Shown here: positions 1 to 49,882 of the stretch, piece after piece | Layout: each line of letters begins with the position of its first letter | How positions within the stretch are numbered: the first letter of the stretch is position 1 | Virus record (IMG/VR): IMGVR_UViG_3300045988_133688 | Direction: 5' to 3' (one strand) | DNA length: 49,882 nucleotides | Source of the DNA: a virus | Translations under genes and position numbers: made by a program | The notes under the pieces: model-generated | What the model saw: the letters and a program-made list of their open reading frames with translations, nothing else | Told to the model about the DNA's origin: nothing | The model's database searches: none

Positions 1-57
1 ACTATCTATTGATGCTTCCAGACTATCTATTGATGCTTCCAGACTATCTATTGATAC
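1..57. repeat. 21-bp tandem repeat actatctattgatgcttccag (2 full units plus a degenerate third); nt 1-48 duplicate nt 49835-49882
   Basis: Direct reading of both window ends. On the minus strand the unit encodes the heptad IDSLEAS. Confidence 0.95.
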
Positions 58-1161
58 ATAGTTCTTATCTGATGTTTTAATAGTAGCTATTAGCGTAGAA
101 TTCAGCGAGGATAATTTTATATATGCTGCATTTTTTACAGACGTAACGTCTATTTCTTGGTTTGTCAGCGTTACATTACTAGCACTGTCGCCTAGGCTTG
201 ATATAAAAGTTTTATTGGCATCATAGAAAGCAGCATAGCACGCTAATTGTCCATAGGTGCCTGTGTAAAACATTTTAGTAAAGCCGGATATACTAATAAA
301 GTTAGTAGAAACTGCACCAGCATATCTTGAAACAGCTCCAGTATTTTTATTTATATAAGTATTATTATTATTATTATTAGCTGCTAGGTTAGCATTTTTC
401 AAGCAATTACCGATAAGACTAGTATTGTTTTCAGAATTAGCTTTTACAGAGTTTACTAGCATTGCCATAAATACATTTATGCCTGTATCGTAAACATCTG
501 TTATAGCATTACTGTATTCTATGTTTCCACCATTCGCAACAAACTGAACAGCAAAAAATATAGCGTTATTCGGTATATCTGACTGACTCAGTTCAAAATC
601 AGACGAACCGGTAGTATTGTACATAAAGCTTATAAGCTCTAAGTTATTATCGAAAAACAATACAGTTGGCACTTTGGAATATCCAGGCAATCTAGTATGC
701 GCAACACCGTGCATAACTATATTGCCGGATGTTGGAAATTTAAGTAAACTAGAACAACTAGCTGAGGTAACTCCCTTAATAGCTGAAAGAACAAGGTCTC
801 CATTGCTGTTTTCAGTATAATAGCAAGACTTAAATAGCGTATTATAAATATGCCCTGAGAATACTCTACTTGCAATCCATGTACCAGCAGCGGTGTTAAG
901 AATAATATATAACCCCGCGTCATGTATTTCTATTCCAAAATTAGAATACGCACCGTTGTACGGAGCTAAATAGAATACTGGGCCATCTGGGGTACCTGGA
1001 TTAGTGGTTAATGCTGCTACCCCTGCAAATGCAGCTTTTTCTCCAACAGAAGATACTATATTATTAAGTACATTCTGAAGAAGTTGTCCGGTAATTTTTT
1101 GATTACCATTGGTCTTTATAATATCAGCAATAGCTGCTTTTAGTATAGTCCAACCTGCCAT
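1..1161 (-). CDS. Tail fibre / receptor-binding protein, N-terminal 387 codons (gene crosses the window junction and continues at 49882..48734)
   Basis: ATG at 1161..1159, 2 nt after the stop of 1164..2021. I translated the minus strand codon by codon down to nt 1 with no stop (MAGWTILKAAIADIIKTNGNQKITGQLLQN...TSDKNYVSIDSLEASIDSLEASIDS). It is missing from the ORF track only because its stop lies beyond the window edge. Confidence 0.8.
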   Translation of the reverse strand, partial: MAGWTILKAAIADIIKTNGNQKITGQLLQNVLNNIVSSVGEKAAFAGVAALTTNPGTPDGPVFYLAPYNGAYSNFGIEIHDAGLYIILNTAAGTWIASRVFSGHIYNTLFKSCYYTENSNGDLVLSAIKGVTSASCSSLLKFPTSGNIVMHGVAHTRLPGYSKVPTVLFFDNNLELISFMYNTTGSSDFELSQSDIPNNAIFFAVQFVANGGNIEYSNAITDVYDTGINVFMAMLVNSVKANSENNTSLIGNCLKNANLAANNNNNNTYINKNTGAVSRYAGAVSTNFISISGFTKMFYTGTYGQLACYAAFYDANKTFISSLGDSASNVTLTNQEIDVTSVKNAAYIKLSSLNSTLIATIKTSDKNYVSIDSLEASIDSLEASIDS

Positions 1162-1163
1162 AT

Positions 1164-2021
1164 TTATGAAATTTTGAAGTCATTATTAAAATCATTATTA
1201 AAGTCTCCTCCTAATAGCTCTTGTGGCTCATAGCCTCCTATATTAGCTATAACAGTATCTGTTTCAAACTCACACTCGACTGATGCTAAGTCGCCTTGGT
1301 CTTCCCAATCTGGCTCCATATTAAATGTAGTCAAATCATATGTTTGCAACTTACTTGTAATCTGCTTATTTTCGCAAAGTCTTACAATTCTAAGAGCATC
1401 GCATAGATATTCTGGGGCTAAGAATGTAAACTTATATATCTTTTTGCTTACTTGACTTTCAATAAAAGTATAGCCCATTCTATCTGTTGACTCTTCTTCA
1501 AAATCATATTCAGGTTTACCTACCTGTGTATTAAGATAACACTTGAATTTGAAATTATCAGAAAAGTCAACTACACCATTTTTAAGCTCAAAGTTATACG
1601 AATTGTAGTACTCAATGAGAAGATAATCATCTACTTTATTATAAACAGTAAATACATCTGAGTATATAGTTCCAAGACCAGATATAGATATTGCTAAATA
1701 GTATCGGCCTTCGTATTTTATATCAATTACTGGAAGAGTTCCTGGATATTTGAGAAGCTTAAAGTCAGTATATGATTTAATAATTAAACCATTTTCTTTC
1801 ATAGTGGTAGTAATATCTGCATATTTACCAGTGTTAAAGTCGTATAATCTAACCCATCTTACTGATGTTCCACTTGCAAGAACTACTTGAAATGGCAATA
1901 ACATATTCTTATAGGTTATAAGCGGATAAACTTGGCCATACGCATAATCTTTACGATGATTTTGCAAAGCAAGATTATCGTAGAACGGTAATGGCGATAT
2001 GTTATTGTTTACTAACTTCAT
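1164..2021 (-). CDS. Hypothetical distal-tail protein (285 aa)
   Basis: ORF track. Lies between the 951-aa tail protein and the fibre gene. C-terminal GGDFNNDFNNDF repeat. No recognisable family. Confidence 0.6.
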   Translation of the reverse strand: MKLVNNNISPLPFYDNLALQNHRKDYAYGQVYPLITYKNMLLPFQVVLASGTSVRWVRLYDFNTGKYADITTTMKENGLIIKSYTDFKLLKYPGTLPVIDIKYEGRYYLAISISGLGTIYSDVFTVYNKVDDYLLIEYYNSYNFELKNGVVDFSDNFKFKCYLNTQVGKPEYDFEEESTDRMGYTFIESQVSKKIYKFTFLAPEYLCDALRIVRLCENKQITSKLQTYDLTTFNMEPDWEDQGDLASVECEFETDTVIANIGGYEPQELLGGDFNNDFNNDFKIS

Positions 2022-2023
2022 AT

Positions 2024-2038
2024 TGCAAATATACTAAA
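2024..2038 (-). promoter_or_regulatory. Late-type -7 promoter box (minus-strand reading TTTAGTATATTTGCA) abutting the ATG of 1164..2021
   Basis: Same 13-15 nt box as at 17726..17740, 21456..21470 and 34183..34197. Contains TAnnTTTG. Confidence 0.4.
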
Positions 2039-2084
2039 AATTTCCGTGATATGAAAATTTCTTAACAAAGTTTAACCTATAATT

Positions 2085-4940
2085 TTATTGAGGCGAATAT
2101 GTTAATTTTACTTTTGCTGTACGAGTATTCATGTTTACAGAATATTCATCTATTTTGCCATCTCCTATGCTGGTTTTAATAAGCTCTAACTCATCTAAAT
2201 CTTCTTCAATAGGAAATTCTACTGTGTGTTTCATACACATTTTTACAGCATTAACATACAGATTATTCAAAACATTGCAGTCTATATTACCAGCAGGCAT
2301 ATCATACATATAAAAATGTACTAAATATGCCCAAGATGCATACCAATTTTGTACTATAGCCTCATAGGAATCTCCGTCTTCGTCTACCAAAGTAGTTTTA
2401 ACAATAGGCAGATTATATGAAGCATCATATATTTTCAACGTACTTCCAAAATTATAATCTAATGGAGTAACGTTGTAATATATGTACTCTGTAGTAGGTA
2501 TTATTACTTTATATCCATTTTCTTCTGGCAAAGTGCTTATATCTACATAGCTAGCTATTTGAGCTCTAACTTCTGTTATTTTTTGATTACTAAATCCTAA
2601 AGCTCCTACGCTGTTTATAGCATAGTTAGTATTTTTGAAATAATACTTTGAGCCAGGATTAACTTTTAGTATATTCAAATTCCAACTCTGCTTTACTATC
2701 TTACCAGTATTATTTATTCCTAAATTTGACCTGACATCATTTATAGATGTATAAATAAGGTTAGTTGAAAAATCAGCTCCTAAAGGGCACAATAATGCAA
2801 AGCCATCATCTGAAAAGTTACTCGGATTAAAAAGCATATAATCAATATCAGATGAAAACTGGCTTATATTTATTTCCTCATTTTTATCCTTCTGTATGTA
2901 ATTAGACTTCACGTCCACAGTTAAACCACCAAACAAATCGGTTACATCGTCCATCCAGCCAAATTCGTATCGCTGATTAAGGTCTGATTTATCATATTCT
3001 ACTTCAGATTGAAAATAGGCTGACATCTTTTTATTAAACTGGTCTGTAAGCTTAGTAAAATCAAGCTGAACATTACTGTTATAAGAATATGAGCCTCCTC
3101 TCATAAAGAAGCTTATATGCTCAACTTTGAATTTACCATCTTCTATATACCAATAGCATCTAAAGCAATCACGAAGCATCTTCATAAGGTCTTCAAATGA
3201 TATTTCTGCTTTTTGTGCTGGCTGGTCATATTCACCTTTAAGTATGTTTGTTTTCTGCGTAATAAATACGTAAAACCTATTCATACTAATAGGCACAGTG
3301 GTATCATACAAAAAGCGACTATACTCAGAAGTAGCTTCATGTTTAAGAGTCGGGTCAATCTTATTAAGCAAAGCTTTTATAACAGCTGCTATGGAATAGC
3401 TATCTCTAAGCGTATATTGCTTTCTTAATCTTTCTTCAAACATCTCATAGGTAATATCGTATACATACCAAAGTGACGCATTTGCCCATGAATTTCTACT
3501 AATAGGCAAAGCTCTACCTAAGCCTGAAGAACTAGGAATAAACTGATTTGTAAAATACTGCCCATAGTCATTCAAACCAAATCTGGTTGGCTCATCAATG
3601 GCTCTAGAAGTACAGAAAAACAATCCGCCTCTTAATCCGATACACTTTTTATAATTTCTATTGTCAGTTACAAAATCATCAGACGGCAAGTTATAAGTGT
3701 TCTTTACACCTTCTGAGTCTTCTACAGTATCTACATCACAAAGTAAACGTCTATAGATATGATATACGAACGGGCTCTCTATAGTAAATTTATCAGTTGA
3801 GTCATTTACATTTACCATTTCTATATCTTCACGGCCTATATAGCAGTTATCAGCTTCTGTAAACACATACTGCTTTACAGACTGATAAAGAATAGTATTA
3901 TCGCTATTGCGCCTAATGTAAATATAGGCGTATGTCATCGGAGTATCTGTTCCCATATAGCATGTATAGCCATTCCAACAACTCCAATATCCATTTGTAC
4001 CAGCATACACCCCATTTACATCAGATATGCCTGCTCCTCTTACATAAAATTCGCTTCCTGCTTTTATATAAGAAAAGTAGTATTTATTTATTAAAGCATT
4101 GTGGTCATCAATAGCTTCATTCACATCATCTTCCCAGTATATGCCTCCGAAGAAATTAGATATAGAATTGGCTCCACGGACATATACCTGCATAAGAGAG
4201 CGTTTATGCAGATTTATTCGCGTAATTGCCGGAGCAAGTTTTATGAGGTCATAAGTATTTTCATACTTATTCATAACCTCATTATAGTTATCAATAGCTG
4301 TAGTTTTAAGTTCACACTTCTTTTTATCATAATCAAACTTACAGTCTGTTTTGTTAAATTCACCTTTATAGTATTCAACCCATTTTTCAGAAGTTCTATT
4401 GTACTTATCTACAATAAATATGAGCTGGTCTTCTAAACTTGAATTTTTTACAAATTCATAGTCTTGGCCAAATAGATTTATTTTGCCATCAAGTGATATT
4501 CTGAAAAACTCTTGGCCACTTTCCTTTGCATACTTTTTACTAAGGTCTTTATAATGAGGATTTACAGACTGCATAATATATATAAAAGTAACATCATTCT
4601 GTGACTTTTCATATATATCTGTATTGCTTTTATAGAATGTTATAGCTATTTGTGTAGTGTTATTAAGCAAATTAACTATTTCACTTCCAGCAGTATATAC
4701 TTTTCCTAAATATGTACTGCCATTGTAGCAATGTATATATATTCTATATGCTTCTGTACTTACACTACCAGCTGGATTTACATTTATAAACACAGCGTGC
4801 GAACTATAAAGACTTATGCTAGAAGATGCACACATGCTAGAATTACTTATATATTCTCCAGCACTATCTATAGTTTCATTACTATAGATAGTAGTATATA
4901 CGCTTTTGCCTACGTAGAAATTATATTTAGGAGGTATCAT
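2085..4940 (-). CDS. Large distal tail / baseplate-hub-like protein (951 aa)
   Basis: Second-largest ORF, 6 nt downstream of the tape-measure stop. Call rests on position and size only. Confidence 0.55.
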   Translation of the reverse strand: MIPPKYNFYVGKSVYTTIYSNETIDSAGEYISNSSMCASSSISLYSSHAVFINVNPAGSVSTEAYRIYIHCYNGSTYLGKVYTAGSEIVNLLNNTTQIAITFYKSNTDIYEKSQNDVTFIYIMQSVNPHYKDLSKKYAKESGQEFFRISLDGKINLFGQDYEFVKNSSLEDQLIFIVDKYNRTSEKWVEYYKGEFNKTDCKFDYDKKKCELKTTAIDNYNEVMNKYENTYDLIKLAPAITRINLHKRSLMQVYVRGANSISNFFGGIYWEDDVNEAIDDHNALINKYYFSYIKAGSEFYVRGAGISDVNGVYAGTNGYWSCWNGYTCYMGTDTPMTYAYIYIRRNSDNTILYQSVKQYVFTEADNCYIGREDIEMVNVNDSTDKFTIESPFVYHIYRRLLCDVDTVEDSEGVKNTYNLPSDDFVTDNRNYKKCIGLRGGLFFCTSRAIDEPTRFGLNDYGQYFTNQFIPSSSGLGRALPISRNSWANASLWYVYDITYEMFEERLRKQYTLRDSYSIAAVIKALLNKIDPTLKHEATSEYSRFLYDTTVPISMNRFYVFITQKTNILKGEYDQPAQKAEISFEDLMKMLRDCFRCYWYIEDGKFKVEHISFFMRGGSYSYNSNVQLDFTKLTDQFNKKMSAYFQSEVEYDKSDLNQRYEFGWMDDVTDLFGGLTVDVKSNYIQKDKNEEINISQFSSDIDYMLFNPSNFSDDGFALLCPLGADFSTNLIYTSINDVRSNLGINNTGKIVKQSWNLNILKVNPGSKYYFKNTNYAINSVGALGFSNQKITEVRAQIASYVDISTLPEENGYKVIIPTTEYIYYNVTPLDYNFGSTLKIYDASYNLPIVKTTLVDEDGDSYEAIVQNWYASWAYLVHFYMYDMPAGNIDCNVLNNLYVNAVKMCMKHTVEFPIEEDLDELELIKTSIGDGKIDEYSVNMNTRTAKVKLTYSPQ

Positions 4941-4946
4941 AGCTTT

Positions 4947-7900
4947 TTAATTTTTGATTATACGTTTAACATTTTTGCGTTGCATTACAACTACTCCATT
5001 AGGCATAGTATAATACTTCGTTTCATTCTGTCGTCTTATGCTTCTTACATCATCTTCAAGTTTGGAAAGGTCCATGTTGCCATTTGCATTCAAAGATATA
5101 CTTAGCCCATCTGAGCCATCAAATGCTTTCAGATATTTATCTTCAAATGTACCTTTATTAAAACTATCAATAACATCAGGTAGTATTTTACGATACTTTC
5201 TTGTTTTATGCTTATTTATAATAGCAAGCGCTTCACCACCTTCAGCTCTCATTTTCTTGCCTTTCTTATTGCTTGTTCCTAAGTCAATATCATCACCAGA
5301 TGCGTGAGAGCCACCTTCCAAGAACTCTAAACCACCTTCGCCATACTCTTCAGATTGGCTTGCCGTTACTTGTTTTGCTTTAATTTTAGCTACTGCGAAT
5401 GAAGTCCACATTGTAGCAATCGCAGCTAGTGCAAGAGCTGGACCTACGATAGGTATTGAGGAGAATGAGCTCCATAAGTTAGCAGATGCAGTAATAAGAG
5501 AAGATGCCTGAATTACTGTATTAAGAGCCTCTTGACGTTTTTGAGCTGCTTCAAGTTGCTTTTGTTTTTCTTGTTGATTTTTCTTCTCTTGCTCAAGCTC
5601 CTTTTTAGCTGTAGCAACATTATTAGCATAGCCATTATTACGAGCTTCAACTTCTGCGTCATAGGCTTTTTGTGCAGCCTCTACTCGCTTTTCTGCATTT
5701 TCAACAGCTTGCTCAGCTAATTCAACTTCAGCATCCATAATAGATTGAAGTTGTTCAAGAACTATATTTACAGCATCTCCTAATGCGTCAATCTGGTCAT
5801 CATCAAAACCAAGCTTCTCTAATAGACTACCACCGAGACCTTTTTTACCTATATTAGAAATAAAGTTATCAAGCTCAGATAACTCTCTATCAATGCCTTT
5901 TACAGTAGATTTTGCTGCATCTATTTGAGCTTGACTCCAATCAAGCCCACCGGACTCAGCAAGTGCTATTTGCTTTTCCCATCTAGCCTTTTCTTGTTCA
6001 AGCTTAAATCGAGTTGTTTCTGTCTCACTCCGTTTTATTTCATTGAATATAGCTTCATCTAAAGCCTGCTGCTCATCAAAGCCTGTCATCTCAAATGAGC
6101 CTTTTGTTTGAGCTGCAGATTTATCAAATTGAGCATTTATTACAGAGCTACTTACTTGCTCAGCAGCAGGCTTAGCAGCATTTTCAGCTAATGCTAATTG
6201 CCTACGCACTTCATTTTGCTGTAATAGCAATTGCAGCTCTTCTTCTGTACCTTTCTTTACAAGTTCAAGCTGATTTTCAATATCACGCTCTCTGGCACTG
6301 AGTATTTGCTTATCATAATCAGCATACAGTTCAAGTTTTTTCTTATTAAACTCAATGAGTATTTCTTCCTCAGACCTTGCATGCTCATCTCCAGCTGCTA
6401 ATAATTTAGCATTAGTGTCTAATACCAACTTATATTCAGCCTCAAGGTTTTGTCTCATTAGTTCTCTTTCTTCTACCAATGAGGCCTCCATCTGAGAAGC
6501 ATCTCGAGTAACGGTTACATTTGTAGTAACAGTTGTTTCTGTATTCTTAGGAGCATTTTCAGCTATAGGAGTTGGACTAACAGCTCCTGTTTGAGTTTCA
6601 CGTTGAAGTCTAAGAGAATTAGCAGCTTGTTCTCTTTGTATTTGCTCTAATTGAAGCGCTAAAGCTTTAAGATTATTTGCTATAGTACTATTTATCCAAG
6701 CATTCTGCTGTGCTATTTGCTTCTTTTGGTCTTCAGTAAGTTTCTTATACTTGCCATCTACATTCTTTACGTACTCATCATTTTTGCGAAGCATTTCTCT
6801 GAGCTTGTTATTCTCATTCTGCACTTCATCAGCAGCAGTTTTACGCCTCTTTGCAAATTCATCTTTTTGTAAAGCAGTTATACTCTCTTCATATTCTTTT
6901 TGTGCTTTTATACTATTTTGGTTAATGATATTAGTAAGGTCATGCGGCTCTCTAGTACGTGTCCTAGTTTTGGTCTTCTTATGAGGTTTATCAATTCCTG
7001 CTGCATCAAGCTCAGCTTTAGCTGCTCTTTCATAACCAGCTGCCAAATCAAAATATGCGTCACCTGTTTTCTCAGCTGCGTCAGCCTCATCTTTCAAATC
7101 CTTAATTCGCTGTTGCTTAAAATCTTCAGCAGATACTTGCTCAGCTAAATCAAGATTAGCCTGAGGGACATATCCAGTCATCGGGTCTCCACCTCTTAAA
7201 CTAGACTGCACAAACCAATTTTTGAATTGGTCCCAACCAGATGGTCCTTTAGCTGCTTCTGTTTCAGCTTTATTTCTTGCAACTAATGCTTTTTCATATT
7301 GTTCAGCTGCAAGCTTCTGAGCTGCTGCAGCTTTTGCTCTAAGCCTAAGAGCATTAACAACAGCTTCAGTATTATTTACAAAGATATTCTCAGCATCAGT
7401 TACATCATTAACTGCAATACCGAGTTTATCAAATTCAGATTTATTATCTTTTATCCACTGATTTTTCTCAGCTGTGGTTTTAAGATTTTTCCATTCTTGT
7501 TGAAGCTGTTTTAATGATACTATATTATCACCATATCCACCATTTGTCTCCTCTAATTCTTTTGCTATATTATCTAAAGCATCAGTTAAAGATATAACTG
7601 CGGCTCTACCTTTGAACAGATTGCCAATCCATTCAATGATTTGGCCACCAAACATGGATAATACAGTGAGTACTATTACAAGTATAGTATTCCAACTAAA
7701 TAAAGCTTTAACAATAGACTTTGTTACGCTTACAGTAGCTTTACCTTCTGCTTGAAGAGCTTTATTCTGAGCGCGCAAACGGTTAATCTCATCAACAACC
7801 ATAGGAATGTTGTTTGAGATACCTAAGAAGAAAGTATTGAGTGAAACTGCAGCAGCAGGAAGCTCTCGAACTACTTGAGAAATAGATATACCTAAGCCAT

Positions 7901-8894
7901 CCCATGTTCTCTGATAATGGCCTACCGACAACCTATAATTACCAGTTGCTTCTTGCAGCTTTATCATTTGCTGATAAAGAGCATTAGTTTCAGTTTCAAG
8001 CTTTTTACCTCCATCTGCAGCTTCTCTTTCAGCAGCAGACATCTGATTAAGCTTTATTTTATTCAGCTCATACTGTGCTGAAAGTCTATTATACGACCCT
8101 TCTGCAGAAGCTGCTATTGTTGCCTGAAGCTGAGCAACTCTATTTGCTTCTTTTATTTGAGTTGAATACAGCTTTAATTGCTGATTTTCTTCAGATTGTG
8201 CATAGGCTAATTTCTGTTGTGCCTGAGCTATAGGGTCAATAGTAGCTTGTTGCTGCCTTCTAGAAGAAGTCAGCTCAGATATTTTTCTTTTTAATTCTGT
8301 AAGTCGCTTACCTTCATCTGATTGCAAATAAGCCAATCTCTGCTCAGCTTTTTCAACTTCGGATAAAGTTTGAATATGCGGCTTCATGGTATCATCAAGA
8401 GCCTTAATTTGATTTTTAAGGTTGATAATATCATTCAAAAGCTGTTGACCCATTTGGCTATCTGCTCTTTCTGCGTCTGTAAGAGACTTATACAGTGATA
8501 CAGCCTCTTTTAAGTCAGATTTAAGCCTATCATAAGACGATACGGCCTGTTGCAAATAGCGCTGCTGTTCTACAGTAGTTCTATTCGCATCTGCTGTTTG
8601 AGCTTTAAGCCATGCTATCTGTTTACCAGTATCTGATATAGCAAGTTTAAGCTCATTCTGTGCTCGTTCAAGCCTTGATGTAGAAGCTGTAGCTTCATCA
8701 ATGCTTTTACGCCCGTCACTTGTAGCTCCACTAACAGACTTAAGAGCATGCACAACTCTATCTGCGCCTGCTCTTATAGCATTCACCATGACTTCATACT
8801 GCTGGTTGAGTTCTCCTAATTGCTTTACAAGCTTTTCAATAGAGTCATCCGGCTGTATTATATCACTATATTTTATCTTATCGTCTTCAGCCAT
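4947..8894 (-). CDS. Tail tape measure protein (1315 aa)
   Basis: Longest ORF. Ala/Glu/Lys/Gln-rich coiled-coil sequence. Two hydrophobic segments (FSWNTILVIVLTVLSMFGGQIIEWIG; SIPIVGPALALAAIATMWTSFAVA). Located upstream of the distal tail genes. Confidence 0.85.
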   Translation of the reverse strand: MAEDDKIKYSDIIQPDDSIEKLVKQLGELNQQYEVMVNAIRAGADRVVHALKSVSGATSDGRKSIDEATASTSRLERAQNELKLAISDTGKQIAWLKAQTADANRTTVEQQRYLQQAVSSYDRLKSDLKEAVSLYKSLTDAERADSQMGQQLLNDIINLKNQIKALDDTMKPHIQTLSEVEKAEQRLAYLQSDEGKRLTELKRKISELTSSRRQQQATIDPIAQAQQKLAYAQSEENQQLKLYSTQIKEANRVAQLQATIAASAEGSYNRLSAQYELNKIKLNQMSAAEREAADGGKKLETETNALYQQMIKLQEATGNYRLSVGHYQRTWDGLGISISQVVRELPAAAVSLNTFFLGISNNIPMVVDEINRLRAQNKALQAEGKATVSVTKSIVKALFSWNTILVIVLTVLSMFGGQIIEWIGNLFKGRAAVISLTDALDNIAKELEETNGGYGDNIVSLKQLQQEWKNLKTTAEKNQWIKDNKSEFDKLGIAVNDVTDAENIFVNNTEAVVNALRLRAKAAAAQKLAAEQYEKALVARNKAETEAAKGPSGWDQFKNWFVQSSLRGGDPMTGYVPQANLDLAEQVSAEDFKQQRIKDLKDEADAAEKTGDAYFDLAAGYERAAKAELDAAGIDKPHKKTKTRTRTREPHDLTNIINQNSIKAQKEYEESITALQKDEFAKRRKTAADEVQNENNKLREMLRKNDEYVKNVDGKYKKLTEDQKKQIAQQNAWINSTIANNLKALALQLEQIQREQAANSLRLQRETQTGAVSPTPIAENAPKNTETTVTTNVTVTRDASQMEASLVEERELMRQNLEAEYKLVLDTNAKLLAAGDEHARSEEEILIEFNKKKLELYADYDKQILSARERDIENQLELVKKGTEEELQLLLQQNEVRRQLALAENAAKPAAEQVSSSVINAQFDKSAAQTKGSFEMTGFDEQQALDEAIFNEIKRSETETTRFKLEQEKARWEKQIALAESGGLDWSQAQIDAAKSTVKGIDRELSELDNFISNIGKKGLGGSLLEKLGFDDDQIDALGDAVNIVLEQLQSIMDAEVELAEQAVENAEKRVEAAQKAYDAEVEARNNGYANNVATAKKELEQEKKNQQEKQKQLEAAQKRQEALNTVIQASSLITASANLWSSFSSIPIVGPALALAAIATMWTSFAVAKIKAKQVTASQSEEYGEGGLEFLEGGSHASGDDIDLGTSNKKGKKMRAEGGEALAIINKHKTRKYRKILPDVIDSFNKGTFEDKYLKAFDGSDGLSISLNANGNMDLSKLEDDVRSIRRQNETKYYTMPNGVVVMQRKNVKRIIKN

Positions 8895-8896
8895 AA

Positions 8897-9673
8897 TTAT
8901 TTCTTATGTTTATTGCGTTTCAAACTCTTTGCCTCAGCTTCTGCTTGAGCTTTTATATTATCGATAGCATTATAGAATTGAAGTACTGTCATCTTTCTAG
9001 CGTCCATGTTTGTTTTTTGAGCTATGAGTAAACAAGTACTTTCAAATTGCTTATCATATTTAACCTCAACGGACTCACTTCCTATATATGTTTTCGGCGT
9101 ATGCATATTAAGCATCATTATATCTATAGCCTCAATTTGCTCTGAGTTATCAGTATCATTTATAACTGAGTCTAATACAAGAAGTGTTCTAGCTTTAAGC
9201 TTGTCATAAGCTTCTTTTTCCTTTGGATTTACAAAATCACCTGGAAAGTATATTTCTAGTTCACTTGTGACTTTTTTTTTAAGCCACAAAAGAAAATCTA
9301 TGACTTTAGAGTGCTTAACTTCTTTAAGGTCCTGAAGTAATTTTTTAAGCCCATCATCTGACAAGTCATTAACTTCTTTTCCATCCACACTATGTATAAG
9401 AGCAGCAAAAGCTAAATACTTCGGCGATATTTCACTGTTTACCATGTAGATATTCTGCCGCATATTTTGCAATTCCTGCAAAGCCTTTCTATTATTGTTT
9501 GATTTTATATACTTTGCTATCTTTACTATATGAGCGTCAATATCATCTGCGTCTGACCCAATGCCTGAGTCAATAAGCAGATATTTATTGTACTTTTGAA
9601 AATTTATGATTGGCATTTCATCTATGCTATCATAAACCCGTACAATTTTTTTATTTATAAGTAGGTTTTTCAT
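8897..9673 (-). CDS. Hypothetical protein in the tail-assembly-chaperone position (258 aa)
   Basis: Stop is 2 nt before the tape-measure ATG. Contains an A9 tract (T9 on the plus strand, 9272..9280) mid-gene. Confidence 0.5.
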   Translation of the reverse strand: MKNLLINKKIVRVYDSIDEMPIINFQKYNKYLLIDSGIGSDADDIDAHIVKIAKYIKSNNNRKALQELQNMRQNIYMVNSEISPKYLAFAALIHSVDGKEVNDLSDDGLKKLLQDLKEVKHSKVIDFLLWLKKKVTSELEIYFPGDFVNPKEKEAYDKLKARTLLVLDSVINDTDNSEQIEAIDIMMLNMHTPKTYIGSESVEVKYDKQFESTCLLIAQKTNMDARKMTVLQFYNAIDNIKAQAEAEAKSLKRNKHKK

Positions 9674-9942
9674 ATCAAAATTCGCGTTATAGGGGTTGAT
9701 ATTATTGGAATAAATAAGATATTCATCTCTCTAAAGAAAATAGCGAGAATGACAGCGAGAATGAGCGACGTCCAAAAACTTAAGCAAAAATCACAATCGA
9801 ACAATTGAGAAATTAGCTTAGGCGCTTTGGTAATTATATTGTCTCTTATACCTAATTTTCCAATCAGCAATATAACGAATGCTGCTGCTAAGGCTATATA
9901 TATTAAAGCCGAAAGCAATGTTATAAAATATACCGTTGACAT
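9670..9942 (-). CDS. Small integral membrane protein (90 aa) with CDFCLSFW motif
   Basis: Two to three hydrophobic helices (ITLLSALIYIALAAAFVILLIG; TSLILAVILAIFF). 4-nt overlap with the downstream gene. Confidence 0.6.
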   Translation of the reverse strand: MSTVYFITLLSALIYIALAAAFVILLIGKLGIRDNIITKAPKLISQLFDCDFCLSFWTSLILAVILAIFFREMNILFIPIISTPITRILI

Positions 9943-10556
9943 AATTCTCTAGTTGTTAAAGTGAACTCAATTCTAATTCCTGCATAAGGGTACATAAAGA
10001 ATTGTTTATCAATATCTTGTATGCCTTCTCCTTTATAAGTATAATTGTTATATATTTTTTCTATAGAGTACCCTTTGTATATGTTTTCAAATCGCTCGTA
10101 TATATCATTGATAACAAGTTTACCTGTAGTTGTAATAATACCAGGCGTTGTTAGTACTCGTATTATTTCATCTTTAATTTCCTCAGTATGAAGTACTGTT
10201 TCATCATCATAGATACTACTTAAGTCATACCAAAATATAATGGCTCCACTGAAAGTATACTGAGGCAAAGATTGTACTACTTGAGTAATCTTCTGTGGGT
10301 CATATATATCAAACCATGAAAAGTTACCAAAGTTGTCATTGGGCAAAAGTGACACATATTCTCCATTGCCATTATACGATGCTGGATATATGAATTTATT
10401 ACCATCAGGTCTATGCTCTACAAGCTTATAAGCTCTTCCAAATGCATAATTAAGCCACTTAAGTTTTTCCATAAGCGACTTTTGCATATCCTGTAATATC
10501 TTATCAAGTAGTACAGGATTATCTTTATATCTTATTTGTACAGAACTTTCTTTCAT
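9921..10556 (-). CDS. Hypothetical virion (neck/tail) protein (211 aa)
   Basis: ORF track. Coupled by overlaps to both neighbours in the structural operon. Confidence 0.6.
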   Translation of the reverse strand: MKESSVQIRYKDNPVLLDKILQDMQKSLMEKLKWLNYAFGRAYKLVEHRPDGNKFIYPASYNGNGEYVSLLPNDNFGNFSWFDIYDPQKITQVVQSLPQYTFSGAIIFWYDLSSIYDDETVLHTEEIKDEIIRVLTTPGIITTTGKLVINDIYERFENIYKGYSIEKIYNNYTYKGEGIQDIDKQFFMYPYAGIRIEFTLTTRELCQRYIL

Positions 10557-11020
10557 TGTCTTATGGCTCTTTTTAATCGTTTAACAAGCTCTTTTCTTAT
10601 ATGTGAACGGATTATTCTTGTAAAGTTTTTATCCGTCAACCTGAATATCTCTTCCCCATATTTTTCAACAAGGTCTTGAGTTTTTTCATCGCTTGCTGTT
10701 ATATAAAATCCTTCTGAGTCAAATACTACATACATTGACTCGTGAAAGGCTCCAGTATCTCTTAAGGTAACTCGAGTTGTCGGTTGACCTTTTCTCTTTT
10801 TGTTTTGTATAGTTTTAGGTGCATAAGGCATATAATCCATAATCTTTTCGCCTCGGCCATTGATACCTCTGCGATACAACTGGTCATCTGCTATTGCAGA
10901 TACTATCACATCCTCTTTATCACGGACAATATCTTCCAATAGCATAGGCAAGCTATCTTTGAATGCTCTCAAGCGATATTCAAGATTGCGAAGTGTTGCA
11001 TTATACCTTTTTACAGCCAT
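10553..11020 (-). CDS. Hypothetical virion protein (155 aa)
   Basis: ORF track. 4-nt overlap downstream and 1-nt gap upstream. Confidence 0.6.
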   Translation of the reverse strand: MAVKRYNATLRNLEYRLRAFKDSLPMLLEDIVRDKEDVIVSAIADDQLYRRGINGRGEKIMDYMPYAPKTIQNKKRKGQPTTRVTLRDTGAFHESMYVVFDSEGFYITASDEKTQDLVEKYGEEIFRLTDKNFTRIIRSHIRKELVKRLKRAIRQ

Positions 11021-11021
11021 A

Positions 11022-12362
11022 CTATACAGTTCTATATTTTATACCATTGTTTTTGCAAGGAAGACAAACTCTGTCCATTCCTTCAGTACTAAGCTTAATT
11101 GCCTTAAATGCCATATCGAGTTGATAGCTAAGACCTGATTTTTTCATAGATGAAGAGTCGCCATCAACTTCATATAGAATATCAAGCCTAGAAGCATTTA
11201 TTGAATGCCTATTTGTACGAACATTGGCATTATAGGCAAATTCACGAAGCATATCTACTGCTACTTGTTTTGCTATAATATCTTGGAATAACATCCGCTG
11301 TTCAATTATAAAGTCTGTAATATCACAACTTATTGTTATTTCAAGATTTAAGCCATAGTTGTTATCATAAGTATATTGGTTGTTTTCAACATCCCATAAA
11401 TGTATAGGCTGTTTTGCAAAATCTTCATTAAAATCATCATTGAAATTAACAGCTTCAACCAATTCCTCATTAACATAAAACGGATGCACTTCTATATATT
11501 TAGACCAAGCCATCCAAGCTAATAACTCTTTGCGTGAGCATGAGCCACAGGGCTCTTTAGACCAATCTTTGTCTTTTCTTATAGCTTGACTGCCTTCTGG
11601 GAGTTCAGATTGAAAATAGCATAAATACCAACTACCGCCGGCATCATTGTCTTCACTTTGATAAGGCAAATACACATCATTAAGTGAGAACCATTCTATG
11701 CTGTTTTTACGTATCTTATTAAGCTTTATTATCTTAACAGGTGCATCCATACTAGAATGCATAAGATACAAAGTATATTCGCCAGGCTCTGTAAATTGTA
11801 AACCTATTTTATTGATTTTCGTAGTTACGCCTTTTGCTCTTACAGGTACAATCTCAAAGCCAACCAGATTTTTCTTGTTTTTTACAATATCTACTAAACG
11901 ACCAGTACCGTCGAATAAAGTTCTGTTTTCGCACAAAGTCTTATATGTACCTTGCGCAATTTTTTCATTGCAATATCTAGCAATAGCTTTCTGAATGCTA
12001 GCCTTAGTTTTGCTTTCAAGCCATTCAGAAAATGGATTGGTTTCAACCCAATACTCAGACTCAATATCAGGCTGTTTTCCAGTTGAATTCTGTAAAGCCT
12101 TATATAAAAGACTTCCATACTTTATGACATTGCCTTTAGAATATGACTTTTCTGCATTATACTCCTCAAAAGTCATGTTCTTAAAATCTGGAGCGATACA
12201 AGACATATTCTGCAGTGTCAGCAACGGATGAATTTGCTGAAAGTATAGGCCACTTTCGCTCACAGTTAAAGCATCAGATATTTTTAAGTCTGATGTGTCA
12301 TAATTTTGCTCCCATCCTATTAGATGAAGCAGTTTTTCTTGTATATCTAGAGCTCTAACCAT
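11022..12362 (-). CDS. Hypothetical virion protein (446 aa)
   Basis: First gene after the capsid-gene terminator. Has CGSCSRKE and CLPCKNN Cys pairs. No family recognised. Confidence 0.6.
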   Translation of the reverse strand: MVRALDIQEKLLHLIGWEQNYDTSDLKISDALTVSESGLYFQQIHPLLTLQNMSCIAPDFKNMTFEEYNAEKSYSKGNVIKYGSLLYKALQNSTGKQPDIESEYWVETNPFSEWLESKTKASIQKAIARYCNEKIAQGTYKTLCENRTLFDGTGRLVDIVKNKKNLVGFEIVPVRAKGVTTKINKIGLQFTEPGEYTLYLMHSSMDAPVKIIKLNKIRKNSIEWFSLNDVYLPYQSEDNDAGGSWYLCYFQSELPEGSQAIRKDKDWSKEPCGSCSRKELLAWMAWSKYIEVHPFYVNEELVEAVNFNDDFNEDFAKQPIHLWDVENNQYTYDNNYGLNLEITISCDITDFIIEQRMLFQDIIAKQVAVDMLREFAYNANVRTNRHSINASRLDILYEVDGDSSSMKKSGLSYQLDMAFKAIKLSTEGMDRVCLPCKNNGIKYRTV

Positions 12363-12380
12363 AGTTTTTATTATTTATTG

Positions 12381-12423
12381 AAAAACAGGAGGTCACTGAA
12401 GTAATTTACCTCAGCGCCTCCTG
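12381..12423 (-). terminator. Hairpin plus T-run downstream of the capsid gene (probable leaky intrinsic terminator)
   Basis: CAGGAGG (12386..12392) pairs with CCTCCTG (12417..12423), with an inner CTGA/TCAG stem. On the minus strand it is followed by TTTTT (12381..12385). Confidence 0.6.
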
Positions 12424-12461
12424 CCAAAGCTAATAACAACTCAAAGATTTGCTATTAAGTA

Positions 12462-13577
12462 TTATGCACCAGCGGCCGCCTTGGTATTAACCGGATTGTC
12501 TTCTGTGTTCATAACAACTACAGGCTTAGCATAAACAGCATCTTCGCTAGAAACGTTGAATGCCAAGATAGGACTGGCCAATGTAGAAGAAGAACTGTTA
12601 TAAGCGGTAAGGAATGCTACATCTACGGCAAAACCATAGTGCTCTTTGCGAGTGCGGGTCATATCTGTAGTAGCAGCTCCTGCAATAGCATTGTAGTCAC
12701 CTACAGAGTCGTAGAAATATGTACCAACAGGCATATTCAACATAGGCAAAGTAGCAATACCCCACTCATGACCATCACCAGATACAGTACCAAGCAAGCA
12801 GTCACGCTCGAAGCGAGTTAACAAACCGAGTGAACCGGCATTCACTGCATAACCCTGAGCATATTTACCACCAGCAGCCGCAATGTTGTTTGTCAAGTGT
12901 ACAATCTTTGTGCCGAACTCATTCTGCTTGTTTACATCATTGTAGAGACCATGCTGCTGCAGTTTACGCATGATAGACTCAACTCCAGGGTCACCTACGA
13001 TATGTAACTGGCCATAAAAATCATTTGCCCCCATCATGACCTCGAGGTCGCCAAATACATTTTCACACTCTGTCCACTTAGCATTAACAGCATTAGAAGA
13101 AAAGTCATAAAGCAACTTATTCTTCAAAATCTGAGTTTTGCTAGCAGCAAGTTGAGCAAGTGCGGCTTCATCAAGCTTCTTAGCAAATGCATACAGATAC
13201 TTCATAAATTTGGTTTCAAAATCTTTTTGAATGCCAATTTCATTGTTCATATACATTGCCGGAGCAATAGTAAAGCCCCAAGAATACGTTGTAAACGTAA
13301 TCTGTACCATCTTAGATGTATTTTCACTATCATCGATAGTTACAGTACGCGTACTGCCGATAGTAATATCAGCATCGTAGTCAATCACGGGAGTTTCTAA
13401 AGTGCTACCAATAGAAGTTCTAGCTTTTTGCTTTAACTCCTCAGTAAGAATTCCAGTAGGGTCTTCGGACTGCACCATAAAAGCATTCAGCGCACCGTAT
13501 CTACTGGGGCGATACTCAAACTTATCCATGTTAGAGTTCGCACGGATGTTCTGGATACGTGTTAAAACTAAACTCAT
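12462..13577 (-). CDS. Major capsid protein (371 aa)
   Basis: Follows a coiled-coil scaffold-like ORF. Visibly higher GC than its neighbours. Followed by a terminator hairpin. Family not identifiable by eye. Confidence 0.7.
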   Translation of the reverse strand: MSLVLTRIQNIRANSNMDKFEYRPSRYGALNAFMVQSEDPTGILTEELKQKARTSIGSTLETPVIDYDADITIGSTRTVTIDDSENTSKMVQITFTTYSWGFTIAPAMYMNNEIGIQKDFETKFMKYLYAFAKKLDEAALAQLAASKTQILKNKLLYDFSSNAVNAKWTECENVFGDLEVMMGANDFYGQLHIVGDPGVESIMRKLQQHGLYNDVNKQNEFGTKIVHLTNNIAAAGGKYAQGYAVNAGSLGLLTRFERDCLLGTVSGDGHEWGIATLPMLNMPVGTYFYDSVGDYNAIAGAATTDMTRTRKEHYGFAVDVAFLTAYNSSSSTLASPILAFNVSSEDAVYAKPVVVMNTEDNPVNTKAAAGA

Positions 13578-13673
13578 AAATTTAACTTTTTAATTGTTAA
13601 TACTTACGCTACTATGGTGCATTACCCTTTTACGCCTCATAGCGTTTTTGTTCTCTTTTTTAGGATGTGCCGT

Positions 13674-14621
13674 TTATTTAATAGGCAAACTTGCCACATT
13701 ATTTTCAGTTCTTAGTTGCAAAGACTGGTCAGCAAACTCTTGCGAGTCACGTGTCAAACCGTTTGCAAGCAGATGGGCCTCAATAGCTTTATCGGCTTCA
13801 ACCTGGCTCTTAATACCTGACAAATCAAGTGTTCCGCCTGTTCCACCTGAACCAGACCCAAAGCCTCCTGTTCCTCCGCCTTGTTGCTGACGGCCTGTTT
13901 CGATAACATCTTTCAAAGAAGTTTCCATAACAAGCTCTTGCATTGTATACGGATTGAGGTTATTCTTAGGATTGTTAAGAATGTTACCATCAGCTCCGCG
14001 GATAACAAGCTTTTTGCCGCCTTGACCATCTTCGATAAAGTCTGGAGTACCCTTAGCCAATACTTCAGCTTTAGCTGCTTTAAGCAGTGTTTTCTGAATA
14101 GGCTCGGTGATACCTGACTTAAACTTAAGACCAGCAGTAGCAGCTTGGAAAGCATAATCTACATGTGTATTCTTAAGAGTAGTTTCAAACTCTGTCTTCT
14201 TAGAGTTGAACTCTGTTTCTTTTGTCTGGAGCTGAGTTTGAAGTTGAGCAACTTGCGCCTTAGCATCTTTCAACTGCTGACGCAAAGTTTCATCTCCAGC
14301 TCCTTTTTCAAACTTAGACTGAAGCTCTGTAACCTGTGCCTTAGCAGCATCAAGCTCAGCTTGAACTGTTTTAACAGACTCAGCTTTTGTCTTATATTCA
14401 CCGAGCACACGCTTTGCGTAGTCATAGCTCTTTTCATCGTCTTTTTTCTTGATACCGGTAATTCCAAGAATATCAGTATCATATTGCCCATGTAAAGCAC
14501 CAATCTTAGTGCCAATTACAGTATTTTCGTCATTTTTCGACATTTCAGCAATGGCAGTCAGCTGGGCATCTGAAAGACCAGTTAAAGCTGAATTTTGTCG
14601 TAGCATCTCAATTGTTAACAT
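13674..14621 (-). CDS. Scaffolding protein (315 aa)
   Basis: Central Ala/Gln/Lys/Glu coiled coil (AELDAAKAQVTELQSKFEKG...AKAQVAQLQTQLQTKE). Gly-rich linker GGGTGGFGSGSGGTGG. Sits between portal and capsid genes. Confidence 0.6.
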   Translation of the reverse strand: MLTIEMLRQNSALTGLSDAQLTAIAEMSKNDENTVIGTKIGALHGQYDTDILGITGIKKKDDEKSYDYAKRVLGEYKTKAESVKTVQAELDAAKAQVTELQSKFEKGAGDETLRQQLKDAKAQVAQLQTQLQTKETEFNSKKTEFETTLKNTHVDYAFQAATAGLKFKSGITEPIQKTLLKAAKAEVLAKGTPDFIEDGQGGKKLVIRGADGNILNNPKNNLNPYTMQELVMETSLKDVIETGRQQQGGGTGGFGSGSGGTGGTLDLSGIKSQVEADKAIEAHLLANGLTRDSQEFADQSLQLRTENNVASLPIK

Positions 14622-14638
14622 AGCTTTGTGATATTTTG

Positions 14639-15103
14639 TTATTTATTTTTGACAACTAACTCTGCAGCATCTCCGTAAGGGTCATGCAAAACTTCCATGA
14701 TTGTATAGCCAAGACCTTTGAAGTTCTTCTTAAAGAGTTGCCACTCTGCAAATGTGAACAACTGAGTAAATGGAGCAGACTCTTCTTTTCCGGTAAGTGG
14801 GTTAAATCTGCGTCCGCGAACAAGTGACAAATGAACCATCTTCTCAGTACCTGCTTTAGGAACATAAGTAGATTTTTTGGTTTTTGTCTTAGCAGCTTCT
14901 TTTTCTTCGATGACATCATCAATATCAACCAAGAAAAGAGCCACATCATTAAGCTCATCCTGGAGCTCATCAGTCCAAGCTTTACCACCTTTTGTTTTCA
15001 GGGCTTCAAGCTCAGCTTTACGAGCAACAGCTTGTTTCTTATAGGCTTTTACTTCCTCAAGGCTGTGCCCCTGTAGTTGCTGTAAGTCCATCTTTTGATA
15101 CAT
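14639..15103 (-). CDS. Hypothetical head-morphogenesis protein (154 aa)
   Basis: ORF track. Lies between portal and scaffold. Its start overlaps the portal 3' end. Confidence 0.55.
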   Translation of the reverse strand: MYQKMDLQQLQGHSLEEVKAYKKQAVARKAELEALKTKGGKAWTDELQDELNDVALFLVDIDDVIEEKEAAKTKTKKSTYVPKAGTEKMVHLSLVRGRRFNPLTGKEESAPFTQLFTFAEWQLFKKNFKGLGYTIMEVLHDPYGDAAELVVKNK

Positions 15104-16799
15104 ACTCTAAAAGTTTTTTGTTAATTATATCGATTTTTTCTCTCATTGGCTTGTTTGAAGCAAACTCAATTATGTTAATGTTCTCACGCTCGAATTTTTC
15201 GACTAAAGTACTAAAATTTATCTTAAGTTTTACCAGATTTTCATCAATTAACTTTTTTTCATACAGTTTTAACACTTCGTCCAATGTCTTATGTGGATAA
15301 GGCTCCAACTGTTTCAAAATCAGCATTCTCTGAAGTACCAAAGGATTGTTGCGATACTCAACTTCAAGAATTTGCTGTGATATCACATCTAGTTCTGAGT
15401 TGGACGCTCCATTTTCCTTTGCTTGTTTGTACTTAGAATATAACTCAGTTACTGTAAAAACGTAAAACTCTGTACCCCAGCTTACTGAAGACGATATGAA
15501 AGCACCTCCATATCTGAGTTTGCAAACAGTATCTTCAACAAACTTCTGTGCCAATTCAAAATTAGTCTTAAGTGCGTTAAGCACTGAAGTCTTACTTTCA
15601 AAGTTAGCAGTTACTTGAGTTTCATTGATTGCTTCTTTTTCACTTACTGTACCTCCTGAACCAACTACTGAAACAACAATCTCATTTTTAAGCCTTGCAC
15701 ACTCACTAACATTATATTCAAGTGAGTTTTTATCAATAGTGGTAATCTGGACTGGGTTACGCATATCAGCTACACCCTCGGTCTGATTAGGAATAGGCAC
15801 CTCTAAGAATGAACCAGGTCCAGCTATTCGCTTTTCACTGCAGCATGGGCATTTCTCCACTGTGCCATCATTGAGTATTTTGTACTCACCTTTGGCATTG
15901 CGAAGAAAGCCTCCGTCGCAGTAGTCACCAGTCTCATTATTCTCAAAGTTACAGTCAGCCTCATAGGCGCTGTAAATAGGATACGGAGCATAAAGGTCGA
16001 GGTGTTGTTTGGATAAGGCAAAAAATAGATACCAATCCAAGTTTGATAGCTCCTTGGTGATTGGGTTTTTCTTAAGGTCCTTGTTCTTCTCATTGAGCTG
16101 TGTAGACCAAAAGAACCTAGCCGAACAATATCCTAAATCATGTTGAGCTTCAGAAACTAATGACTGAATTTCATTCTTTTCGTTGAGTTGATAAACTCTT
16201 ATAGAAGTATCATCAAATACAGCTATTCTGTGTTCTGGCTGATTAAAAACAAGCCATTCAAACAAGTTTTCATCTTGCTTAGAAAGCTGGTAATCGACTA
16301 CAGCATCAATTTCAAGCCAATAAAAATATGGCTCAGGGCGTGATGTAGTTTGTGCTTGAGGAAGGTCAATTACTAAAATACTATTGGGCGACACCTGCAT
16401 TCGCTTCCATCCCATTGTCTTCCATACCTCTGGCTCATTAAGATTGCTCTTGCGATACAAAGCCCAGTCTTCTGCGAGCTCTGAGTCTGTAAACTGGTAT
16501 GAGCTAGATGAGTTACGGCTATAGAAAACTCTTTCGAGCTCTCTATAGACGTCCTCAACTACAGCAGGGGTTGGCAACGGGAATTTGAACAGCTGCAAGA
16601 ATATGTTGAACTTATCTTTTGGAAGCAGATGCTTTACCCAATCTAAGAATATGGTAGTAGGTTGGTTAATATCAGATACAGCAATATTCGTCTCAGTATG
16701 GAACCTAAGACGGCGCTGCATATTTACAGCTTTCTGAATAACCTGTCTTTTAGACGGTTTTTGCAGAATTTGCTTTATCTGATTTAACTCTAAGCCCAT
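15057..16799 (-). CDS. Portal protein (580 aa)
   Basis: Size and position only: downstream of terL, upstream of scaffold and capsid genes. Start codon uncertain (alternative Met 26 codons in). Confidence 0.65.
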   Translation of the reverse strand: MGLELNQIKQILQKPSKRQVIQKAVNMQRRLRFHTETNIAVSDINQPTTIFLDWVKHLLPKDKFNIFLQLFKFPLPTPAVVEDVYRELERVFYSRNSSSSYQFTDSELAEDWALYRKSNLNEPEVWKTMGWKRMQVSPNSILVIDLPQAQTTSRPEPYFYWLEIDAVVDYQLSKQDENLFEWLVFNQPEHRIAVFDDTSIRVYQLNEKNEIQSLVSEAQHDLGYCSARFFWSTQLNEKNKDLKKNPITKELSNLDWYLFFALSKQHLDLYAPYPIYSAYEADCNFENNETGDYCDGGFLRNAKGEYKILNDGTVEKCPCCSEKRIAGPGSFLEVPIPNQTEGVADMRNPVQITTIDKNSLEYNVSECARLKNEIVVSVVGSGGTVSEKEAINETQVTANFESKTSVLNALKTNFELAQKFVEDTVCKLRYGGAFISSSVSWGTEFYVFTVTELYSKYKQAKENGASNSELDVISQQILEVEYRNNPLVLQRMLILKQLEPYPHKTLDEVLKLYEKKLIDENLVKLKINFSTLVEKFERENINIIEFASNKPMREKIDIINKKLLEYVSKDGLTATTGAQP

Positions 16800-16968
16800 T
16801 TTCTTCGTCGTAATAATAATTGCTATCTTTCGGTAACTCCCATCCGCCGTTTAAGGCTGGGCCCATATCAAGCAATCGTTCTGCGTGTTGAAGGCCGAAC
16901 TCTTGCTTGATATTATGCTTAGGCACAACCAGCGTTACCGTTTGTTCTTTTTTCTTTCTTACACTCAT
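16750..16968 (-). CDS. Hypothetical small protein (72 aa)
   Basis: ORF track. Overlaps the annotated portal start by 50 nt. Confidence 0.45.
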   Translation of the reverse strand: MSVRKKKEQTVTLVVPKHNIKQEFGLQHAERLLDMGPALNGGWELPKDSNYYYDEENGLRVKSDKANSAKTV

Positions 16969-16980
16969 AGCTGAAATTTT

Positions 16981-17631
16981 TTAAGCTCCAGTGGAAGCTA
17001 CGTTAACCCAATCAGTGAGAGGATTAAAGTCCAAAGTTTCACGCTTGATAATGTAGAACTTATCACTCCAGTTAGGAACAAAAGACCAGCTAATAGCATT
17101 GCTATCAGGCTCTTCATACCCGCCAAGTGACTTATCACCTACAAAGAAGCTGTAAATAGGAATAGGCATGTACTTAGTAGGCTCATCAAGGTCATCTACC
17201 AAACAGCCAATGTTGCCATTTTCGTCGATAAGATAAACACCGATGTTTTCACGCTGATACTGCTTCAACTGAGCAATAACTTTTTGGTTTTCCTGATAAA
17301 TTACACCGGTAAAGTTTGTTGCTTCACGGCCAATTGTAATAGGAATACCTCCAAGCGTCTGGTTTCCACCACCGAATGTACGGGCTGCTCCAGGTTCTGT
17401 AGCAGGACTCTGAATATAAGGCGACACTGTCATCTTAGTACCATCGGCTGCAGAAAACAAAGTGGCAAACGATGCTTTCTTAGTCGGGTCTGCGACAGAG
17501 TTCAACTCTCCAGCAGTCTTATAGATACGCTGGAATGCAACTTTTTGAATTTGCCCCATGCTTTCCTTGCAATCGTTAATCTCAAGGTCAGCAAGATGTG
17601 CTGCGGCAGGGCATCCACAATTTAATCCCAT
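16981..17631 (-). CDS. Hypothetical, probably abundant virion protein (216 aa)
   Basis: Has its own promoter box (17726..17740) and a ~95-nt leader. GC is higher than in flanking genes. N-terminal CGCP motif. Confidence 0.6.
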   Translation of the reverse strand: MGLNCGCPAAAHLADLEINDCKESMGQIQKVAFQRIYKTAGELNSVADPTKKASFATLFSAADGTKMTVSPYIQSPATEPGAARTFGGGNQTLGGIPITIGREATNFTGVIYQENQKVIAQLKQYQRENIGVYLIDENGNIGCLVDDLDEPTKYMPIPIYSFFVGDKSLGGYEEPDSNAISWSFVPNWSDKFYIIKRETLDFNPLTDWVNVASTGA

Positions 17632-17725
17632 TGTTCTTTATGTTTTTAATGTTAATACTACCGAGCAGCTACCCTTAACTAGCATCGAATTACCTGTATT
17701 TGTTCAGAAATAAACTTCTTCACTG

Positions 17726-17740
17726 TGCAAATATACTAAT
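17726..17740 (-). promoter_or_regulatory. Late-type -7 promoter box (minus-strand reading ATTAGTATATTTGCA)
   Basis: 15-nt box identical to the one at 21456..21470. Lies in a 253-nt intergenic region. Confidence 0.55.
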
Positions 17741-17797
17741 AAAAATTGAAAGCTGTATACTTTTTGACAATTTTTAACTAAGTATTTTTATCGTCTC

Positions 17798-17884
17798 ATT
17801 CTCGCATGATTTTTCTATTTTGATTATAATATCTCAAGGACAATATCTCAAAATGATTAGAAATTACGAGAATAATGCGAGAAT
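17798..17884. promoter_or_regulatory. ATTCTCGC-motif cluster: inverted copy at 17798..17807 plus an 11-bp-spaced tandem pair at 17866..17873 and 17877..17884
   Basis: ATTCTCGCAT on the plus strand. ACGAGAAT and GCGAGAAT read on the minus strand as ATTCTCGCATTATTCTCGT. An AATATCTCAA direct repeat (17829..17838 and 17842..17851) lies between them. Confidence 0.5.
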
Positions 17885-18094
17885 TTAATCTTTTAATACT
17901 TTATAGCCTCTTTTTTGAAAAAATTCAGCCATCACATAATAGCCACATTTGCTTCTACCATCAATTATAGCTTTATCTTTCTTAGTACACCATCTCTTTA
18001 TATTTCTGCTTGTAAAAAACCGTATGGAATTATATAAGCAGCTTGCACAGCACATATTTGCTTTAACTCCATTTGGGCTTATCATCCTTTCCAT
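17885..18094 (-). CDS. Small Cys-rich protein (69 aa from the Met just after the terL stop)
   Basis: CCASC...WC...KC. The track ORF 17885..18127 extends 11 codons into terL, so I prefer the ATG at 18094. Confidence 0.5.
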   Translation of the reverse strand: MERMISPNGVKANMCCASCLYNSIRFFTSRNIKRWCTKKDKAIIDGRSKCGYYVMAEFFQKRGYKVLKD

Positions 18095-18095
18095 A

Positions 18096-19673
18096 TCAAT
18101 TTCTTTGATGTATTTTGCGTTTTCCACCTTTCCTACTATGCATCTCCCATACGCCAGTCAAGCAATCTGGAGCATCATCATGCTGATTTCTCTTCTTATT
18201 GTCTTTACGATATGACATAAGCGCATTATAGAACTTGGGCCACTTCTTATCCCAGCCTTCAGGAAACAGAATATCATTTTGAACTTGAGCTGAGGCTGTA
18301 AATATACGTGTTTTCTTATTTTCTGATTGTGTAAATGTTCTGATAGCACACTTAAAGTTACGTAAATCAACTCGAAGTATCTTTTTGACATTTCTTGAGT
18401 AGCCTCGGCCGCCATTATTTGACTCTATCAAGCAGTCAACTGTTTGGTTTCGTGCCAATAATTCAGCTTGCTTTGGCTCTGTTACTTCCATTGGAGCATC
18501 TGTAAACATTACATCTGTCACATAAGCATATTCTGGTGTGTTTATGAAGCAAATAGAACACAAAAAGTCAGCTCCTGTGTCAGCTGTGTCAGTATAATTC
18601 CACTTTTGAAGTGCTTTATTGCCTGTTGGTAGCTCTTCTGGCCTATAAGTTCTAAACCCTTCATACATAAGACCATCTTTTGGAGTTGGGTCTTGCATAT
18701 ACTGTGTATCAAACACTAACGGATTTATCTCACGCATCTTATAGAGCTCTTCAAGTGTATGCTTCATTGGCCATAAGGCGTGTTCTTCACCTGTTTCAGG
18801 GTCTGTTTGTATAACAGGCATTGAAAGTACAGTCCATTCATCAGGCTCTACACCTTGCAAATAACCACACAAATCATGTTCGTGTAGCCTTTGCATAATA
18901 ATTATGATTGGAGTATTACGTGAGTTGGTACGGTTACGAATTGTGTTCTCAAAGCGCATATTGATACGCTCACGGACAATATCAGACTCAGCATCTTCAG
19001 GCTTAATCGGGTCATCGATTACAATTGCACCTTGAAAGATATTAGTCGTAGCTCCTAGCATACCAAGCACTTCATTAGTATGGTCATCAAATACAAAAAT
19101 ATCATTACCACCATCCATTTTATCAATATCTGGGTCAATATCAACATTTCCTGCGCCAAAACCTGTTACCTGACCTTGTGTTGATACTGCATAAAGCTCA
19201 CCACCTGCTTTAGTTTTCCATCTCTTAGCTGACCCTTTCTCAGATGCAAGAGCTGAACTTGGAAAAAGTGCCTTATAAAGCTCTTCTTGCATGATATTTC
19301 GTATTGTCTCCGAATTATCATACACAAGTATATCTGAGTAAGACAGATGCAAAAATCGGCACTTTGGATTTAAGGCAAAGCACCAACTTATAAATGATTT
19401 GATAACAAGCTCGGTTTTACCATATCGAGGTGCTATATTGATTATAAGTCTTTTACATTTGCCATCTACTACATTCTGTAATGCCTCAAACATCCTCTTA
19501 TGATGCTCTGCAACTATAAAAGAACGATGGTACTGAGCTTTGAACATTACCCGTGTATATTTTTCAAAAGATGACAACAGCTCTACCTTCAAAAGCTCTT
19601 TAGGATTTACGGTTCCGCCATTAGAGGTATCTATAGCTGATTGTTGCATCTCCTTTAATGATTTTATTGCCAT
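18096..19673 (-). CDS. terL: Terminase large subunit
   Basis: Walker A-like INIAPRYGKTELV. Acidic Walker B-like IFVFDD / AIVIDDP. C-terminal nuclease-type acidic residues (DTADTGADF, HDDAPDC). 525 aa. Confidence 0.85.
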   Translation of the reverse strand: MAIKSLKEMQQSAIDTSNGGTVNPKELLKVELLSSFEKYTRVMFKAQYHRSFIVAEHHKRMFEALQNVVDGKCKRLIINIAPRYGKTELVIKSFISWCFALNPKCRFLHLSYSDILVYDNSETIRNIMQEELYKALFPSSALASEKGSAKRWKTKAGGELYAVSTQGQVTGFGAGNVDIDPDIDKMDGGNDIFVFDDHTNEVLGMLGATTNIFQGAIVIDDPIKPEDAESDIVRERINMRFENTIRNRTNSRNTPIIIIMQRLHEHDLCGYLQGVEPDEWTVLSMPVIQTDPETGEEHALWPMKHTLEELYKMREINPLVFDTQYMQDPTPKDGLMYEGFRTYRPEELPTGNKALQKWNYTDTADTGADFLCSICFINTPEYAYVTDVMFTDAPMEVTEPKQAELLARNQTVDCLIESNNGGRGYSRNVKKILRVDLRNFKCAIRTFTQSENKKTRIFTASAQVQNDILFPEGWDKKWPKFYNALMSYRKDNKKRNQHDDAPDCLTGVWEMHSRKGGKRKIHQRN

Positions 19674-19674
19674 A

Positions 19675-20013
19675 TTACTTTCTATTTGATATTTTCAAAT
19701 ACTTAGTCCAAGCATAGTGCTTGCGTGTTTCAAGATAAGTCCAATTGTAGGCATTATTGTAAGCTTCTTCTTCAAAAGATACATCTTTATAAGCTCCATG
19801 CTGAGTTTTATGAAAAAGTCTTATAATAATATATTCAAGCCCGTACCATATATAAAAGAATATATAGAGCATTTCTTTCATCTGAGCGGTATGGATTTGT
19901 TCATGAAGAATTGTATCTTTTGTAAGATAATCTCTTTTTGTGAATAAAATTCCAAAAAGGTTTATAGTCGAATAACCTCCAAATGGAAACCAAGATGTTT
20001 TAACTATTTTCAT
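19675..20013 (-). CDS. Small HExxH-motif protein (112 aa)
   Basis: LHEQIHTAQ (HExxH) followed by hydrophobic YIFFYIWYGLEYIIIRLF and FEEEAY. Wedged between terS and terL. Confidence 0.55.
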   Translation of the reverse strand: MKIVKTSWFPFGGYSTINLFGILFTKRDYLTKDTILHEQIHTAQMKEMLYIFFYIWYGLEYIIIRLFHKTQHGAYKDVSFEEEAYNNAYNWTYLETRKHYAWTKYLKISNRK

Positions 20014-20028
20014 AATTATGTATATTTA

Positions 20029-20817
20029 TTACTTTAATAATGCTTCTCTAATTACAATATATGCTTCACGACTTACAGGCACATTAGGAAGAATACCGGT
20101 TTGGAGTTGTTGCTGTTCGGGCAGGTTCAATTGCATTTGACCTTTACCGAATATACGGTCCCAAAGCTTCTCAACTGTTTCTATATTGCCGAGTTTCATA
20201 TCCTCTATGAGGCGTTTAATAACAGTTTTTATTACTACTGGTATTTTCTTGTTATTCATAAGAGCCTGAAGCTGGCTTTCATTACAAGTCAATAAACACG
20301 CCAATAAGTTAGCCGTGTCTTGCTTTGTAAGCTGAACACTTAAGTTTATATTAAGGCTAGTAAGTAGTTTAACAATCTCAGGTCTTGATGCTCCTTGGAG
20401 CTGAAGAAGCTGAGTTGTTTTGCCTGAATATGTACCACCTCTTTGAGCAATCTCAACTGGGTCAAGCGGAGTTATAGTTTGAGCCTCAATTGCTTCAACT
20501 GCTTCAACTCGTTTCTTTTGCTCTGCTACTTTTTGAATTTGAACTGTGGTCGACAGGTCTTCTGCTTCATCCTGTGTCAATCCAAGCTCTTCTGCAAGGC
20601 TCTGTTTCTCTTCAAGCTTTGCTTTTTCGCGTTGTAGGCGGCATTTCTCTATATATTTTATGCGTGCGAGCTCCTTTGCGTCCTTTTTAGCTTTGATGGA
20701 TGCAGCCTCTTTAGCTATAGAAGCTTGAGTTGATGCAGAAGGGCGATTAAGGCTTGGAGCCTGGGTCCTTGTTGGGAGTATAGAGCTAAGCTGCTCTTCT
20801 ATTTTATTCTGTTTCAT
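20029..20817 (-). CDS. terS: Putative terminase small subunit (262 aa)
   Basis: Position upstream of terL. Charged coiled N-terminal half. C-terminal LWDRIFGKG-type segment. Confidence 0.45.
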   Translation of the reverse strand: MKQNKIEEQLSSILPTRTQAPSLNRPSASTQASIAKEAASIKAKKDAKELARIKYIEKCRLQREKAKLEEKQSLAEELGLTQDEAEDLSTTVQIQKVAEQKKRVEAVEAIEAQTITPLDPVEIAQRGGTYSGKTTQLLQLQGASRPEIVKLLTSLNINLSVQLTKQDTANLLACLLTCNESQLQALMNNKKIPVVIKTVIKRLIEDMKLGNIETVEKLWDRIFGKGQMQLNLPEQQQLQTGILPNVPVSREAYIVIREALLK

Positions 20818-20822
20818 ATTCT

Positions 20823-21434
20823 TTATGATTTTCTAAATGCGTCTAAAGGATTTACATAGCACCATTCAAAGCCATAAGCTGTACGTATAGAACCTCTACA
20901 GCATGCAGTAATGTTACTTGACTTTCCATTTATAACTTCTGCAGCTTCTTTTGCTGAGTTAAACATAACAGACTCTCCTGTTTTTCTATCAATTCTATAT
21001 ATTGGTTTGCACAGGCTATAAGATTTCAAGCTTGGGTTTGTTTGAAGCAGATTTTCTATGGTTTTCTTTTCTTCACTACTTTTAGCGCATGAAAGATTTA
21101 TTTGATTGTAACCATAAGGTATATAAGATTTGTTTGCCATTATGGTTTTATATTTTAGAGCAAATAAACGTTCTGGGTCAAAGATATTACTACCTACTAG
21201 TTCTACGGTAATATATTCACTTTCTCGTACGGCCTGGCTTATAGAGCTATTGCCTGTTGGTGAAAAATCATCAAAGGCATTAAGTATAAGTGCAGTAACT
21301 GCACTTATGACTGTTCTATTAAGAACGTGTCCTACATACAGCCTATTATCTTTTTCAAATTCAACAGTAAATACAGCGTATTTAGCATTTACATTGTCAG
21401 GCATATCTACTTTGTAGTTGTCTATGAGTATCAT
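20823..21434 (-). CDS. Homing-endonuclease-like protein (GIY-YIG-like N-terminus, NUMOD1-like C-terminal DNA-binding motif)
   Basis: AVFTVEFEKDNRLYVGHVLNR resembles GIY-x9-YIG-x-R. C-terminal MFNSAKEAAEVINGKSSNITACCRGSIRTAYGFEWCY matches the HEG helix-turn-helix pattern. Confidence 0.5.
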   Translation of the reverse strand: MILIDNYKVDMPDNVNAKYAVFTVEFEKDNRLYVGHVLNRTVISAVTALILNAFDDFSPTGNSSISQAVRESEYITVELVGSNIFDPERLFALKYKTIMANKSYIPYGYNQINLSCAKSSEEKKTIENLLQTNPSLKSYSLCKPIYRIDRKTGESVMFNSAKEAAEVINGKSSNITACCRGSIRTAYGFEWCYVNPLDAFRKS

Positions 21435-21455
21435 ATTTATTGCTTATTTTTATTT

Positions 21456-21470
21456 TGCAAATATACTAAT
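21456..21470 (-). promoter_or_regulatory. Late-operon -7 promoter box (ATTAGTATATTTGCA on the minus strand)
   Basis: About 22 nt upstream of the ATG at 21434. Contains TAnnTTTG. Confidence 0.55.
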
Positions 21471-21536
21471 TATTTCTCAAAGTAAAAAATATAATTGCAA
21501 TAAAAAGTTCATAATTTTTGGGGCAAAAATTTTTAT

Positions 21537-21830
21537 CATTGTTTACGGAAAATTCTTTTGTTTACGCTATAACTTATTGATTTTCAATAACATATCATTT
21601 TTTGGAAACAAAGGAACAAAAGAAACAAAGCCCTATTTAGGTTTATCTTAATCTCTTAAAAACCTATTTATATTAGTATATATTAGCTAATATAAATAAT
21701 AATCTATATTTTATATTTCTTCCTAACGTAATTTTTTATTGTTTATATTGTTTACAAGTGGTCTATTTTATTGAAAATCAATCACTTATGAAGAAACAAT
21801 CAATTGTTTACATTGTTTATTATTGTTTCT
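21537..21830. repeat. Iteron array 1: at least 7 copies of TTGTTTAY/TTGTTTCT, 3 inverted GAAACAA copies, and the palindrome TATATTAGCTAATATA (21679..21694)
   Basis: cattgtttac 21537, ttttgtttac 21556, ggaaacaaaggaacaaaagaaacaaagcc 21604..21632, tattgtttatattgtttac 21737..21755, gaaacaatcaattgtttacattgtttattattgtttct 21793..21830. Confidence 0.85.
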
Positions 21831-21900
21831 AGCCACTTTGCGAGAATGCCTGAAAAGAACGCTTTTGCGATTTTTGACTTGTAGCCACTTTGCGAGAATG
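21830..21900. repeat. Perfect 19-bp direct repeat TAGCCACTTTGCGAGAATG x2 (21830..21848 and 21882..21900)
   Basis: Read directly. Each copy contains GCGAGAAT. Period is 52 bp. Confidence 0.9.
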
Positions 21901-22416
21901 GAGACTTAACTCTCAAAGTTTTTCTGGATATTTGGATGAGTACCAGAATATATAAGGGGGTGCCCCGGTGCCGCACAGCCAGGGGCCTAAATTTTCACAT
22001 TTGTTAACAACCACACTGGCTCATTTCTACGCGTTCTATCGCATTTTGGCTTGGTAGCTGAGTACTTATATGCCTGACTGGCTCAGAGCGCGATACGGAA
22101 TGACTATGGATGCGAGGCATGGTGCCTGAGTGCTTGGTACCACGTTGCTCTCTACCTGAAACCGGCTATCAGCCAGACAGCCAGACGCCAACAAAGTTTA
22201 ACAAACATTTAACACAATATAACATAGCAAAAGTGCCATATCTGAAGAATTTTTATATGGTACTAGCTACCTGCTACCAGCCCATTAAAAAGTGTTAAAA
22301 CAACCAGGCGATTAACACAAATTTAACATGATAATTTTCCTATGTAAAAAGTTTAGCAGGTACCAAAAATAACTGAAAATTTTTATCCAAAAACTTTCAG
22401 GTGTCGGAAATTATAT

Positions 22417-22431
22417 GTATATTTGCATATC
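22417..22431 (+). promoter_or_regulatory. Early-type promoter box TGTATATTTGCATATC
   Basis: Near-identical 15-17-mers at 24592, 25808, 34177 (minus) and 44206 (minus). Contains TAnnTTTG. Confidence 0.55.
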
Positions 22432-22515
22432 AAAATTAAGCTGGAGAGCTTACTAAAGTTACTAACAAATTTTAACGAAAAAAGTTGCTTAAAAACTTTC
22501 TGGTATCAAAATAAA

Positions 22516-22528
22516 TTAGTACTTTAGC
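22516..22528 (+). promoter_or_regulatory. TTAGTACTTTAGC box (variant -7 element), copy 1
   Basis: Identical 13-mer at 27593..27605. Lies about 45 nt upstream of the ATG at 22574. Confidence 0.35.
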
Positions 22529-22573
22529 AGTAGATAAAGAAATAATAAGTATAACAACTAAATAATAGACAGT

Positions 22574-22930
22574 ATGAAAGTAAACCGTAATTATCGTTTC
22601 GTCCTGACAGTTCTGGACAACGAACAGCTCAACGCAGGAGAAATCCGTATCGAGAACGACGCAGTATCTGGCGAGAGAATGTTTGCCAGCGAATGCCACT
22701 ACTATGCCGAGAAAAATATCCTCGAGTGCATTAAGGACGCAGCAAAGCGCGATGACTTGGGCAGCTACTACGCTCATACCTACTGTATCTACAAAGAGGA
22801 CAAACCGAAGAAGGTGGTAACAGAGCGCGAAGAAAACGGCAAAAAAATCACCGAGGAACAGCTCATTGACGGAACTGCAATGCTAGTCGAGGTGATAACT
22901 GTAGACGAAAATGGCGTGAATATCCGCTAA
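22574..22930 (+). CDS. Hypothetical protein (118 aa), first gene of the plus-strand block
   Basis: ORF track. GC-rich coding sequence. Confidence 0.65.
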   Translation: MKVNRNYRFVLTVLDNEQLNAGEIRIENDAVSGERMFASECHYYAEKNILECIKDAAKRDDLGSYYAHTYCIYKEDKPKKVVTEREENGKKITEEQLIDGTAMLVEVITVDENGVNIR

Positions 22931-22939
22931 AAGCGGATA

Positions 22940-22994
22940 GCCCTCTCGGGAGAACTCCCAACAGGAGGCAGCAGTTCGACTCTGCTGGAGGGCG
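22940..22994 (+). ncRNA. Candidate tRNA-like minihelix (7-bp acceptor-like stem, small hairpin, T-arm-like hairpin)
   Basis: GCCCTCT (22940..22946) pairs with GGAGGGC (22987..22993). CAGCAG / TTCGACT loop / CTGCTG at 22969..22987. GGGA-GAAC-TCCC at 22948..22959. Intergenic. Confidence 0.3.
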
Positions 22995-23022
22995 CTAATG
23001 TATAATTAAAACAGTAAACAAT

Positions 23023-23406
23023 ATGGTTAAAACGTATTACCGGAGTGAATACTCCGACAAACAGTGGAAAGCCTTGATTGACAAGGCCGCGGAACTGGGT
23101 TGCCAGGTGACTTATGGCCGATATGGCGACCGTGTCGAAATTGACTCGACAGACCGAGAGAATGCCGTGCTCCAGAGCACCAACAAGAGTGTTGACGACT
23201 GCGCAGCTCGAAGCTTCTGGGCGGAGCATATCCACCAGATGCTGCAGGAGAGCACAGACCTTAGAAGGTGGAAAGTACAGCCCAAGAGATACCGCAAAGG
23301 CTATTGCCCGACTATCTGCAAGAGCCAGAAGTCAGCAGAGCACGAGCAGGAGTGCCTCGAGAGAACAACAGGTTTTGAATGGATAATAACAGTAATACCG
23401 GAGTAA
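23023..23406 (+). CDS. Hypothetical protein (127 aa)
   Basis: ORF track. GC-rich. Confidence 0.65.
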   Translation: MVKTYYRSEYSDKQWKALIDKAAELGCQVTYGRYGDRVEIDSTDRENAVLQSTNKSVDDCAARSFWAEHIHQMLQESTDLRRWKVQPKRYRKGYCPTICKSQKSAEHEQECLERTTGFEWIITVIPE

Positions 23407-23408
23407 TT

Positions 23409-23639
23409 ATGAAGAAAACAGCTTATTTGTACGTTGAAAGAGACGACAGCGAATACGACTACAAAGCCGGATTTGCGAATTATACCGAGGCAAATAACTA
23501 TCGGCAAGAGTGTCAACGCGGTTGGATGAACCATTGCGATTATGTGTATCTTTGGACCGGCTCCGAGAGAATTAACCTCACAAGAATGCCGGAGAACAAG
23601 AGAATTGAATTGCTCAAACAGTTTAACATACCGGAATAA
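23409..23639 (+). CDS. Hypothetical protein (76 aa from the ATG at 23409)
   Basis: Track ORF 23379..23639. The ATG at 23409 follows the upstream stop by 2 nt. Confidence 0.6.
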   Translation: MKKTAYLYVERDDSEYDYKAGFANYTEANNYRQECQRGWMNHCDYVYLWTGSERINLTRMPENKRIELLKQFNIPE

Positions 23640-23640
23640 T

Positions 23641-23862
23641 ATGAGCTGCAAGAGAATTTACAACAGAGTAATGGATGACCGCAGCGGAGTGTGCCCATTG
23701 GGCGAGCTGCTCACCGACAAAGAGCTGGAGCGCATGCGTCTCCACAACTCCAGGAGAGATTGGCCGAATACGGCTAAAGTGACAGTAAAAACAGGAGAAA
23801 TATACTTCAGCTTTGGAGTACGTTTTGCCGAGAGCTATGAATTAATAAAACCGGGAGAATGA
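23641..23862 (+). CDS. Hypothetical protein (73 aa from the ATG at 23641)
   Basis: Track ORF 23542..23862. The ATG at 23641 follows the upstream TAA by 1 nt. Confidence 0.6.
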   Translation: MSCKRIYNRVMDDRSGVCPLGELLTDKELERMRLHNSRRDWPNTAKVTVKTGEIYFSFGVRFAESYELIKPGE

Positions 23863-24065
23863 ACAGCAAGAGAACTTATATTGCCACATTTTGGCGCGGC
23901 AATCCGCAATTAAAGAATGGCGGCTATTATACGACAAAGGAATTTCGAGCCGTGTCGCATAAAGCAGCCGAGAGACAGGCCGAAAGATACACGAAAGGTA
24001 TGGTTTACGGCAGTTTAGACCTCATAAGTGTTGAACTAAAACAAGAGAACAGCGATGGAAAATAA
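23859..24065 (+). CDS. Hypothetical protein (68 aa)
   Basis: ATGA start/stop overlap with the upstream ORF. Confidence 0.6.
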   Translation: MNSKRTYIATFWRGNPQLKNGGYYTTKEFRAVSHKAAERQAERYTKGMVYGSLDLISVELKQENSDGK

Positions 24066-24324
24066 CAGAAGCAAATTTGAGTCACATGGCTATCTTATAA
24101 ATGGCATAGCCGAAAAGCTGGAAATTCAAATCAGCCAGTCAGGAGATGCAGCTCGTTACCAATCCACAATACGGTGGTCTTCAAGAGGCACGGAAGTAAT
24201 TCACGGCCGTTGGCAAGAAATACGCTACTCCAAGAGAAATAACCGCCCGTATATAACAATGTTCGGCAAGAGACTTTATTTAACCAATTTTATGCGTAAT
24301 AATTATGGCACAGAAAGATTTTAG
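24055..24324 (+). CDS. Hypothetical protein (89 aa)
   Basis: 11-nt overlap with the upstream ORF. C-terminal YITMFGKRLYLTNFMR motif. Confidence 0.6.
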   Translation: MENNRSKFESHGYLINGIAEKLEIQISQSGDAARYQSTIRWSSRGTEVIHGRWQEIRYSKRNNRPYITMFGKRLYLTNFMRNNYGTERF

Positions 24325-24532
24325 ATTTGAGTATATGCTGCTTGACCGCCTTCGCTGCGATTGCGAGTATTATCTCGGTTATGGCGGAAAATGCGCAAAA
24401 CAGCTTTGGGCTCATGACGAGCAGAAACAAATCGATAAAATGCGAGAGCTTTACGATTTGTTGCCGATAAAGCCTGAATGGCTTACGAGAGAACAGATTG
24501 ACGAATATGCTGCTCAGATGGGAGCCAAATAA
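24305..24532 (+). CDS. Hypothetical protein (75 aa) with LLDRLRCDCEYYLGYGG...KPEWLTREQIDEY pattern
   Basis: ORF track. Overlap-coupled to the upstream ORF. Confidence 0.6.
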   Translation: MAQKDFRFEYMLLDRLRCDCEYYLGYGGKCAKQLWAHDEQKQIDKMRELYDLLPIKPEWLTREQIDEYAAQMGAK

Positions 24533-24591
24533 TAACCAACATTTTTTAACGAAAAAAGTTCCTGAAGCAGTATTCTAATTCAAAAGAAATA

Positions 24592-24608
24592 TGTATATTT
24601 GTATATCG
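24592..24608 (+). promoter_or_regulatory. Early-type promoter box TGTATATTTGTATATCG
   Basis: Box 22 nt upstream of the ATG at 24630. Preceded by TTAACGAAAAAAGTT (24546..24560), which also occurs at 22472..22486. Confidence 0.55.
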
Positions 24609-24629
24609 AAACTTAAATAATAAACGAAT

Positions 24630-24983
24630 ATGAAAAAAGAATTTGAGTACGCCGCTATTTTTAACGCAAACGACGTAAAAGACGACTTCATCAGCTGCAT
24701 AGCTTCAGTTGTGGAAGAGTGTAATGAAACTGCAATCTTGGTTGAAAGCCGACAGGGCATAGACCGTATCGCTGATGTGCTCAACACATACGAAAGCGGA
24801 AAACCGGAACTGCGCCTGCAGATACATGAGGACGTCGCAAGACAATATAACATCGAGGCTGAAACTACAGAGGCATTGTTTAACGTAGCAGCAATCATAA
24901 GAAACAACACGAGAACCTCATTTGAGGAAAGCCTCAAGATAGTTACAGCTATCACAGAAAACTATAATATATCACACAAATAA
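24630..24983 (+). CDS. Hypothetical protein (117 aa)
   Basis: ORF track. Confidence 0.65.
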   Translation: MKKEFEYAAIFNANDVKDDFISCIASVVEECNETAILVESRQGIDRIADVLNTYESGKPELRLQIHEDVARQYNIEAETTEALFNVAAIIRNNTRTSFEESLKIVTAITENYNISHK

Positions 24984-24992
24984 CTCGCAGAT

Positions 24993-25181
24993 ATGGAACA
25001 GAAAACTTATTACGTAGCAGTTGCCTTTGGCACAATCTTTCAGCCCACAATTGTGGAGAAGTTCGACAACGTGACAGACGCAGAGAGCTATGCAGCTCTT
25101 ATGTGCCGCACGAAGAAAGCACGATACATTGTGCTTGAACAGCAAACAGAGTGGGACGGCACTCCTCAGGAGAATGCATAA
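24993..25181 (+). CDS. Hypothetical protein (62 aa)
   Basis: ORF track. Confidence 0.55.
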   Translation: MEQKTYYVAVAFGTIFQPTIVEKFDNVTDAESYAALMCRTKKARYIVLEQQTEWDGTPQENA

Positions 25182-25270
25182 CCCTTAGCCGCTGCAAGAG
25201 GATTGGCTTTAAGCGCGGAGCGATACCGCCAGCGGCACAAATTCAATAACAATTCAAAATTTACAGCATT

Positions 25271-25483
25271 ATGGTAACAGTAAAATTTTCAACTGACAAG
25301 CTGGACAACGGAACATTTCTTATATTTCCTACTGTCCTGGTAGACAAATCAGAGAAGAAGACAAAAGCGGCTATCGCAATCTGCTTTGCATGGATAAACG
25401 GCTTATTTGAAGTCGGTATCAAGTGGAGCCGCAAGGTAACTAACCAAGAAACAGCTCAGGACAATGGCAGTGAAGAAAAATGA
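25271..25483 (+). CDS. Hypothetical protein (70 aa)
   Basis: ORF track. Preceded by the duplicated leader at 25245..25274. Confidence 0.55.
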   Translation: MVTVKFSTDKLDNGTFLIFPTVLVDKSEKKTKAAIAICFAWINGLFEVGIKWSRKVTNQETAQDNGSEEK

Positions 25484-25730
25484 AATGTTCGTAACAGCCT
25501 ATCGTCTTCAGGTTGAGGCAACTCGAGAGAACTTGAACAGCATGGAGGACTTCGTAGAAGCCATTTCGGATTGCGCTATCGTGTCCAACGAAGAGGGTTA
25601 TGTAGCTATCATAGTAGCGTCTTCGGACGCCTTAGGGACCACGAAATTGGCAAATATGGCACTTAAATTCTTTGGCAAAGAAGGATATTCTATAAGTATG
25701 TTAGGACTCCTGGGGCCGTTTAAGAAATAA
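25464..25730 (+). CDS. Hypothetical protein (88 aa)
   Basis: ORF track. 20-nt overlap with the upstream ORF. Confidence 0.55.
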   Translation: MAVKKNEMFVTAYRLQVEATRENLNSMEDFVEAISDCAIVSNEEGYVAIIVASSDALGTTKLANMALKFFGKEGYSISMLGLLGPFKK

Positions 25731-25807
25731 AGAATTACGGTTGACATTTTTTAACATAGAAACAGATAAAAAAATACTCAAATAATTTTTCTAGTTTGAA
25801 AATAGTT

Positions 25808-25824
25808 TGTATATTTGCATATCG
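25808..25824 (+). promoter_or_regulatory. Early-type promoter box TGTATATTTGCATATCG
   Basis: About 47 nt upstream of the ATG at 25871. Confidence 0.55.
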
Positions 25825-25870
25825 AAATTAAATAAATAACGTTTTAATAACAATTCAAAATTACAGTATT

Positions 25871-27019
25871 ATGGCAACAAATAAATTTGCTCAGATGACA
25901 ACCAAGAAGCTGAACGCCCTCATGGAAACAGCAAGTGACGAAGACAAGAAGGCTATCGAGGCCGTACTCGCAGCCCGTGAACAGGCTCAGGTTCCTAAAG
26001 CCGCCGAGGAGACTGTCGAAGCTCCCGCTGAGGCACCTGCAGCAGAGGAAACTCCGCTTACTCCCGAAGAGGAAGCAGCTATCAAGGCAGCCGAAGAGAA
26101 TGGCGGACTCAACCCGCTCTACAATGGCAGCAAGGCAGCTCAGGAGAAAAAGCCGAAGATGACTGATGAAGAGCGTCACACTTTGGCCGAAGAGCTGAAG
26201 AAAAACATCAATCACCGCTGTCAGGCAGTTCCTTTCAACACCGCAGAATGGGTTGACGGTTACATTGCCGGAGTGATTGAAGAGAAGCGCAGCAACAAAG
26301 TGCTCTACGCAATCAAGACTGACGATGGACGCCGCATCGTTAAGGTGCATGACAGCAATCTCGTTCGTATTTTCGACGAGGTGGTTGAGCCGGAGAAGAA
26401 GGTCCGCACTCGCAAATCAAAAGACGGCGGTGTTGAGAAAGTTGAATGGACACCGGAAGCAATAGCTACTGCCGTAAACGAGGTTATTGGTAACGTCGGC
26501 AAGGCGGTTAAATTCGAGAAGTACCGCACGACTGACCCGGAGACTGGCGAGGAGAAAATCGAGTACAATGAAGGCCGTATCGTGGCTATCGTGCCCGACA
26601 AGCGTGCTCAGCGACTTCTCTATCGCATTTCAGTTCCTGCTCCGATTGAGGGCAATCCGCTGGCGACCAAAATCATGCATAAGGTTGTTACTGCAGACCT
26701 CGAAATTGCTGAGGCATTTGACGCCGAAGGCGAAGAGCTCAACAAAAAGTATTGCGAGCGCCGTGAGGCCGCAGCTACTCGCACCCCGCTCACTCCTCAG
26801 GACCGCTTCGTAAAATGCGAAGAGGCTTTGAAGAAGGCCGAAGAGAAGTTGCAGAAAGCAACTGAAGAGCTGGAAGCTAAAAAGCAGCAGCTCGAGGATG
26901 CTCGCAAGGAGCTGGATGAATGGCTCGCAGGCCAGGGCGCTAGTCCTGTCGAGGCTCCAGCAGAAGAGACAGCCGAAGCTCCCGCTGAGGCAACTGAAGA
27001 GACTGACCCACTTGCATAG
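25871..27019 (+). CDS. Acidic Ala/Glu-rich protein with an internally duplicated small domain and a C-terminal coiled coil (382 aa)
   Basis: GYIAGVIEEKRSNKVLYAI and GRIVAIVPDKRAQRLLYRI are duplicated segments. APAEAP-type acidic tails at both ends. Followed by a strong terminator. Confidence 0.75.
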   Translation: MATNKFAQMTTKKLNALMETASDEDKKAIEAVLAAREQAQVPKAAEETVEAPAEAPAAEETPLTPEEEAAIKAAEENGGLNPLYNGSKAAQEKKPKMTDEERHTLAEELKKNINHRCQAVPFNTAEWVDGYIAGVIEEKRSNKVLYAIKTDDGRRIVKVHDSNLVRIFDEVVEPEKKVRTRKSKDGGVEKVEWTPEAIATAVNEVIGNVGKAVKFEKYRTTDPETGEEKIEYNEGRIVAIVPDKRAQRLLYRISVPAPIEGNPLATKIMHKVVTADLEIAEAFDAEGEELNKKYCERREAAATRTPLTPQDRFVKCEEALKKAEEKLQKATEELEAKKQQLEDARKELDEWLAGQGASPVEAPAEETAEAPAEATEETDPLA

Positions 27020-27044
27020 TCTACAGTTAGTTTCTCCCAACGAA

Positions 27045-27079
27045 GCCGCTCTACCGCTTAATGGTAGAGCGGCTTTTTT
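27045..27079 (+). terminator. Intrinsic terminator
   Basis: GCCGCTCTACC (27045..27055), 7-nt loop, GGTAGAGCGGC (27063..27073), then TTTTTT (27074..27079). Confidence 0.85.
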
Positions 27080-27187
27080 GTATACTTATATTTAACTACG
27101 GCACTGCTTTATGCATAAACAGCCTTAACGCCATTGTCGTCGTGAATGTTAAAATATGTAAACGCTCAGAAACATGCTTCTTTCGCA

Positions 27188-27436
27188 TTCTAGGACACTT
27201 TTAGGTTTAAGATGTATATTTATATGGGTCAACTCATTTGAACGCGATAGAGGTCAAAAGAAGTGTATCTATCTATGAATTTTTATTGAGCCTAAAATAT
27301 AGATTTGATATGTTCTACGGCATTATGACTTGTGAACTTTACTGCAATATAGATAACTGTTAAATTTGAGGTAAAAAGTCGACTCATTCTCGCGCGTTCT
27401 AGGACACTTTTATTTTGAGCCCATATAAATATACAT
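27188..27436. repeat. Composite repeat: 16-bp direct repeat TTCTAGGACACTTTTA (27188..27203 and 27397..27412), each followed by one arm of a perfect 17-bp inverted repeat ATGTATATTTATATGGG (27212..27228) / CCCATATAAATATACAT (27420..27436)
   Basis: Read directly from the sequence. Confidence 0.9.
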
Positions 27437-27592
27437 TTTCAAAAAGAAATGAGGAGAGAATGAACGAGAGGCATGAAATTTCATATATTTTTAGGCTATC
27501 TTTATATATAAAATTCAAGCCATTGCAGCAATAAACCAGATGAAAAATTTTTATGTTAAAAGTGTTAAAACAGTGTTCTATATCAAATTTAT

Positions 27593-27605
27593 TTAGTACT
27601 TTAGC
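27593..27605 (+). promoter_or_regulatory. TTAGTACTTTAGC box, copy 2
   Basis: Identical to 22516..22528. Lies about 210 nt upstream of the ATG at 27816. Confidence 0.35.
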
Positions 27606-27815
27606 CTATAAAAGAATAAAGATAAAACTGTTAAAAAGTGTTACATACTAGAGTAGCTGATTGCAGCTTGGCCCTATTGGTTAGGCAGTTTGAGCCTGAG
27701 TGCTCGAACTGTATTGGGCGTATACATAACGGCTTATGTGCCGGATGCCCACGCAAGAGTCCTGCGTTGGTAGTAAAATTGGCCGAGAGAATATCCGCCA
27801 CAACTGGACAGGAGA

Positions 27816-28070
27816 ATGGCCAAGAGAATAACAGGAGAAATGTTGAACAATTTTAATATAAAAAGCAATATGGAAAATATCGAACAAGAGAATACCCAAG
27901 AGGTACAGCAAGAGAATAACTTGCTTGAAGGAGCTCAGCCTGTTGCTCTTTCAGAAGAAACAACAGAAATGCCACAAGCAGTTCAGTTAGTACAGCCCAA
28001 AGAAGCTATAGATAATATGGCAGAAATTGAAAGGCAGTATCGTGAAACAATTGAGCGGGAGAATATATGA
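27816..28070 (+). CDS. Acidic hypothetical protein (84 aa; start uncertain, alternatives at 27840 and 27870)
   Basis: ORF track. ATGA overlap with the next ORF. Confidence 0.55.
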   Translation: MAKRITGEMLNNFNIKSNMENIEQENTQEVQQENNLLEGAQPVALSEETTEMPQAVQLVQPKEAIDNMAEIERQYRETIERENI

Positions 28071-28543
28071 GCCAATTTAGACTTGATTACAGCCAAAAGC
28101 AGGAGATGCAAATTTCCAATGATGCATTTTTCTATTTGCTTGAGGAGGAAGAGCCGCTTGATGAAGAAAATCTTGAGGAGGCGCAAGAAATACTTGCAAT
28201 GTTTCCTCATGGCTTTTACATAGAAGAGAATTGGAAAGCCGTTGAAGACTCAGACCTTATTGAATGTGTCTTTGTTCCGTATGTTGAAGATGATATGGAC
28301 TTTGATGAATATATGGATTGTGGACCTTATCTTCAGGAGCAAATAAAATGGCTTGATGCTAATACTATCCGAGTGTGGTGGTATAGAGTAAAAACTGGCG
28401 TAAGAGAATTGCGAGGTGATTTTAAGGTTTATACCAATAAATTTGGGCATAGGTGCTTTCATACAGGAAATCAAGACCAGGAATTTGAGGCAGGAAAAAT
28501 GAGCCTGTATTTTCTGAAGCATTTTAAGAAGAAAAATAGTTAA
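28067..28543 (+). CDS. Strongly acidic hypothetical protein (158 aa)
   Basis: LLEEEEPLDEENLEEAQE and VEDDMDFDEYMD runs. Last gene before the convergent terminator. Confidence 0.65.
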   Translation: MSQFRLDYSQKQEMQISNDAFFYLLEEEEPLDEENLEEAQEILAMFPHGFYIEENWKAVEDSDLIECVFVPYVEDDMDFDEYMDCGPYLQEQIKWLDANTIRVWWYRVKTGVRELRGDFKVYTNKFGHRCFHTGNQDQEFEAGKMSLYFLKHFKKKNS

Positions 28544-28557
28544 TAGCCTAACAAGAG

Positions 28558-28600
28558 AAATATAGCGGGAGAATACATTAAGTAATTTCCCGCTATTTTT
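28558..28600. terminator. Bidirectional terminator between convergent operons
   Basis: ATAGCGGGA (28562..28570) pairs with TCCCGCTAT (28588..28596). Flanked by AAA upstream and TTTT downstream. Confidence 0.75.
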
Positions 28601-29310
28601 TATTCTTCCCGTATAACGAGAGAATAACCTAAAGCTCGCTTAGTTACAATCGATATTCTCTCATCCATTTTAAGATAATTTCGTAAATGGCATATATTTA
28701 CATCTAAGCTACGTTTATTCCAGTAATTATTTTCCCCTCGCCATAGTCTTTGCATTATTACACTTGTTTGTAATACCTCGCCTTCATAAGCACAAAGTAA
28801 AGCGAGCAGTTGAGTTTCTTTGGCAGGGAGCTTTATTTCAGTATTATCTATAGCAAGTGTATCACTAAGAACGTCAAATCTGTAATTGCCCAATCGATAA
28901 GCATTTTGAATTGTTCTTGTCTTTATGCCGCATCGTTTAAGGGCTATATTTATTTTACGCACAAGTATTTCAAGATTATACGGCCTGATTATATAGTCAT
29001 CTGCACCTTCATCATAAGCTTCAATTATGAATTGGTATTTTGACAAATCAGAAACCATAATAACAGGTGTAGACTTATCCGCTTTGCGCAGAATTTTCAA
29101 TAAAGATAAGTTGCCTATACCTACAGATTTATAATGGCTTAAAATGCATAAATCATAGCCGCCATTTTTTATCTTCTGTATTATATCTTCTCTGTTTGAA
29201 GTTATAACATCAAAACCGTAAAATATAAGGTAGTCAACCATTATGCTACAGTCTTCATCTTGATAAACAAGAATTTTCGGTTGTGATATAGCATCTTTAG
29301 AAGTTTTCAT
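28600..29310 (-). CDS. Atypical OmpR/PhoB-family response regulator (degenerate receiver plus winged-helix DNA-binding domain)
   Basis: Receiver-like KILVYQDED...YDLCILSHY...TPVIMVSD...GADDYIIRPY. Trans_reg_C-like YRLGNYRFD...LPAKETQLLALL...RLW...RSLDVNICHLRNYL...IVTKRALGYSL. Confidence 0.8.
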   Translation of the reverse strand: MKTSKDAISQPKILVYQDEDCSIMVDYLIFYGFDVITSNREDIIQKIKNGGYDLCILSHYKSVGIGNLSLLKILRKADKSTPVIMVSDLSKYQFIIEAYDEGADDYIIRPYNLEILVRKINIALKRCGIKTRTIQNAYRLGNYRFDVLSDTLAIDNTEIKLPAKETQLLALLCAYEGEVLQTSVIMQRLWRGENNYWNKRSLDVNICHLRNYLKMDERISIVTKRALGYSLVIREE

Positions 29311-30167
29311 AAATTGTCAATTTTATTTTTTAAGTCGTTAAACAGTATTTCAAACCAAAATGGATTTAGCCTAAGCAAGTCAAAATAAGAATATACGCCT
29401 TTACGAACTATCATAGAGGCATATTTTAATTCTTTTTCTGCTCTTACCTTATTGTGCGTATTATAAGACGCAACAGCCTTATCTATGTTTATAAGATAAT
29501 TTGCATACTTTATTGACTTTTGGAGCTCTGCTTGTTCCGTATTTTGTTTGAAATAATAAGGTATATCAGGCATTGCCCAGAATGTTTGTCCTTCGCCATA
29601 TTCCTTACTTGCTCTATATAAAAAACCAGGACACTCTTTCATTGACTCTGGATATATCATCTTACAAATCCTAATTCTTCTTGGTATTAAAGGATTGATA
29701 AGAGTTGCTAATCTTTTATTTATATAAGTTGCATATTTCTCTATCATTCTAGTATGCTCAGCAGTAAGTAGAGTTATAAGCAACTTAAGATTATCATTTC
29801 CTATAGGGTCACTAAGTCGTAAATAATCCTGATTAAAAGCCATTCGTTGTATGGCAATTCTATCTTCTTTAAGCTTTCTGCGTTTTGCTTCTCGAGTTCT
29901 CTGTGCTTTTTTATAGGCTTCGATGATAGCAGGCTTACTGAAGAAATACTTACCGAATTTTCGCCAAGCATCATCTCCATAGTAAGCCTCTATCATTGCA
30001 TTTTCTTCTGACTCAGATAATTCAGTATGCTCTTCTTCAAGTTCTATCTTTTCAATAGCCTCATTTTGAGCTTCCTCAATCTCTTCATCATCACCTTTTA
30101 TTTCGCTAAGAAATTCAAGATATTCCTTATCTGTTAAGTCACCATATCTTTCTTCGATGTTTTCCAT
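29307..30167 (-). CDS. Hypothetical protein with acidic N-terminus (286 aa)
   Basis: ORF track. 4-nt overlap with the regulator gene. Confidence 0.65.
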   Translation of the reverse strand: MENIEERYGDLTDKEYLEFLSEIKGDDEEIEEAQNEAIEKIELEEEHTELSESEENAMIEAYYGDDAWRKFGKYFFSKPAIIEAYKKAQRTREAKRRKLKEDRIAIQRMAFNQDYLRLSDPIGNDNLKLLITLLTAEHTRMIEKYATYINKRLATLINPLIPRRIRICKMIYPESMKECPGFLYRASKEYGEGQTFWAMPDIPYYFKQNTEQAELQKSIKYANYLINIDKAVASYNTHNKVRAEKELKYASMIVRKGVYSYFDLLRLNPFWFEILFNDLKNKIDNL

Positions 30168-30339
30168 GCCAGGTAAACAAATGCTTAATTATGTCTTTGC
30201 CAACTGTCTTTTCAAGCATTCCAAAATAGGAAATTGCTAATGCCAATCTTGCTACTTTATGAAGCAGCCAAGAGGCAATATATACCGGAGCGTATACTAC
30301 TCCAAGGCATATCCATACAAATTTAGCTATCTTTTTCAT
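30139..30339 (-). CDS. Small membrane protein (66 aa)
   Basis: Hydrophobic segment FVWICLGVVYAPVYIASWLL. ORF track. Confidence 0.5.
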   Translation of the reverse strand: MKKIAKFVWICLGVVYAPVYIASWLLHKVARLALAISYFGMLEKTVGKDIIKHLFTWHGKHRRKIW

Positions 30340-30340
30340 A

Positions 30341-30712
30341 TTAGTTATCTTTCTTTATACCTACTACTTGTTGTTTACCTTCTTGCTCTTCTTCAGCTTG
30401 TTTTAGTTCAACATAGGTTCTATGAAAAGCTTCATCACCTATTCCTTTAATAAAGGTTCTAAGCACAGAAGGATATTCATTTGTATCTATGGTTTTATCA
30501 ACTACTTTAACATAGAGAGCCGCAAGAGCTTTAGGCCCAAATACTTTCTTTTCTTGAAGTCTCTCAATAGGACCTCTTTTGAATTGAACACCTGGATGCT
30601 CATTCATTATCTTCGTGCGAGTTAGGAATAAATCCTTAATCAAAGCCTCAATGTGCTTTTCAAACTGAGGCATTTGTACCACATCAATTACCTTTAAGTC
30701 TGCTACTTTCAT
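30341..30712 (-). CDS. Hypothetical protein (123 aa)
   Basis: ORF track. Tightly coupled to neighbours. Confidence 0.6.
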   Translation of the reverse strand: MKVADLKVIDVVQMPQFEKHIEALIKDLFLTRTKIMNEHPGVQFKRGPIERLQEKKVFGPKALAALYVKVVDKTIDTNEYPSVLRTFIKGIGDEAFHRTYVELKQAEEEQEGKQQVVGIKKDN

Positions 30713-31395
30713 TCTTCCAATTTTTTAAGCTGTTCTTTATAAAAATTTTCTTTCATATCCCAGTGCCTTTCATATATATGAAGGTCATGAGCAAAATGGT
30801 AATATGTACCTATAGGCAAACCAAGTTCATCGGCTACTAACTGTTGAAGCTTGGTCCAGCAATACTGGTCATTACAAAAGCCATAAACCAAATCATTGCT
30901 TCGCATAGTTACACACATATCAAGAGTTTCAATGCCTGGCTTAATATCAAAACCTACAGACAAAGTACAAGGAGTATCATATTTATAATCATCCTTTTCT
31001 TTGCCATCAAAGATTGTAAACCAAGCTTGACGAGTATCTTTATTCTTTTTGAGCTGTTCAATGCATTTGGCTAATTGCTTATTGCGTGTCCACTGCCAAC
31101 CATAATTTGAATTGACTATGTTATCGCCTCCATGCATTTTATCCCACATAGGAGCAAACTTCTTAATTTCTGCTACGCTTCTATCGCCTGACATATACCA
31201 GGCATATTCGCGTTCAGCATATCGTTCGCTGAATTTGCGCCATTCTGTTGTTATAACGCGTTGCTGAGGATTACGTAAATAAAAGCCAACATTGTAAACA
31301 GCCTTTGTTCCAACATTAGTTTTTACTCCTTGACCTATAATAAAACCATATAGGTCCTCAAAAGCCTCAGTTGCATTTTTATATGCTATATTCAT
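30709..31395 (-). CDS. Deoxycytidylate (dCMP) hydroxymethylase-like enzyme, thymidylate-synthase superfamily
   Basis: EREYAWY, NSNYGWQW, catalytic-Cys context DTPCTLS, and MRSNDLVYGFCND ending in Asp rather than the Asn of thymidylate synthases. Confidence 0.75.
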   Translation of the reverse strand: MNIAYKNATEAFEDLYGFIIGQGVKTNVGTKAVYNVGFYLRNPQQRVITTEWRKFSERYAEREYAWYMSGDRSVAEIKKFAPMWDKMHGGDNIVNSNYGWQWTRNKQLAKCIEQLKKNKDTRQAWFTIFDGKEKDDYKYDTPCTLSVGFDIKPGIETLDMCVTMRSNDLVYGFCNDQYCWTKLQQLVADELGLPIGTYYHFAHDLHIYERHWDMKENFYKEQLKKLEE

Positions 31396-31553
31396 GCTTC
31401 TTCATATTCAAAGTTTAACACTAGAGTTGCGCCATAGTCATACCAGAGAACTTCTTCAAGCTCTTCTTTTGTATGGCAATTATATCGGCACATCTCAGCT
31501 TCTAAGTCAGCCGGACTATCTATTATAAGAGTATTTTCAGCTATTGTTGCCAT
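31392..31553 (-). CDS. Small hypothetical protein (53 aa from the ATG at 31553)
   Basis: Track ORF 31392..31619. The ATG at 31553 lies 1 nt after the upstream stop. Confidence 0.5.
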   Translation of the reverse strand: MATIAENTLIIDSPADLEAEMCRYNCHTKEELEEVLWYDYGATLVLNFEYEEA

Positions 31554-31554
31554 A

Positions 31555-32010
31555 TCATTTAACAGGTTTATTTGTATTGCTATTGTAAACTCTAAACAAA
31601 AGCTCTTCGGCTTCATCATTCATGGCTTTGCATATAGCTAATGCTTCTTCCATGGATAAATCTTTGAGCTCTTCATCGTCGTCATTAAAAGCAATTTCAC
31701 CAGTTATTACTCTAATCTCAAACGAATTGGTTAAAGCAAATGTTTTAGCTGCATCGAGTGCTTGTACGCATATATAATGTACAGCATCCCAATATATGTA
31801 TGATAAGGTATTTGAGCCATCCAGTATCTTGATATATAATTCTCTCAACTTCTCAGGCTTAAACATACCTTGCTCATCCATTCGCCTATATTCAGCGAGC
31901 CATCTTCCATAACCGTTTGTTGCTCTAAATCTGTTAGCATAAACTGCTACAAATCTGAGAAACTGGTCTGTATAAATAACTTCTGGTATTTCTACTGCTT
32001 TCTTTTTCAT
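31555..32010 (-). CDS. Hypothetical protein (151 aa from the ATG at 32010)
   Basis: Track ORF 31555..32046. The ATG at 32010 forms an ATGA overlap with the stop of the 58-aa ORF upstream. Confidence 0.6.
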   Translation of the reverse strand: MKKKAVEIPEVIYTDQFLRFVAVYANRFRATNGYGRWLAEYRRMDEQGMFKPEKLRELYIKILDGSNTLSYIYWDAVHYICVQALDAAKTFALTNSFEIRVITGEIAFNDDDEELKDLSMEEALAICKAMNDEAEELLFRVYNSNTNKPVK

Positions 32011-32183
32011 TTGCTGAATTTTTGTTTCAAATATGAAAAATTCCACATAATGGTCTCATATACTTCTTCAGGCTCATGTATTAGTATTGCTCCACGACAT
32101 ATATCGGTCATATTTATTGTGCCTTTATTACGAAGTTTCACAAATTTGAAAAATTGCTCTTTTGTTATTTCTTCTGCTTTCAT
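32007..32183 (-). CDS. Small hypothetical protein (58 aa, below the ORF-track cutoff)
   Basis: My own translation: MKAEEITKEQFFKFVKLRNKGTINMTDICRGAILIHEPEEVYETIMWNFSYLKQKFSK. It fills an otherwise empty gap. Confidence 0.5.
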   Translation of the reverse strand: MKAEEITKEQFFKFVKLRNKGTINMTDICRGAILIHEPEEVYETIMWNFSYLKQKFSK

Positions 32184-32200
32184 ACGCTTAAGATTTATAT

Positions 32201-32285
32201 ATTCTCGCGCGCTCTAGAGCCCATGCGTTTTTCTGAATATATTTCTTTTGTTTCATACTTTGCATGCGATATTACGCGCGAGAAT
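32201..32285. repeat. 11-bp inverted repeat ATTCTCGCGCG (32201..32211) / CGCGCGAGAAT (32275..32285), 63-nt spacer
   Basis: Read directly. Lies in the intergenic gap between the dUTPase-like gene and the 58-aa ORF. Confidence 0.9.
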
Positions 32286-32304
32286 AATGTATAAATCAAT
32301 TCAT

Positions 32305-32799
32305 TTAATAACTTCCAGTCGAGCCCATAGCTCCATCACCTCTTTCAGAAGAACGACTAAAAAGCTCTGCTTCAGGTACTTCTTCAAGTCCTTCATAAGA
32401 CACAGGCACAAGAATAAACTGCGCTATCTTCATACCTGGTTTAATGTGAACTTTGGCTCTACCGACATTCACAACATGAATATGTATCTCTCCCTGATAG
32501 TCTTCGTCGACAATCTTGGCACCGAGTATAACAATACTTTCAAATGCCTCTGCCTTCGGTGTTCTACCAGCTCCAAGGCATGCCCATTTAGAAGTTACTA
32601 CACCTGATTTGTCAGCGGCCATAAGCATATAGCCCTCGGGAATTTCCATCTTAATACCAGACGGTATAAGAACATCAGTTCCTGGATTGACTATAAAGCC
32701 TTTGTTACCGCCAAAATTTGGAACGAAGAAATCAATTCCAGCAGCTTTACCAGTTCCACGAACTGGAGACTTTACATTTCTTATTTTGCAGAATTTCAT
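32305..32799 (-). CDS. dut: Trimeric dUTPase-fold nucleotide pyrophosphatase
   Basis: AAGIDFF (motif I), GAKIVDEDYQGEI (motif III), RGDGAMGSTG (motif V). Motif II is DKSG instead of the usual (P/G)RSS. Confidence 0.8.
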   Translation of the reverse strand: MKFCKIRNVKSPVRGTGKAAGIDFFVPNFGGNKGFIVNPGTDVLIPSGIKMEIPEGYMLMAADKSGVVTSKWACLGAGRTPKAEAFESIVILGAKIVDEDYQGEIHIHVVNVGRAKVHIKPGMKIAQFILVPVSYEGLEEVPEAELFSRSSERGDGAMGSTGSY

Positions 32800-32800
32800 A

Positions 32801-33613
32801 TTACTTCTTTTTATTACTTGGTTTTTCTACTGGAGCTTTAGGAGCTTTTACGTCTCCGGGTTTACGCTTCAATACCCAAAGAGTATTGCGTGCCACACCA
32901 GGGAACATAGGAGCCATGATATTGGCAATGAGATTTGAGTCGTAATAACTCTTAAGAGCTTCAAACATCTTCTTTTGCCAATCATTCATGAGAGGCTTGT
33001 AGTCCTTCATTGAAGCAAATGTACCAAACTTCTTTACGATAGTAAAGTGCTGAGACAGTATAGCTTCGAGCTCCCAATGGTCAAACTCTTGTACATCAAC
33101 CCCGCGGCCATCGCCAGAGTCATAAGTGTGATTACCTGCCGCTCCTACTTCTGGGTCATAGTTAGGAGTTGAAAGGTAATAAGTAGCATTGTTATTGCCA
33201 CAGGCCTTGAAGTTCTCAAGAAATACGTGAGCATTCTGCTTTCCTACATGCTCAAGCACCTCAAAGGTACATACCTTGTCAGCATTGAATTTGCTGAAGT
33301 CCAAGTCATGTTTTACAAGGTCAGCTACATAGAAATGGGCCCAAGGCACATCCTGATACTTCTCGGCCGCTTCATTGATAGTCTTTTCGCGAATATCGAT
33401 GCCGATATACTCTTTCTGCTTGAACTTGTTTCGATACAATACTTCAAGCAAGTTAGCTGCTCCACAGCCGAAGTCTACGATTGACTCGCCAATCTTTGCT
33501 TCCTTGAGAATGTGCGTCCAACGCAAGTAATGCGCAAACTGGTCTCTGTGAAATACGTGACGCTCAAAGGCCTGGTCTGGTCTGAGGTCTGTTGTGTTAT
33601 ACACTTTCGCCAT
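32801..33613 (-). CDS. Class I SAM-dependent methyltransferase with a Lys/Pro-rich basic tail
   Basis: IVDFGCGAANLLE (motif I), IGIDI, CTFEVLEHV. C-terminus KPGDVKAPKAPVEKPSNKKK. Substrate not inferable. Confidence 0.7.
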   Translation of the reverse strand: MAKVYNTTDLRPDQAFERHVFHRDQFAHYLRWTHILKEAKIGESIVDFGCGAANLLEVLYRNKFKQKEYIGIDIREKTINEAAEKYQDVPWAHFYVADLVKHDLDFSKFNADKVCTFEVLEHVGKQNAHVFLENFKACGNNNATYYLSTPNYDPEVGAAGNHTYDSGDGRGVDVQEFDHWELEAILSQHFTIVKKFGTFASMKDYKPLMNDWQKKMFEALKSYYDSNLIANIMAPMFPGVARNTLWVLKRKPGDVKAPKAPVEKPSNKKK

Positions 33614-33627
33614 AATTAAAAAACTGT

Positions 33628-33918
33628 TTATTTATTGAAAATATCTTTATGCTCTTCCAGATAGTCATTCATAGAGCCCATATAAGCTACTGCATCAAGA
33701 AGATTATCCTCTTTATGCGCATAAGCTTCGCGTGATAACTTAAGAGCTATCATGGCTCTATACATACCAGCAGTTGTTATTTGCTGGTCTTTGGGCGACA
33801 TCAAATTATAAAGAGCCGCTGCTCTTTCCATTGACGCCTGGAATGGCCCGTATTGGCGCTCTTTTTCTTCTGAGCGCTCATTTACGATTTTGTTTGCTTG
33901 TTCTAAGATGTTAGCCAT
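33628..33918 (-). CDS. Small all-alpha protein resembling the MazG-like / DUF6378 (dATP/dGTP diphosphohydrolase N-terminal) family
   Basis: Pattern ...ERQYGPF...MIALKLSRE...DNLLDAVAYMG. Family assigned from memory. Confidence 0.4.
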   Translation of the reverse strand: MANILEQANKIVNERSEEKERQYGPFQASMERAAALYNLMSPKDQQITTAGMYRAMIALKLSREAYAHKEDNLLDAVAYMGSMNDYLEEHKDIFNK

Positions 33919-34159
33919 TGTTTATTAAAGTTTTAAGTTCTTCTTTTAATCTTCTTGCATCTGCTCCTCTAAATGTTTGAGCATTGGCCAAGAAGTATCT
34001 TGTAATATCTCCGGCCGTCTCAATTCCATATAGAGCTTCTGGGTCTGTTGTATCAAGCGTTAATAATGCCTCAAGATAAGGCACTGCTCCAAAGTATATA
34101 TTCATCCAAGTTGACTTTACGTCTCTGGCTATTTGCTGAAATGTTCTTTTCTTGTCCAT
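33911..34159 (-). CDS. Hypothetical protein (82 aa)
   Basis: ORF track. Has its own promoter box at 34177..34193. Confidence 0.6.
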   Translation of the reverse strand: MDKKRTFQQIARDVKSTWMNIYFGAVPYLEALLTLDTTDPEALYGIETAGDITRYFLANAQTFRGADARRLKEELKTLINNG

Positions 34160-34176
34160 TTTTCTATTCTTATTTT

Positions 34177-34193
34177 AGATATGCAAATATACT
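34177..34193 (-). promoter_or_regulatory. Internal promoter box (minus-strand reading AGTATATTTGCATATCT)
   Basis: Contains TAnnTTTG. Flanking sequence is homologous to the 44195..44260 promoter region. Confidence 0.5.
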
Positions 34194-34265
34194 AATTTTC
34201 TCCGAGAATAGAAAATTTTTCCTCATAAAAATTACATATTTAACACTTCTTAACTTGGCCACGCA

Positions 34266-34640
34266 TTATACATTTTCTGGGTATTCCAACTGCAGCAGTT
34301 CTTTGCAGTATTGAATAACCTGAATATAATTATTATATACTGCTTGAGTTATTATTCTCCGTTGAAGTATAGTGAGCTTATTCTTAAGAATATACTTGTT
34401 TATATTCATAGATAAAGCCTTGTCATTACATCTTCTTTTGTCATCCAGCTCAATAGCTAATTGCGCATAGTGGATGCATTTCTTTATATCCTGAGCACCA
34501 TTTTTATTCTTATATCTACTGATATATTTTACTATACAGCCTTGGATAAAAGAACATCTAAGAGCAGCTATTAGCTCTATTGGCTGAAAAGCCATATCCT
34601 TGTAATGGCTTCCGCCTACTTGACTTTCTATTGCTTTCAT
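34266..34640 (-). CDS. DUF3310 / SaV-like protein
   Basis: QVGGSHYKDMAFQPIELI...GCIVKYISRYKNKNGAQDIKKCIHYAQL matches the remembered DUF3310 pattern. Confidence 0.55.
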   Translation of the reverse strand: MKAIESQVGGSHYKDMAFQPIELIAALRCSFIQGCIVKYISRYKNKNGAQDIKKCIHYAQLAIELDDKRRCNDKALSMNINKYILKNKLTILQRRIITQAVYNNYIQVIQYCKELLQLEYPENV

Positions 34641-34978
34641 ACCTTTACTCTATTTAGTGTGGTTGCAAAATCTCGTTTTTCAGGAATAAGCCCATTATAT
34701 ACTCTTAGCTCATCCATTAGCATTACAGAATTGTAGTGGTCTGGAAAGGCCTTTTTAATTCTATAGGTTGTCTCTTTGCTGAGTATACCTTTTTCACCTT
34801 CAGTGGCCATTTCTATATATCCAAGCTTTACAAACTTGTATACATAAGCGGTCACTGAATTTCTACCAGGCTCATTGCCTAATAGCATTTCCTCTGAGCT
34901 GATAACATTTCCTACGTTATCATTCACCAGCTTAATCATTCTAGAAAAAACTGGAATTGCTTTACCATTTCTTCCCAT
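34637..34978 (-). CDS. Hypothetical protein (113 aa from the ATG at 34978)
   Basis: Track ORF 34637..35083 overlaps the helicase gene by 104 nt. The ATG at 34978 lies 1 nt after the helicase stop. Confidence 0.55.
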   Translation of the reverse strand: MGRNGKAIPVFSRMIKLVNDNVGNVISSEEMLLGNEPGRNSVTAYVYKFVKLGYIEMATEGEKGILSKETTYRIKKAFPDHYNSVMLMDELRVYNGLIPEKRDFATTLNRVKV

Positions 34979-34979
34979 A

Positions 34980-36419
34980 TTACATGAATTTTTTATATTT
35001 GTCAATTTTTGCTTTAATGCTATCCATAAGAGCATTCTGCTTTCTGTCTTTTGCTTTAAGTGCTCTAATAACATCTTCATCATGAGTGCCTTGCAATATC
35101 AAGTGGTTAATTACCACATGATTTTGTTGGCCTTGACGATATAATCGAGCATTGAATTGTTGATACAACTCTAAGCTCCATGTTTGTCCAAACCAAACTA
35201 TTATGCTACCTCCTGCTTGAAGGTTAAGTCCATGGCCTGCTGATGCCGGATGCGCGAGCATAACTTGTATTTTGCCTGCATTCCAGTCTTCAATATCTTT
35301 ATTGGTTTTAAGCTCTCTTGGCTTATATGCTTTAAGGTGCTTCATTATTCTATCGCGGTCAAATTGATAGGTCCATGCAACTAATACAGATTGGCCATTC
35401 GCATCCTCGATTATTTCCTTAAGAGCATCCAGCTTTATATCATGAATTGGAAACACGTTTCTTTCTTCATCATATATCGCGCCGTTAGCAAACTGTAATA
35501 GCTTGTTTGAAAGAGCTGCTGCATTAACAACATTAACTTCGACTGGCTTTTCTACCATTACAGAGTTACCATTTTCATCCTCTTCTTCTACCGTCTCAAC
35601 AGTATTTATGAGGTCAAGCACTTTATTCTTTTCGAAATCATCATATTGCTTTTTCAAGTCATCGGGCATTCTAAGCTTTATATAATTATCTGTCCTGAAT
35701 GGCATTTCAAGATAATCATCAGCTTTCATGCTTATGCAAATATCCTCTATTTTCTTATGAATAAGCTTTTCTGAGTCATCCATAAGATTATAAGAATAGA
35801 CAACATGCCCATTAGTTTGACCTGGTCGAAAATATCTTTCTCTGTATCTGGATATTGTCTTTTCAAGGCGCTCGCCTCTATCCATAAGATATATTTGAGG
35901 CCACAAATCAATAAGTCCATTAGGTGCCGGAGTGCCAGTTAGTCCAACTAAGCGCTTAAGATAAGGTCTTGCTCCACGCAAAGCCTTAAAACGTTCAGAT
36001 TTATAAGACTTAAAGCTGCTAAGCTCATCAACTACTACCATATCAAATGGCAATTTGCCTCCGCCATACATAGCACATAACCATGCAACATTGTCTCTTG
36101 ATATAATATAGACATCAGCTTTTGTTTCTGTTATGGCATGTATACGTTGTTTCTGAGTACCTATTATTTTTGAAAAGCGCAAATGCTTTAGGTGGTCCCA
36201 CTTTTCAGCTTCTTCTTGCCATACAGACTCAGCAACTCTCTTTGGTGCTATGACTAATACTGAATTTATTTCTAGATAGTCAAACATCAAATAGTTTATA
36301 GCAGTAAGAGTTGATACCGTCTTGCCAAGCCCCATATCGAGAAATACTCCGCAATATGGGTGAGTTATAATGTGCTCAACACACGCTTTTTGGTATTTAT
36401 GTAAATCTGCTTCTTTCAT
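34980..36419 (-). CDS. SNF2-family DNA helicase/translocase
   Basis: DMGLGKT (motif I), VVVDELSSFKS (motif II), LTGTP (III), ARLYRQGQ (VI). Confidence 0.85.
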   Translation of the reverse strand: MKEADLHKYQKACVEHIITHPYCGVFLDMGLGKTVSTLTAINYLMFDYLEINSVLVIAPKRVAESVWQEEAEKWDHLKHLRFSKIIGTQKQRIHAITETKADVYIISRDNVAWLCAMYGGGKLPFDMVVVDELSSFKSYKSERFKALRGARPYLKRLVGLTGTPAPNGLIDLWPQIYLMDRGERLEKTISRYRERYFRPGQTNGHVVYSYNLMDDSEKLIHKKIEDICISMKADDYLEMPFRTDNYIKLRMPDDLKKQYDDFEKNKVLDLINTVETVEEEDENGNSVMVEKPVEVNVVNAAALSNKLLQFANGAIYDEERNVFPIHDIKLDALKEIIEDANGQSVLVAWTYQFDRDRIMKHLKAYKPRELKTNKDIEDWNAGKIQVMLAHPASAGHGLNLQAGGSIIVWFGQTWSLELYQQFNARLYRQGQQNHVVINHLILQGTHDEDVIRALKAKDRKQNALMDSIKAKIDKYKKFM

Positions 36420-36712
36420 TTATTTAGCATTATATCTTCTATGAAATTTATCACATCTTCAACAGAGTCAATTACTTCGACTCTAAAGCCAAGAGCTCTA
36501 AGCTTTTTGTGCATATAGGTTTGTATGCGTCTTGGCTTTTGGCCTGTAGTTTTAGTTTCCACAAATGCCATTTTATGGTTAGGAAATAAGCAGAGCCTAT
36601 CAGGTAGACCTATTAGCTGGTCACATAATAGCTTTATGCACATGCCATTATTTATTTTGACAAGCTCCACTAATTTCCGTTCTACTAGTTTCTCGCTATC
36701 TATTTGCTTCAT
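36416..36712 (-). CDS. VRR-NUC domain nuclease
   Basis: GLPDRLCLFPNHKMAFVETKTTGQKPRRIQ, the D...E-x-K pattern of VRR-NUC. 98 aa. Confidence 0.7.
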   Translation of the reverse strand: MKQIDSEKLVERKLVELVKINNGMCIKLLCDQLIGLPDRLCLFPNHKMAFVETKTTGQKPRRIQTYMHKKLRALGFRVEVIDSVEDVINFIEDIMLNK

Positions 36713-36897
36713 ACTCTGTGCATATATACTGCATATTCGCTTTTATCAATGTTGAAAACAACTTTATCTGCCACAAAAGTTTGTCCGGAAAACTCTATGA
36801 ATGTTCCTTTTTGTGGAACGCATTCTATATTCCTAAAAGCAATAAGCTTTGTAAACTTATGATTATTAGGTATTGCATGATAAAAATTTACTATCAT
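36709..36897 (-). CDS. Hypothetical small protein (62 aa)
   Basis: ORF track. 4-nt overlaps on both sides. Confidence 0.5.
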   Translation of the reverse strand: MIVNFYHAIPNNHKFTKLIAFRNIECVPQKGTFIEFSGQTFVADKVVFNIDKSEYAVYMHRV

Positions 36898-39296
36898 AAT
36901 AAGCTGTCTTTACGTTTGTAATACTTTTGTTTACCGTATATGGAGAAATTCTTCGTTGAGTTTATATATTCCCAGTCACTTAACGACTTAAGAATTTCAT
37001 TTATCTCACGCGTTTTATATCTATCCATATCCGTTTTATCTTTGCCAAGGCATTCACACCATATCTCTGCTACACACACAAAGTCTTTTTGAATTGTTCC
37101 GTTTTGTGATAATGGGTCTTCAAGCCATCTTCTTCTGTCATAAAGGTCCATTTCACTCCAGTTGTCTGGATATTTTCTATTAAGGAACTCTTCAATAATA
37201 CCTTTGCGCTCATCTGACTCTGAGTGTTTATGTTGCTCAATCTTAGCAATCTTATCTTCTTCACCCGTCATATACAGAGGCTCTCCAGCATTATATAAAA
37301 CATAAGCTTCAGCCCATATCTGGTCTATCTCATCTTCTGTAAGGTCATCAACAACAGACTTCTTTACAAATTCTGGTCTTACGTCTATAGGCAAAAAGCG
37401 TCTGTTTCCTGTTGGGTCGCGCAAGAAATCATCTTTATTGGTAGTACCAAAAAACACGCATTGGCGCTTGTAGGTTTCTACTGTTCTGCCATAAGCGGGT
37501 CTAAACTGGTCTTCACGTTTTGATATAAAGTGCTTAATAGTTTCAACCTCTGCTTTTTTCAAACCAGAGAGCTCTGCCATTTCAATTATCCACGCTCCTT
37601 GCAGTTGTTCAAATGACTCCTTGCCTTGTACTGTCGTAAACGTGTCTGAAAACCAGTATTTGCCGAGCTTTTTAATAAATGTACTTTTGTATGTTTCTTG
37701 AGGGCCAACCAATATAAGTGCCGTGTCGAATTTCGTACCTGGCACAAGCACTCTGGCAACAGCTGCACAAAGAGACTTTCTGATGGCAGCTCTAGTGTAT
37801 AAGTTATCATCTGCTCCAAAGTAGTCTATTAGCAAAGTATCTATTCTCTTAATGCCATCCCAGCTAAGTTCTTTTAAGTACTCTACTATTGGATGGAACT
37901 TTTTCTTTTCAATTTCGAGCGCCATCGCATCATCAACTTTCTGGCTTGCGACAATACCATATACACACTCAATATAATTGCGAACACCAGAATAATCGAC
38001 ATCACGCACAGGCTCAGGAGCAGATATGCTACGCCATGGCATAGACCTCGTAATATAGACTTTATTGTCAAATGTATTGCGCTTAAACGCATTTTTAATG
38101 AATTGGTCATTTTGTATTATTATATTTAAGTTATTGGCTGAATTTTCGAAGTCTCCTTTAGTATTTGCATCAAGCTGAGACATCCAATCACCATCTGTTT
38201 GCTCTTCTGCTTCTTGAATAGCTTCTTCAGCAAACTCGAATTTAGCTTCTGCAAATTTCTCATCCGCAATATGCTTCTTAGTCAATGGGTCTTTAGATGC
38301 AAATTCTTCCATTGCCTTGAAGCTCTTTTTGTCTTTGTCTTCTTTCTCTTTGCCTGTATCTAAATGGCCGAACTTATGAATGCGTACAAGGTCAAAGGCG
38401 TTGCACAATCTACCTCCAGCTGGGTCTGTTCCATGGTGCGAATAAGCAAATTTATCATCATAGACTATTAAGCCCACAGCTGTAGAGCCGTTTATATATG
38501 TATATCGGCCTTCTCCTGCTGGAGTATAAACATCTTGCAAAAAAGCCTCAATAGCTTCTTGAATTGAATATGTGCGGCAAAATAAACCAATGATACCTTT
38601 TTTATTTTCAGGGTCTTCTTGCTTTTTAATTGCTTGCAATATAGTATCAGTACTATTTGAAGCTGTTGGCCATTCACTCGTATCATGCCAATCGTTATAC
38701 AAACTTAGTATATAATCAGCCTCAAGAAATGGTCCGTCTTGAAATTCAAAATAGTACTCTGCATCTGAAGATACAGACGGCCAAAACATAAGCCTATTCA
38801 CATCAAAAGTCGACTGGTCAAACAAATCAATGTTTAGGTCCCCGGCGACTTTTCTTGCTATGGCTTGATATTCCTCTTGTGATACTTCTCTATCTAGTGG
38901 AATTATCAATCTGTGCCTTGGCTTTGTAGCACTCGACTTATGGGTTGAATGTATAACTGCTGCACATCCAAATAGCATTGTGAAATCCCACCAAAAATTT
39001 TCATGTGAAAAGTCCACATCCAAAGTAAGAAGCTGGCGGTATAAAACATTAGTTTTATCACGCCTGCCATTTGTGAGAAATCCTCCCACAAAGCCACCAA
39101 CATCTTTTATCTTGCTCTGCTCCTCCTTAGTGGCATTCATGAACTGCTTATATGTTTCAGCAGTTACCACTGGAGTAGATAGCTTTTGTACTAGAGCATT
39201 CCAAGTAATTTTGGTATTTTTCCATATCTTACTTGAAACACTCATTCCAATAGCTATGCTAAGATTTTCATCATATTCTAATTTACCTACTTGCAT
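36894..39296 (-). CDS. Primase-helicase (VirE-N-like primase domain plus P-loop NTPase)
   Basis: LLTLDVDFSHE and AAVIHSTHKS (primase-type acidic/His motifs). LVGPQETYKSTFIKKLG (Walker A variant typical of VirE/D5-like proteins). 800 aa. Confidence 0.75.
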   Translation of the reverse strand: MQVGKLEYDENLSIAIGMSVSSKIWKNTKITWNALVQKLSTPVVTAETYKQFMNATKEEQSKIKDVGGFVGGFLTNGRRDKTNVLYRQLLTLDVDFSHENFWWDFTMLFGCAAVIHSTHKSSATKPRHRLIIPLDREVSQEEYQAIARKVAGDLNIDLFDQSTFDVNRLMFWPSVSSDAEYYFEFQDGPFLEADYILSLYNDWHDTSEWPTASNSTDTILQAIKKQEDPENKKGIIGLFCRTYSIQEAIEAFLQDVYTPAGEGRYTYINGSTAVGLIVYDDKFAYSHHGTDPAGGRLCNAFDLVRIHKFGHLDTGKEKEDKDKKSFKAMEEFASKDPLTKKHIADEKFAEAKFEFAEEAIQEAEEQTDGDWMSQLDANTKGDFENSANNLNIIIQNDQFIKNAFKRNTFDNKVYITRSMPWRSISAPEPVRDVDYSGVRNYIECVYGIVASQKVDDAMALEIEKKKFHPIVEYLKELSWDGIKRIDTLLIDYFGADDNLYTRAAIRKSLCAAVARVLVPGTKFDTALILVGPQETYKSTFIKKLGKYWFSDTFTTVQGKESFEQLQGAWIIEMAELSGLKKAEVETIKHFISKREDQFRPAYGRTVETYKRQCVFFGTTNKDDFLRDPTGNRRFLPIDVRPEFVKKSVVDDLTEDEIDQIWAEAYVLYNAGEPLYMTGEEDKIAKIEQHKHSESDERKGIIEEFLNRKYPDNWSEMDLYDRRRWLEDPLSQNGTIQKDFVCVAEIWCECLGKDKTDMDRYKTREINEILKSLSDWEYINSTKNFSIYGKQKYYKRKDSLL

Positions 39297-39310
39297 AATA
39301 AATCATAATA

Positions 39311-41287
39311 CTAATCTTTCAAATAGAATGGTGTAGTATAACCATCAGCTCTCAATGGAAGGTCAGATGCCCACTCAGGAGGAGTGCCCATAATTCTTGC
39401 CATTTCCTCATAATATGCTTGCGCATTCTCTTCTGGAACTTCAACAAGGCATTCATCATGAATATGGCATACAGGATAATAACCTGCACTTTCGAGTTGA
39501 AGCATAGAACTACCAAGCAAATCACGAGCTATTGCCTGTACTATGTTCTCTGTTAGTTTACCACCATAAGTATCTATTTCTCCCCATTGTTTAGTCTCTT
39601 GCACAACCCCTTGATAGCATAATACTCGAGTCGGCATTGTAGACCTGCCTATTTTCTTATCTTTGAACCGTGGCCCATAATAGAATAACTTTCTACCAGA
39701 AGGCAATTGAATTGTCATAAATTCGCCATCACAGTCAAAGATTATTTTTCTGCATGTACATGAAACTGGCCTTTGATAACGAACAGCTTCTTTTGAAGCT
39801 TCATCAATTTCCTTCCACATATCCACAATTGCAGGATTTGCCATGCGCCACTTACGCACCAGGCTCATCATTTCAGTGTCTGATAAACCCATTCGCTCAC
39901 CGCCCATTCGCTTAAGTGCTCCTAATGAGCCCTCATAACCGAGTGCAAGCTCTGAGATTTTTGACTTATCGCGTAATACTGAGCCTTTGGTAATTGATGA
40001 AATAGGCACATTGAACATCTTTGCACCTGTCGCTTCATAAATCTTGCCATCGCCTCTAAATACATCCATGCGCCATTTTTCATTGGCAAGCCAAGATATA
40101 ACTCGTGCTTCAATAGCTGAGAAGTCTGCGACACTAAACACTTTGCCTTTTGGAGCAATAAGTGCTGTTCTTACAAGTTGCGAAAGAATATCTGCAACAT
40201 CATCATACATCATCTCAACTGTTTCCCAATCACGAGCTCTGATTAGCTCACGCGGTACTTCAATATGTGATATGTGGTTCTTTGATAAGTTCTGCAACTG
40301 CAATAATCTACCTGCCCATCTACCAGTTCTATTTGCGCCATAGAATTGGAATGTACCTCTAACTCTGTGGTCTTTCATAGCGCAGTTGAGCATAGCATAA
40401 TACTTCTTAATTGAAGTTTTTGATAGTTTTTTGCGTATATTGAGCAACTCAATTACATCTGGATAGTCTGCAAACTCTTTAAGCAAGTCAGGCATTGTTT
40501 CTTTTGAAAGTGACAATACAGCATTGCCTGTTTTCTTTTCTATCCATTGCCGAATTTGTACAGGCGAATTTGGATTTTCAAGACCTGTTAACTGCTGAGC
40601 ATGTTGAGTTAGTATAGAAGTATAAGTATTATCTACTGCAATAGCAGACTCTGCTAACTCCATATCTACCAAAATACCTCTATCATTGATATTCTGGTCA
40701 AGCACGTACATTTCTCGCTCAATCTTTGGAATGATATAAGACTCTAATCTATGAAATATCTCACGCTCAGCTAAGACATCATATTTATTATACTCTTTAT
40801 ACATTTCCCACTTCTCAGGAGCATGTTCTGGATAGTTGCGCGTACGCATTCCGTTAACTCTGGTTGCTTTGCATGGGCATGAAAAATACTTAATAAGTGC
40901 TTTACCTGTATCAAGCTTCTTATCTGTAAGATTAAGAGCCTTTGATACACCATCCAATGAAAGTGGTAAACCGCAATATGCGGCTTTCACTGAAGTACAA
41001 TACCACTGTTCTGCTGGGATGTTATAACCTATTCGCTTAAAACTAAGTCGCTCAAATACTGCATTATGAGCAACTTTTACACACTCTGGGTCAAGCAATG
41101 CTTCTTCAAACTCTTCAGGCATTTCTTCGCCTTGAGCTAAATCAATAATGTTAACTGGTCCATCATCTAATGCATATCCTATAATCAGTATTTCAAAGTC
41201 CGGTGACTCTATATATTTATAGGCACCAGAGTCTTTAATATCTACTGAGGAAAATGTTTCGACGTCTATGAAAAGATATTTCGCCAT
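39311..41287 (-). CDS. Family A DNA polymerase with 3'-5' exonuclease domain
   Basis: LFIDVETFS (Exo I), YNKYDV (Exo III-like), DFSAIEARV (motif A), RDKSKISELALGYEGSLGAL (motif B), CHIHDECLVE (motif C). Confidence 0.9.
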   Translation of the reverse strand: MAKYLFIDVETFSSVDIKDSGAYKYIESPDFEILIIGYALDDGPVNIIDLAQGEEMPEEFEEALLDPECVKVAHNAVFERLSFKRIGYNIPAEQWYCTSVKAAYCGLPLSLDGVSKALNLTDKKLDTGKALIKYFSCPCKATRVNGMRTRNYPEHAPEKWEMYKEYNKYDVLAEREIFHRLESYIIPKIEREMYVLDQNINDRGILVDMELAESAIAVDNTYTSILTQHAQQLTGLENPNSPVQIRQWIEKKTGNAVLSLSKETMPDLLKEFADYPDVIELLNIRKKLSKTSIKKYYAMLNCAMKDHRVRGTFQFYGANRTGRWAGRLLQLQNLSKNHISHIEVPRELIRARDWETVEMMYDDVADILSQLVRTALIAPKGKVFSVADFSAIEARVISWLANEKWRMDVFRGDGKIYEATGAKMFNVPISSITKGSVLRDKSKISELALGYEGSLGALKRMGGERMGLSDTEMMSLVRKWRMANPAIVDMWKEIDEASKEAVRYQRPVSCTCRKIIFDCDGEFMTIQLPSGRKLFYYGPRFKDKKIGRSTMPTRVLCYQGVVQETKQWGEIDTYGGKLTENIVQAIARDLLGSSMLQLESAGYYPVCHIHDECLVEVPEENAQAYYEEMARIMGTPPEWASDLPLRADGYTTPFYLKD

Positions 41288-41316
41288 TATTTCTTAATTT
41301 GATATTATAAAATTAG

Positions 41317-41397
41317 GAGTATAGGCGGGACTCGAACCCGCATAACAGGCACACAAACCAATGGCGCTCTGTGGTTTTACCATTAAACTACTATACT
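41317..41397 (-). tRNA. tRNA-like gene with a non-canonical anticodon arm (isotype undetermined)
   Basis: Minus strand: acceptor AGTATAG/CTATACT, D arm GTTT-AATGGTA-AAAC, T arm GCGGG-TTCGAGT-CCCGC. The middle 31 nt folds as ACAG-A-GCGC / 11-nt loop CATTGGTTTGT / GTGC-CTGT, not as a 5-bp stem with a 7-nt loop. Confidence 0.5.
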
Positions 41398-41416
41398 TGC
41401 TGATGCAGAGAGGAAA

Positions 41417-41965
41417 TTACATCAGCTCGTCGTCCCATTCATTCTCGCCTCCGAAGTCCTCTTCAGCAGTAGAACCACCGGCCAACATCTCACCGTCTTC
41501 GAGCTTCTGAAGATTGTTCAATCCAGCTGCAATGCCTTTGGATGAAACATTGAAGGCATAGAAGTTGATTGATGCACGGCCATAACAACCACTGTAGAAC
41601 TCCTCTTTCTCCATGATAGGATTGAGGTCTTTGTCCACGATGCTTGGCTTGCGCTGGCTATTGGCATTGATGAAGTACATGCCTTCGAATGCTGGGTCGT
41701 CGCCACGCTCATCGTCGCCATCACGCAGAGGCAACTTGAGGTTTGAAGGTATCTTGCCATTCTTGTCTGCGAGCTTGGCTTTACCTGCCTGTTTAGCTGC
41801 CTCGATAGCCTTGTTAATCTTATCAAGGGTCTTTGCATCATCTTTCGGGATAAGAATGCAGATATTGTACTTAGGTGTATCGCCCTCGTTCATAGCCGTA
41901 GGCTCGAACACGTTCACGTAGCAAAATCTTACTTTGCCGGTTACAACTTTTGTTGAATTTTCCAT
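41417..41965 (-). CDS. ssDNA-binding protein (DUF2815-like)
   Basis: N-terminal VTGKVRFCYVNVFEP...KYNICILIPKDD. Acidic C-terminal tail DFGGENEWDDELM. Sits next to the polymerase and nuclease genes. Confidence 0.65.
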   Translation of the reverse strand: MENSTKVVTGKVRFCYVNVFEPTAMNEGDTPKYNICILIPKDDAKTLDKINKAIEAAKQAGKAKLADKNGKIPSNLKLPLRDGDDERGDDPAFEGMYFINANSQRKPSIVDKDLNPIMEKEEFYSGCYGRASINFYAFNVSSKGIAAGLNNLQKLEDGEMLAGGSTAEEDFGGENEWDDELM

Positions 41966-41998
41966 TTTTACTTAATTTTAATTGTTATACTTGAGTTG

Positions 41999-43216
41999 TT
42001 ATGCTTCTTCTGCGAAGTCTAGTTGTGCTTGATTATAACCCATTGCTGGTCTCTTGTCTTCAAGCGGTACAAGAGTAGGTTTGCCTTGAGGTTTTACAAC
42101 CACATCAGATAAAATTTCTTCAAAGCGCTTTTTGCCTACTATCTTCTCAATTGAAGTAATTGGCTTAAGCTTCATGTTGAAAATCTCGTCTTCTGACAGC
42201 TCAGGGCAACGAGCAAAGATTGCATTTGAGGCTTGGTCTTCATCAATCCATTTGCGTCTGCTTATACCCTCAACGAGCTTAAAACCTGGCCATTGCTTAT
42301 TCTCTTCTATAGCTTTTTTCTGTGCATATTCTGCTATAGAATTTGCCCATTCTACAAGTTTAGGAGTACGGCGAATAATATCGGCAATCTCATCATCTGT
42401 AAGAAGTGCTGGCTCTGTAAACTCATGCTGAGCTATTTCAAGCTGTTGCTCATACAACTTTCTACACCGATTACGAACAGCACAAAATCTGCACCAATCT
42501 CCAGCATTAAGTTCACCTTCACCATTGAATGCAAGTTGTGCTTTTGGTTTAAGCTCTTCTTCGGCCCATTTACGAAGCTCTTCCACAGATATTTGCCATG
42601 AAGATATATTGTTGATGCGAGGTTGCACAATCGTCAATCGTACCTCAGATATATCATACATAGTATCATATTTCTGCAATGCTCCAAGACCATAAAGCAT
42701 GAGTTGTTTATTCCATTCAGCATATACTGGAACACCTTTTCCGTACTTCAAGTCAATAACTTCCATGATGTTGTCATTGATAATAACACAGTCAGCTGTT
42801 CCAAAGCTCTCTGGTATAAAGTCCGTCAAATCGAGTTTCTGTTCAATTTCCATTACAGCTAAAGGATTAGCTGTCTTGGCCTCTGCTAATTGAGCTGCGC
42901 AATAGTCTGTATAAGTCGGAACTACATCAAGCATTTCCTCATTAAACAGTTCATTCGCCATTATCTCTTCAAGACGCTGGTCAAAGTCTTGCTCGCTAAT
43001 ATCAAGCAGAGTATCACGCCTAATATAAAGCTCTGAGAGCTCATGAGCCAATGTGCCTTCTTGCGCATATACGGAGCTTTTCTTTTCTCCATATTCATCT
43101 TCAAGCTTTGCAGATGGAGTACATTTAAGCCATCTTCCAGCTCCAGAAGCCGAGAGGAGTGCATGACTCCTCTGGCTATGCTTCTGTGGTTTAGTGCTAG
43201 TTGTTTGCTGCTTCAT
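41999..43216 (-). CDS. PD-(D/E)XK exonuclease with Cas4-like Cys cluster (DUF2800-like)
   Basis: DCVIINDNIMEVIDLKYGKG (D...D-x-K) and CRFCAVRNRC (C-x2-C-x5-C), plus an N-terminal Cys in WLKCTPS. Confidence 0.75.
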   Translation of the reverse strand: MKQQTTSTKPQKHSQRSHALLSASGAGRWLKCTPSAKLEDEYGEKKSSVYAQEGTLAHELSELYIRRDTLLDISEQDFDQRLEEIMANELFNEEMLDVVPTYTDYCAAQLAEAKTANPLAVMEIEQKLDLTDFIPESFGTADCVIINDNIMEVIDLKYGKGVPVYAEWNKQLMLYGLGALQKYDTMYDISEVRLTIVQPRINNISSWQISVEELRKWAEEELKPKAQLAFNGEGELNAGDWCRFCAVRNRCRKLYEQQLEIAQHEFTEPALLTDDEIADIIRRTPKLVEWANSIAEYAQKKAIEENKQWPGFKLVEGISRRKWIDEDQASNAIFARCPELSEDEIFNMKLKPITSIEKIVGKKRFEEILSDVVVKPQGKPTLVPLEDKRPAMGYNQAQLDFAEEA

Positions 43217-43380
43217 AATACTCCCCCACGTTTATCATATCCTACTGTTACCTCAGCAGCTCCAGACTTTGTGATAAATCTGGCCATGGCTGAAAGTAAA
43301 ACTGAGCATGTTGCATGCAATGCAGGATTTTGTTTACGGAACTTGATTGCTGCTTGTTGCAGCTTCTTTTTATTTGCCAT
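43213..43380 (-). CDS. Small hypothetical protein (55 aa, below the ORF-track cutoff)
   Basis: My own translation: MANKKKLQQAAIKFRKQNPALHATCSVLLSAMARFITKSGAAEVTVGYDKRGGVL. ATGA overlap with the nuclease start. Confidence 0.5.
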   Translation of the reverse strand: MANKKKLQQAAIKFRKQNPALHATCSVLLSAMARFITKSGAAEVTVGYDKRGGVL

Positions 43381-43775
43381 TACAGTGACTCTAAGAAGTT
43401 AAACATTTCATCATACTTGGCCGGGTCAAGCTTTGTTACACTCGGAGCACCAAGCTCACTGAGTTTCTGCTTAATTACGTCGCGGTGCTCATTCACCTTC
43501 TTTGCAAGCATTGCCCGCACATCCTCTATGCTCTTAGAGGCAGAAGAAGCAGCCTGAGCAGCAGGTGCTCCAGGAGCAGGAGTAGCAGCGGGCTTTGTCG
43601 GGGCAGGTGCTGCAGCTGGAGCTTGAGGCTCTGGGGCTGGAGCGGGCGTTGGCTGAGGAGCCGGTTTAGCAGGTGCTACAGAAGTAGCCACATTACCAAG
43701 CAACGACTTGATGAAGTTCTGTGTATTTTCTGACAGGTTTACACTAACCTCTACGGAAATTTTAATCGCTTCCAT
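43380..43775 (-). CDS. Hypothetical protein with a Pro/Ala-rich linker (131 aa)
   Basis: APAKPAPQPTPAPAPEPQAPAAAPAPTKPAATPAPGAPAA linker between two small domains. Confidence 0.6.
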   Translation of the reverse strand: MEAIKISVEVSVNLSENTQNFIKSLLGNVATSVAPAKPAPQPTPAPAPEPQAPAAAPAPTKPAATPAPGAPAAQAASSASKSIEDVRAMLAKKVNEHRDVIKQKLSELGAPSVTKLDPAKYDEMFNFLESL

Positions 43776-44175
43776 TTTCGTAAGTTTTAATGAAATTATC
43801 TAAATAGTTAATAAACTCGTGCATTGTCATATCAGGCACATTTGAAATTTTCTGCTCTATAAGATTATTATTCTTATATATAGATACAAACACACATTTA
43901 TAATTCAGCTTGACTTTATAATCGCCTTTCAGCATTGTAAGACAACCGTCTTCTGACGAACCTTTCCAAGTACCTGCTGAAAACAGGTCAGTTACTAACA
44001 CGCCTATATGAGAGGCTAATGTTTCAATCTGCTTAATATCCAAATCTGTTTCGCCTTTTAATACTCGGTCAAAGGCTTGTTTCGTATATTTAACAGTAGG
44101 AAATAGCACCTTTGCTAAATCTTCTGTATTCAGCTTATAGTGCTCAATTACGCTGTTAATGTTAAACTGTTCCAT
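43762..44175 (-). CDS. First gene of the early leftward operon; possible HTH protein (137 aa)
   Basis: N-terminal LNTEDLAKVLFPTVKYTKQAFDRVLKGE is helix-turn-helix-like. Promoter box lies 31 nt upstream. Confidence 0.5.
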   Translation of the reverse strand: MEQFNINSVIEHYKLNTEDLAKVLFPTVKYTKQAFDRVLKGETDLDIKQIETLASHIGVLVTDLFSAGTWKGSSEDGCLTMLKGDYKVKLNYKCVFVSIYKNNNLIEQKISNVPDMTMHEFINYLDNFIKTYENGSD

Positions 44176-44205
44176 ATTTCTGGTTGAATTTTATTATCTT
44201 ATTTT

Positions 44206-44222
44206 CGATATGCAAATATACA
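44206..44222 (-). promoter_or_regulatory. Early leftward promoter box (minus-strand reading TGTATATTTGCATATCG)
   Basis: Identical core to the plus-strand early boxes. Confidence 0.6.
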
Positions 44223-44336
44223 AATTATTCTCGAAAGAAAAAAATTTTTCCTATATTTTTTGAGAATTTTCTTGTTAAAAAACATTAAACAGCAATTTTG
44301 CATTTCCGGCGCTGCAATTCTATATAAATAAAGGCT

Positions 44337-44542
44337 GTAAACAATGGAAACAATAGAAACAAAGCCTCGTATATTTCTAACCTAATTTCTTAAATTCCGA
44401 TTAACTCTATGGTTAATCAATATCTAGATTAGCGTAATATAAAAGATTTATATTTCTATTGTTTACATTGTTTACAGCATATCTAAGTGATTGATTTTGA
44501 GCACTTTAGAGCATAAACAATGGATTGTTTCTATTGTTTATC
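44337..44542. repeat. Iteron array 2, homologous to 21537..21830
   Basis: gtaaacaatggaaacaatagaaacaaagcc 44337..44366, ctattgtttacattgtttac 44456..44475, ataaacaatggattgtttctattgtttatc 44513..44542. The core aagtgattgatttt (44485..44498) is inverted relative to locus 1. Confidence 0.85.
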
Positions 44543-44547
44543 ATCAT

Positions 44548-45186
44548 TTACCGCTTTATGGATACATATTCACAGTTCATAATTTCTGTGTTTGGGTTTT
44601 CACTTACTACATCTACTTGCCTGCTTTTAACCTTATTGGTTTTCCACAAGAAACCCAAAAAGCGCTTATATGTAACTGTCTCCACTACTTTTAATGACTC
44701 TCTATTGTTGATTTGTAACTCTACGGTATCTCGTCTTAAATCTACGCAACCTTTTACGTCTGTCCATTTAGACTTATAATCAAAACACTTCAGGGTATCT
44801 ATCTGATTTGTAGTGGTATCAATTCTTATAGAATCTTGTAGCTTGGCATATAAAGTGCTTATAGTTTCATACTGAGAGGTAATTATCTTCTGTAAGTCAG
44901 ACTTTCCTGCTTTTAGCTGTTCAATGAGCTTTAGGTCTTCACTTCTATATCGCTTATATTCCTTAAGCGTTAACTCAAGTTCAGATACTCGCACAGCATT
45001 GAGACTATCAGATACTTTATATTTCTGACTTTCAGACATTACAAACTCTTTTTCTGTAAGCAATATATCTTGATTACTTTTTAGCCTAGCATTTTCTTCC
45101 TTTAAGCCGTGTATTTTGCTGAAGGCAAATACCAGTGCCATAATGGCTACGGCTATTATAGCTATCTTTATGATTATCTTTTTCAT
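44548..45186 (-). CDS. N-terminally membrane-anchored coiled-coil protein, last gene of the lysis region (212 aa)
   Basis: KIAIIAVAIMALVFAF anchor followed by a coiled coil. Downstream of the amidase. Spanin-like or lysis-accessory role is inference. Confidence 0.55.
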   Translation of the reverse strand: MKKIIIKIAIIAVAIMALVFAFSKIHGLKEENARLKSNQDILLTEKEFVMSESQKYKVSDSLNAVRVSELELTLKEYKRYRSEDLKLIEQLKAGKSDLQKIITSQYETISTLYAKLQDSIRIDTTTNQIDTLKCFDYKSKWTDVKGCVDLRRDTVELQINNRESLKVVETVTYKRFLGFLWKTNKVKSRQVDVVSENPNTEIMNCEYVSIKR

Positions 45187-45195
45187 GCTTTAATT

Positions 45196-45215
45196 ATTCT
45201 CGCGTATTCTCGCAT
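45196..45215. promoter_or_regulatory. Tandem 10-bp direct repeat ATTCTCGCGT ATTCTCGCAT, 10 nt from the ATG of 44548..45186
   Basis: Read directly from the sequence. Confidence 0.6.
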
Positions 45216-45249
45216 TAAGATTATTACTACTTAAGTATTATATCACACA

Positions 45250-45299
45250 TAATATAAAAGCCATTCTCGGAATAATTTCTTATATACGAGAATGGCTTT
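45250..45299 (-). terminator. 13-bp perfect hairpin AAAGCCATTCTCG / CGAGAATGGCTTT followed on the minus strand by TATATT; intrinsic terminator after the amidase gene
   Basis: Arms at 45257..45269 and 45287..45299, 17-nt loop. Both arms contain the ATTCTCG motif. Confidence 0.6.
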
Positions 45300-45307
45300 A
45301 ATCAGTT

Positions 45308-45733
45308 TTAGAGGTCTTTATACTCATGCTTTGCATCAAAGCTGGGACAAGCCTTTGCAGCAAATTCTCTGTGTCCATGTATGGTCGCATTTGGATATTT
45401 TGCTTTAAGTTCTTTGAGCAGTTTGAGCAAAGATTGCTTTTGAGCGTCAGTGCGCGTATCTTTCGGTGTTTTACCGTCTTTGGCTACTCCACCAACATAA
45501 CAAACACCGATTGAATTGGCATTTTGACCTGAGCAGTGAGCTCCAATTACGCTTTCGTCTCTGCCTTTATGAATAGAGCCATCGAGCTCAATTACATAAT
45601 GGTAACCAATATCTTTCCAATGATTGCCATTAACATGCCAATCTTGAATAGTTTCGGTTTTGACGTCTTTTCCTTCAGGCGTTGCAGAGCAATGCACTAT
45701 GAGTTTATTGATTTTTCTCATTGTCTTTGTCAT
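45308..45733 (-). CDS. N-acetylmuramoyl-L-alanine amidase (Amidase_2 / PGRP fold endolysin)
   Basis: LIVHCSATPEG, DIGYHYVI, GAHCSGQNANSIGVCYVGG, HGHREFAAKACPSF. Confidence 0.85.
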   Translation of the reverse strand: MTKTMRKINKLIVHCSATPEGKDVKTETIQDWHVNGNHWKDIGYHYVIELDGSIHKGRDESVIGAHCSGQNANSIGVCYVGGVAKDGKTPKDTRTDAQKQSLLKLLKELKAKYPNATIHGHREFAAKACPSFDAKHEYKDL

Positions 45734-46190
45734 TTAAGGTGATTATTTTTGTTATCTCATTAAGTATTTCGTGGCCTTGCTCTGCAGTGGCTGCTTGTAC
45801 AATTTTCTTTACTATATCAGGCACATCAGCTGCATGAGCCTTTTTGCGCTTACTGTTCTCCACAACAGATTTACCCTCAATGTAGATTACAGCTATAGTA
45901 CACAGAATTGTAGCAAACGGTACTATATAGAATGATAACAAGCTTCCCAGTATATCAAACATAAGAGCGAAAAGCATTAGCCTTACATAGTCGCCTATTT
46001 TTGTAACAGTTCTACGAAAACCATGCGACATAAGTGCTTGGCCTAATGCTTTTGCTGTAGTTGTTCCACTCCAGAAGTCCACGATACTACTGACCACCAT
46101 GAAAAACCAGCAAACTAAGATTATTCCGACTCTAACTGCTATGAAAAACATGAGTGCGTCGATATTCTTGGCTTCAATGAGTTCTAGCAT
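45705..46190 (-). CDS. Holin-like membrane protein (161 aa)
   Basis: Three hydrophobic helices, DFWSGTTTAKALGQALMSHGFRRTVTKIGDY pattern, charged C-terminus. Lies immediately upstream of the amidase. Confidence 0.7.
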   Translation of the reverse strand: MLELIEAKNIDALMFFIAVRVGIILVCWFFMVVSSIVDFWSGTTTAKALGQALMSHGFRRTVTKIGDYVRLMLFALMFDILGSLLSFYIVPFATILCTIAVIYIEGKSVVENSKRKKAHAADVPDIVKKIVQAATAEQGHEILNEITKIITLNDKDNEKNQ

Positions 46191-46191
46191 A

Positions 46192-46737
46192 TCAGATGAA
46201 TTTTTCCCAGTTAATACTTATGGCTTTACCAATTGCATCAGCAGTCCATCTGCAGAATATCATGCCCTCATAGCCATCAGGGTCATTTGCTACTTTATAA
46301 GCAGCTCTGAGGCATGATGCTTCATCCTTAAGAGGGTCAGGATAAAGGTCTGCATAGTACATATTAGCAAGATAAGTTACATCTCCATTTGTAACTTTGC
46401 TAGGAATGCTCAGGCCTAAACTTTCAATAGACTTCTTGACCTGTGCGGCAGTCCATGAATGGCTTTGGCCATTTGCATTTTCCATCATCTTGCTTACATA
46501 CTCTGCGAGAGCATCGGTAAAATGATAGCCATGCTTTTTAACATACTCTGAATATCCTTTTGCGGACATAAGAGCATTGGCTGTTTGCTCATAAGGCAAA
46601 TCAAATTTAACCTTATGTTCACCATGCGGAGTAGCTATTCTGCTTTCTACTACCACATCTTCATCATCTTCGTGCTCCTTATCATGATGGTCGCACGAGT
46701 GATGCTTTACTATGATACATCTTAATCTGTGTCCCAT
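46192..46737 (-). CDS. Hypothetical protein with His/Asp-rich N-terminus (181 aa)
   Basis: KHHSCDHHDKEHEDDED. ORF track. Confidence 0.6.
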   Translation of the reverse strand: MGHRLRCIIVKHHSCDHHDKEHEDDEDVVVESRIATPHGEHKVKFDLPYEQTANALMSAKGYSEYVKKHGYHFTDALAEYVSKMMENANGQSHSWTAAQVKKSIESLGLSIPSKVTNGDVTYLANMYYADLYPDPLKDEASCLRAAYKVANDPDGYEGMIFCRWTADAIGKAISINWEKFI

Positions 46738-46738
46738 A

Positions 46739-47227
46739 TTAGCTCATTTTCTTTATGAAGTCAGACATCATTTTCTTCAGCTCATCTACTGAGCCTTTAA
46801 CACCAGTTACGGTTTCCTCAATAGCACTAAAGCGCTTTTCGGTTTCCTGTTTCTCCTTGTATACAGGATTGAGCTCTGCAAGCAGAGAAGATGACTTCTC
46901 AAGTACTTCTTTCTGATGGTCTACTGAGGCCAATACCTGTTCAGCAGTATTCTTCATAGCCTCAATTTCACTTGCCAAGCTCATCTTATCTGTAGACAAA
47001 ATAAGATTGCCCGCATAAGTGACCGAAAGATTTTCAGGAATTACATAAGTTGCTGTCTTCCCATTCGCCTCAATGGTAATATCAATCACCATTTCAGTCT
47101 TGCCAGTTTTCTGGTTCATTTCCATACGAGGAAATGGCACCTGAACCGCTTTACCTTGTGTAAGGCTCAAATCCTGCTTATTGAGAATGTATACAGGATA
47201 ATTCTGCTTAATATTTTTGAATAACAT
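46739..47227 (-). CDS. Hypothetical protein (162 aa)
   Basis: ORF track. 1-nt gap to the next gene. Confidence 0.6.
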   Translation of the reverse strand: MLFKNIKQNYPVYILNKQDLSLTQGKAVQVPFPRMEMNQKTGKTEMVIDITIEANGKTATYVIPENLSVTYAGNLILSTDKMSLASEIEAMKNTAEQVLASVDHQKEVLEKSSSLLAELNPVYKEKQETEKRFSAIEETVTGVKGSVDELKKMMSDFIKKMS

Positions 47228-47311
47228 AGCTTTATATTTTAGTTGATTAAGTGCAAAAAGAGAGTGCCTAAGAAGGTTTCTAGAAAACCCCCTCAGGTAC
47301 TCTCTAATTAT

Positions 47312-47725
47312 TTACGCAGTAGTCGGGATAGTTACAGTCAGAGAACTATTGATTGCATAGCAGTTGGATTTACCGCATACTATTTTAATCAAGCCCTGAG
47401 TCATTCCGAGCTGGTTGATAGTGACAGATGCAGGAAGTGTCGTTATACCCTGGAATGCAACCATAAAGCGCTCATTGATTACCTGCGTCTCAGCCTGGCA
47501 TTTGCAAGCATTAGGCGTAGTAATTGTGATGGTTGCTACTATAGGCACGAATACCGTTGTTCCATTAAGAACAGGTGTTTCATTCCTATAAGTAACAGTC
47601 GCAAATGGCTGATTGGTAGAAGTTGCGCAAACGCAACGACACAGTTTCTCCTTGAATGTGGCCAAGAACGCAGCTTGATTTGCCACAGGAGCAGCGGCTA
47701 AGCCTACTGGCGATAATGTAACCAT
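47312..47725 (-). CDS. Cys-rich, beta-rich hypothetical protein (137 aa), GC-rich gene
   Basis: CRCVC, CKC and CGKSNC motifs. Co-directional with the operon. Preferred over the antisense ORF 47243..47701. Confidence 0.6.
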   Translation of the reverse strand: MVTLSPVGLAAAPVANQAAFLATFKEKLCRCVCATSTNQPFATVTYRNETPVLNGTTVFVPIVATITITTPNACKCQAETQVINERFMVAFQGITTLPASVTINQLGMTQGLIKIVCGKSNCYAINSSLTVTIPTTA

Positions 47726-47751
47726 AATCTTTACAGTTTAATGGTTAAACA

Positions 47752-48651
47752 TTACTGGCCACAGCCACAGCCGCATCCACAACTATTGCCGCAGCCACAT
47801 CCGCAGTTGTTGCCATTACGTGAGCCATAAAGCATAGCAGCGAACTTCTCATTTTGCTCTTTCTGTGAAAGCTGGAATTTGAGGTCCTGAATTTGCAGAG
47901 ACTTCTCATCACTCCAGTGGTTGTTCAGAGTGTCAATGATACGCTGAGTGTTGTCCTGACCGGCACGAAGAATATCGCACTTATCCTGCTGAGCCTGGAA
48001 AGCAGTAGATGAGAAGCCCTGCGTAATTGCAAAGCCAAGGTCACGCTGGCCATTGCGAATTTCAGCAGTGTCTCTGCAGCTCTGAAGTTGAATGTCAGCA
48101 CGGAAGTCTGCAATCTGGCGCTGAGTCTGGCAGCAGCAGTTCTGCAGAGCCTGAATAACATTGCAGTCACCGAGGTTAACTGCGTTGATAACGCGCTCAG
48201 CAGAGAAGCCAACCTGGCCAGCAACCTGCTGGATAGCAGCCTGAATATCACAACAGCACTTCTGGAGAGTGTTGAAGTCGATGTTGAGGGTCTGTGCAAG
48301 CTGGCTAAGAGCAAAGCCATTACCCTGGATAGCAGACTTAATGCAGTCGGCATTTTGGTTGTCCTGCAACTGAGTGCGAATAGCATTAAGCTGAGCCTGA
48401 GTTTCGATACCCTGTGTAGCAACGCCTGCGCCGTTTCCATTCCCGAAACCGAAGCCTCCATTGCGGAATAGGGCCAGGAACATAAGATACGCAAAAGGAT
48501 TGTTCATCCAGTTGTTCATACCTCCACCCATCATGGCAGCCATAGGGCCCCAATCGTCTCTGCGGTTATTACCTGCCAGAATGGCTGCTGCTAGAGCGTT
48601 GTCATTGTCGCCTCTGTCGCAACAATAGATTTTTTCTACTGTTTCTCCCAT
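47752..48651 (-). CDS. Cys-rich repeat protein ending in NCGCGCGNSCGCGCGCGQ (299 aa), GC-rich gene
   Basis: N-terminal CC, Gly/Met/Asn-rich hydrophobic segment, three CCC/C-x-IQ repeat units (QKCCCDIQAAIQQ, QNCCCQTQRQI), Cys-Gly tail. Confidence 0.7.
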   Translation of the reverse strand: MGETVEKIYCCDRGDNDNALAAAILAGNNRRDDWGPMAAMMGGGMNNWMNNPFAYLMFLALFRNGGFGFGNGNGAGVATQGIETQAQLNAIRTQLQDNQNADCIKSAIQGNGFALSQLAQTLNIDFNTLQKCCCDIQAAIQQVAGQVGFSAERVINAVNLGDCNVIQALQNCCCQTQRQIADFRADIQLQSCRDTAEIRNGQRDLGFAITQGFSSTAFQAQQDKCDILRAGQDNTQRIIDTLNNHWSDEKSLQIQDLKFQLSQKEQNEKFAAMLYGSRNGNNCGCGCGNSCGCGCGCGQ

Positions 48652-48733
48652 AATTTGAAGAATTTAGAAAGTTAATAAAAATGGTTAATTATATATGCAA
48701 ACACCTCTCTAGAAAAGGCGTAAAGCATCAATT

Positions 48734-49882
48734 TTATAAGCCCTGTAAGAAGTTTTCATATATATATGACATTCTTTCATGGCCAAGAGCTGTTAGATGT
48801 ACGGCGTCGATGAAATAATCAGCCTGTTCTGCACAATCTTTCCTTAATCCAGATTTAGCTGTACCATCTATACACTGTATATGATAAAATTCACATCTTT
48901 CTTTTATCCATGCGGCTCTAGGCTTAAGAGATGTTCCACCGAAGTAATAAGGCTCTATAAATCCTATTTTAGCTTTAGGATAATTACTTTGCAATCCTTT
49001 CACAAGCACATTGAATGCTCCTTTGAAAGTTGTTGTATCTTCACTGTTATCATCTATTTCTGCGTTAAAGCCATCATTATACCCGATTTGAACTAGTATG
49101 TAATCAGAATTTTCAGCTATTTCTGCATAAGTATCAACAAGTGATGTTTCTGCTCCTGTGATTAGTTTACGTCCATTTATTGCATAGTTATTTACAGTCA
49201 TTCCATTTCTGTTTGCTATCAGGGCCCCATAAGTGTTCTGTTTTCCTATAGAATGGCCAGCGGCTTCACTATCTCCAGTTATAGATAATATTTTTCCATT
49301 CAGATAATTCGGCTTTGCTGATTTTATATTGTTTTGTACTATTTCTTCTATATATTCTTCTGTCAAAGGAATACTTTGTATGCCTATGACGCTGATAACT
49401 TTTTGTACAACTAGTTTTTGAACATACTTTACAGTATCACCGACTTTAGCTGTAGCTACAGCTGAAATACCAACTGCATATTGAACATTACTGAAATTAC
49501 CGTTTGAGCAATATTTATCATTACCTAGTATAAACAGAGCATTTCCTGCTTTTAACCTTAAGTTCAAGTCAGATACAGTGTTTTCTCCTATTATTGCATC
49601 AGGAATATCTAAAATGGATAGCACAACAAATGATTTAGCATCTGTGTTTTCATTACCACATACTACTATTTTATTATTGGTCTTTACTTTTCCCGATACA
49701 TATTTAATTTCATTTATAGTAACGGCGGTATCAAATATCATGCCGAAATATGTGCTTTCATTCAATTGAGTTTTTTCTAAATTAGAAGCATTAAACTCTG
49801 ATTGTATGCCAGCATTACCGACTTGTTCTTCCAGACTATCTATTGATGCTTCCAGACTATCTATTGATGCTTCCAGACTATC
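48734..49882 (-). CDS. Tail fibre, C-terminal part with SGNH/GDSL esterase domain (continuation of the 1..1161 gene)
   Basis: The frame of ORF 48734..49765 stays open to nt 49882 (DSLEASIDSLEASIDSLEEQVGNAGIQ...), 39 codons and in phase with nt 1. SGNH blocks: ITGDSEAAGHS (I), AINGRKL (II), VQIGYNDG (III), DAVHLTALGH (V). Confidence 0.8.
   Translation of the reverse strand, partial: DSLEASIDSLEASIDSLEEQVGNAGIQSEFNASNLEKTQLNESTYFGMIFDTAVTINEIKYVSGKVKTNNKIVVCGNENTDAKSFVVLSILDIPDAIIGENTVSDLNLRLKAGNALFILGNDKYCSNGNFSNVQYAVGISAVATAKVGDTVKYVQKLVVQKVISVIGIQSIPLTEEYIEEIVQNNIKSAKPNYLNGKILSITGDSEAAGHSIGKQNTYGALIANRNGMTVNNYAINGRKLITGAETSLVDTYAEIAENSDYILVQIGYNDGFNAEIDDNSEDTTTFKGAFNVLVKGLQSNYPKAKIGFIEPYYFGGTSLKPRAAWIKERCEFYHIQCIDGTAKSGLRKDCAEQADYFIDAVHLTALGHERMSYIYENFLQGL
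49831..49882. repeat. Right-end copy of the 21-bp tandem repeat (49835..49855, 49856..49876, partial 49877..49882)
   Basis: Nt 49835..49882 are identical to nt 1..48. Confidence 0.95.

Follow-up and report, generated by a model that had tools for sequence, protein, structure and literature searches.

The stretch of DNA analysed here, the 49,882 nt of IMG/VR virus record IMGVR_UViG_3300045988_133688 (hereafter the window), represents a virulent gut Bacteroides-type phage of roughly 50 kb. Structural, lysis and T7-like replication modules are present: tail, tape-measure, virion and terminase genes lie at 1-21 kb, a holin and an amidase gene at 45.3-46.2 kb, on the strand of the regulator described below and further upstream, and the replication block comprises genes for a Gp2.5-like SSB, an exonuclease, a family-A DNA polymerase, a VapE-type primase-helicase, an SNF2 helicase, a methyltransferase, a dUTPase and a thymidylate synthase. 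Among cultured phages, the nearest relatives belong to the BF486P2 group of B. fragilis phages, with a DNA polymerase 69% identical to that of the window; these modules and relatives confirm that the regulator is phage-encoded, as had been proposed in an earlier reading of the sequence alone (the sequence-only reading). No RNA polymerase was detected among the phage ORFs scanned. A pattern listing returned seven TATATTTGCA boxes in the window, all of them in sense orientation ahead of gene blocks, and TATATTTGCA matches the Bacteroides -7 promoter consensus TAnnTTTG. With host-type -7 boxes and no polymerase of its own, the phage thus seems to depend on the host polymerase.

The regulator, a product of 236 amino acids in the ORF list, is encoded by the final gene of its strand block and closes a unit of replication and nucleotide-metabolism genes. 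The features at this end of the unit are:

28600..29310, minus strand: coding sequence of the pseudo-response regulator, with a receiver and a winged-helix DNA-binding domain (ORF list; PF00072 and PF00486; phrog_731; 430 homologues)
29307..30167, minus strand: upstream gene of 286 amino acids, with synteny preserved in nearly all relatives; the regulator-less BF486P2 has it too (ORF list, genomic contexts)
28557..28601, no strand assigned: stem-loop with a U-run between the regulator and a convergent 158-aa gene, likely a bidirectional terminator (RNA fold)
34182..34191, minus strand: nearest upstream -7 box (TATATTTGCA), likely the promoter for the unit whose final gene is the regulator (pattern listing)

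The start of the regulator gene overlaps the stop of the 286-aa gene by 4 nt (ATGA) and is translationally coupled to it; the product of the 286-aa gene has no match in Pfam, PHROGs, NCBIfam, PADLOC or the PDB sequences. On the other side, 56 nt separate the regulator from the convergent 158-aa gene. The stem-loop in this gap folds with -20.7 kcal/mol (z -6.3) on the plus strand and -16.9 kcal/mol (z -3.4) on the minus strand; it was overlooked by a simple terminator scan because of its long loop and was recovered by direct folding. The regulator had been described as the last gene of an early operon. Its terminal position holds, given the convergent neighbour and the terminator hairpin; the label "early" is not established, since the unit is one of replication and nucleotide metabolism, and the block of small plus-strand genes at 22-28.5 kb is a more typical early region. 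The late genes appear to extend from 21.4 kb down to 1 kb and to continue, through circular permutation, from 49.9 to 45.3 kb.

Domain structure and phosphorylation pocket of the regulator

The regulator has the architecture of an OmpR/PhoB-type protein, with both an N-terminal receiver and a C-terminal winged helix. Pfam assigns residues 157-231 to Trans_reg_C (PF00486; E 1.2e-14, 54.6 bits against a cutoff of 26.2) and residues 37-120 to Response_reg (PF00072; E 1.3e-8, 35.5 bits against a cutoff of 30.2); the receiver match begins at profile position 28, and the diverged region of beta1 and the acidic pair lies outside it. The profile of phrog_731 covers the protein in full length (E 1.9e-29; residues 12-231 on profile positions 3-224 of 227), and the best solved relatives found by phmmer in the PDB are full-length OmpR/PhoB proteins, namely RegX3 (E 6.7e-19), followed by PrrA, DrrD, BasR and KdpE. 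An AlphaFold2 model with a mean pLDDT of 84 displays a (beta-alpha)5 receiver, after which come a beta-sheet, three helices and a wing. In Foldseek searches, the model matches receiver-only PDB entries with a TM of about 0.9 and an rmsd of about 2 A, and matches KdpE, PrrA, RpaA and PmrA in full length, several of which were solved as DNA complexes; 2hqr (HP1043/HsrA), 8hih (GlnR) and 8uvk (CosR) are also among the structural matches. Pfam, the PDB matches and the AlphaFold2 model therefore agree with the earlier description of 28600..29310 as an OmpR-type protein composed of a receiver and Trans_reg_C. The domains are placed as follows:

28933..29277, minus strand: pseudo-receiver domain, residues 12-126, with a (beta-alpha)5 fold (AlphaFold2, Foldseek, dN/dS 0.12)
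28612..28902, minus strand: winged-helix (Trans_reg_C) domain, residues 137-233 (Pfam, AlphaFold2, Foldseek, dN/dS 0.19)
within 28612..28902, minus strand: recognition helix at about residues 196-215 and wing residues Thr223/Arg225 of the winged-helix domain

The landmark residues of the receiver were placed by four routes: the phmmer alignment with RegX3, a MAFFT alignment with PhoB and CheY, a MAFFT alignment with 150 library representatives, and the strand ends of the AlphaFold2 model. In the alignment with RegX3 (2oqr), "DIVLLD" stands against "DLCILS" and "VEDE" against "YQDE" of the regulator, and the AlphaFold2 strands 12-16, 54-58, 83-87 and 105-108 terminate at Q17/D18, S58, S87 and R109, respectively. 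All four routes are concordant, and the codons were checked:

29257..29262, minus strand: codons of Gln17-Asp18, replacing the metal-binding acidic pair (alignments, codons)
29137..29139, minus strand: codon AGC of Ser58, which takes the place of the phospho-acceptor Asp where beta3 ends (alignments, AlphaFold2, codons)
29050..29052, minus strand: codon of Ser87, at the conserved Thr/Ser position at the end of beta4 (alignments, codons)
28984..28986, minus strand: codon of Arg109, replacing the conserved Lys at the end of beta5, with Pro110 next to it (alignments, codons)

The regulator consequently lacks the phospho-acceptor Asp at the end of beta3, and the Mg2+-binding acidic pair that follows beta1 is not intact. 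The pair formed by the conserved Thr/Ser and Lys is half kept, with Ser87 retained and Lys exchanged for Arg109, and as a pair it is not preserved. These are the substitutions given in the sequence-only reading (QD, Ser58, a kept Ser and Arg), and none of the four routes, which include a profile-type alignment, places an Asp at the acceptor position. Among the neighbouring positions, K+1 (Pro110) and K-3 (Tyr106) are retained; D+4 is Ser instead of Pro and T+1 is Asp instead of a small residue, both of which are kinds of changes listed for pseudo-receivers in a 2025 review (PMC12632262). With a domain that passes the PF00072 threshold and three of five catalytic residues replaced, the protein falls among the pseudo-receivers as that review defines them (PMC12632262). 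Neither HisKA nor HATPase_c was detected in the phage ORFs scanned with Pfam and PHROGs or in the neighbour genes of the relatives, precomputed Pfam calls included, in accordance with the earlier statement that no histidine kinase is encoded. Judged by its residues, the receiver has lost the chemistry for Asp phosphorylation.

Drift and constraint across the phage clade

The pocket statistics of the close family refer to 189 distinct sequences. The first acidic position is Gln in 187 of them and gapped in the remaining two, the Thr/Ser position is Ser, and the Lys position is occupied by Arg (182 sequences), Lys (4) or Ile (2). At position 58, 139 sequences have Ser, 39 have Gly and 10 have Asp, and one further lineage, L095, has Ala at the acceptor position; the adjacent residue 59 is His in 185 of the 189 sequences and residue 60 is Tyr in all ungapped ones. 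The acceptor codons (AGC/AGT for Ser, GGA for Gly and GCG for Ala versus GAC/GAT for Asp) indicate separate replacements in different sublineages. A single-step codon path from Asp via Gly to Ser was considered and dropped, as Gly encoded by GGA and Ser encoded by AGC/AGT do not fit a simple path; hence, repeated replacement at position 58 is all that is claimed. One relative, P0071, retains both the acceptor Asp and the Lys. In the wider clade (44 representatives with 30-52% identity), Gln at the first acidic position is the hallmark and the second acidic position is variable and mostly non-acidic, while the acceptor is usually still Asp, which implies that the metal site was lost first and that the acceptor drifted afterwards. 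On the evidence of these alignments, the acceptor position 58 is not under selection and drifts freely.

The beta3-alpha3 loop is likewise unconstrained, with an entropy of 3.03 in the phage clade versus 1.32 in canonical relatives. Conservation of the alpha4-beta5-alpha5 face equals that seen in canonical receivers (D104 0.98, D105 0.82, Y106 0.86, P110 1.0, L116 0.82, R119 0.77, A122 0.84 and R126 0.82), and clade-wide changes relative to canonical proteins within alpha4 comprise the loss of D94 and the exchange of G98 for A. It had been considered that the Arg-Glu salt bridge of the PhoB dimer has turned into an Ile-Ile pair in the regulator; this was dropped, since the wider clade keeps Glu at position 115. 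Several tyrosines are invariant in the receiver, and helix positions 205, 207, 208 and 211 of the DNA-binding domain are unlike the canonical consensus. The median dN/dS is 0.12 for the receiver and 0.19 for the DNA-binding domain, indicating purifying selection on both, and about 190 distinct sequences retain an intact reading frame. Drift at the acceptor and an unconstrained loop, in combination with a preserved dimer face and purifying selection, point to a functional protein which no longer uses Asp phosphorylation.

We consider it fairly probable that the regulator is a phosphorylation-independent transcription factor of the OmpR/PhoB type, that is a pseudo-response regulator, which probably acts as a dimer. 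Phosphorylation-independent action had been proposed before, and it is the most reasonable interpretation, strengthened by the drifting acceptor, the clade-wide loss of the metal site and the unconstrained beta3-alpha3 loop. By analogy to HP1043, ChxR and GlnR, the pseudo-receiver would no longer be a switch and would serve as a constitutive dimerisation module via its alpha4-beta5-alpha5 face, and the dimer would set two winged helices on the DNA. Its activity would then be governed by the timing of its synthesis and the amount of protein made; as its gene closes the replication and nucleotide-metabolism unit, the regulator would accumulate during replication. It is more speculative that the regulator modulates the host polymerase at phage promoters, a suggestion drawn from the missing phage RNA polymerase and the host sigma-A-type promoters. 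Residual phosphorylation may occur in those members of the clade that keep the acceptor Asp, one of which, P0071, also keeps the Lys.

Pseudo-receivers account for about 6% of bacterial receivers and many of them are dimeric without phosphorylation; HP1043, ChxR, GlnR and CosR are the reference cases among atypical OmpR/PhoB proteins (PMC12632262). HP1043/HsrA of Helicobacter, ChxR of Chlamydia, GlnR of actinomycetes and CosR of Campylobacter resemble the phage regulator in their two domains, degenerate pocket and orphan status, and they form a constitutive alpha4-beta5-alpha5 dimer, which is presumed by analogy for the phage protein. In contrast to these proteins, the regulator is carried by a virulent phage, belongs to a separate, RprY-derived clade, has Gln at the first acidic position and possesses a drifting acceptor. 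A more distant parallel is provided by the plant PRRs, in which the receiver fold was also kept as an interaction module after Asp phosphorylation had been lost (PMC12632262); however, these proteins have other output domains, Glu as the replacement and an unrelated biology. The kind of protein is well known in bacteria, and what is unusual here is the phage carrier: no paper describing a phage-borne OmpR-type pseudo-regulator was found in the literature searched. The phrog_731 and "response regulator [Caudoviricetes sp.]" entries are automatic annotations that state no function, and their pseudo-receiver state, phage-only clade and synteny are not noted in the literature searched.

Distribution, ancestry and a possible host target

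A word-indexed search yielded 430 relatives of the regulator, mostly on contigs ending near 50 kb, and an exhaustive search of 1.8 billion representatives yielded 33 relatives at E < 1e-30; the nearest outgroup clusters likewise come from contigs of about 47-57 kb. A search of 185,579 species genomes gave one match, located on a 33-kb contig of a MAG. The contigs of about 50 kb and this single match argue that the clade is effectively phage-only and that the regulator is not a prophage gene. A close relative of the gene was not found among GenBank phage sequences searched by DNA and by protein. In all contexts retrieved, the layout is essentially shared: a thymidylate synthase gene, small genes, a gene of about 290 amino acids and the regulator, which usually faces convergent genes. 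This layout persists from 100% down to 38% identity, and the regulator is present in 80 of 80 IMG/VR loci that were retrieved by means of the neighbour gene. In the cultured BF486P2 group, the flanking genes occur and the regulator is missing; as these phages live without it, the gene is accessory within the wider phage type and no core requirement. BF486P2 is also the only regulator-less lineage found among the relatives in the collections, so that the co-occurrence of the gene with the sequence motifs described below can be assessed with one independent negative.

The top NCBIfam model for the regulator is RprY (NF051850; E 8.6e-42, 143.1 bits over the full length), followed at a distance by Bacteroidetes PhoB with 88 bits. 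The score of 143.1 bits stays far below the RprY equivalog cutoff of 370 bits, and the regulator is therefore a derived relative rather than an orthologue of RprY. The nearest canonical proteins in the alignment of 150 representatives bear the signature "ILDVMMP", which is typical of Bacteroidota regulators. RprY and the phage regulator have the recognition-helix framework Y-(F/W)-N-x-R-S-(M/L)-D-V...L-R-x-Y-L-K in common; however, RprY has the complete catalytic set E-D-D-T-K and differs at the probable base-contacting positions. In Bacteroides, RprY is paired with the kinase RprX (PMC3646045). RprY of P. gingivalis is an orphan whose receiver domain is phosphorylated on a tyrosine by the kinase UbK1 (PMC13241743).

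This ancestry raises the question whether the regulator serves host takeover. As a mimic descended from RprY, it would occupy RprY-type promoters of the host, or pair with the host's RprY-like regulators in mixed dimers through the shared alpha4-beta5-alpha5 face, and would thereby rewire host stress or envelope genes during infection. We regard this as possible rather than probable. Among named families, RprY scores by far the highest, "ILDVMMP" is present in the nearest canonical representatives, and the dimer face is conserved as in canonical relatives; furthermore, the gene is accessory and lies at the end of an operon, a typical place for acquired host-interaction genes. However, the score far under the RprY cutoff, the off-consensus helix positions 205, 207, 208 and 211 and the alpha4 changes at D94 and G98 speak against a mimic of the host protein.

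Repeated words and alternative modes of action

Two words are over-represented in the window and were considered as operators of the regulator. ATTCTCGC occurs in 12 copies versus 1.6 expected, 11 of which are intergenic. It is found in 80 of 80 IMG/VR loci and, apart from L014, in all regulator-bearing phages with an identity of 44% or more; the regulator-less BF486P2 shows no enrichment of the word. About 20% of the sites have a partner on the same strand at a distance of 10-12 bp, most sites are solitary, and several co-oriented copies lie upstream of late genes. The close inverted pairs are convergent in 55 of 55 cases and divergent in none. The ATTCTCGC loci of interest are:

32193..32293, minus strand: conserved hairpin downstream of the dUTPase gene, whose invariant base stem is a ATTCTCGC/GCGAGAAT pair (alifold, covariance model, fold z -5.3)
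17798..17884, no strand assigned: ATTCTCGC bracket in the gap between terminase and portal genes, consisting of a tandem pair 11 bp apart and a convergent copy (sense-strand hairpin, z -3.4)
9743..9762, minus strand: tandem ATTCTCGC pair spaced by 12 bp, 70-90 nt ahead of a virion-protein gene; does not fold
21840..21899, minus strand: direct repeats of 22 nt, 52 bp apart, that contain two ATTCTCGC copies and precede the late block
45196..45213, plus strand: tandem ATTCTCGC pair spaced by 10 bp, lying 10 nt ahead of the start codon at 45186

The best-conserved ATTCTCGC "pair" is the hairpin of about 88 nt downstream of the dUTPase gene. Compensatory changes occur in 12 of its 23 base pairs (alifold), 97.8% of the cells are paired versus 88% in shuffled alignments, with none of 500 shuffles reaching the observed value, and the covariation amounts to 0.343 versus 0.04-0.08 when the partners are slid by 1-3 columns. 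Furthermore, G.U cells are more numerous than A.C cells, and the covariance model favours the sense strand, with 117.7 bits versus 30 bits on the antisense strand. The covariance model identified no further copies in the window, and no matching family was found in Rfam. In total, at least three ATTCTCGC loci of the window fold on the sense strand with the word in the stem, one of which, at about 45250-45300, resembles an intrinsic terminator; no fold is formed by the tandem sites at 9.7 kb and 21.8 kb. An action of the word at the RNA level is thus possible. The repeats pointed out in the sequence-only reading are real, over-represented and intergenic, but their interpretation as plain DNA sites needs to be reconsidered in view of the three loci that fold as sense-strand hairpins. 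ATTCTCGC may act in RNA, in DNA or in both; it is a candidate site only, and its link to the regulator is putative.

The second word, TAAACAAT, occurs in 16 copies versus 4.9 expected in the window and forms direct-repeat arrays with a period of 9 bp upstream of two promoter boxes:

21538..21829, minus strand: direct-repeat array of [T/G]AAACAA[T/A], a candidate operator, preceding the -7 box at 21456, which stands at the head of the packaging/late block
44338..44540, no strand assigned: second TAAACAAT array, a candidate operator or a set of origin iterons, upstream of the -7 box at 44211

The degenerate pattern [T/G]AAACAA[T/A] carries the first array out to 21822-21829, again with a dominant spacing of 9 bp, and the second array lies inside a non-coding gap of 370 nt in the replication module. 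The TAAACAAT array is conserved in regulator-bearing loci and absent from BF486P2, L014, L096 and L098. ATTCTCGC and TAAACAAT have the same lineage distribution and are confined to regulator-bearing lineages; both are missing from three regulator-bearing phages with more diverged DNA-binding domains, namely L014, L096 and L098. In L014, the Thr/Arg of the wing are lost. The helix positions 205 and 208, which usually contact bases, vary among phages that share the motifs. TAAACAAT is at least as good an operator candidate as ATTCTCGC; it could also be an origin iteron. A published RprY binding site with which the phage motifs could be compared was not found in the literature searched. Among the other words inspected, CACACGCG, which is over-represented in L014, was rejected as an operator as it belongs to an 18-nt tandem repeat inside a gene; the top words of L096 stem from a 29-nt intergenic iteron array, and that of L098 is a separate palindrome.

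The sequence-only reading had proposed that the regulator is a middle-to-late switch which binds the ATTCTCGC repeats on the phage DNA. Several observations are in line with this idea: the word is over-represented and intergenic in regulator-bearing phages and not enriched in BF486P2, the same-strand spacing of 10-12 bp fits the head-to-tail binding of OmpR/PhoB proteins, co-oriented copies precede late genes, and the motif-less L014 is the phage without the wing Thr/Arg. On the other hand, three loci form hairpins, one of which has strong covariation and one of which is terminator-like, all 55 inverted pairs are convergent, most sites are solitary, and the comparison with regulator-less phages comprises one independent lineage. 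While a regulatory role as such is plausible, we consider this particular form of it rather unlikely. For the phosphorylation-independent dimer favoured here, the TAAACAAT arrays upstream of the two promoter boxes would be the candidate operators and the ATTCTCGC repeats less likely ones.

It is tempting to speculate further that the RprY-derived clade provides the main temporal or conditional regulator of widespread, polymerase-less Bacteroides phages of the human gut, and that the pseudo-receiver, beyond a part in dimerisation, senses a host cue such as a metabolite, host RprY or a UbK-type kinase, thereby coupling phage expression to host physiology; as a whole, we hold this proposal to be decidedly unlikely. 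A further alternative is non-canonical phospho-regulation, in which a host Ser/Thr/Tyr kinase would act on Ser58 or on a receiver tyrosine, or a host histidine kinase on the Asp variants. The phosphorylation of the P. gingivalis RprY receiver by UbK1 (PMC13241743), the invariant tyrosines of the regulator, the Asp58 of ten close relatives and the Asp and Lys of P0071 would suit such a mechanism, but the metal site is lost clade-wide and the phosphoryl-contacting loop is unconstrained. Moreover, position 58 is Gly or Ala in whole sublineages, and a mechanism based on phospho-Ser58 can therefore not be general; we regard phospho-regulation of this kind as very improbable. That the regulator is a decaying passenger gene without function, as the lost catalytic residues and its absence from cultured relatives might suggest, is hardly credible in view of a dN/dS of 0.12-0.19, an intact frame in about 190 sequences, conserved synteny and a coupled start.

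For gut Bacteroides phages that are abundant and have no RNA polymerase of their own, the phage clade provides an entry point into transcription control. How bacterial pseudo-receivers are switched on and off is largely unknown according to the 2025 review (PMC12632262), and the clade represents a compact natural test set, with hundreds of variants of a protein that is conserved elsewhere, Asp, Ser, Gly or Ala at the acceptor position, small genomes and few promoters. Annotation would also be affected, in that such genes should be labelled as kinase-independent regulators and not as parts of two-component systems. One close relative already bears the GenBank name "MAG TPA: response regulator", and other viral receiver proteins are found in BFVD.

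Promoter-type boxes and repeated motifs

The box TATATTTGCA, which matches the Bacteroides -7 promoter consensus, is present in seven exact copies in the window, all seven of which are oriented with the downstream genes, and these copies likely provide the transcription-unit map of the window.

2024, 17726, 21456, 34182 and 44211, minus strand: TATATTTGCA boxes
22418 and 25810, plus strand: TATATTTGCA boxes

In each of the two longest non-coding gaps, [T/G]AAACAA[T/A] direct repeats form an array with a period of 9 bp, and a TATATTTGCA box is located downstream of each array. These arrays could be operators or replication-origin iterons.

21538-21829: direct-repeat array
44338-44540: direct-repeat array

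The octamer ATTCTCGC, which had been proposed in the sequence-only reading as the DNA target of the OmpR-type pseudo-response regulator, is approximately 8-fold over-represented in the window. Its copies are nearly all intergenic and are arranged in tandem (10-12 bp apart), as convergent pairs (approximately 70-90 nt apart) or as single copies.

9743-9762, 17798-17884, 21840-21899, 27386, 32201-32285, 41441 and 45196-45213: ATTCTCGC sites

Structured elements downstream of the dUTPase and amidase genes

32193-32293, minus strand: conserved structured element of approximately 88-100 nt between the dUTPase gene and the next gene
45250-45300, minus strand: terminator-like hairpin 3' of the amidase gene

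The element downstream of dUTPase contains 23 pairs, 12 of which show compensatory changes, and its base stem UAUUCUCGCGCG/CGCGCGAGAAUA is invariant. No Rfam family was found for 32193-32293; the element could serve in RNA processing, in termination or as a regulatory hairpin. The stem of the amidase-downstream hairpin (CCAUUCUCG/CGAGAAUGG) contains the ATTCTCGC word and is followed by a U-rich tail.

The gene upstream of the regulator and variation among relatives

29307-30167, minus strand: gene for a 286-aa protein

The regulator is translationally coupled to this gene, which is also found in the regulator-less B. fragilis phage group BF486P2. The N-terminus of the protein is acidic and its C-terminal half (PGFLYRAS...IPYYFxQNTEQ...NPFWF) is highly conserved; Pfam, PHROGs, NCBIfam, PADLOC and PDB gave no match for it.

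Among the loci of relatives (own numbering), L013 carries an acyl-carrier-like PP-binding gene inserted between the 290-aa gene and the regulator (8095-8352), L011 an intein within the terminase gene (18381-20717) and L096 an intergenic iteron array of nine copies of a 29-nt unit (11889-12142); in L098, the palindrome GTTCCACGTGGAAC recurs at 410, 636, 1574 and 5542.

Other genes and regions

41317-41397, minus strand: tRNA gene, located between the genes for SSB and DNA polymerase (Rfam, 46 bits)
48734-49765, minus strand: GDSL-family lipase/esterase domain protein, adjoining the tail-fibre and lysis genes
25871-27019, plus-strand small-gene block: 382-aa Ala/Glu-rich protein

ARAGORN reported an irregular anticodon loop ('ccat') for the tRNA gene and no amino-acid assignment. 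The GDSL-family protein may act on surface polysaccharide as an esterase associated with the virion. The 382-aa protein had no informative match. The plus-strand small-gene block (22000-28000) has a clearly higher G+C content than the remaining sequence (0.44-0.45 versus 0.33-0.40), and its GC and AT skew are reversed.

Follow-up and report, generated by a model that had tools for sequence, protein, structure and literature searches.

A thymidylate synthase homolog with a T4-type dCMP hydroxymethylase residue code and a linked Hen1-like methyltransferase suggest a tailored cytosine in a gut phage

Does a gut phage whose thymidylate synthase (TS) homolog carries aspartate at the pyrimidine-reading position build a modified cytosine into its DNA, and if so, what would the final base be? 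The question arises from a 49,882-nucleotide stretch of viral DNA (IMG/VR record IMGVR_UViG_3300045988_133688; hereafter, the window), probably all of the ~50-kb genome of a gut phage of the Bacteroides type. When 10 kb of it were compared by Megablast with 50,697 phage records, no nucleotide-level relative emerged. A first-pass annotation had singled out a 228-aa ORF as a T4 gp42-like dCMP hydroxymethylase and left its strand unstated. The ORF is real and runs from ATG to TGA on the minus strand, the plus-strand frame being rich in stops, and all motifs quoted for it were found: EREYAWY (residue 61), NSNYGWQW (residue 95), DTPCTLS (residue 140) and MRSNDLVYGFCND (residue 164). The gene is the sole TS-family gene of the genome and sits within the DNA-replication operon. 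Automatic annotation (PHROGs, JGI) names it thymidylate synthase.

The protein matches Pfam PF00303 (E = 2e-24; 86.6 bits, cutoff 24.3) and PHROG phrog_160 (1.2e-45). A PDB sequence search placed the CMP hydroxymethylase MilA (5e-16) and T4 dCMP hydroxymethylase (1.4e-15) in front, with all true thymidylate synthases behind them; TS-family membership is therefore not a chance result. An AlphaFold model built from a 67-sequence alignment reached a pLDDT of 89.8. When this model was submitted to Foldseek, TM-scores to MilA, T4 dCMP hydroxymethylase and ThyA ranged over 0.70-0.85, with 0.81-0.85 for MilA and 0.70-0.75 for the T4 enzyme.

To read the active site we compiled a residue table for the protein and 120 relatives (family clusters). 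The nucleophile Cys143 (T4 C148) and the general base Glu63 (T4 E60) are invariant in 120/120 relatives, and Y98 belongs to the same fully conserved code. The pyrimidine-reading position (E. coli N177; T4 D179) is occupied by Asp176, again Asp in 120/120. In the phmmer alignment D176 pairs with T4 D179, in the very column where the D179N mutant (entry 6l18) differs; judged by sequence alignment and the overall fold match, D176 is equivalent to T4 D179. The T4 gp42 string that the first-pass annotation had quoted proved correct, as the alignment shows NMRSNDVVFGFRND-YAW.

That annotation had argued for hydroxymethylation from this Asp. As a sign that the substrate is cytosine the argument stands, but alone it is insufficient for a hydroxymethyl product, because TS homologs with this Asp include dCMP methylases (5mC), CMP hydroxymethylases (MilA) and 5-hydroxy-dCMP synthases, the last being flavin-dependent enzymes such as RB69 gp48 and DLP3 gp80 (PMC13326640). 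All further diagnostic positions published for these alternatives indicate a T4-type hydroxymethylase. Asp140, read directly as the residue three before Cys143 (E. coli L143; T4 D145), is Asp in 120/120 relatives; an acidic residue at position 143 correlates, or in the wording of the source "appears to correlate", with a hydroxymethyl rather than a methyl product (PMC13326640). Asp168 occupies the E. coli Asp169 position and is likewise kept in 120/120, while D169N is diagnostic of the flavin-dependent 5-hydroxy-dCMP synthases (PMC13326640). Ser166 (E. coli 167) and Arg122 (126'), both conserved in 120/120, follow the published rule for deoxyribose over ribose (PMC5175136). The tail after the HxY motif counts 23 aa; T4 has 26 there and E. 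coli ThyA 58. This code, of which Asp at E. coli positions 143, 169 and 177 forms the part hereafter called D/D/D, is correlative evidence for product type. It lends the proposed cytosine-specific hydroxymethylase a broader footing than the single Asp, and we regard the 228-aa protein as very likely a T4-type dCMP hydroxymethylase, a fresh member of an already known enzyme kind.

T4 gp42 itself (EC 2.1.2.8; PDB 1B49/1B5D/1B5E) shares with the window protein the TS fold, the conserved catalytic residues (Cys, Tyr and the general base Glu), Asp at positions N177, Cys-3 and 169, the Ser/Arg determinants, the truncated C-terminus and a nearly identical MRSND(V/L)V(F/Y)GF(R/C)ND motif. The two differ in overall sequence (~24% identity), in length (228 versus 246 aa) and at R127', which is Gln in most family members. 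The genetic settings also diverge: the genome of the window is small, in the size range of siphoviruses or podoviruses, and its replisome is T7-like rather than T4-like, and a dUTPase-fold NTPase stands where T4 has the MazG-type gp56, with neither a gp1-type P-loop kinase nor glucosyltransferases.

Table 1. Features of the window that bear on the proposed cytosine modification.
Feature	Coordinates	Strand	Basis or remark
TS-fold enzyme with T4-type dCMP hydroxymethylase residue code	30709..31395	minus	E63, Y98, R122, D140, C143, T144, R165, S166, D168, D176
dUTPase-fold NTP pyrophosphatase, candidate dCTPase/dUTPase	32305..32799	minus	immediately downstream of the methyltransferase; PF00692 3e-16
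Hen1-like class-I SAM methyltransferase, 270 aa, candidate for tailoring the 5-hydroxymethyl group	32801..33613	minus	
Site of a 991-bp deletion, by comparison with sister contigs; 11-bp microhomology AGAAAAACCAA at the junction	32818..32828	.	
DUF6378 protein, 96 aa	33628..33918	minus	PF19905 2.2e-11; in relatives, located ahead of the methyltransferase or HMUDK cassette
DUF3310 protein, 124 aa, weak candidate for a 5hm-dCMP kinase	34266..34640	minus	PF11753 1.4e-8; phrog_236 "nucleotide kinase" 1.8e-17
Family-A DNA polymerase	39311..41287	minus	phrog_17 5e-135
gp2.5-type ssDNA-binding protein	41417..41965	minus	phrog_112 1.2e-68; C-terminus ...EWDDELM

The neighbours that the first-pass annotation had assembled into a pathway were all recovered (Table 1), and two of them, the genes for the dUTPase-fold protein and the class-I SAM methyltransferase (MTase), are truly linked to the enzyme. 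The MazG-likeness proposed for the DUF6378 protein found no support, as it has no MazG or PRA-PH Pfam match even at E<=10 and no PDB relative. This protein occurs together with the MTase (in the window and locus L250) or with HMUDK, a 5-hydroxymethylpyrimidine DNA kinase-type enzyme (L006, L249), but not with the carbamoyltransferase cassette. A kinase role for the DUF3310 protein rests on the domain that it shares with the T7 gp1.7 kinase (DUF3310 in gp1.7, 4.5e-23), and BLASTP finds no pairwise similarity between the two proteins. The dUTPase-fold protein carries the motifs AGIDF, DKSG, IVDEDYQGE, KIAQF and RGDGAMGSTG, an insertion of 13 aa that E. coli Dut lacks and, besides PF00692, a weak dCTP-deaminase-like match; with motifs this close to canonical, it could simply be a dUTPase. 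Neither a dedicated P-loop dNMP kinase nor a MazG-type dCTPase is recognisable in the window, unlike in T4, AXL3 or BF486P2, which makes triphosphate flux and complete cytosine replacement uncertain. As had been reported, no glycosyltransferase is recognisable among the ORFs scanned, a set without the large structural ORFs at 1-16.9 kb.

The MTase is thus the only candidate tailoring enzyme found. A Pfam scan gave generic Methyltransf_11/12/23/25/31 matches only. A DNA base methyltransferase of the Dam, Dcm or N4 type was rejected, no DNA methylase family with catalytic motifs of the DPPY or PC type having been matched in that scan, and the absence of GATC from the genome also argues against Dam-type self-protection by this enzyme. 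When the PDB was searched with a family profile, the top five matches were all Hen1/HEN1 RNA 3'-terminal 2'-O-methyltransferases (8e-11 to 2e-9), which with E about 1e-10 are its closest solved relatives (PDB 3HTX, 3JWG-3JWJ). Columns invariant among 15 MTase sequences of 27-88% identity comprise HRD..H..RW, GCG, E118-V-x-E121-H122, STP, N161-H162 and RN..W. Three motifs recur in Hen1: GCG for SAM, E-V-x-E-H for the metal ligands, and STPN(Y). In the alignments, E118/E121/H122 fall on CLEVIEH in HEN1 and on EVIEH in bacterial Hen1. The fourth metal ligand of Hen1 is a His in an RH.DH.FEW motif; the MTase has its invariant N161-H162 downstream of STPN, and the HMMER alignments end before the Hen1 motif.

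The resemblance is limited to the SAM-binding core and the E-x-x-E-H/STPN motifs. In contrast to Hen1, the MTase is a single domain without the N-terminal or dsRNA-binding domains, has its own N-terminal HRD..H..RW and C-terminal AP..P..RN..W signatures, and is linked to dCMP-hydroxymethylase-type genes rather than to a Pnkp partner, no Pnkp-like gene having been found in Pfam and PHROG scans of the window ORFs. It is Hen1-like in mode at most and not a Hen1 orthologue. Its family comprises at least 132 clusters at 50% identity from gut, freshwater, soil and marine phages; long members have no recognisable fusion partner and so provide no Rosetta-stone clue. Half of the gut-clade homologs (60/120) terminate in (D/E)DD(D/E)L(F/M), mimicking the acidic tail of the ssDNA-binding protein (SSB).

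We asked how consistently this MTase accompanies Asp-type TS homologs. In an IMG/VR scan led by a divergent MTase, 69/80 divergent MTase loci contained a TS ORF on the strand of the MTase, with 1.3 kb as the median gap between the two, and the remaining 11 end within 1.6 kb downstream of the MTase, so that the two genes lie side by side on 69/69 informative divergent viral contigs. Sixty-three of the linked TS ORFs are D/D/D, and D169 together with D177 was present in 67 of 68 readable ones. Scans led otherwise gave only relatives of 86-98% identity and are not independent evidence. Among genome assemblies the MTase is linked to an Asp-type TS in 7/7 informative loci; in L259, one of these, 1.2 kb separate the MTase from the Asp-type TS, and a canonical ThyA is also present at a distance of 8 kb. 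In phage database records the order MTase, NTP pyrophosphatase, (kinase), D/D/D TS was seen in 5/5. One locus that seemed to have the MTase without TS (L256) proved to be no exception, its TS gene being broken by masked N's; a "non-D" code in L257 was verified to be a pattern-match artefact, and that in L148 is presumed to be alike. Many linked loci may share ancestry, and the counts to that extent overstate independent events; the linkage nevertheless recurs in no fewer than five different gene orders and types of genome. This near-obligate link to a hydroxymethylase-type enzyme is what is new here and makes the pair a candidate new variant, and we consider it fairly probable that the MTase is functionally coupled to a cytosine-modification pathway.

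Two sets of known phages place the linkage in context. The B. fragilis phages BF486P2/P3, BF494P1 and BF503P1/2/4 (OP172667-72) have a syntenic replication/nucleotide module of 40-75% amino acid identity and an orthologous TS homolog (62% identity) already annotated as deoxycytidylate 5-hydroxymethyltransferase. They share with the window, and with the MetaGPA 5hmC carbamoyltransferase system (eLife 2021, PMC8670742), a tailoring-enzyme slot just upstream of dut. Across syntenic relatives this slot is filled by a carbamoyltransferase (BF486P2, L247, L248), of a family that acts on 5hmC (PMC8670742), or by HMUDK (L006, L249). Whereas the BF486P2 group uses it for a carbamoyltransferase together with a P-loop kinase and another D/D/D TS homolog, the window has the DUF6378 protein and the Hen1-like MTase, and a different final base is therefore expected.

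Stenotrophomonas phage AXL3 (gp27-gp31; PW916 is ~90% identical) encodes an MTase of the same family (26-30% identity), and genes for an NTP pyrophosphatase, a kinase and a D/D/D TS homolog come after it. AXL3 differs from the window in host phylum, GC content (63%) and virion genes, and in having a P-loop kinase, a dCMP deaminase and ThyX. Its NTP pyrophosphatase is of the MazG/PRA-PH type, which takes the dUTPase-fold position beside the MTase in AXL3, PW916, MW202510 and MW202621. Published annotations of the AXL3/PW916 TS homolog read thymidylate synthase or dUMP hydroxymethylase.

The hydroxymethylase could nonetheless be correctly assigned and the MTase act outside DNA modification, as a Hen1-type RNA 2'-O- or a small-molecule methyltransferase, in which case the virion base would be plain 5-hydroxymethylcytosine, possibly partial. 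We judge this unlikely, though it has points in its favour: the sole family-level likeness of the MTase is to RNA 3'-end 2'-O-methyltransferases, it matches no known DNA-modifying MTase family, its C-terminal tail has been lost in the window and yet the lineage persists, the 270-aa form occurring on several contigs, and one locus (L007) carries a TS homolog of the same family without the MTase. What such a role would leave unaccounted for is that the MTase adjoins a D/D/D TS homolog in every informative locus, in very different genome architectures, and shares its slot with two enzyme families acting on 5-hydroxymethylpyrimidine hydroxyls. Nor do the missing Pnkp partner and Hen1 N-terminal domain, or the SSB-like replisome tail on half of the homologs, fit an RNA-directed enzyme of the Hen1 type.

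The slot also bears on the enzyme itself. Because carbamoyltransferase and HMUDK need a hydroxymethyl group, their pairing with the same enzyme in sister phages counts against an Xp12-type dCMP methyltransferase that makes 5-methyl-dCMP for a genome carrying 5-methylcytosine. Asp at N177 does convert thymidylate synthase to a dCMP methylase (Liu & Santi; Hardy & Nalivaika, as related in PMC8670742), and the position-143 rule is correlative. Yet Cys-3 is Asp140 in 120/120, as in T4 gp42 and MilA, instead of a bulky hydrophobic residue, the enzyme shares with T4 gp42 the lack of the C-terminal folate-closing segment, and hydroxymethylases are its best matches. A methylase is very improbable on these grounds.

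A flavin-dependent 5-hydroxy-dCMP synthase of the RB69 gp48, DLP3 gp80 or HY126 AfhB type, with 5-hydroxycytosine as the platform base, appears extremely improbable and was rejected. Enzymes of the RB69 gp48 type likewise combine N177D with an acidic residue at 143, and the model superposes on HY126 AfhB (TM 0.77-0.79) about as well as on the T4 enzyme; against this, Asp168 is kept in 120/120 relatives, D169N is absent, and arabinose or glycosyl-transfer genes were not found in the ORFs scanned. That the gene encodes a normal or spare thymidylate synthase converting dUMP to dTMP, or else a CMP hydroxymethylase with no connection to DNA, is scarcely credible despite the PHROGs and JGI name and MilA as the closest structure overall, given that Asn177 is replaced by Asp, that D140 and the 23-aa tail depart from ThyA, that all equivalog models fall 4- to 15-fold under their cutoffs (best NCBIfam ThyA model 73.7 bits, cutoff 327), that the MilA/BcmA-type positions Lys133' and Ala176 are Arg122 and Ser166, as in deoxy-specific enzymes, and that the gene lies in a DNA-replication operon.

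We therefore return to the T4-type dCMP hydroxymethylase. Since the enzyme shows every sequence hallmark of that activity, modified cytosine in the virion DNA is likely, and the first-pass conclusion of C5-modified virion cytosine holds as a prediction from the residue code. The suggestion that the final base "could be new" has gained strength, the MTase being the sole tailoring candidate and near-obligately linked to this enzyme type. For the window as a whole, the best explanation, which we hold to be reasonably probable, is that cytosine is replaced or supplemented with a C5-modified derivative tailored by the MTase.

In the scheme we propose, dCMP would be bound with Asp176 reading cytosine N3/N4 and Ser166/Arg122 favouring deoxyribose. 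Cys143 would attack C6, methylene would come from methylene-tetrahydrofolate, and the exocyclic methylene would be hydrated, not reduced, with Asp140 at the water-excluding Leu143 position and a short C-terminal tail, giving 5-hydroxymethyl-dCMP. The dUTPase-fold NTPase may supply dCMP and deplete dCTP; 5hm-dCTP may then be made by a kinase, from phage or host, together with the NDP kinase of the host, for incorporation by the phage PolA, a family-A polymerase that would have to accept a modified dCTP analogue. Finally, as gene linkage and homology suggest, the Hen1-like MTase would tailor the hydroxymethyl group, the simplest reaction being a metal-assisted O-methylation that yields 5-methoxymethylcytosine, probably on DNA at the replication fork, and the modification would shield G/C-containing restriction sites.

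That the final product is specifically this methyl ether is possible but doubtful. The literature searched held no precedent for O-methylation of 5hmC, nothing relevant on phage methoxymethyl-cytosine or -deoxycytidine, on Hen1 with phage 5hmC or on BF486P2, and the PW916 paper has no DNA-modification data in it. Equally tentative is a joint reading in which an unrecognised, large family of Hen1-like SAM MTases caps phage 5hmC as a methyl ether, many members being docked to the replisome by the SSB-like acidic tail, and in which this base is also the resistance modification of AXL3. None of 35 restriction enzymes whose recognition site contains G/C cuts AXL3 DNA; two A/T-only enzymes alone do (PMC7504290). 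The resistance has been chemically unexplained since 2020.

If the methyl ether is real, 5-methoxymethylcytosine would add a hitherto undescribed base to those found in DNA, O-methylation would be a third route of 5hmC tailoring besides glycosylation and carbamoylation, and the activity, new on DNA, would be usable as a 5hmC-labelling or -blocking reagent. The MTase in any case turns an open final base into a specific hypothesis that is cheaply testable in cultured AXL3. Modified phage DNA decides which restriction, CRISPR and type IV defences a phage escapes, and it skews sequencing, cloning and metagenomic recovery. The lineage is abundant in human-gut metagenomes (single 90% protein clusters with hundreds to thousands of members; more than 400 IMG/VR loci), and its probable cytosine modification is relevant to gut virome work and Bacteroides phage engineering. 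A modular slot that swaps methyl, carbamoyl and phosphate-activating enzymes among sister phages would also be a compact example of arms-race diversification.

Restriction-site usage was compared in three genomes. G/C-rich palindromes are not avoided in the window (O/E about 1.0), which, like the resistance of AXL3 DNA, speaks for protection by a modified base. The B. fragilis phage B40-8 encodes a canonical ThyA, and its CGCG (O/E 0.09), GGCC (0.08) and G/C-rich 6-mers (0.57) are strongly depleted, and BF486P2, with its D/D/D TS and the same host species as B40-8, shows no such avoidance. The window contains 0 GATC sites against 101 expected and also avoids CATATG, GATATC and GAATTC, so that some C-containing sites are evidently not protected.

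The MTase gene of the window itself lacks the acidic tail through the 991-bp deletion (Table 1), which removed three small ORFs and changed the MTase C-terminal "TLFDDDLM" to "SNKKK". Blastn against a sister contig (L003) returned two blocks, of 99.9% and 97.8% identity, that omit L003 positions 3578-4567.

The 228-aa ORF proposed by the first-pass annotation was confirmed (ATG start, TGA stop) and lies on the minus strand; all four of its quoted motifs were found, at residues 61, 95, 140, and 164. Its product, the only thymidylate synthase (TS)-family protein of the window genome, matches Pfam PF00303 (E = 2e-24) and PHROG phrog_160 (1.2e-45), and on these matches we confidently assign it to the TS family. 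When aligned against all PDB sequences, this TS homolog hit MilA (5e-16) and T4 gp42 (1.4e-15), which we take to be the two known cytosine hydroxymethylases, above every true ThyA, and all NCBIfam ThyA equivalog models scored far under their cutoff (best 73.7 bits vs 327). Overlapping the adjoining ORFs at both its start and its stop codon, the gene sits within a long minus-strand operon that also encodes a family-A polymerase, primase-helicase, SNF2 helicase, VRR-NUC nuclease, gp2.5-type SSB, and exonuclease.

Coordinates of the features discussed
Feature	Sequence	Coordinates	Strand
TS homolog	window	30709-31395	-
dUTPase-fold gene	window	32305-32799	-
Hen1-like methyltransferase	window	32801-33613	-
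DUF6378 ORF	window	33628-33918	-
DUF3310 ORF	window	34266-34640	-
991-bp deletion site	window	32818-32828	
gp2.5-type SSB	window	41417-41965	-
tRNA gene	window	41316-41397	-
ORF with NUMOD-like domain	window	20823-21434	-
OmpR-type response regulator	window	28600-29310	-
GDSL-lipase-like gene	window	48734-49741	
Tandem repeat, window ends	window	1-55; 49833-49882	
Two TS homologues	BF486P2 (L001/L266)	19770-20531; 22603-23283	
TS homologue	PW916 (L264)	3280-4098	
TS homologue	AXL3 (L009)	9304-10113	

The earlier call of a T4 gp42-like dCMP hydroxymethylase relied on Asp at the position of E. coli N177. This residue does indicate cytosine specificity, but by itself it cannot separate the subtypes of Asp-type TS homologs: N177D mutants of TS are methylases (PMC8670742), RB69 gp48, DLP3 gp80, and HY126 AfhB are flavin-dependent 5-hydroxy-dCMP synthases (PMC13326640), and MilA acts as a CMP hydroxymethylase (PMC5175136). 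An alignment-based AlphaFold model (pLDDT 89.8) confirmed the TS fold and superposed best on MilA (TM 0.81–0.85), followed by HY126 AfhB (0.77–0.79) and T4 dCH (0.70–0.75); the fold search alone did not tell the subtypes apart. The residue code separates them. According to published diagnostics (E. coli numbering), a bulky hydrophobic residue at position 143 correlates with a methyl product and Asp/Glu with a hydroxymethyl product, Asn at position 169 marks 5-hydroxylases, and Lys/Ala or Arg/Ser at positions 126'/167 select ribose or deoxyribose, respectively. The TS homolog carries D140 (Cys-3), C143, D168, D176, R122, S166, E63, and Y98, a code identical in 120/120 retrieved family clusters (65–96% identity). 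A CMP hydroxymethylase akin to MilA is disfavored by R122/S166 in place of Lys/Ala, and a dCMP methylase by D140, an Asp at position 143 rather than a bulky hydrophobic residue. A flavin-dependent 5-hydroxylase is contradicted by the retained Asp (D168) where Asn would be diagnostic. The code as a whole points to a T4-type 5hm-dCMP synthase and, together with the best PDB matches and a short tail after the HxY motif (23 aa, vs 26 aa in T4 gp42 and 58 aa in E. coli ThyA), upholds the hydroxymethylase interpretation. Taken alone, such an enzyme is of a known kind: BF486P2 and its relatives, six isolates of Bacteroides fragilis phages with which the window is syntenic at the protein level (40–75% aa identity), have an orthologue already annotated as deoxycytidylate 5-hydroxymethyltransferase.

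The 270-aa methyltransferase (MTase) encoded nearby matches generic class-I SAM methyltransferase models only, with no match to a DNA-base MTase family among the models searched. Searching the PDB with its family profile returned Hen1/HEN1 RNA 2'-O-methyltransferases as all of the top five hits (8e-11 to 2e-9), and human HENMT1 was likewise detected. Two motifs invariant in the family, E118-V-x-E121-H122 and STPN, align with EVIEH and STPN of Hen1, in which E-x-x-E-H contributes three of four metal ligands activating the hydroxyl; the candidate fourth ligand, invariant N161-H162, is not alignable to Hen1. With 132 representatives at 50% identity (E ≤ 1e-30), the family is, judging from sequence, distinct and sizeable.

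In gut and environmental phages, coupling of the MTase to dCMP-hydroxymethylase-type enzymes is near-obligate. A search led by a divergent family member retrieved 80 IMG/VR loci, whose MTases share 43–78% identity with that query and ~30–35% with the window MTase. A same-strand TS-family ORF accompanied the MTase in 69 of them (median gap 1.3 kb), and the other 11 are uninformative because none extends more than 1.6 kb downstream of the MTase. Sixty-three of the linked ORFs read Asp at E. coli positions 143, 169, and 177 (D/D/D; canonical ThyA, L/D/N), and D169 and D177 were present in 67 of 68 readable ones. An independent set of bacterial and archaeal assemblies yielded nine true family members, all on phage-sized MAG contigs, with a D/D/D TS no more than 2.2 kb from the MTase in 7/7 informative loci. 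Locus L259 provides an internal control, as it encodes a canonical L/D/N ThyA 8 kb away besides the D/D/D TS near the MTase; at locus L256, an apparent exception, the TS gene is masked by N's. All five phage records that encode a homologue of the MTase (two of AXL3, one of PW916, and two Manatee Spring genomes) have, in this order, MTase, NTP pyrophosphatase, (kinase), D/D/D TS, and dCMP deaminase, whereas only 1,965 of 50,697 phage records (3.9%) have a protein detectably homologous to the window TS homolog. The converse fails, since this TS family is also found without the MTase; such one-way linkage would be expected of an MTase working downstream of the hydroxymethylase product. PW916 and AXL3 have TS homologues annotated as deoxyuridylate hydroxymethyltransferase and thymidylate synthase, respectively; both carry the D/D/D code and so are probably misannotated dCMP hydroxymethylases. 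AXL3 encodes a distinct ThyX for dTMP, and L256 carries an HNH endonuclease ORF inserted between the kinase and TS genes of the modification cluster.

Among syntenic relatives, three alternative cassettes occupy the slot between DUF3310/DUF6378 and the dUTPase-fold gene: the Hen1-like MTase (window, contigs L002–L005 and L250), a carbamoyltransferase together with a P-loop kinase (BF486P2, L247, L248), and a full-length HMUDK_hel protein (L006, 1.4e-48; L249). 5-Hydroxymethylpyrimidine DNA kinases phosphorylate the 5-CH2OH of hydroxymethylpyrimidines in DNA. HMUDK_hel is the helical domain of these kinases (Pfam description), and experiments have shown that the carbamoyltransferase family (BF486P2_00025: PF16861, 1.3e-34; PF02543, 8.8e-13) converts 5hmC to 5-carbamoyloxymethyl-C (PMC8670742). 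Two of the three occupants thus belong by homology to families that modify this hydroxyl, and the Hen1-like MTase resembles metal-dependent O-methyltransferases; read most simply, the MTase would O-methylate 5hmC. The product might be 5-methoxymethylcytosine, an undescribed base, an assignment that we offer tentatively and rate somewhat below an even chance. An O-methylated 5hmC base was not reported in the literature searched and is absent from a 2026 review-level introduction. Interest in the MTase lies in its coupling to hydroxymethylases, its exchange with 5hmC-tailoring families, and its presence in a restriction-resistant cultured phage. BF486P2 and L247 each encode two different D/D/D TS homologues, of 'LPYD' and 'GFCND' type (~26% identical), alongside the carbamoyltransferase and P-loop kinase; BF486P2_00025 is annotated as hypothetical only.

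The dUTPase-fold protein has near-canonical motifs but differs from E. coli Dut by 13 inserted residues separating motifs 2 and 3, DKSG for PRSG in motif 2, and Met for the uracil-stacking Phe in motif 5; the BF486P2 orthologue retains this Phe. In other clades its place beside the MTase is taken by a PRA-PH/MazG-type NTP pyrophosphatase, the family that includes T4 dCTPase. MetaGPA found this family enriched on modified contigs (PMC8670742). The gene looks like a non-orthologous replacement, which suggests a candidate dCTPase/dUTPase whose specificity is not readable from sequence. Cytosine replacement is not necessarily complete, since no P-loop dNMP kinase was found in the window, similarity of the DUF3310 protein to the T7 gp1.7 kinase is limited to one domain, and the DUF6378 protein gave no PDB relative and, even at E ≤ 10, no MazG/PRA-PH hit.

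DNA of AXL3, which encodes the MTase and D/D/D TS pair, resisted all 35 enzymes tested whose sites contain G/C and was cut only by two A/T-only cutters, in a study that did not identify the base (PMC7504290). The window shows no avoidance of G/C-rich palindromes (observed/expected: CCGG 0.95, CGCG 1.02, GCGC 0.89, GGCC 0.97; 6-mers with 4–6 G/C, 0.98), but A/T-only 6-mers are avoided (0.74), with AATATT, ATTAAT, and TTTAAA nearly purged. The window pattern recurs in BF486P2, whose host is B. fragilis and whose TS is D/D/D (G/C-rich 6-mers, 1.11); the B. fragilis phage B40-8, with a canonical L/D/N ThyA, strongly avoids CGCG (0.09), GGCC (0.08), and G/C-rich 6-mers (0.57). Across these three genomes, the pattern is suggestive of protected cytosines. 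Some C-containing sites evidently remain vulnerable, arguing against full protection, because GATC is absent from the whole window (positions 1-49882; 0 observed vs ~101 expected) and avoidance has nearly purged CATATG, GATATC, and GAATTC. CTAG (0.63) and CATG (0.72) are depleted. BF486P2 also purges GATC (7/115) and CTAG (0/77), and B40-8 keeps GATC and encodes its own Dam.

A C-terminal (D/E)DD(D/E)L(F/M) motif occurs in 60 of 120 gut-clade MTase homologues (P0121–P0240) and is missing from environmental-clade MTases (80 sequences). The window gp2.5-type SSB has a similar acidic end (...EWDDELM). T7 gp2.5 and bacterial SSB tails are a precedent for replisome docking, and the analogy suggests that tailed MTases may dock to the replisome and act on nascent DNA. 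The window MTase is without this tail: relative to sister contigs L003/L004, a clean 991-bp deletion flanked by 11-bp microhomologies rewrote its C-terminus, joining '...VEKP' to 'SNKKK', and removed three ORFs (152-aa NTase-like, 128-aa, and 46-aa). The NTase-like ORF, homologous to one beside HMUDK in L006, is kept in 42/80 close relatives, and both deleted and undeleted forms circulate.

No nucleotide-level relative was found among 50,697 phage records with 10 kb of the window as query; the lineage is abundant (>400 IMG/VR loci), and an identical TS homolog protein occurs on 17 metagenomic contigs, one of them 49,780 bp long. Because a single 21-bp tandem repeat (ACTATCTATTGATGCTTCCAG, two or more copies at either end), located just past the GDSL-lipase-like gene, forms both of its ends, the window is probably a complete genome, circularly assembled and opened within the repeat.

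The phage-encoded response regulator (receiver domain plus winged-helix Trans_reg_C) is probably phosphorylation-independent because it has Ser in place of the phospho-acceptor Asp and Arg in place of a conserved Lys; relatives L006, L007, L249, and L250 also end this operon with it. An ORF bordering the structural module carries an I-HmuI-type NUMOD-like domain and likely encodes an HNH homing endonuclease. An 82-nt tRNA gene between the PolA and SSB genes (Rfam RF00005, 46.4 bits) received no assignment from ARAGORN, which reports an anticodon of four bases ('ccat') and thus an oversized loop; the gene may encode an odd-loop Met/Ile-type tRNA, a frameshift suppressor, or a decoy.

Follow-up and report, generated by a model that had tools for sequence, protein, structure and literature searches.

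The direct repeat at 45196-45215, which precedes the last gene of a phage lysis region, is among the sequences compared the best-conserved tandem of a set of short boxes (consensus TGCGAGAAT), and this box set appears to be restricted to gut Bacteroides-type phages that carry the gene for an atypical OmpR/PhoB-family response regulator. The tandem is tentatively predicted, with somewhat less than even confidence, to be an operator of the phage's own regulator that limits read-through to the DUF6549 gene downstream by acting as a roadblock or repressor. The strongest evidence for the proposed link between boxes and regulator is the comparison across phages, which is set out below together with the conservation of the tandem itself and the alternatives that have to be weighed against this reading.

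Genome context

The window, by which we mean the whole stretch of DNA that was analysed, is a tailed-phage genome of 49.9 kb with 37.8% G+C. Its large terminase is 66% identical to those of the Bacteroides fragilis phages BF503P2, BF486P2 and relatives, and TAnnTTTG, the Bacteroidota-type -7 element, marks its strong promoters, with eight TTAGTATATTTGCA-like boxes before gene blocks; from promoter type and terminase similarity we infer a host of the gut Bacteroides type. The leftward genes run from ~21.4 kb through packaging, head and tail, and then continue from the other end of the window with the holin (45705-46190), the amidase, the DUF6549 gene, replication, nucleotide metabolism and the regulator, whilst small early genes run rightward from ~22.4 to 28.5 kb. 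The features that bear on the tandem are collected in Table 1.

Table 1. Boxes, hairpins, promoters and genes discussed in the text, by position in the window
Feature	Position	Strand	Description
Cluster A	17798..17884	minus	ATTCTCGcattATTCTCG (11-bp period), inner hairpin, then CGAGAAT
Cluster D	21830..21900	plus	two 19-mers TAGCCACTTTGCGAGAATG, 52 bp apart, in divergent control region
Single copy	27386..27392	plus	in 611-nt ORF-free region; not conserved
Atypical OmpR/PhoB-family response regulator	28600..29310	minus	REC + winged helix; last gene of operon
Element B	32196..32290	minus	conserved RNA hairpin, basal stem AUUCUCGCGCG/CGCGCGAGAAU; -31.8 kcal/mol, z = -5.6
Promoter with embedded box, opposite orientation	34184..34209	minus	ATTCTCG, 11 nt, TATATTTG
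Promoter with embedded box	44213..44233	minus	CGAGAAT, 6 nt, -7 element TATATTTG; replication-module promoter
DUF6549 gene	44548..45186	minus	Pfam PF20186, 1.6e-29; phrog_14010
Tandem boxes	45196..45215	minus	gene strand atGCGAGAAT-ac-GCGAGAAT, period 10 bp
Variable spacer, terminator to tandem	45216..45256	minus	four unrelated versions in relatives; no TAnnTTTG
Intrinsic-terminator-type hairpin	45257..45299	minus	downstream of amidase gene; -19.9 kcal/mol, z = -7.3
N-acetylmuramoyl-L-alanine amidase (endolysin)	45308..45733	minus	Pfam PF01510; phrog_822, 2.9e-62; upstream of terminator

An intergenic family of boxes

A first-pass annotation of this DNA had suggested counting the motif against a shuffled background, and when this is done the core ATTCTCG is found to be enriched, with 17 copies in the window against 4.9 +/- 2.1 in shuffles and none of 100 shuffles reaching 17. 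Fourteen of the 17 copies are intergenic in a window whose intergenic share is 9.65% (binomial probability ~3e-12, though the copies are clustered and non-independent), so that the equal frequency in coding DNA which the annotation had named as evidence against a regulatory motif was not what was found. ATTCTCG is also the sole non-A/T-rich 7-mer among the top intergenic words; a looser search, for the 10-mer with two mismatches, shows no such excess (83 copies, with 77 expected). The boxes stand as a real, conserved and intergenic family of cis-elements, with the extended consensus T-G-CGAGAAT-(A/G) drawn from 163 distinct contexts.

The other sites that had been named earlier all exist, namely the 11-bp pair at 17867/17878, the 19-mers at 21830-21848 and 21882-21900, the copy at 27386 and the inverted pair at 32201/32279, and each of them is intergenic as had been said; this does not extend to the full set, in which three copies (9744, 9756 and 41441) are coding. 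Besides these three, the copies absent from the earlier list are an inverted partner at 17798 and promoter-embedded copies at 34203 and 44227. The coding pair at 9744/9756 consists of the codons ATT CTC GCT in the peptide ILAVILA and, as a candidate regulatory box, is accounted for by the peptide repeat ILA-V-ILA.

The intergenic copies fall into several classes. Free tandems are found at 45196-45215 (period 10) and at 17867/17878 (period 11), and copies that form hairpin arms are found in the terminator at 45263/45287, in element B at 32201/32279 and at 17798, which is paired with the 17.8-kb tandem; about half of all box copies are invariant bases of conserved RNA hairpins or terminators. 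Junctions between genes that combine boxes with a hairpin recur at 17.8, 32.2 and 45.2 kb. The boxes are numerous and intergenic and their orientation relative to transcription is mixed, where stoperator-like sites would share one orientation.

Cluster A lies directly after a stop codon (17.88 kb), upstream of a promoter at 17735, and in 14 relatives its three boxes are invariant and the sequence of the inner hairpin is replaced wholesale. The counterpart of cluster D in relatives has between two and six copies of TTTGCGAGAATG in the same orientation, and each of the 12 distinct relatives keeps the promoter-box arrangement at 44213-44233. The inverted pair at 32201-32285 that had been listed as a regulator site is present, and it turns out to be the basal stem of element B, a conserved RNA hairpin with compensatory changes that heads the gene block ending with the regulator and lies 20 nt before the ATG at 32.18 kb. 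In 40 sequences its outer eight pairs (UAUUCUCG/CGAGAAUA) are invariant, and in the inner stem up to 19 of the 40 show compensatory changes, together with G.U pairs that fit the sense strand only. A 22-aa ORF inside this hairpin, which shares a 'LERAR' reading with 27386, was considered and rejected, as the inner sequence of most relatives has stops and the stem covaries. The copy at 27386 was likewise rejected as a conserved site; relatives carry GAGAATgaacGAGAAT ~90 nt away instead.

The tandem repeat and its neighbourhood

The two units of the tandem are ATTCTCGCGT (45196-45205) and ATTCTCGCAT (45206-45215); on the gene strand the tandem and the approach to the ATG read aatGCGAGAATacGCGAGAATaattaaagcATG, with GCGAGAAT-ac-GCGAGAAT as the two-box form. 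The tandem had been described as a perfect 10-bp-period repeat lying 10 nt from the start codon. The 10-bp period is exact, but the units match at nine of ten bases, and with the start codon of the minus-strand gene at 45184-45186 the gap is 9 nt. Taken alone the two-copy decamer is not significant, adjacent 10-mers with at most one mismatch occurring at four loci in the window against 1.9 +/- 1.5 in Markov-1 simulations, and its significance rests on the recurrence of the core. The 7-bp half-sites in direct orientation have the spacing of OmpR/PhoB-type sites (half-sites of 6-8 bp, ~10-11 bp centre-to-centre); the period is 10 bp in this tandem, 11 bp in the pair at 17867-17884 and, in relatives, 12 bp within cluster D.

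Just upstream of the tandem there is, as had been claimed, a hairpin with ATTCTCG in its arms. It has a 13-bp stem with arms AAAGCCATTCTCG/CGAGAATGGCTTT, a 17-nt loop and a U-rich tail UUUUAUAUU on the minus strand, and with its stable, G+C-containing stem and U-rich tract it is a predicted intrinsic terminator. The upper stem is ATTCTCG/CGAGAAT at 45263-45269 and 45287-45293, which gives four boxes within ~100 bp at 45.2 kb, two in the terminator stem and two in the tandem. Among 18 distinct relatives there is hardly any variation in the 7-mer arms; in the lower stem GCC/GGC is replaced by ACC/GGT, a compensatory change, and both orientations of the loop occur. When 45187-45307 is folded the terminator is retained and the tandem obtains only a weak local hairpin. 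A terminator/antiterminator switch was looked for, and no complementary copy is found upstream of the terminator, the extra CGAGAAU copies all lying downstream of it.

The DUF6549 gene, the last of the lysis region, lies directly downstream of the tandem and encodes a protein with an N-terminal transmembrane helix followed by a coiled-coil-like region. Neither TAnnTTTG nor any conserved promoter-like sequence is present between the terminator and the DUF6549 ATG, in the window or in any relative. A perfect extended -10 sequence of the sigma-70 type, TGATATAAT, in the spacer at ~45232-45240 was considered as a promoter and rejected, being conserved in no relative and of the wrong promoter type for the host group. 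An upstream ORF running over the tandem (ATG CGA GAA TAC GCG AGA ATA ..., MREYARIIKA) was also rejected, as relatives with atagCGAGAAT do not have the ATG.

Conservation of the tandem was assessed in 28 loci fetched around homologues of the DUF6549 gene (protein identity 69-96%), which represent 25 distinct sequences. All 28 have CGAGAAT-N3-CGAGAAT at a constant 9 nt from the ATG; the second copy, CGAGAATAA (the box plus AA), is invariant in the 25 distinct relatives and the first is intact in 24 of them. The 3-nt spacer within the tandem varies (acg, tag, atg, aaa), and the ~45 nt between terminator and tandem occur in four unrelated versions. Near-invariance of the tandem next to DNA as variable as this clearly bears the mark of selection acting on the boxes as such.

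The regulator

The orphan response regulator noted in the first-pass annotation is a genuine OmpR/PhoB-type protein with REC and winged-helix domains; it is not a standard member of the family, Ser58 replacing the acceptor Asp. The Pfam matches are to PF00072 (35.5 bits, cut-off 30.2) and PF00486 (54.6 bits, cut-off 26.2), and end-to-end PDB alignments were obtained to RegX3, PrrA, MtrA and KdpE. An AlphaFold2 model (pLDDT 83.7) has a (beta-alpha)5 domain, a 4-strand sheet and a winged helix, and its top Foldseek matches are KdpE-DNA, RpaA, CosR and HP1043, with a probability of 1.00 to KdpE, RpaA and PrrA; the best structural matches are to OmpR/PhoB regulators over their full length and include the atypical regulators HP1043, CosR, GlnR and RitR.

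Ser58 aligns with the phospho-acceptor Asp of RegX3, so that the Asp expected at the end of beta-3 is missing. Of 64 distinct IMG/VR variants 58 have S and 6 have G at this position, and D is seen in just a few database homologues. No HisKA or HATPase_c domain that would mark a partner kinase was found in the ~60 ORFs of the window that were scanned, a scan that left aside a few structural ORFs; a host kinase as partner is conceivable. Given the Ser or Gly at the acceptor position and the lack of a kinase domain among the scanned ORFs, the regulator is an atypical member of the family that is probably active independently of phosphorylation. The region around its recognition helix is 71-79% conserved, compared with 55-60% for the whole protein.

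The response-regulator family in PHROGs, phrog_731, is listed there as of unknown function, and the literature gave no account of a response regulator that comes from a phage and governs the phage's own genes. A scan of bacterial genomes for the regulator gave one MAG contig, which is itself another phage of the same family.

Box clusters and regulator in related phages

The related genomes are represented by pieces of 4-21 kb, and the comparison covers ~20 kb around the regulator together with the DUF6549 locus. The same box architecture was found at 80 of 80 regulator loci, whose regulators are 52-100% identical, and it consists of the element B inverted pair with its copies 78 nt apart, a '+ + -' triple beside the terminase, the two to six TTTGCGAGAATG copies in the control region and the promoter-embedded copies. 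In the other direction, a scan for hairpin B gave 105 loci, 99 of them from the regulator-phage family, and the regulator is encoded at every one of the 48 loci that have 4.2 kb or more of sequence on the correct side. The tie between boxes and regulator that had been proposed for this phage is supported by strict co-occurrence in both directions (80/80 and 48/48), with relatives that do not have the regulator also being without the motif clusters.

Three such lineages are represented by BF503P2 (TerL 66%), L230/231 (TerL 71%) and L241, and the terminase of L230/L231 is as near to that of the window as those of some regulator-positive phages are. No match to the regulator was found in the 50 kb of BF503P2 or in its GenBank record. 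There are no box clusters in L230/231 and L241, which have 0-3 scattered 7-mers in 9-21 kb each, and none in BF503P2, which has 11 unclustered copies in 50 kb, nine of them within annotated genes. The promoters of the regulator-less relatives are without boxes. BF503P2 and L231 do retain hairpins at the equivalent positions, with other arms (CCTGGAAGAGCTTT and CTGGGATGACTT respectively); in BF503P2 the DUF6549 gene, too, is preceded by a terminator, but not by a tandem. Outside this comparison, a megablast of the region against GenBank phages gave no match, and in an IMG/VR scan for CGAGAAT-N3-5-CGAGAAT chance matches dominate among the matches listed.

Within the 20 kb examined, some seven genes are distributed across phages as the regulator is, several of them without a recognisable fold, and of the genes with this distribution only the regulator can be recognised as coding for a sequence-specific DNA-binding protein. 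The genes 22574-22930, 27638-27856, 30341-30712, 32801-33613 and 33628-33918 are present at 22 of 22 regulator-positive loci and in none of the outgroups; 33911-34159 has the same distribution among IMG/VR loci and no match in the regulator-positive locus L242. For the small co-distributed proteins no fold or family was recognisable, and PDB sequence searches with three other family-specific proteins gave nothing informative. Two further candidate readers of the box were set aside, the SAM methyltransferase at 32801-33613, the domains of which are of the generic small-molecule type, and, as unlikely, the NUMOD/HTH protein at 20823-21434, which is present in outgroups and is 29-36% identical within the family compared with an invariant box. 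TGTTTAC direct repeats (period 9-11, PhoP-box-like), which are accompanied by a TTGAAAATCAA box and resemble the textbook OmpR-family site more, were also considered as the site of the regulator; they are not tied to it, since they occur in the regulator-less L231 and L241 as well.

Recognition on DNA or RNA

With transcription starts and ends inferred from sequence, the boxes upstream of starts keep set distances from the -7 element: 6 nt, 23 nt or, for boxes in the opposite orientation, 11 nt. Ten distinct sequences make up the 23-nt class; their spacers are of four unrelated kinds, and the box takes the position of a would-be -33 element; this activator-like geometry (box, 23 nt, -7 element) is found at the late promoter of relatives and not at 45196-45215. 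The fixed spacing from box to promoter points to recognition on DNA. As for the hairpins, the simplest reading is that they would be ancestral RNA features, since the regulator-less relatives have hairpins too, the stem bases of which have since been fixed as protein-binding boxes in the regulator family; this would explain their invariance at positions where ordinary stems covary. It is also possible, though we consider it doubtful, that the 7-mer is used twice, as a DNA operator of the regulator and as the stem of RNA hairpins, in which case hairpins bound by the protein may serve as tunable stops.

Proposed function of the tandem

In the reading that we favour the TGCGAGAAT boxes would be a phage-wide operator set read on double-stranded DNA, and the likeliest reader would be the phage's atypical OmpR/PhoB-type regulator. 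As there is no promoter between the terminator and the gene, the DUF6549 gene would be transcribed by read-through of the terminator, as would be the case in BF503P2. Regulator bound at the tandem, and perhaps at the arm boxes too, would then act as a roadblock or repressor of late transcription and would set how much of it reaches the DUF6549 gene and the region beyond. Such a negative effect is conjectured from geometry and position. Box-plus-hairpin junctions at 17.88 and 32.18 kb are compatible with a general control of read-through, and autoregulation is suggested by the regulator operon, which has element B at its head and a promoter with a box in front of it.

Activation of the DUF6549 gene from the tandem is unlikely. 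The idea of a classic upstream activator site for this gene does not survive the comparison, in which the tandem lies 9 nt from the ATG and no promoter is found in any relative; the tandem is neither upstream of an upstream promoter element nor overlaps one, and a protein bound 9-28 nt before the ATG leaves no room for class I or class II activation. Some points tell against the favoured reading as well. Variation of the period between 10, 11 and 12 bp is unusual for a rigid head-to-tail dimer, the hairpin-arm copies that are selected as RNA need a second explanation, and it is not obvious why a protein that should accumulate with time would be used to repress a lysis-region gene. Most known OmpR-family boxes are unlike this G/C-containing core.

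It would seem unlikely that the boxes are instead operators of another phage protein, such as those encoded by 22574-22930 or 30341-30712, with the regulator binding elsewhere. Several genes do share the distribution of the regulator, small ones without recognisable fold or family among them, and the variable period is atypical of OmpR/PhoB dimers; the regulator alone, however, has a demonstrable sequence-specific DNA-binding domain, direct-repeat half-sites of 7 bp suit it, across the family its recognition-helix region is conserved in parallel with the invariant box, and no second phage-specific conserved repeat family has been found for it, TGTTTAC being present in regulator-less phages. 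We regard it as distinctly unlikely that the element acts in RNA, through an RNA-binding factor, a nuclease or alternative pairing, on termination, processing or the start of translation. The conserved copies in untranscribed promoter DNA, with their fixed -7 spacing and both orientations, speak for DNA, as do the cluster D arrays that have no canonical promoter upstream; no complementary copy that could serve as an antiterminator lies upstream of the terminator, the tandem has no strong partner in the minimum-energy fold, and no RNA-binding protein or Rfam family was detected, searches at gathering and permissive thresholds returning only one tRNA, plus noise. Against this must be set the position of the tandem in a transcribed leader, fixed at 9 nt from the ATG, the 7-mers that form the stems of hairpins B and A and of the terminator with compensatory or G.U changes that fit the sense RNA only, and the box-plus-hairpin junctions at 17.8, 32.2 and 45.2 kb.

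That the 7-mer is a promoter element for polymerase, read by a host sigma or phage factor, with the tandem as a promoter or decayed promoter giving a short-leader or leaderless DUF6549 mRNA, is improbable. The host-type promoters are all TAnnTTTG and none follows the tandem, there is no sigma factor or RNA polymerase gene in the ~60 ORFs scanned, the first copy is without the TG in some relatives (atagCGAGAAT), and regulator-less relatives of the same inferred host group (by TerL and TAnnTTTG) do not have the element in their promoters; this has to be held against the resemblance of TGCGAGAAT to an extended -10 (TGnGAGAAT), an 11-mer CGAGAATAATT common to the tandem and the promoter at 44220, the occurrence of (C/T)G(A/G)(A/G)AAT-N6-TATATTTG in most strong promoters of the window, and the gene 1164-2021, apparently near-leaderless, with 4 nt between the -7 box and the ATG. 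Finally, the repeat could be without function, left over from duplication or gene conversion between terminator-like hairpins with a common stem, hairpin loops being readily flipped and recombined and chance two-copy decamers amounting to ~2 per window, but a tandem that is near-invariant amid highly variable DNA in 25 distinct relatives, other copies that hold a fixed promoter spacing and a box set that strictly co-occurs with one gene set make this scarcely credible.

Relation to known systems and significance

OmpR/PhoB-family proteins bind direct-repeat operators, of which the pho boxes of PhoB are an example, and cyanophage pho boxes are bound by the PhoB of the host. The boxes described here are like pho boxes in their 7-bp half-sites arranged head-to-tail with a 10-11 bp period, in the several sites per regulon and in that some sites overlap the upstream promoter element (the 23-nt class in relatives, at the -33 position). 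They differ from pho-box systems in having a regulator that comes from the phage itself and does not have the acceptor Asp, in the G/C of the box and in a period that ranges over 10-12 bp; furthermore the tandem is part of a leader, 9 nt before the ATG, no promoter lies downstream of it, and half of the boxes are RNA stems. In having a full REC domain and winged helix, a substituted acceptor and no partner kinase the regulator is like HP1043/HsrA, CosR, GlnR, RitR and ChxR, to which (HP1043/HsrA-type regulators) its identity is only ~20-25%. Regulators of the HP1043/HsrA type are chromosomal and control cellular genes, whereas here the phage is of the lytic type and the apparent regulon is the phage genome.

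In mycobacteriophage L5-type systems the stoperators are bound by the gp71 repressor, which is thought to stop elongating polymerase. The many short asymmetric sites in short intergenic regions and the roadblock mode that we propose for the tandem are reminiscent of these, but L5-type stoperators have a uniform orientation and function in prophage immunity, whereas the boxes of this phage are of mixed orientation and many of them form hairpin arms or lie within promoters; no integrase was found in the ~60 ORFs scanned, all of them smaller than the three largest. A further parallel is protein p4 of phi29, which operates the early/late switch: as there, one small phage DNA-binding protein with site placement that varies between promoters could repress some promoters and activate others. 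The folds of the two proteins are unrelated.

More than 100 contigs of ~50-kb gut phages carry the regulator gene and ~15 boxes that strictly co-occur with it. The boxes at promoters, at terminators and at the lysis-region gene amount to a testable regulon for a group of abundant and unstudied human-gut phages, and the regulator offers a case from nature in which a receiver domain has lost its phosphorylation site and been kept all the same. If the dual use of the 7-mer on DNA and in RNA were true, one protein would time early, middle, late and lysis expression through read-through as well as through promoters.

Inversion of the terminator loop

The hairpin between the amidase gene and the DUF6549 gene (45257-45299, minus strand), here called the terminator, has a loop of 17 nt (45270-45286) that is flanked by 13-bp inverted arms. 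At the DUF6549 loci of related phages (L004-L031) this loop is present either as tgtataagaaattatta or as taataatttcttataca, that is in both orientations, and each of three different flanking haplotypes is found with both, which implies at least three separate flips. Small inversions associated with hairpins are known from chloroplast spacers, and the flipping of the terminator loop looks like these.

Hairpins between genes

Features in the window and in two related phages
Feature	Position	Strand	Details
tRNA gene	41316-41397	-	Rfam, 46.4 bits
Nucleotide-metabolism cluster	30709-33918		thymidylate-synthase-like protein, dUTPase, class I SAM methyltransferase, DUF6378
Densely packed TGTTT(A/C) direct repeats	21540-21830; 44285-44545		both intergenic; period 9-11 bp
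RNA hairpin (element B), 86 nt	32196-32290		intergenic; heads gene block ending with the OmpR/PhoB-family regulator gene; inner stem strongly covarying
Hairpin, then T-run	28556-28596		in 56-nt gap separating convergent gene blocks
BF503P2 hairpins	36510-36590; 49550-49590; 40380-40470		at equivalent junctions
L231 hairpins	7680-7750; 10950-10975		at equivalent junctions

Element B has no U-tract and is therefore not a canonical terminator; its role may instead lie in RNA processing or stabilisation, or in attenuation. The arms of the hairpin in the convergent gap, GCGGGAGAAT and ATTTCCCGC, resemble the box (ATTCTCG/CGAGAAT) in a degenerate form. In relatives that lack the regulator gene (BF503P2 and L231) the hairpin arms have another recurring sequence in common, CTGGAAGAGC / CTGGGA(A/T)G, and this hints at a separate hairpin-arm "code" for each phage lineage.

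Other repeats and copies of the box

Both TGTTT(A/C) repeat regions contain the box TTGAAAATCAA / AATCAATCACTTA, and TGTTT(A/C) repeats are also found in L231 and L241, two relatives without the regulator gene. The repeats may serve as iterons of an origin, or as sites of some factor that is conserved in the wider group of phages. Directly right of the box array (21830-21900) lies a G+C-rich element, GGGGGTGCCCCGGTGCCGCACAGCCAGGGGCC (21955-21990), that is kept in all relatives and is followed by a long palindromic stretch (22054-22200), where miRNA-precursor matches on both strands were dismissed as spurious. With a homologue in only one of 22 relatives, the small ORF 22110-22298 is unlikely to be a gene.

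A 611-nt stretch free of ORFs holds two copies of TTCTAGGACACTTTTA at a distance of 209 nt (27188-27228 and 27397-27436), each copy being followed by the 17-mer CCCATATAAATATACAT, once per orientation; there is no match in Rfam. A box pair with a 12-bp period (9744-9762, minus strand) falls within gene 9670-9942, where it supplies the codons for ILA-V-ILA, part of a predicted membrane helix. The pair may be another site or may have arisen by chance; the relatives available for comparison had been chosen by the pattern itself. The -7 box TATATTTG (2021-2040, minus strand) ends 4 nt upstream of the ATG of gene 1164-2021, implying a leaderless or nearly leaderless mRNA.

tRNA and nucleotide metabolism

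ARAGORN could not assign the anticodon of the tRNA, giving four bases (ccat). Within the nucleotide-metabolism cluster the class I SAM methyltransferase and DUF6378 genes are specific to the regulator-carrying family. The ThyA-like genes are annotated as dCMP hydroxymethyltransferases in BF503P2, and the phage DNA may contain a modified base.
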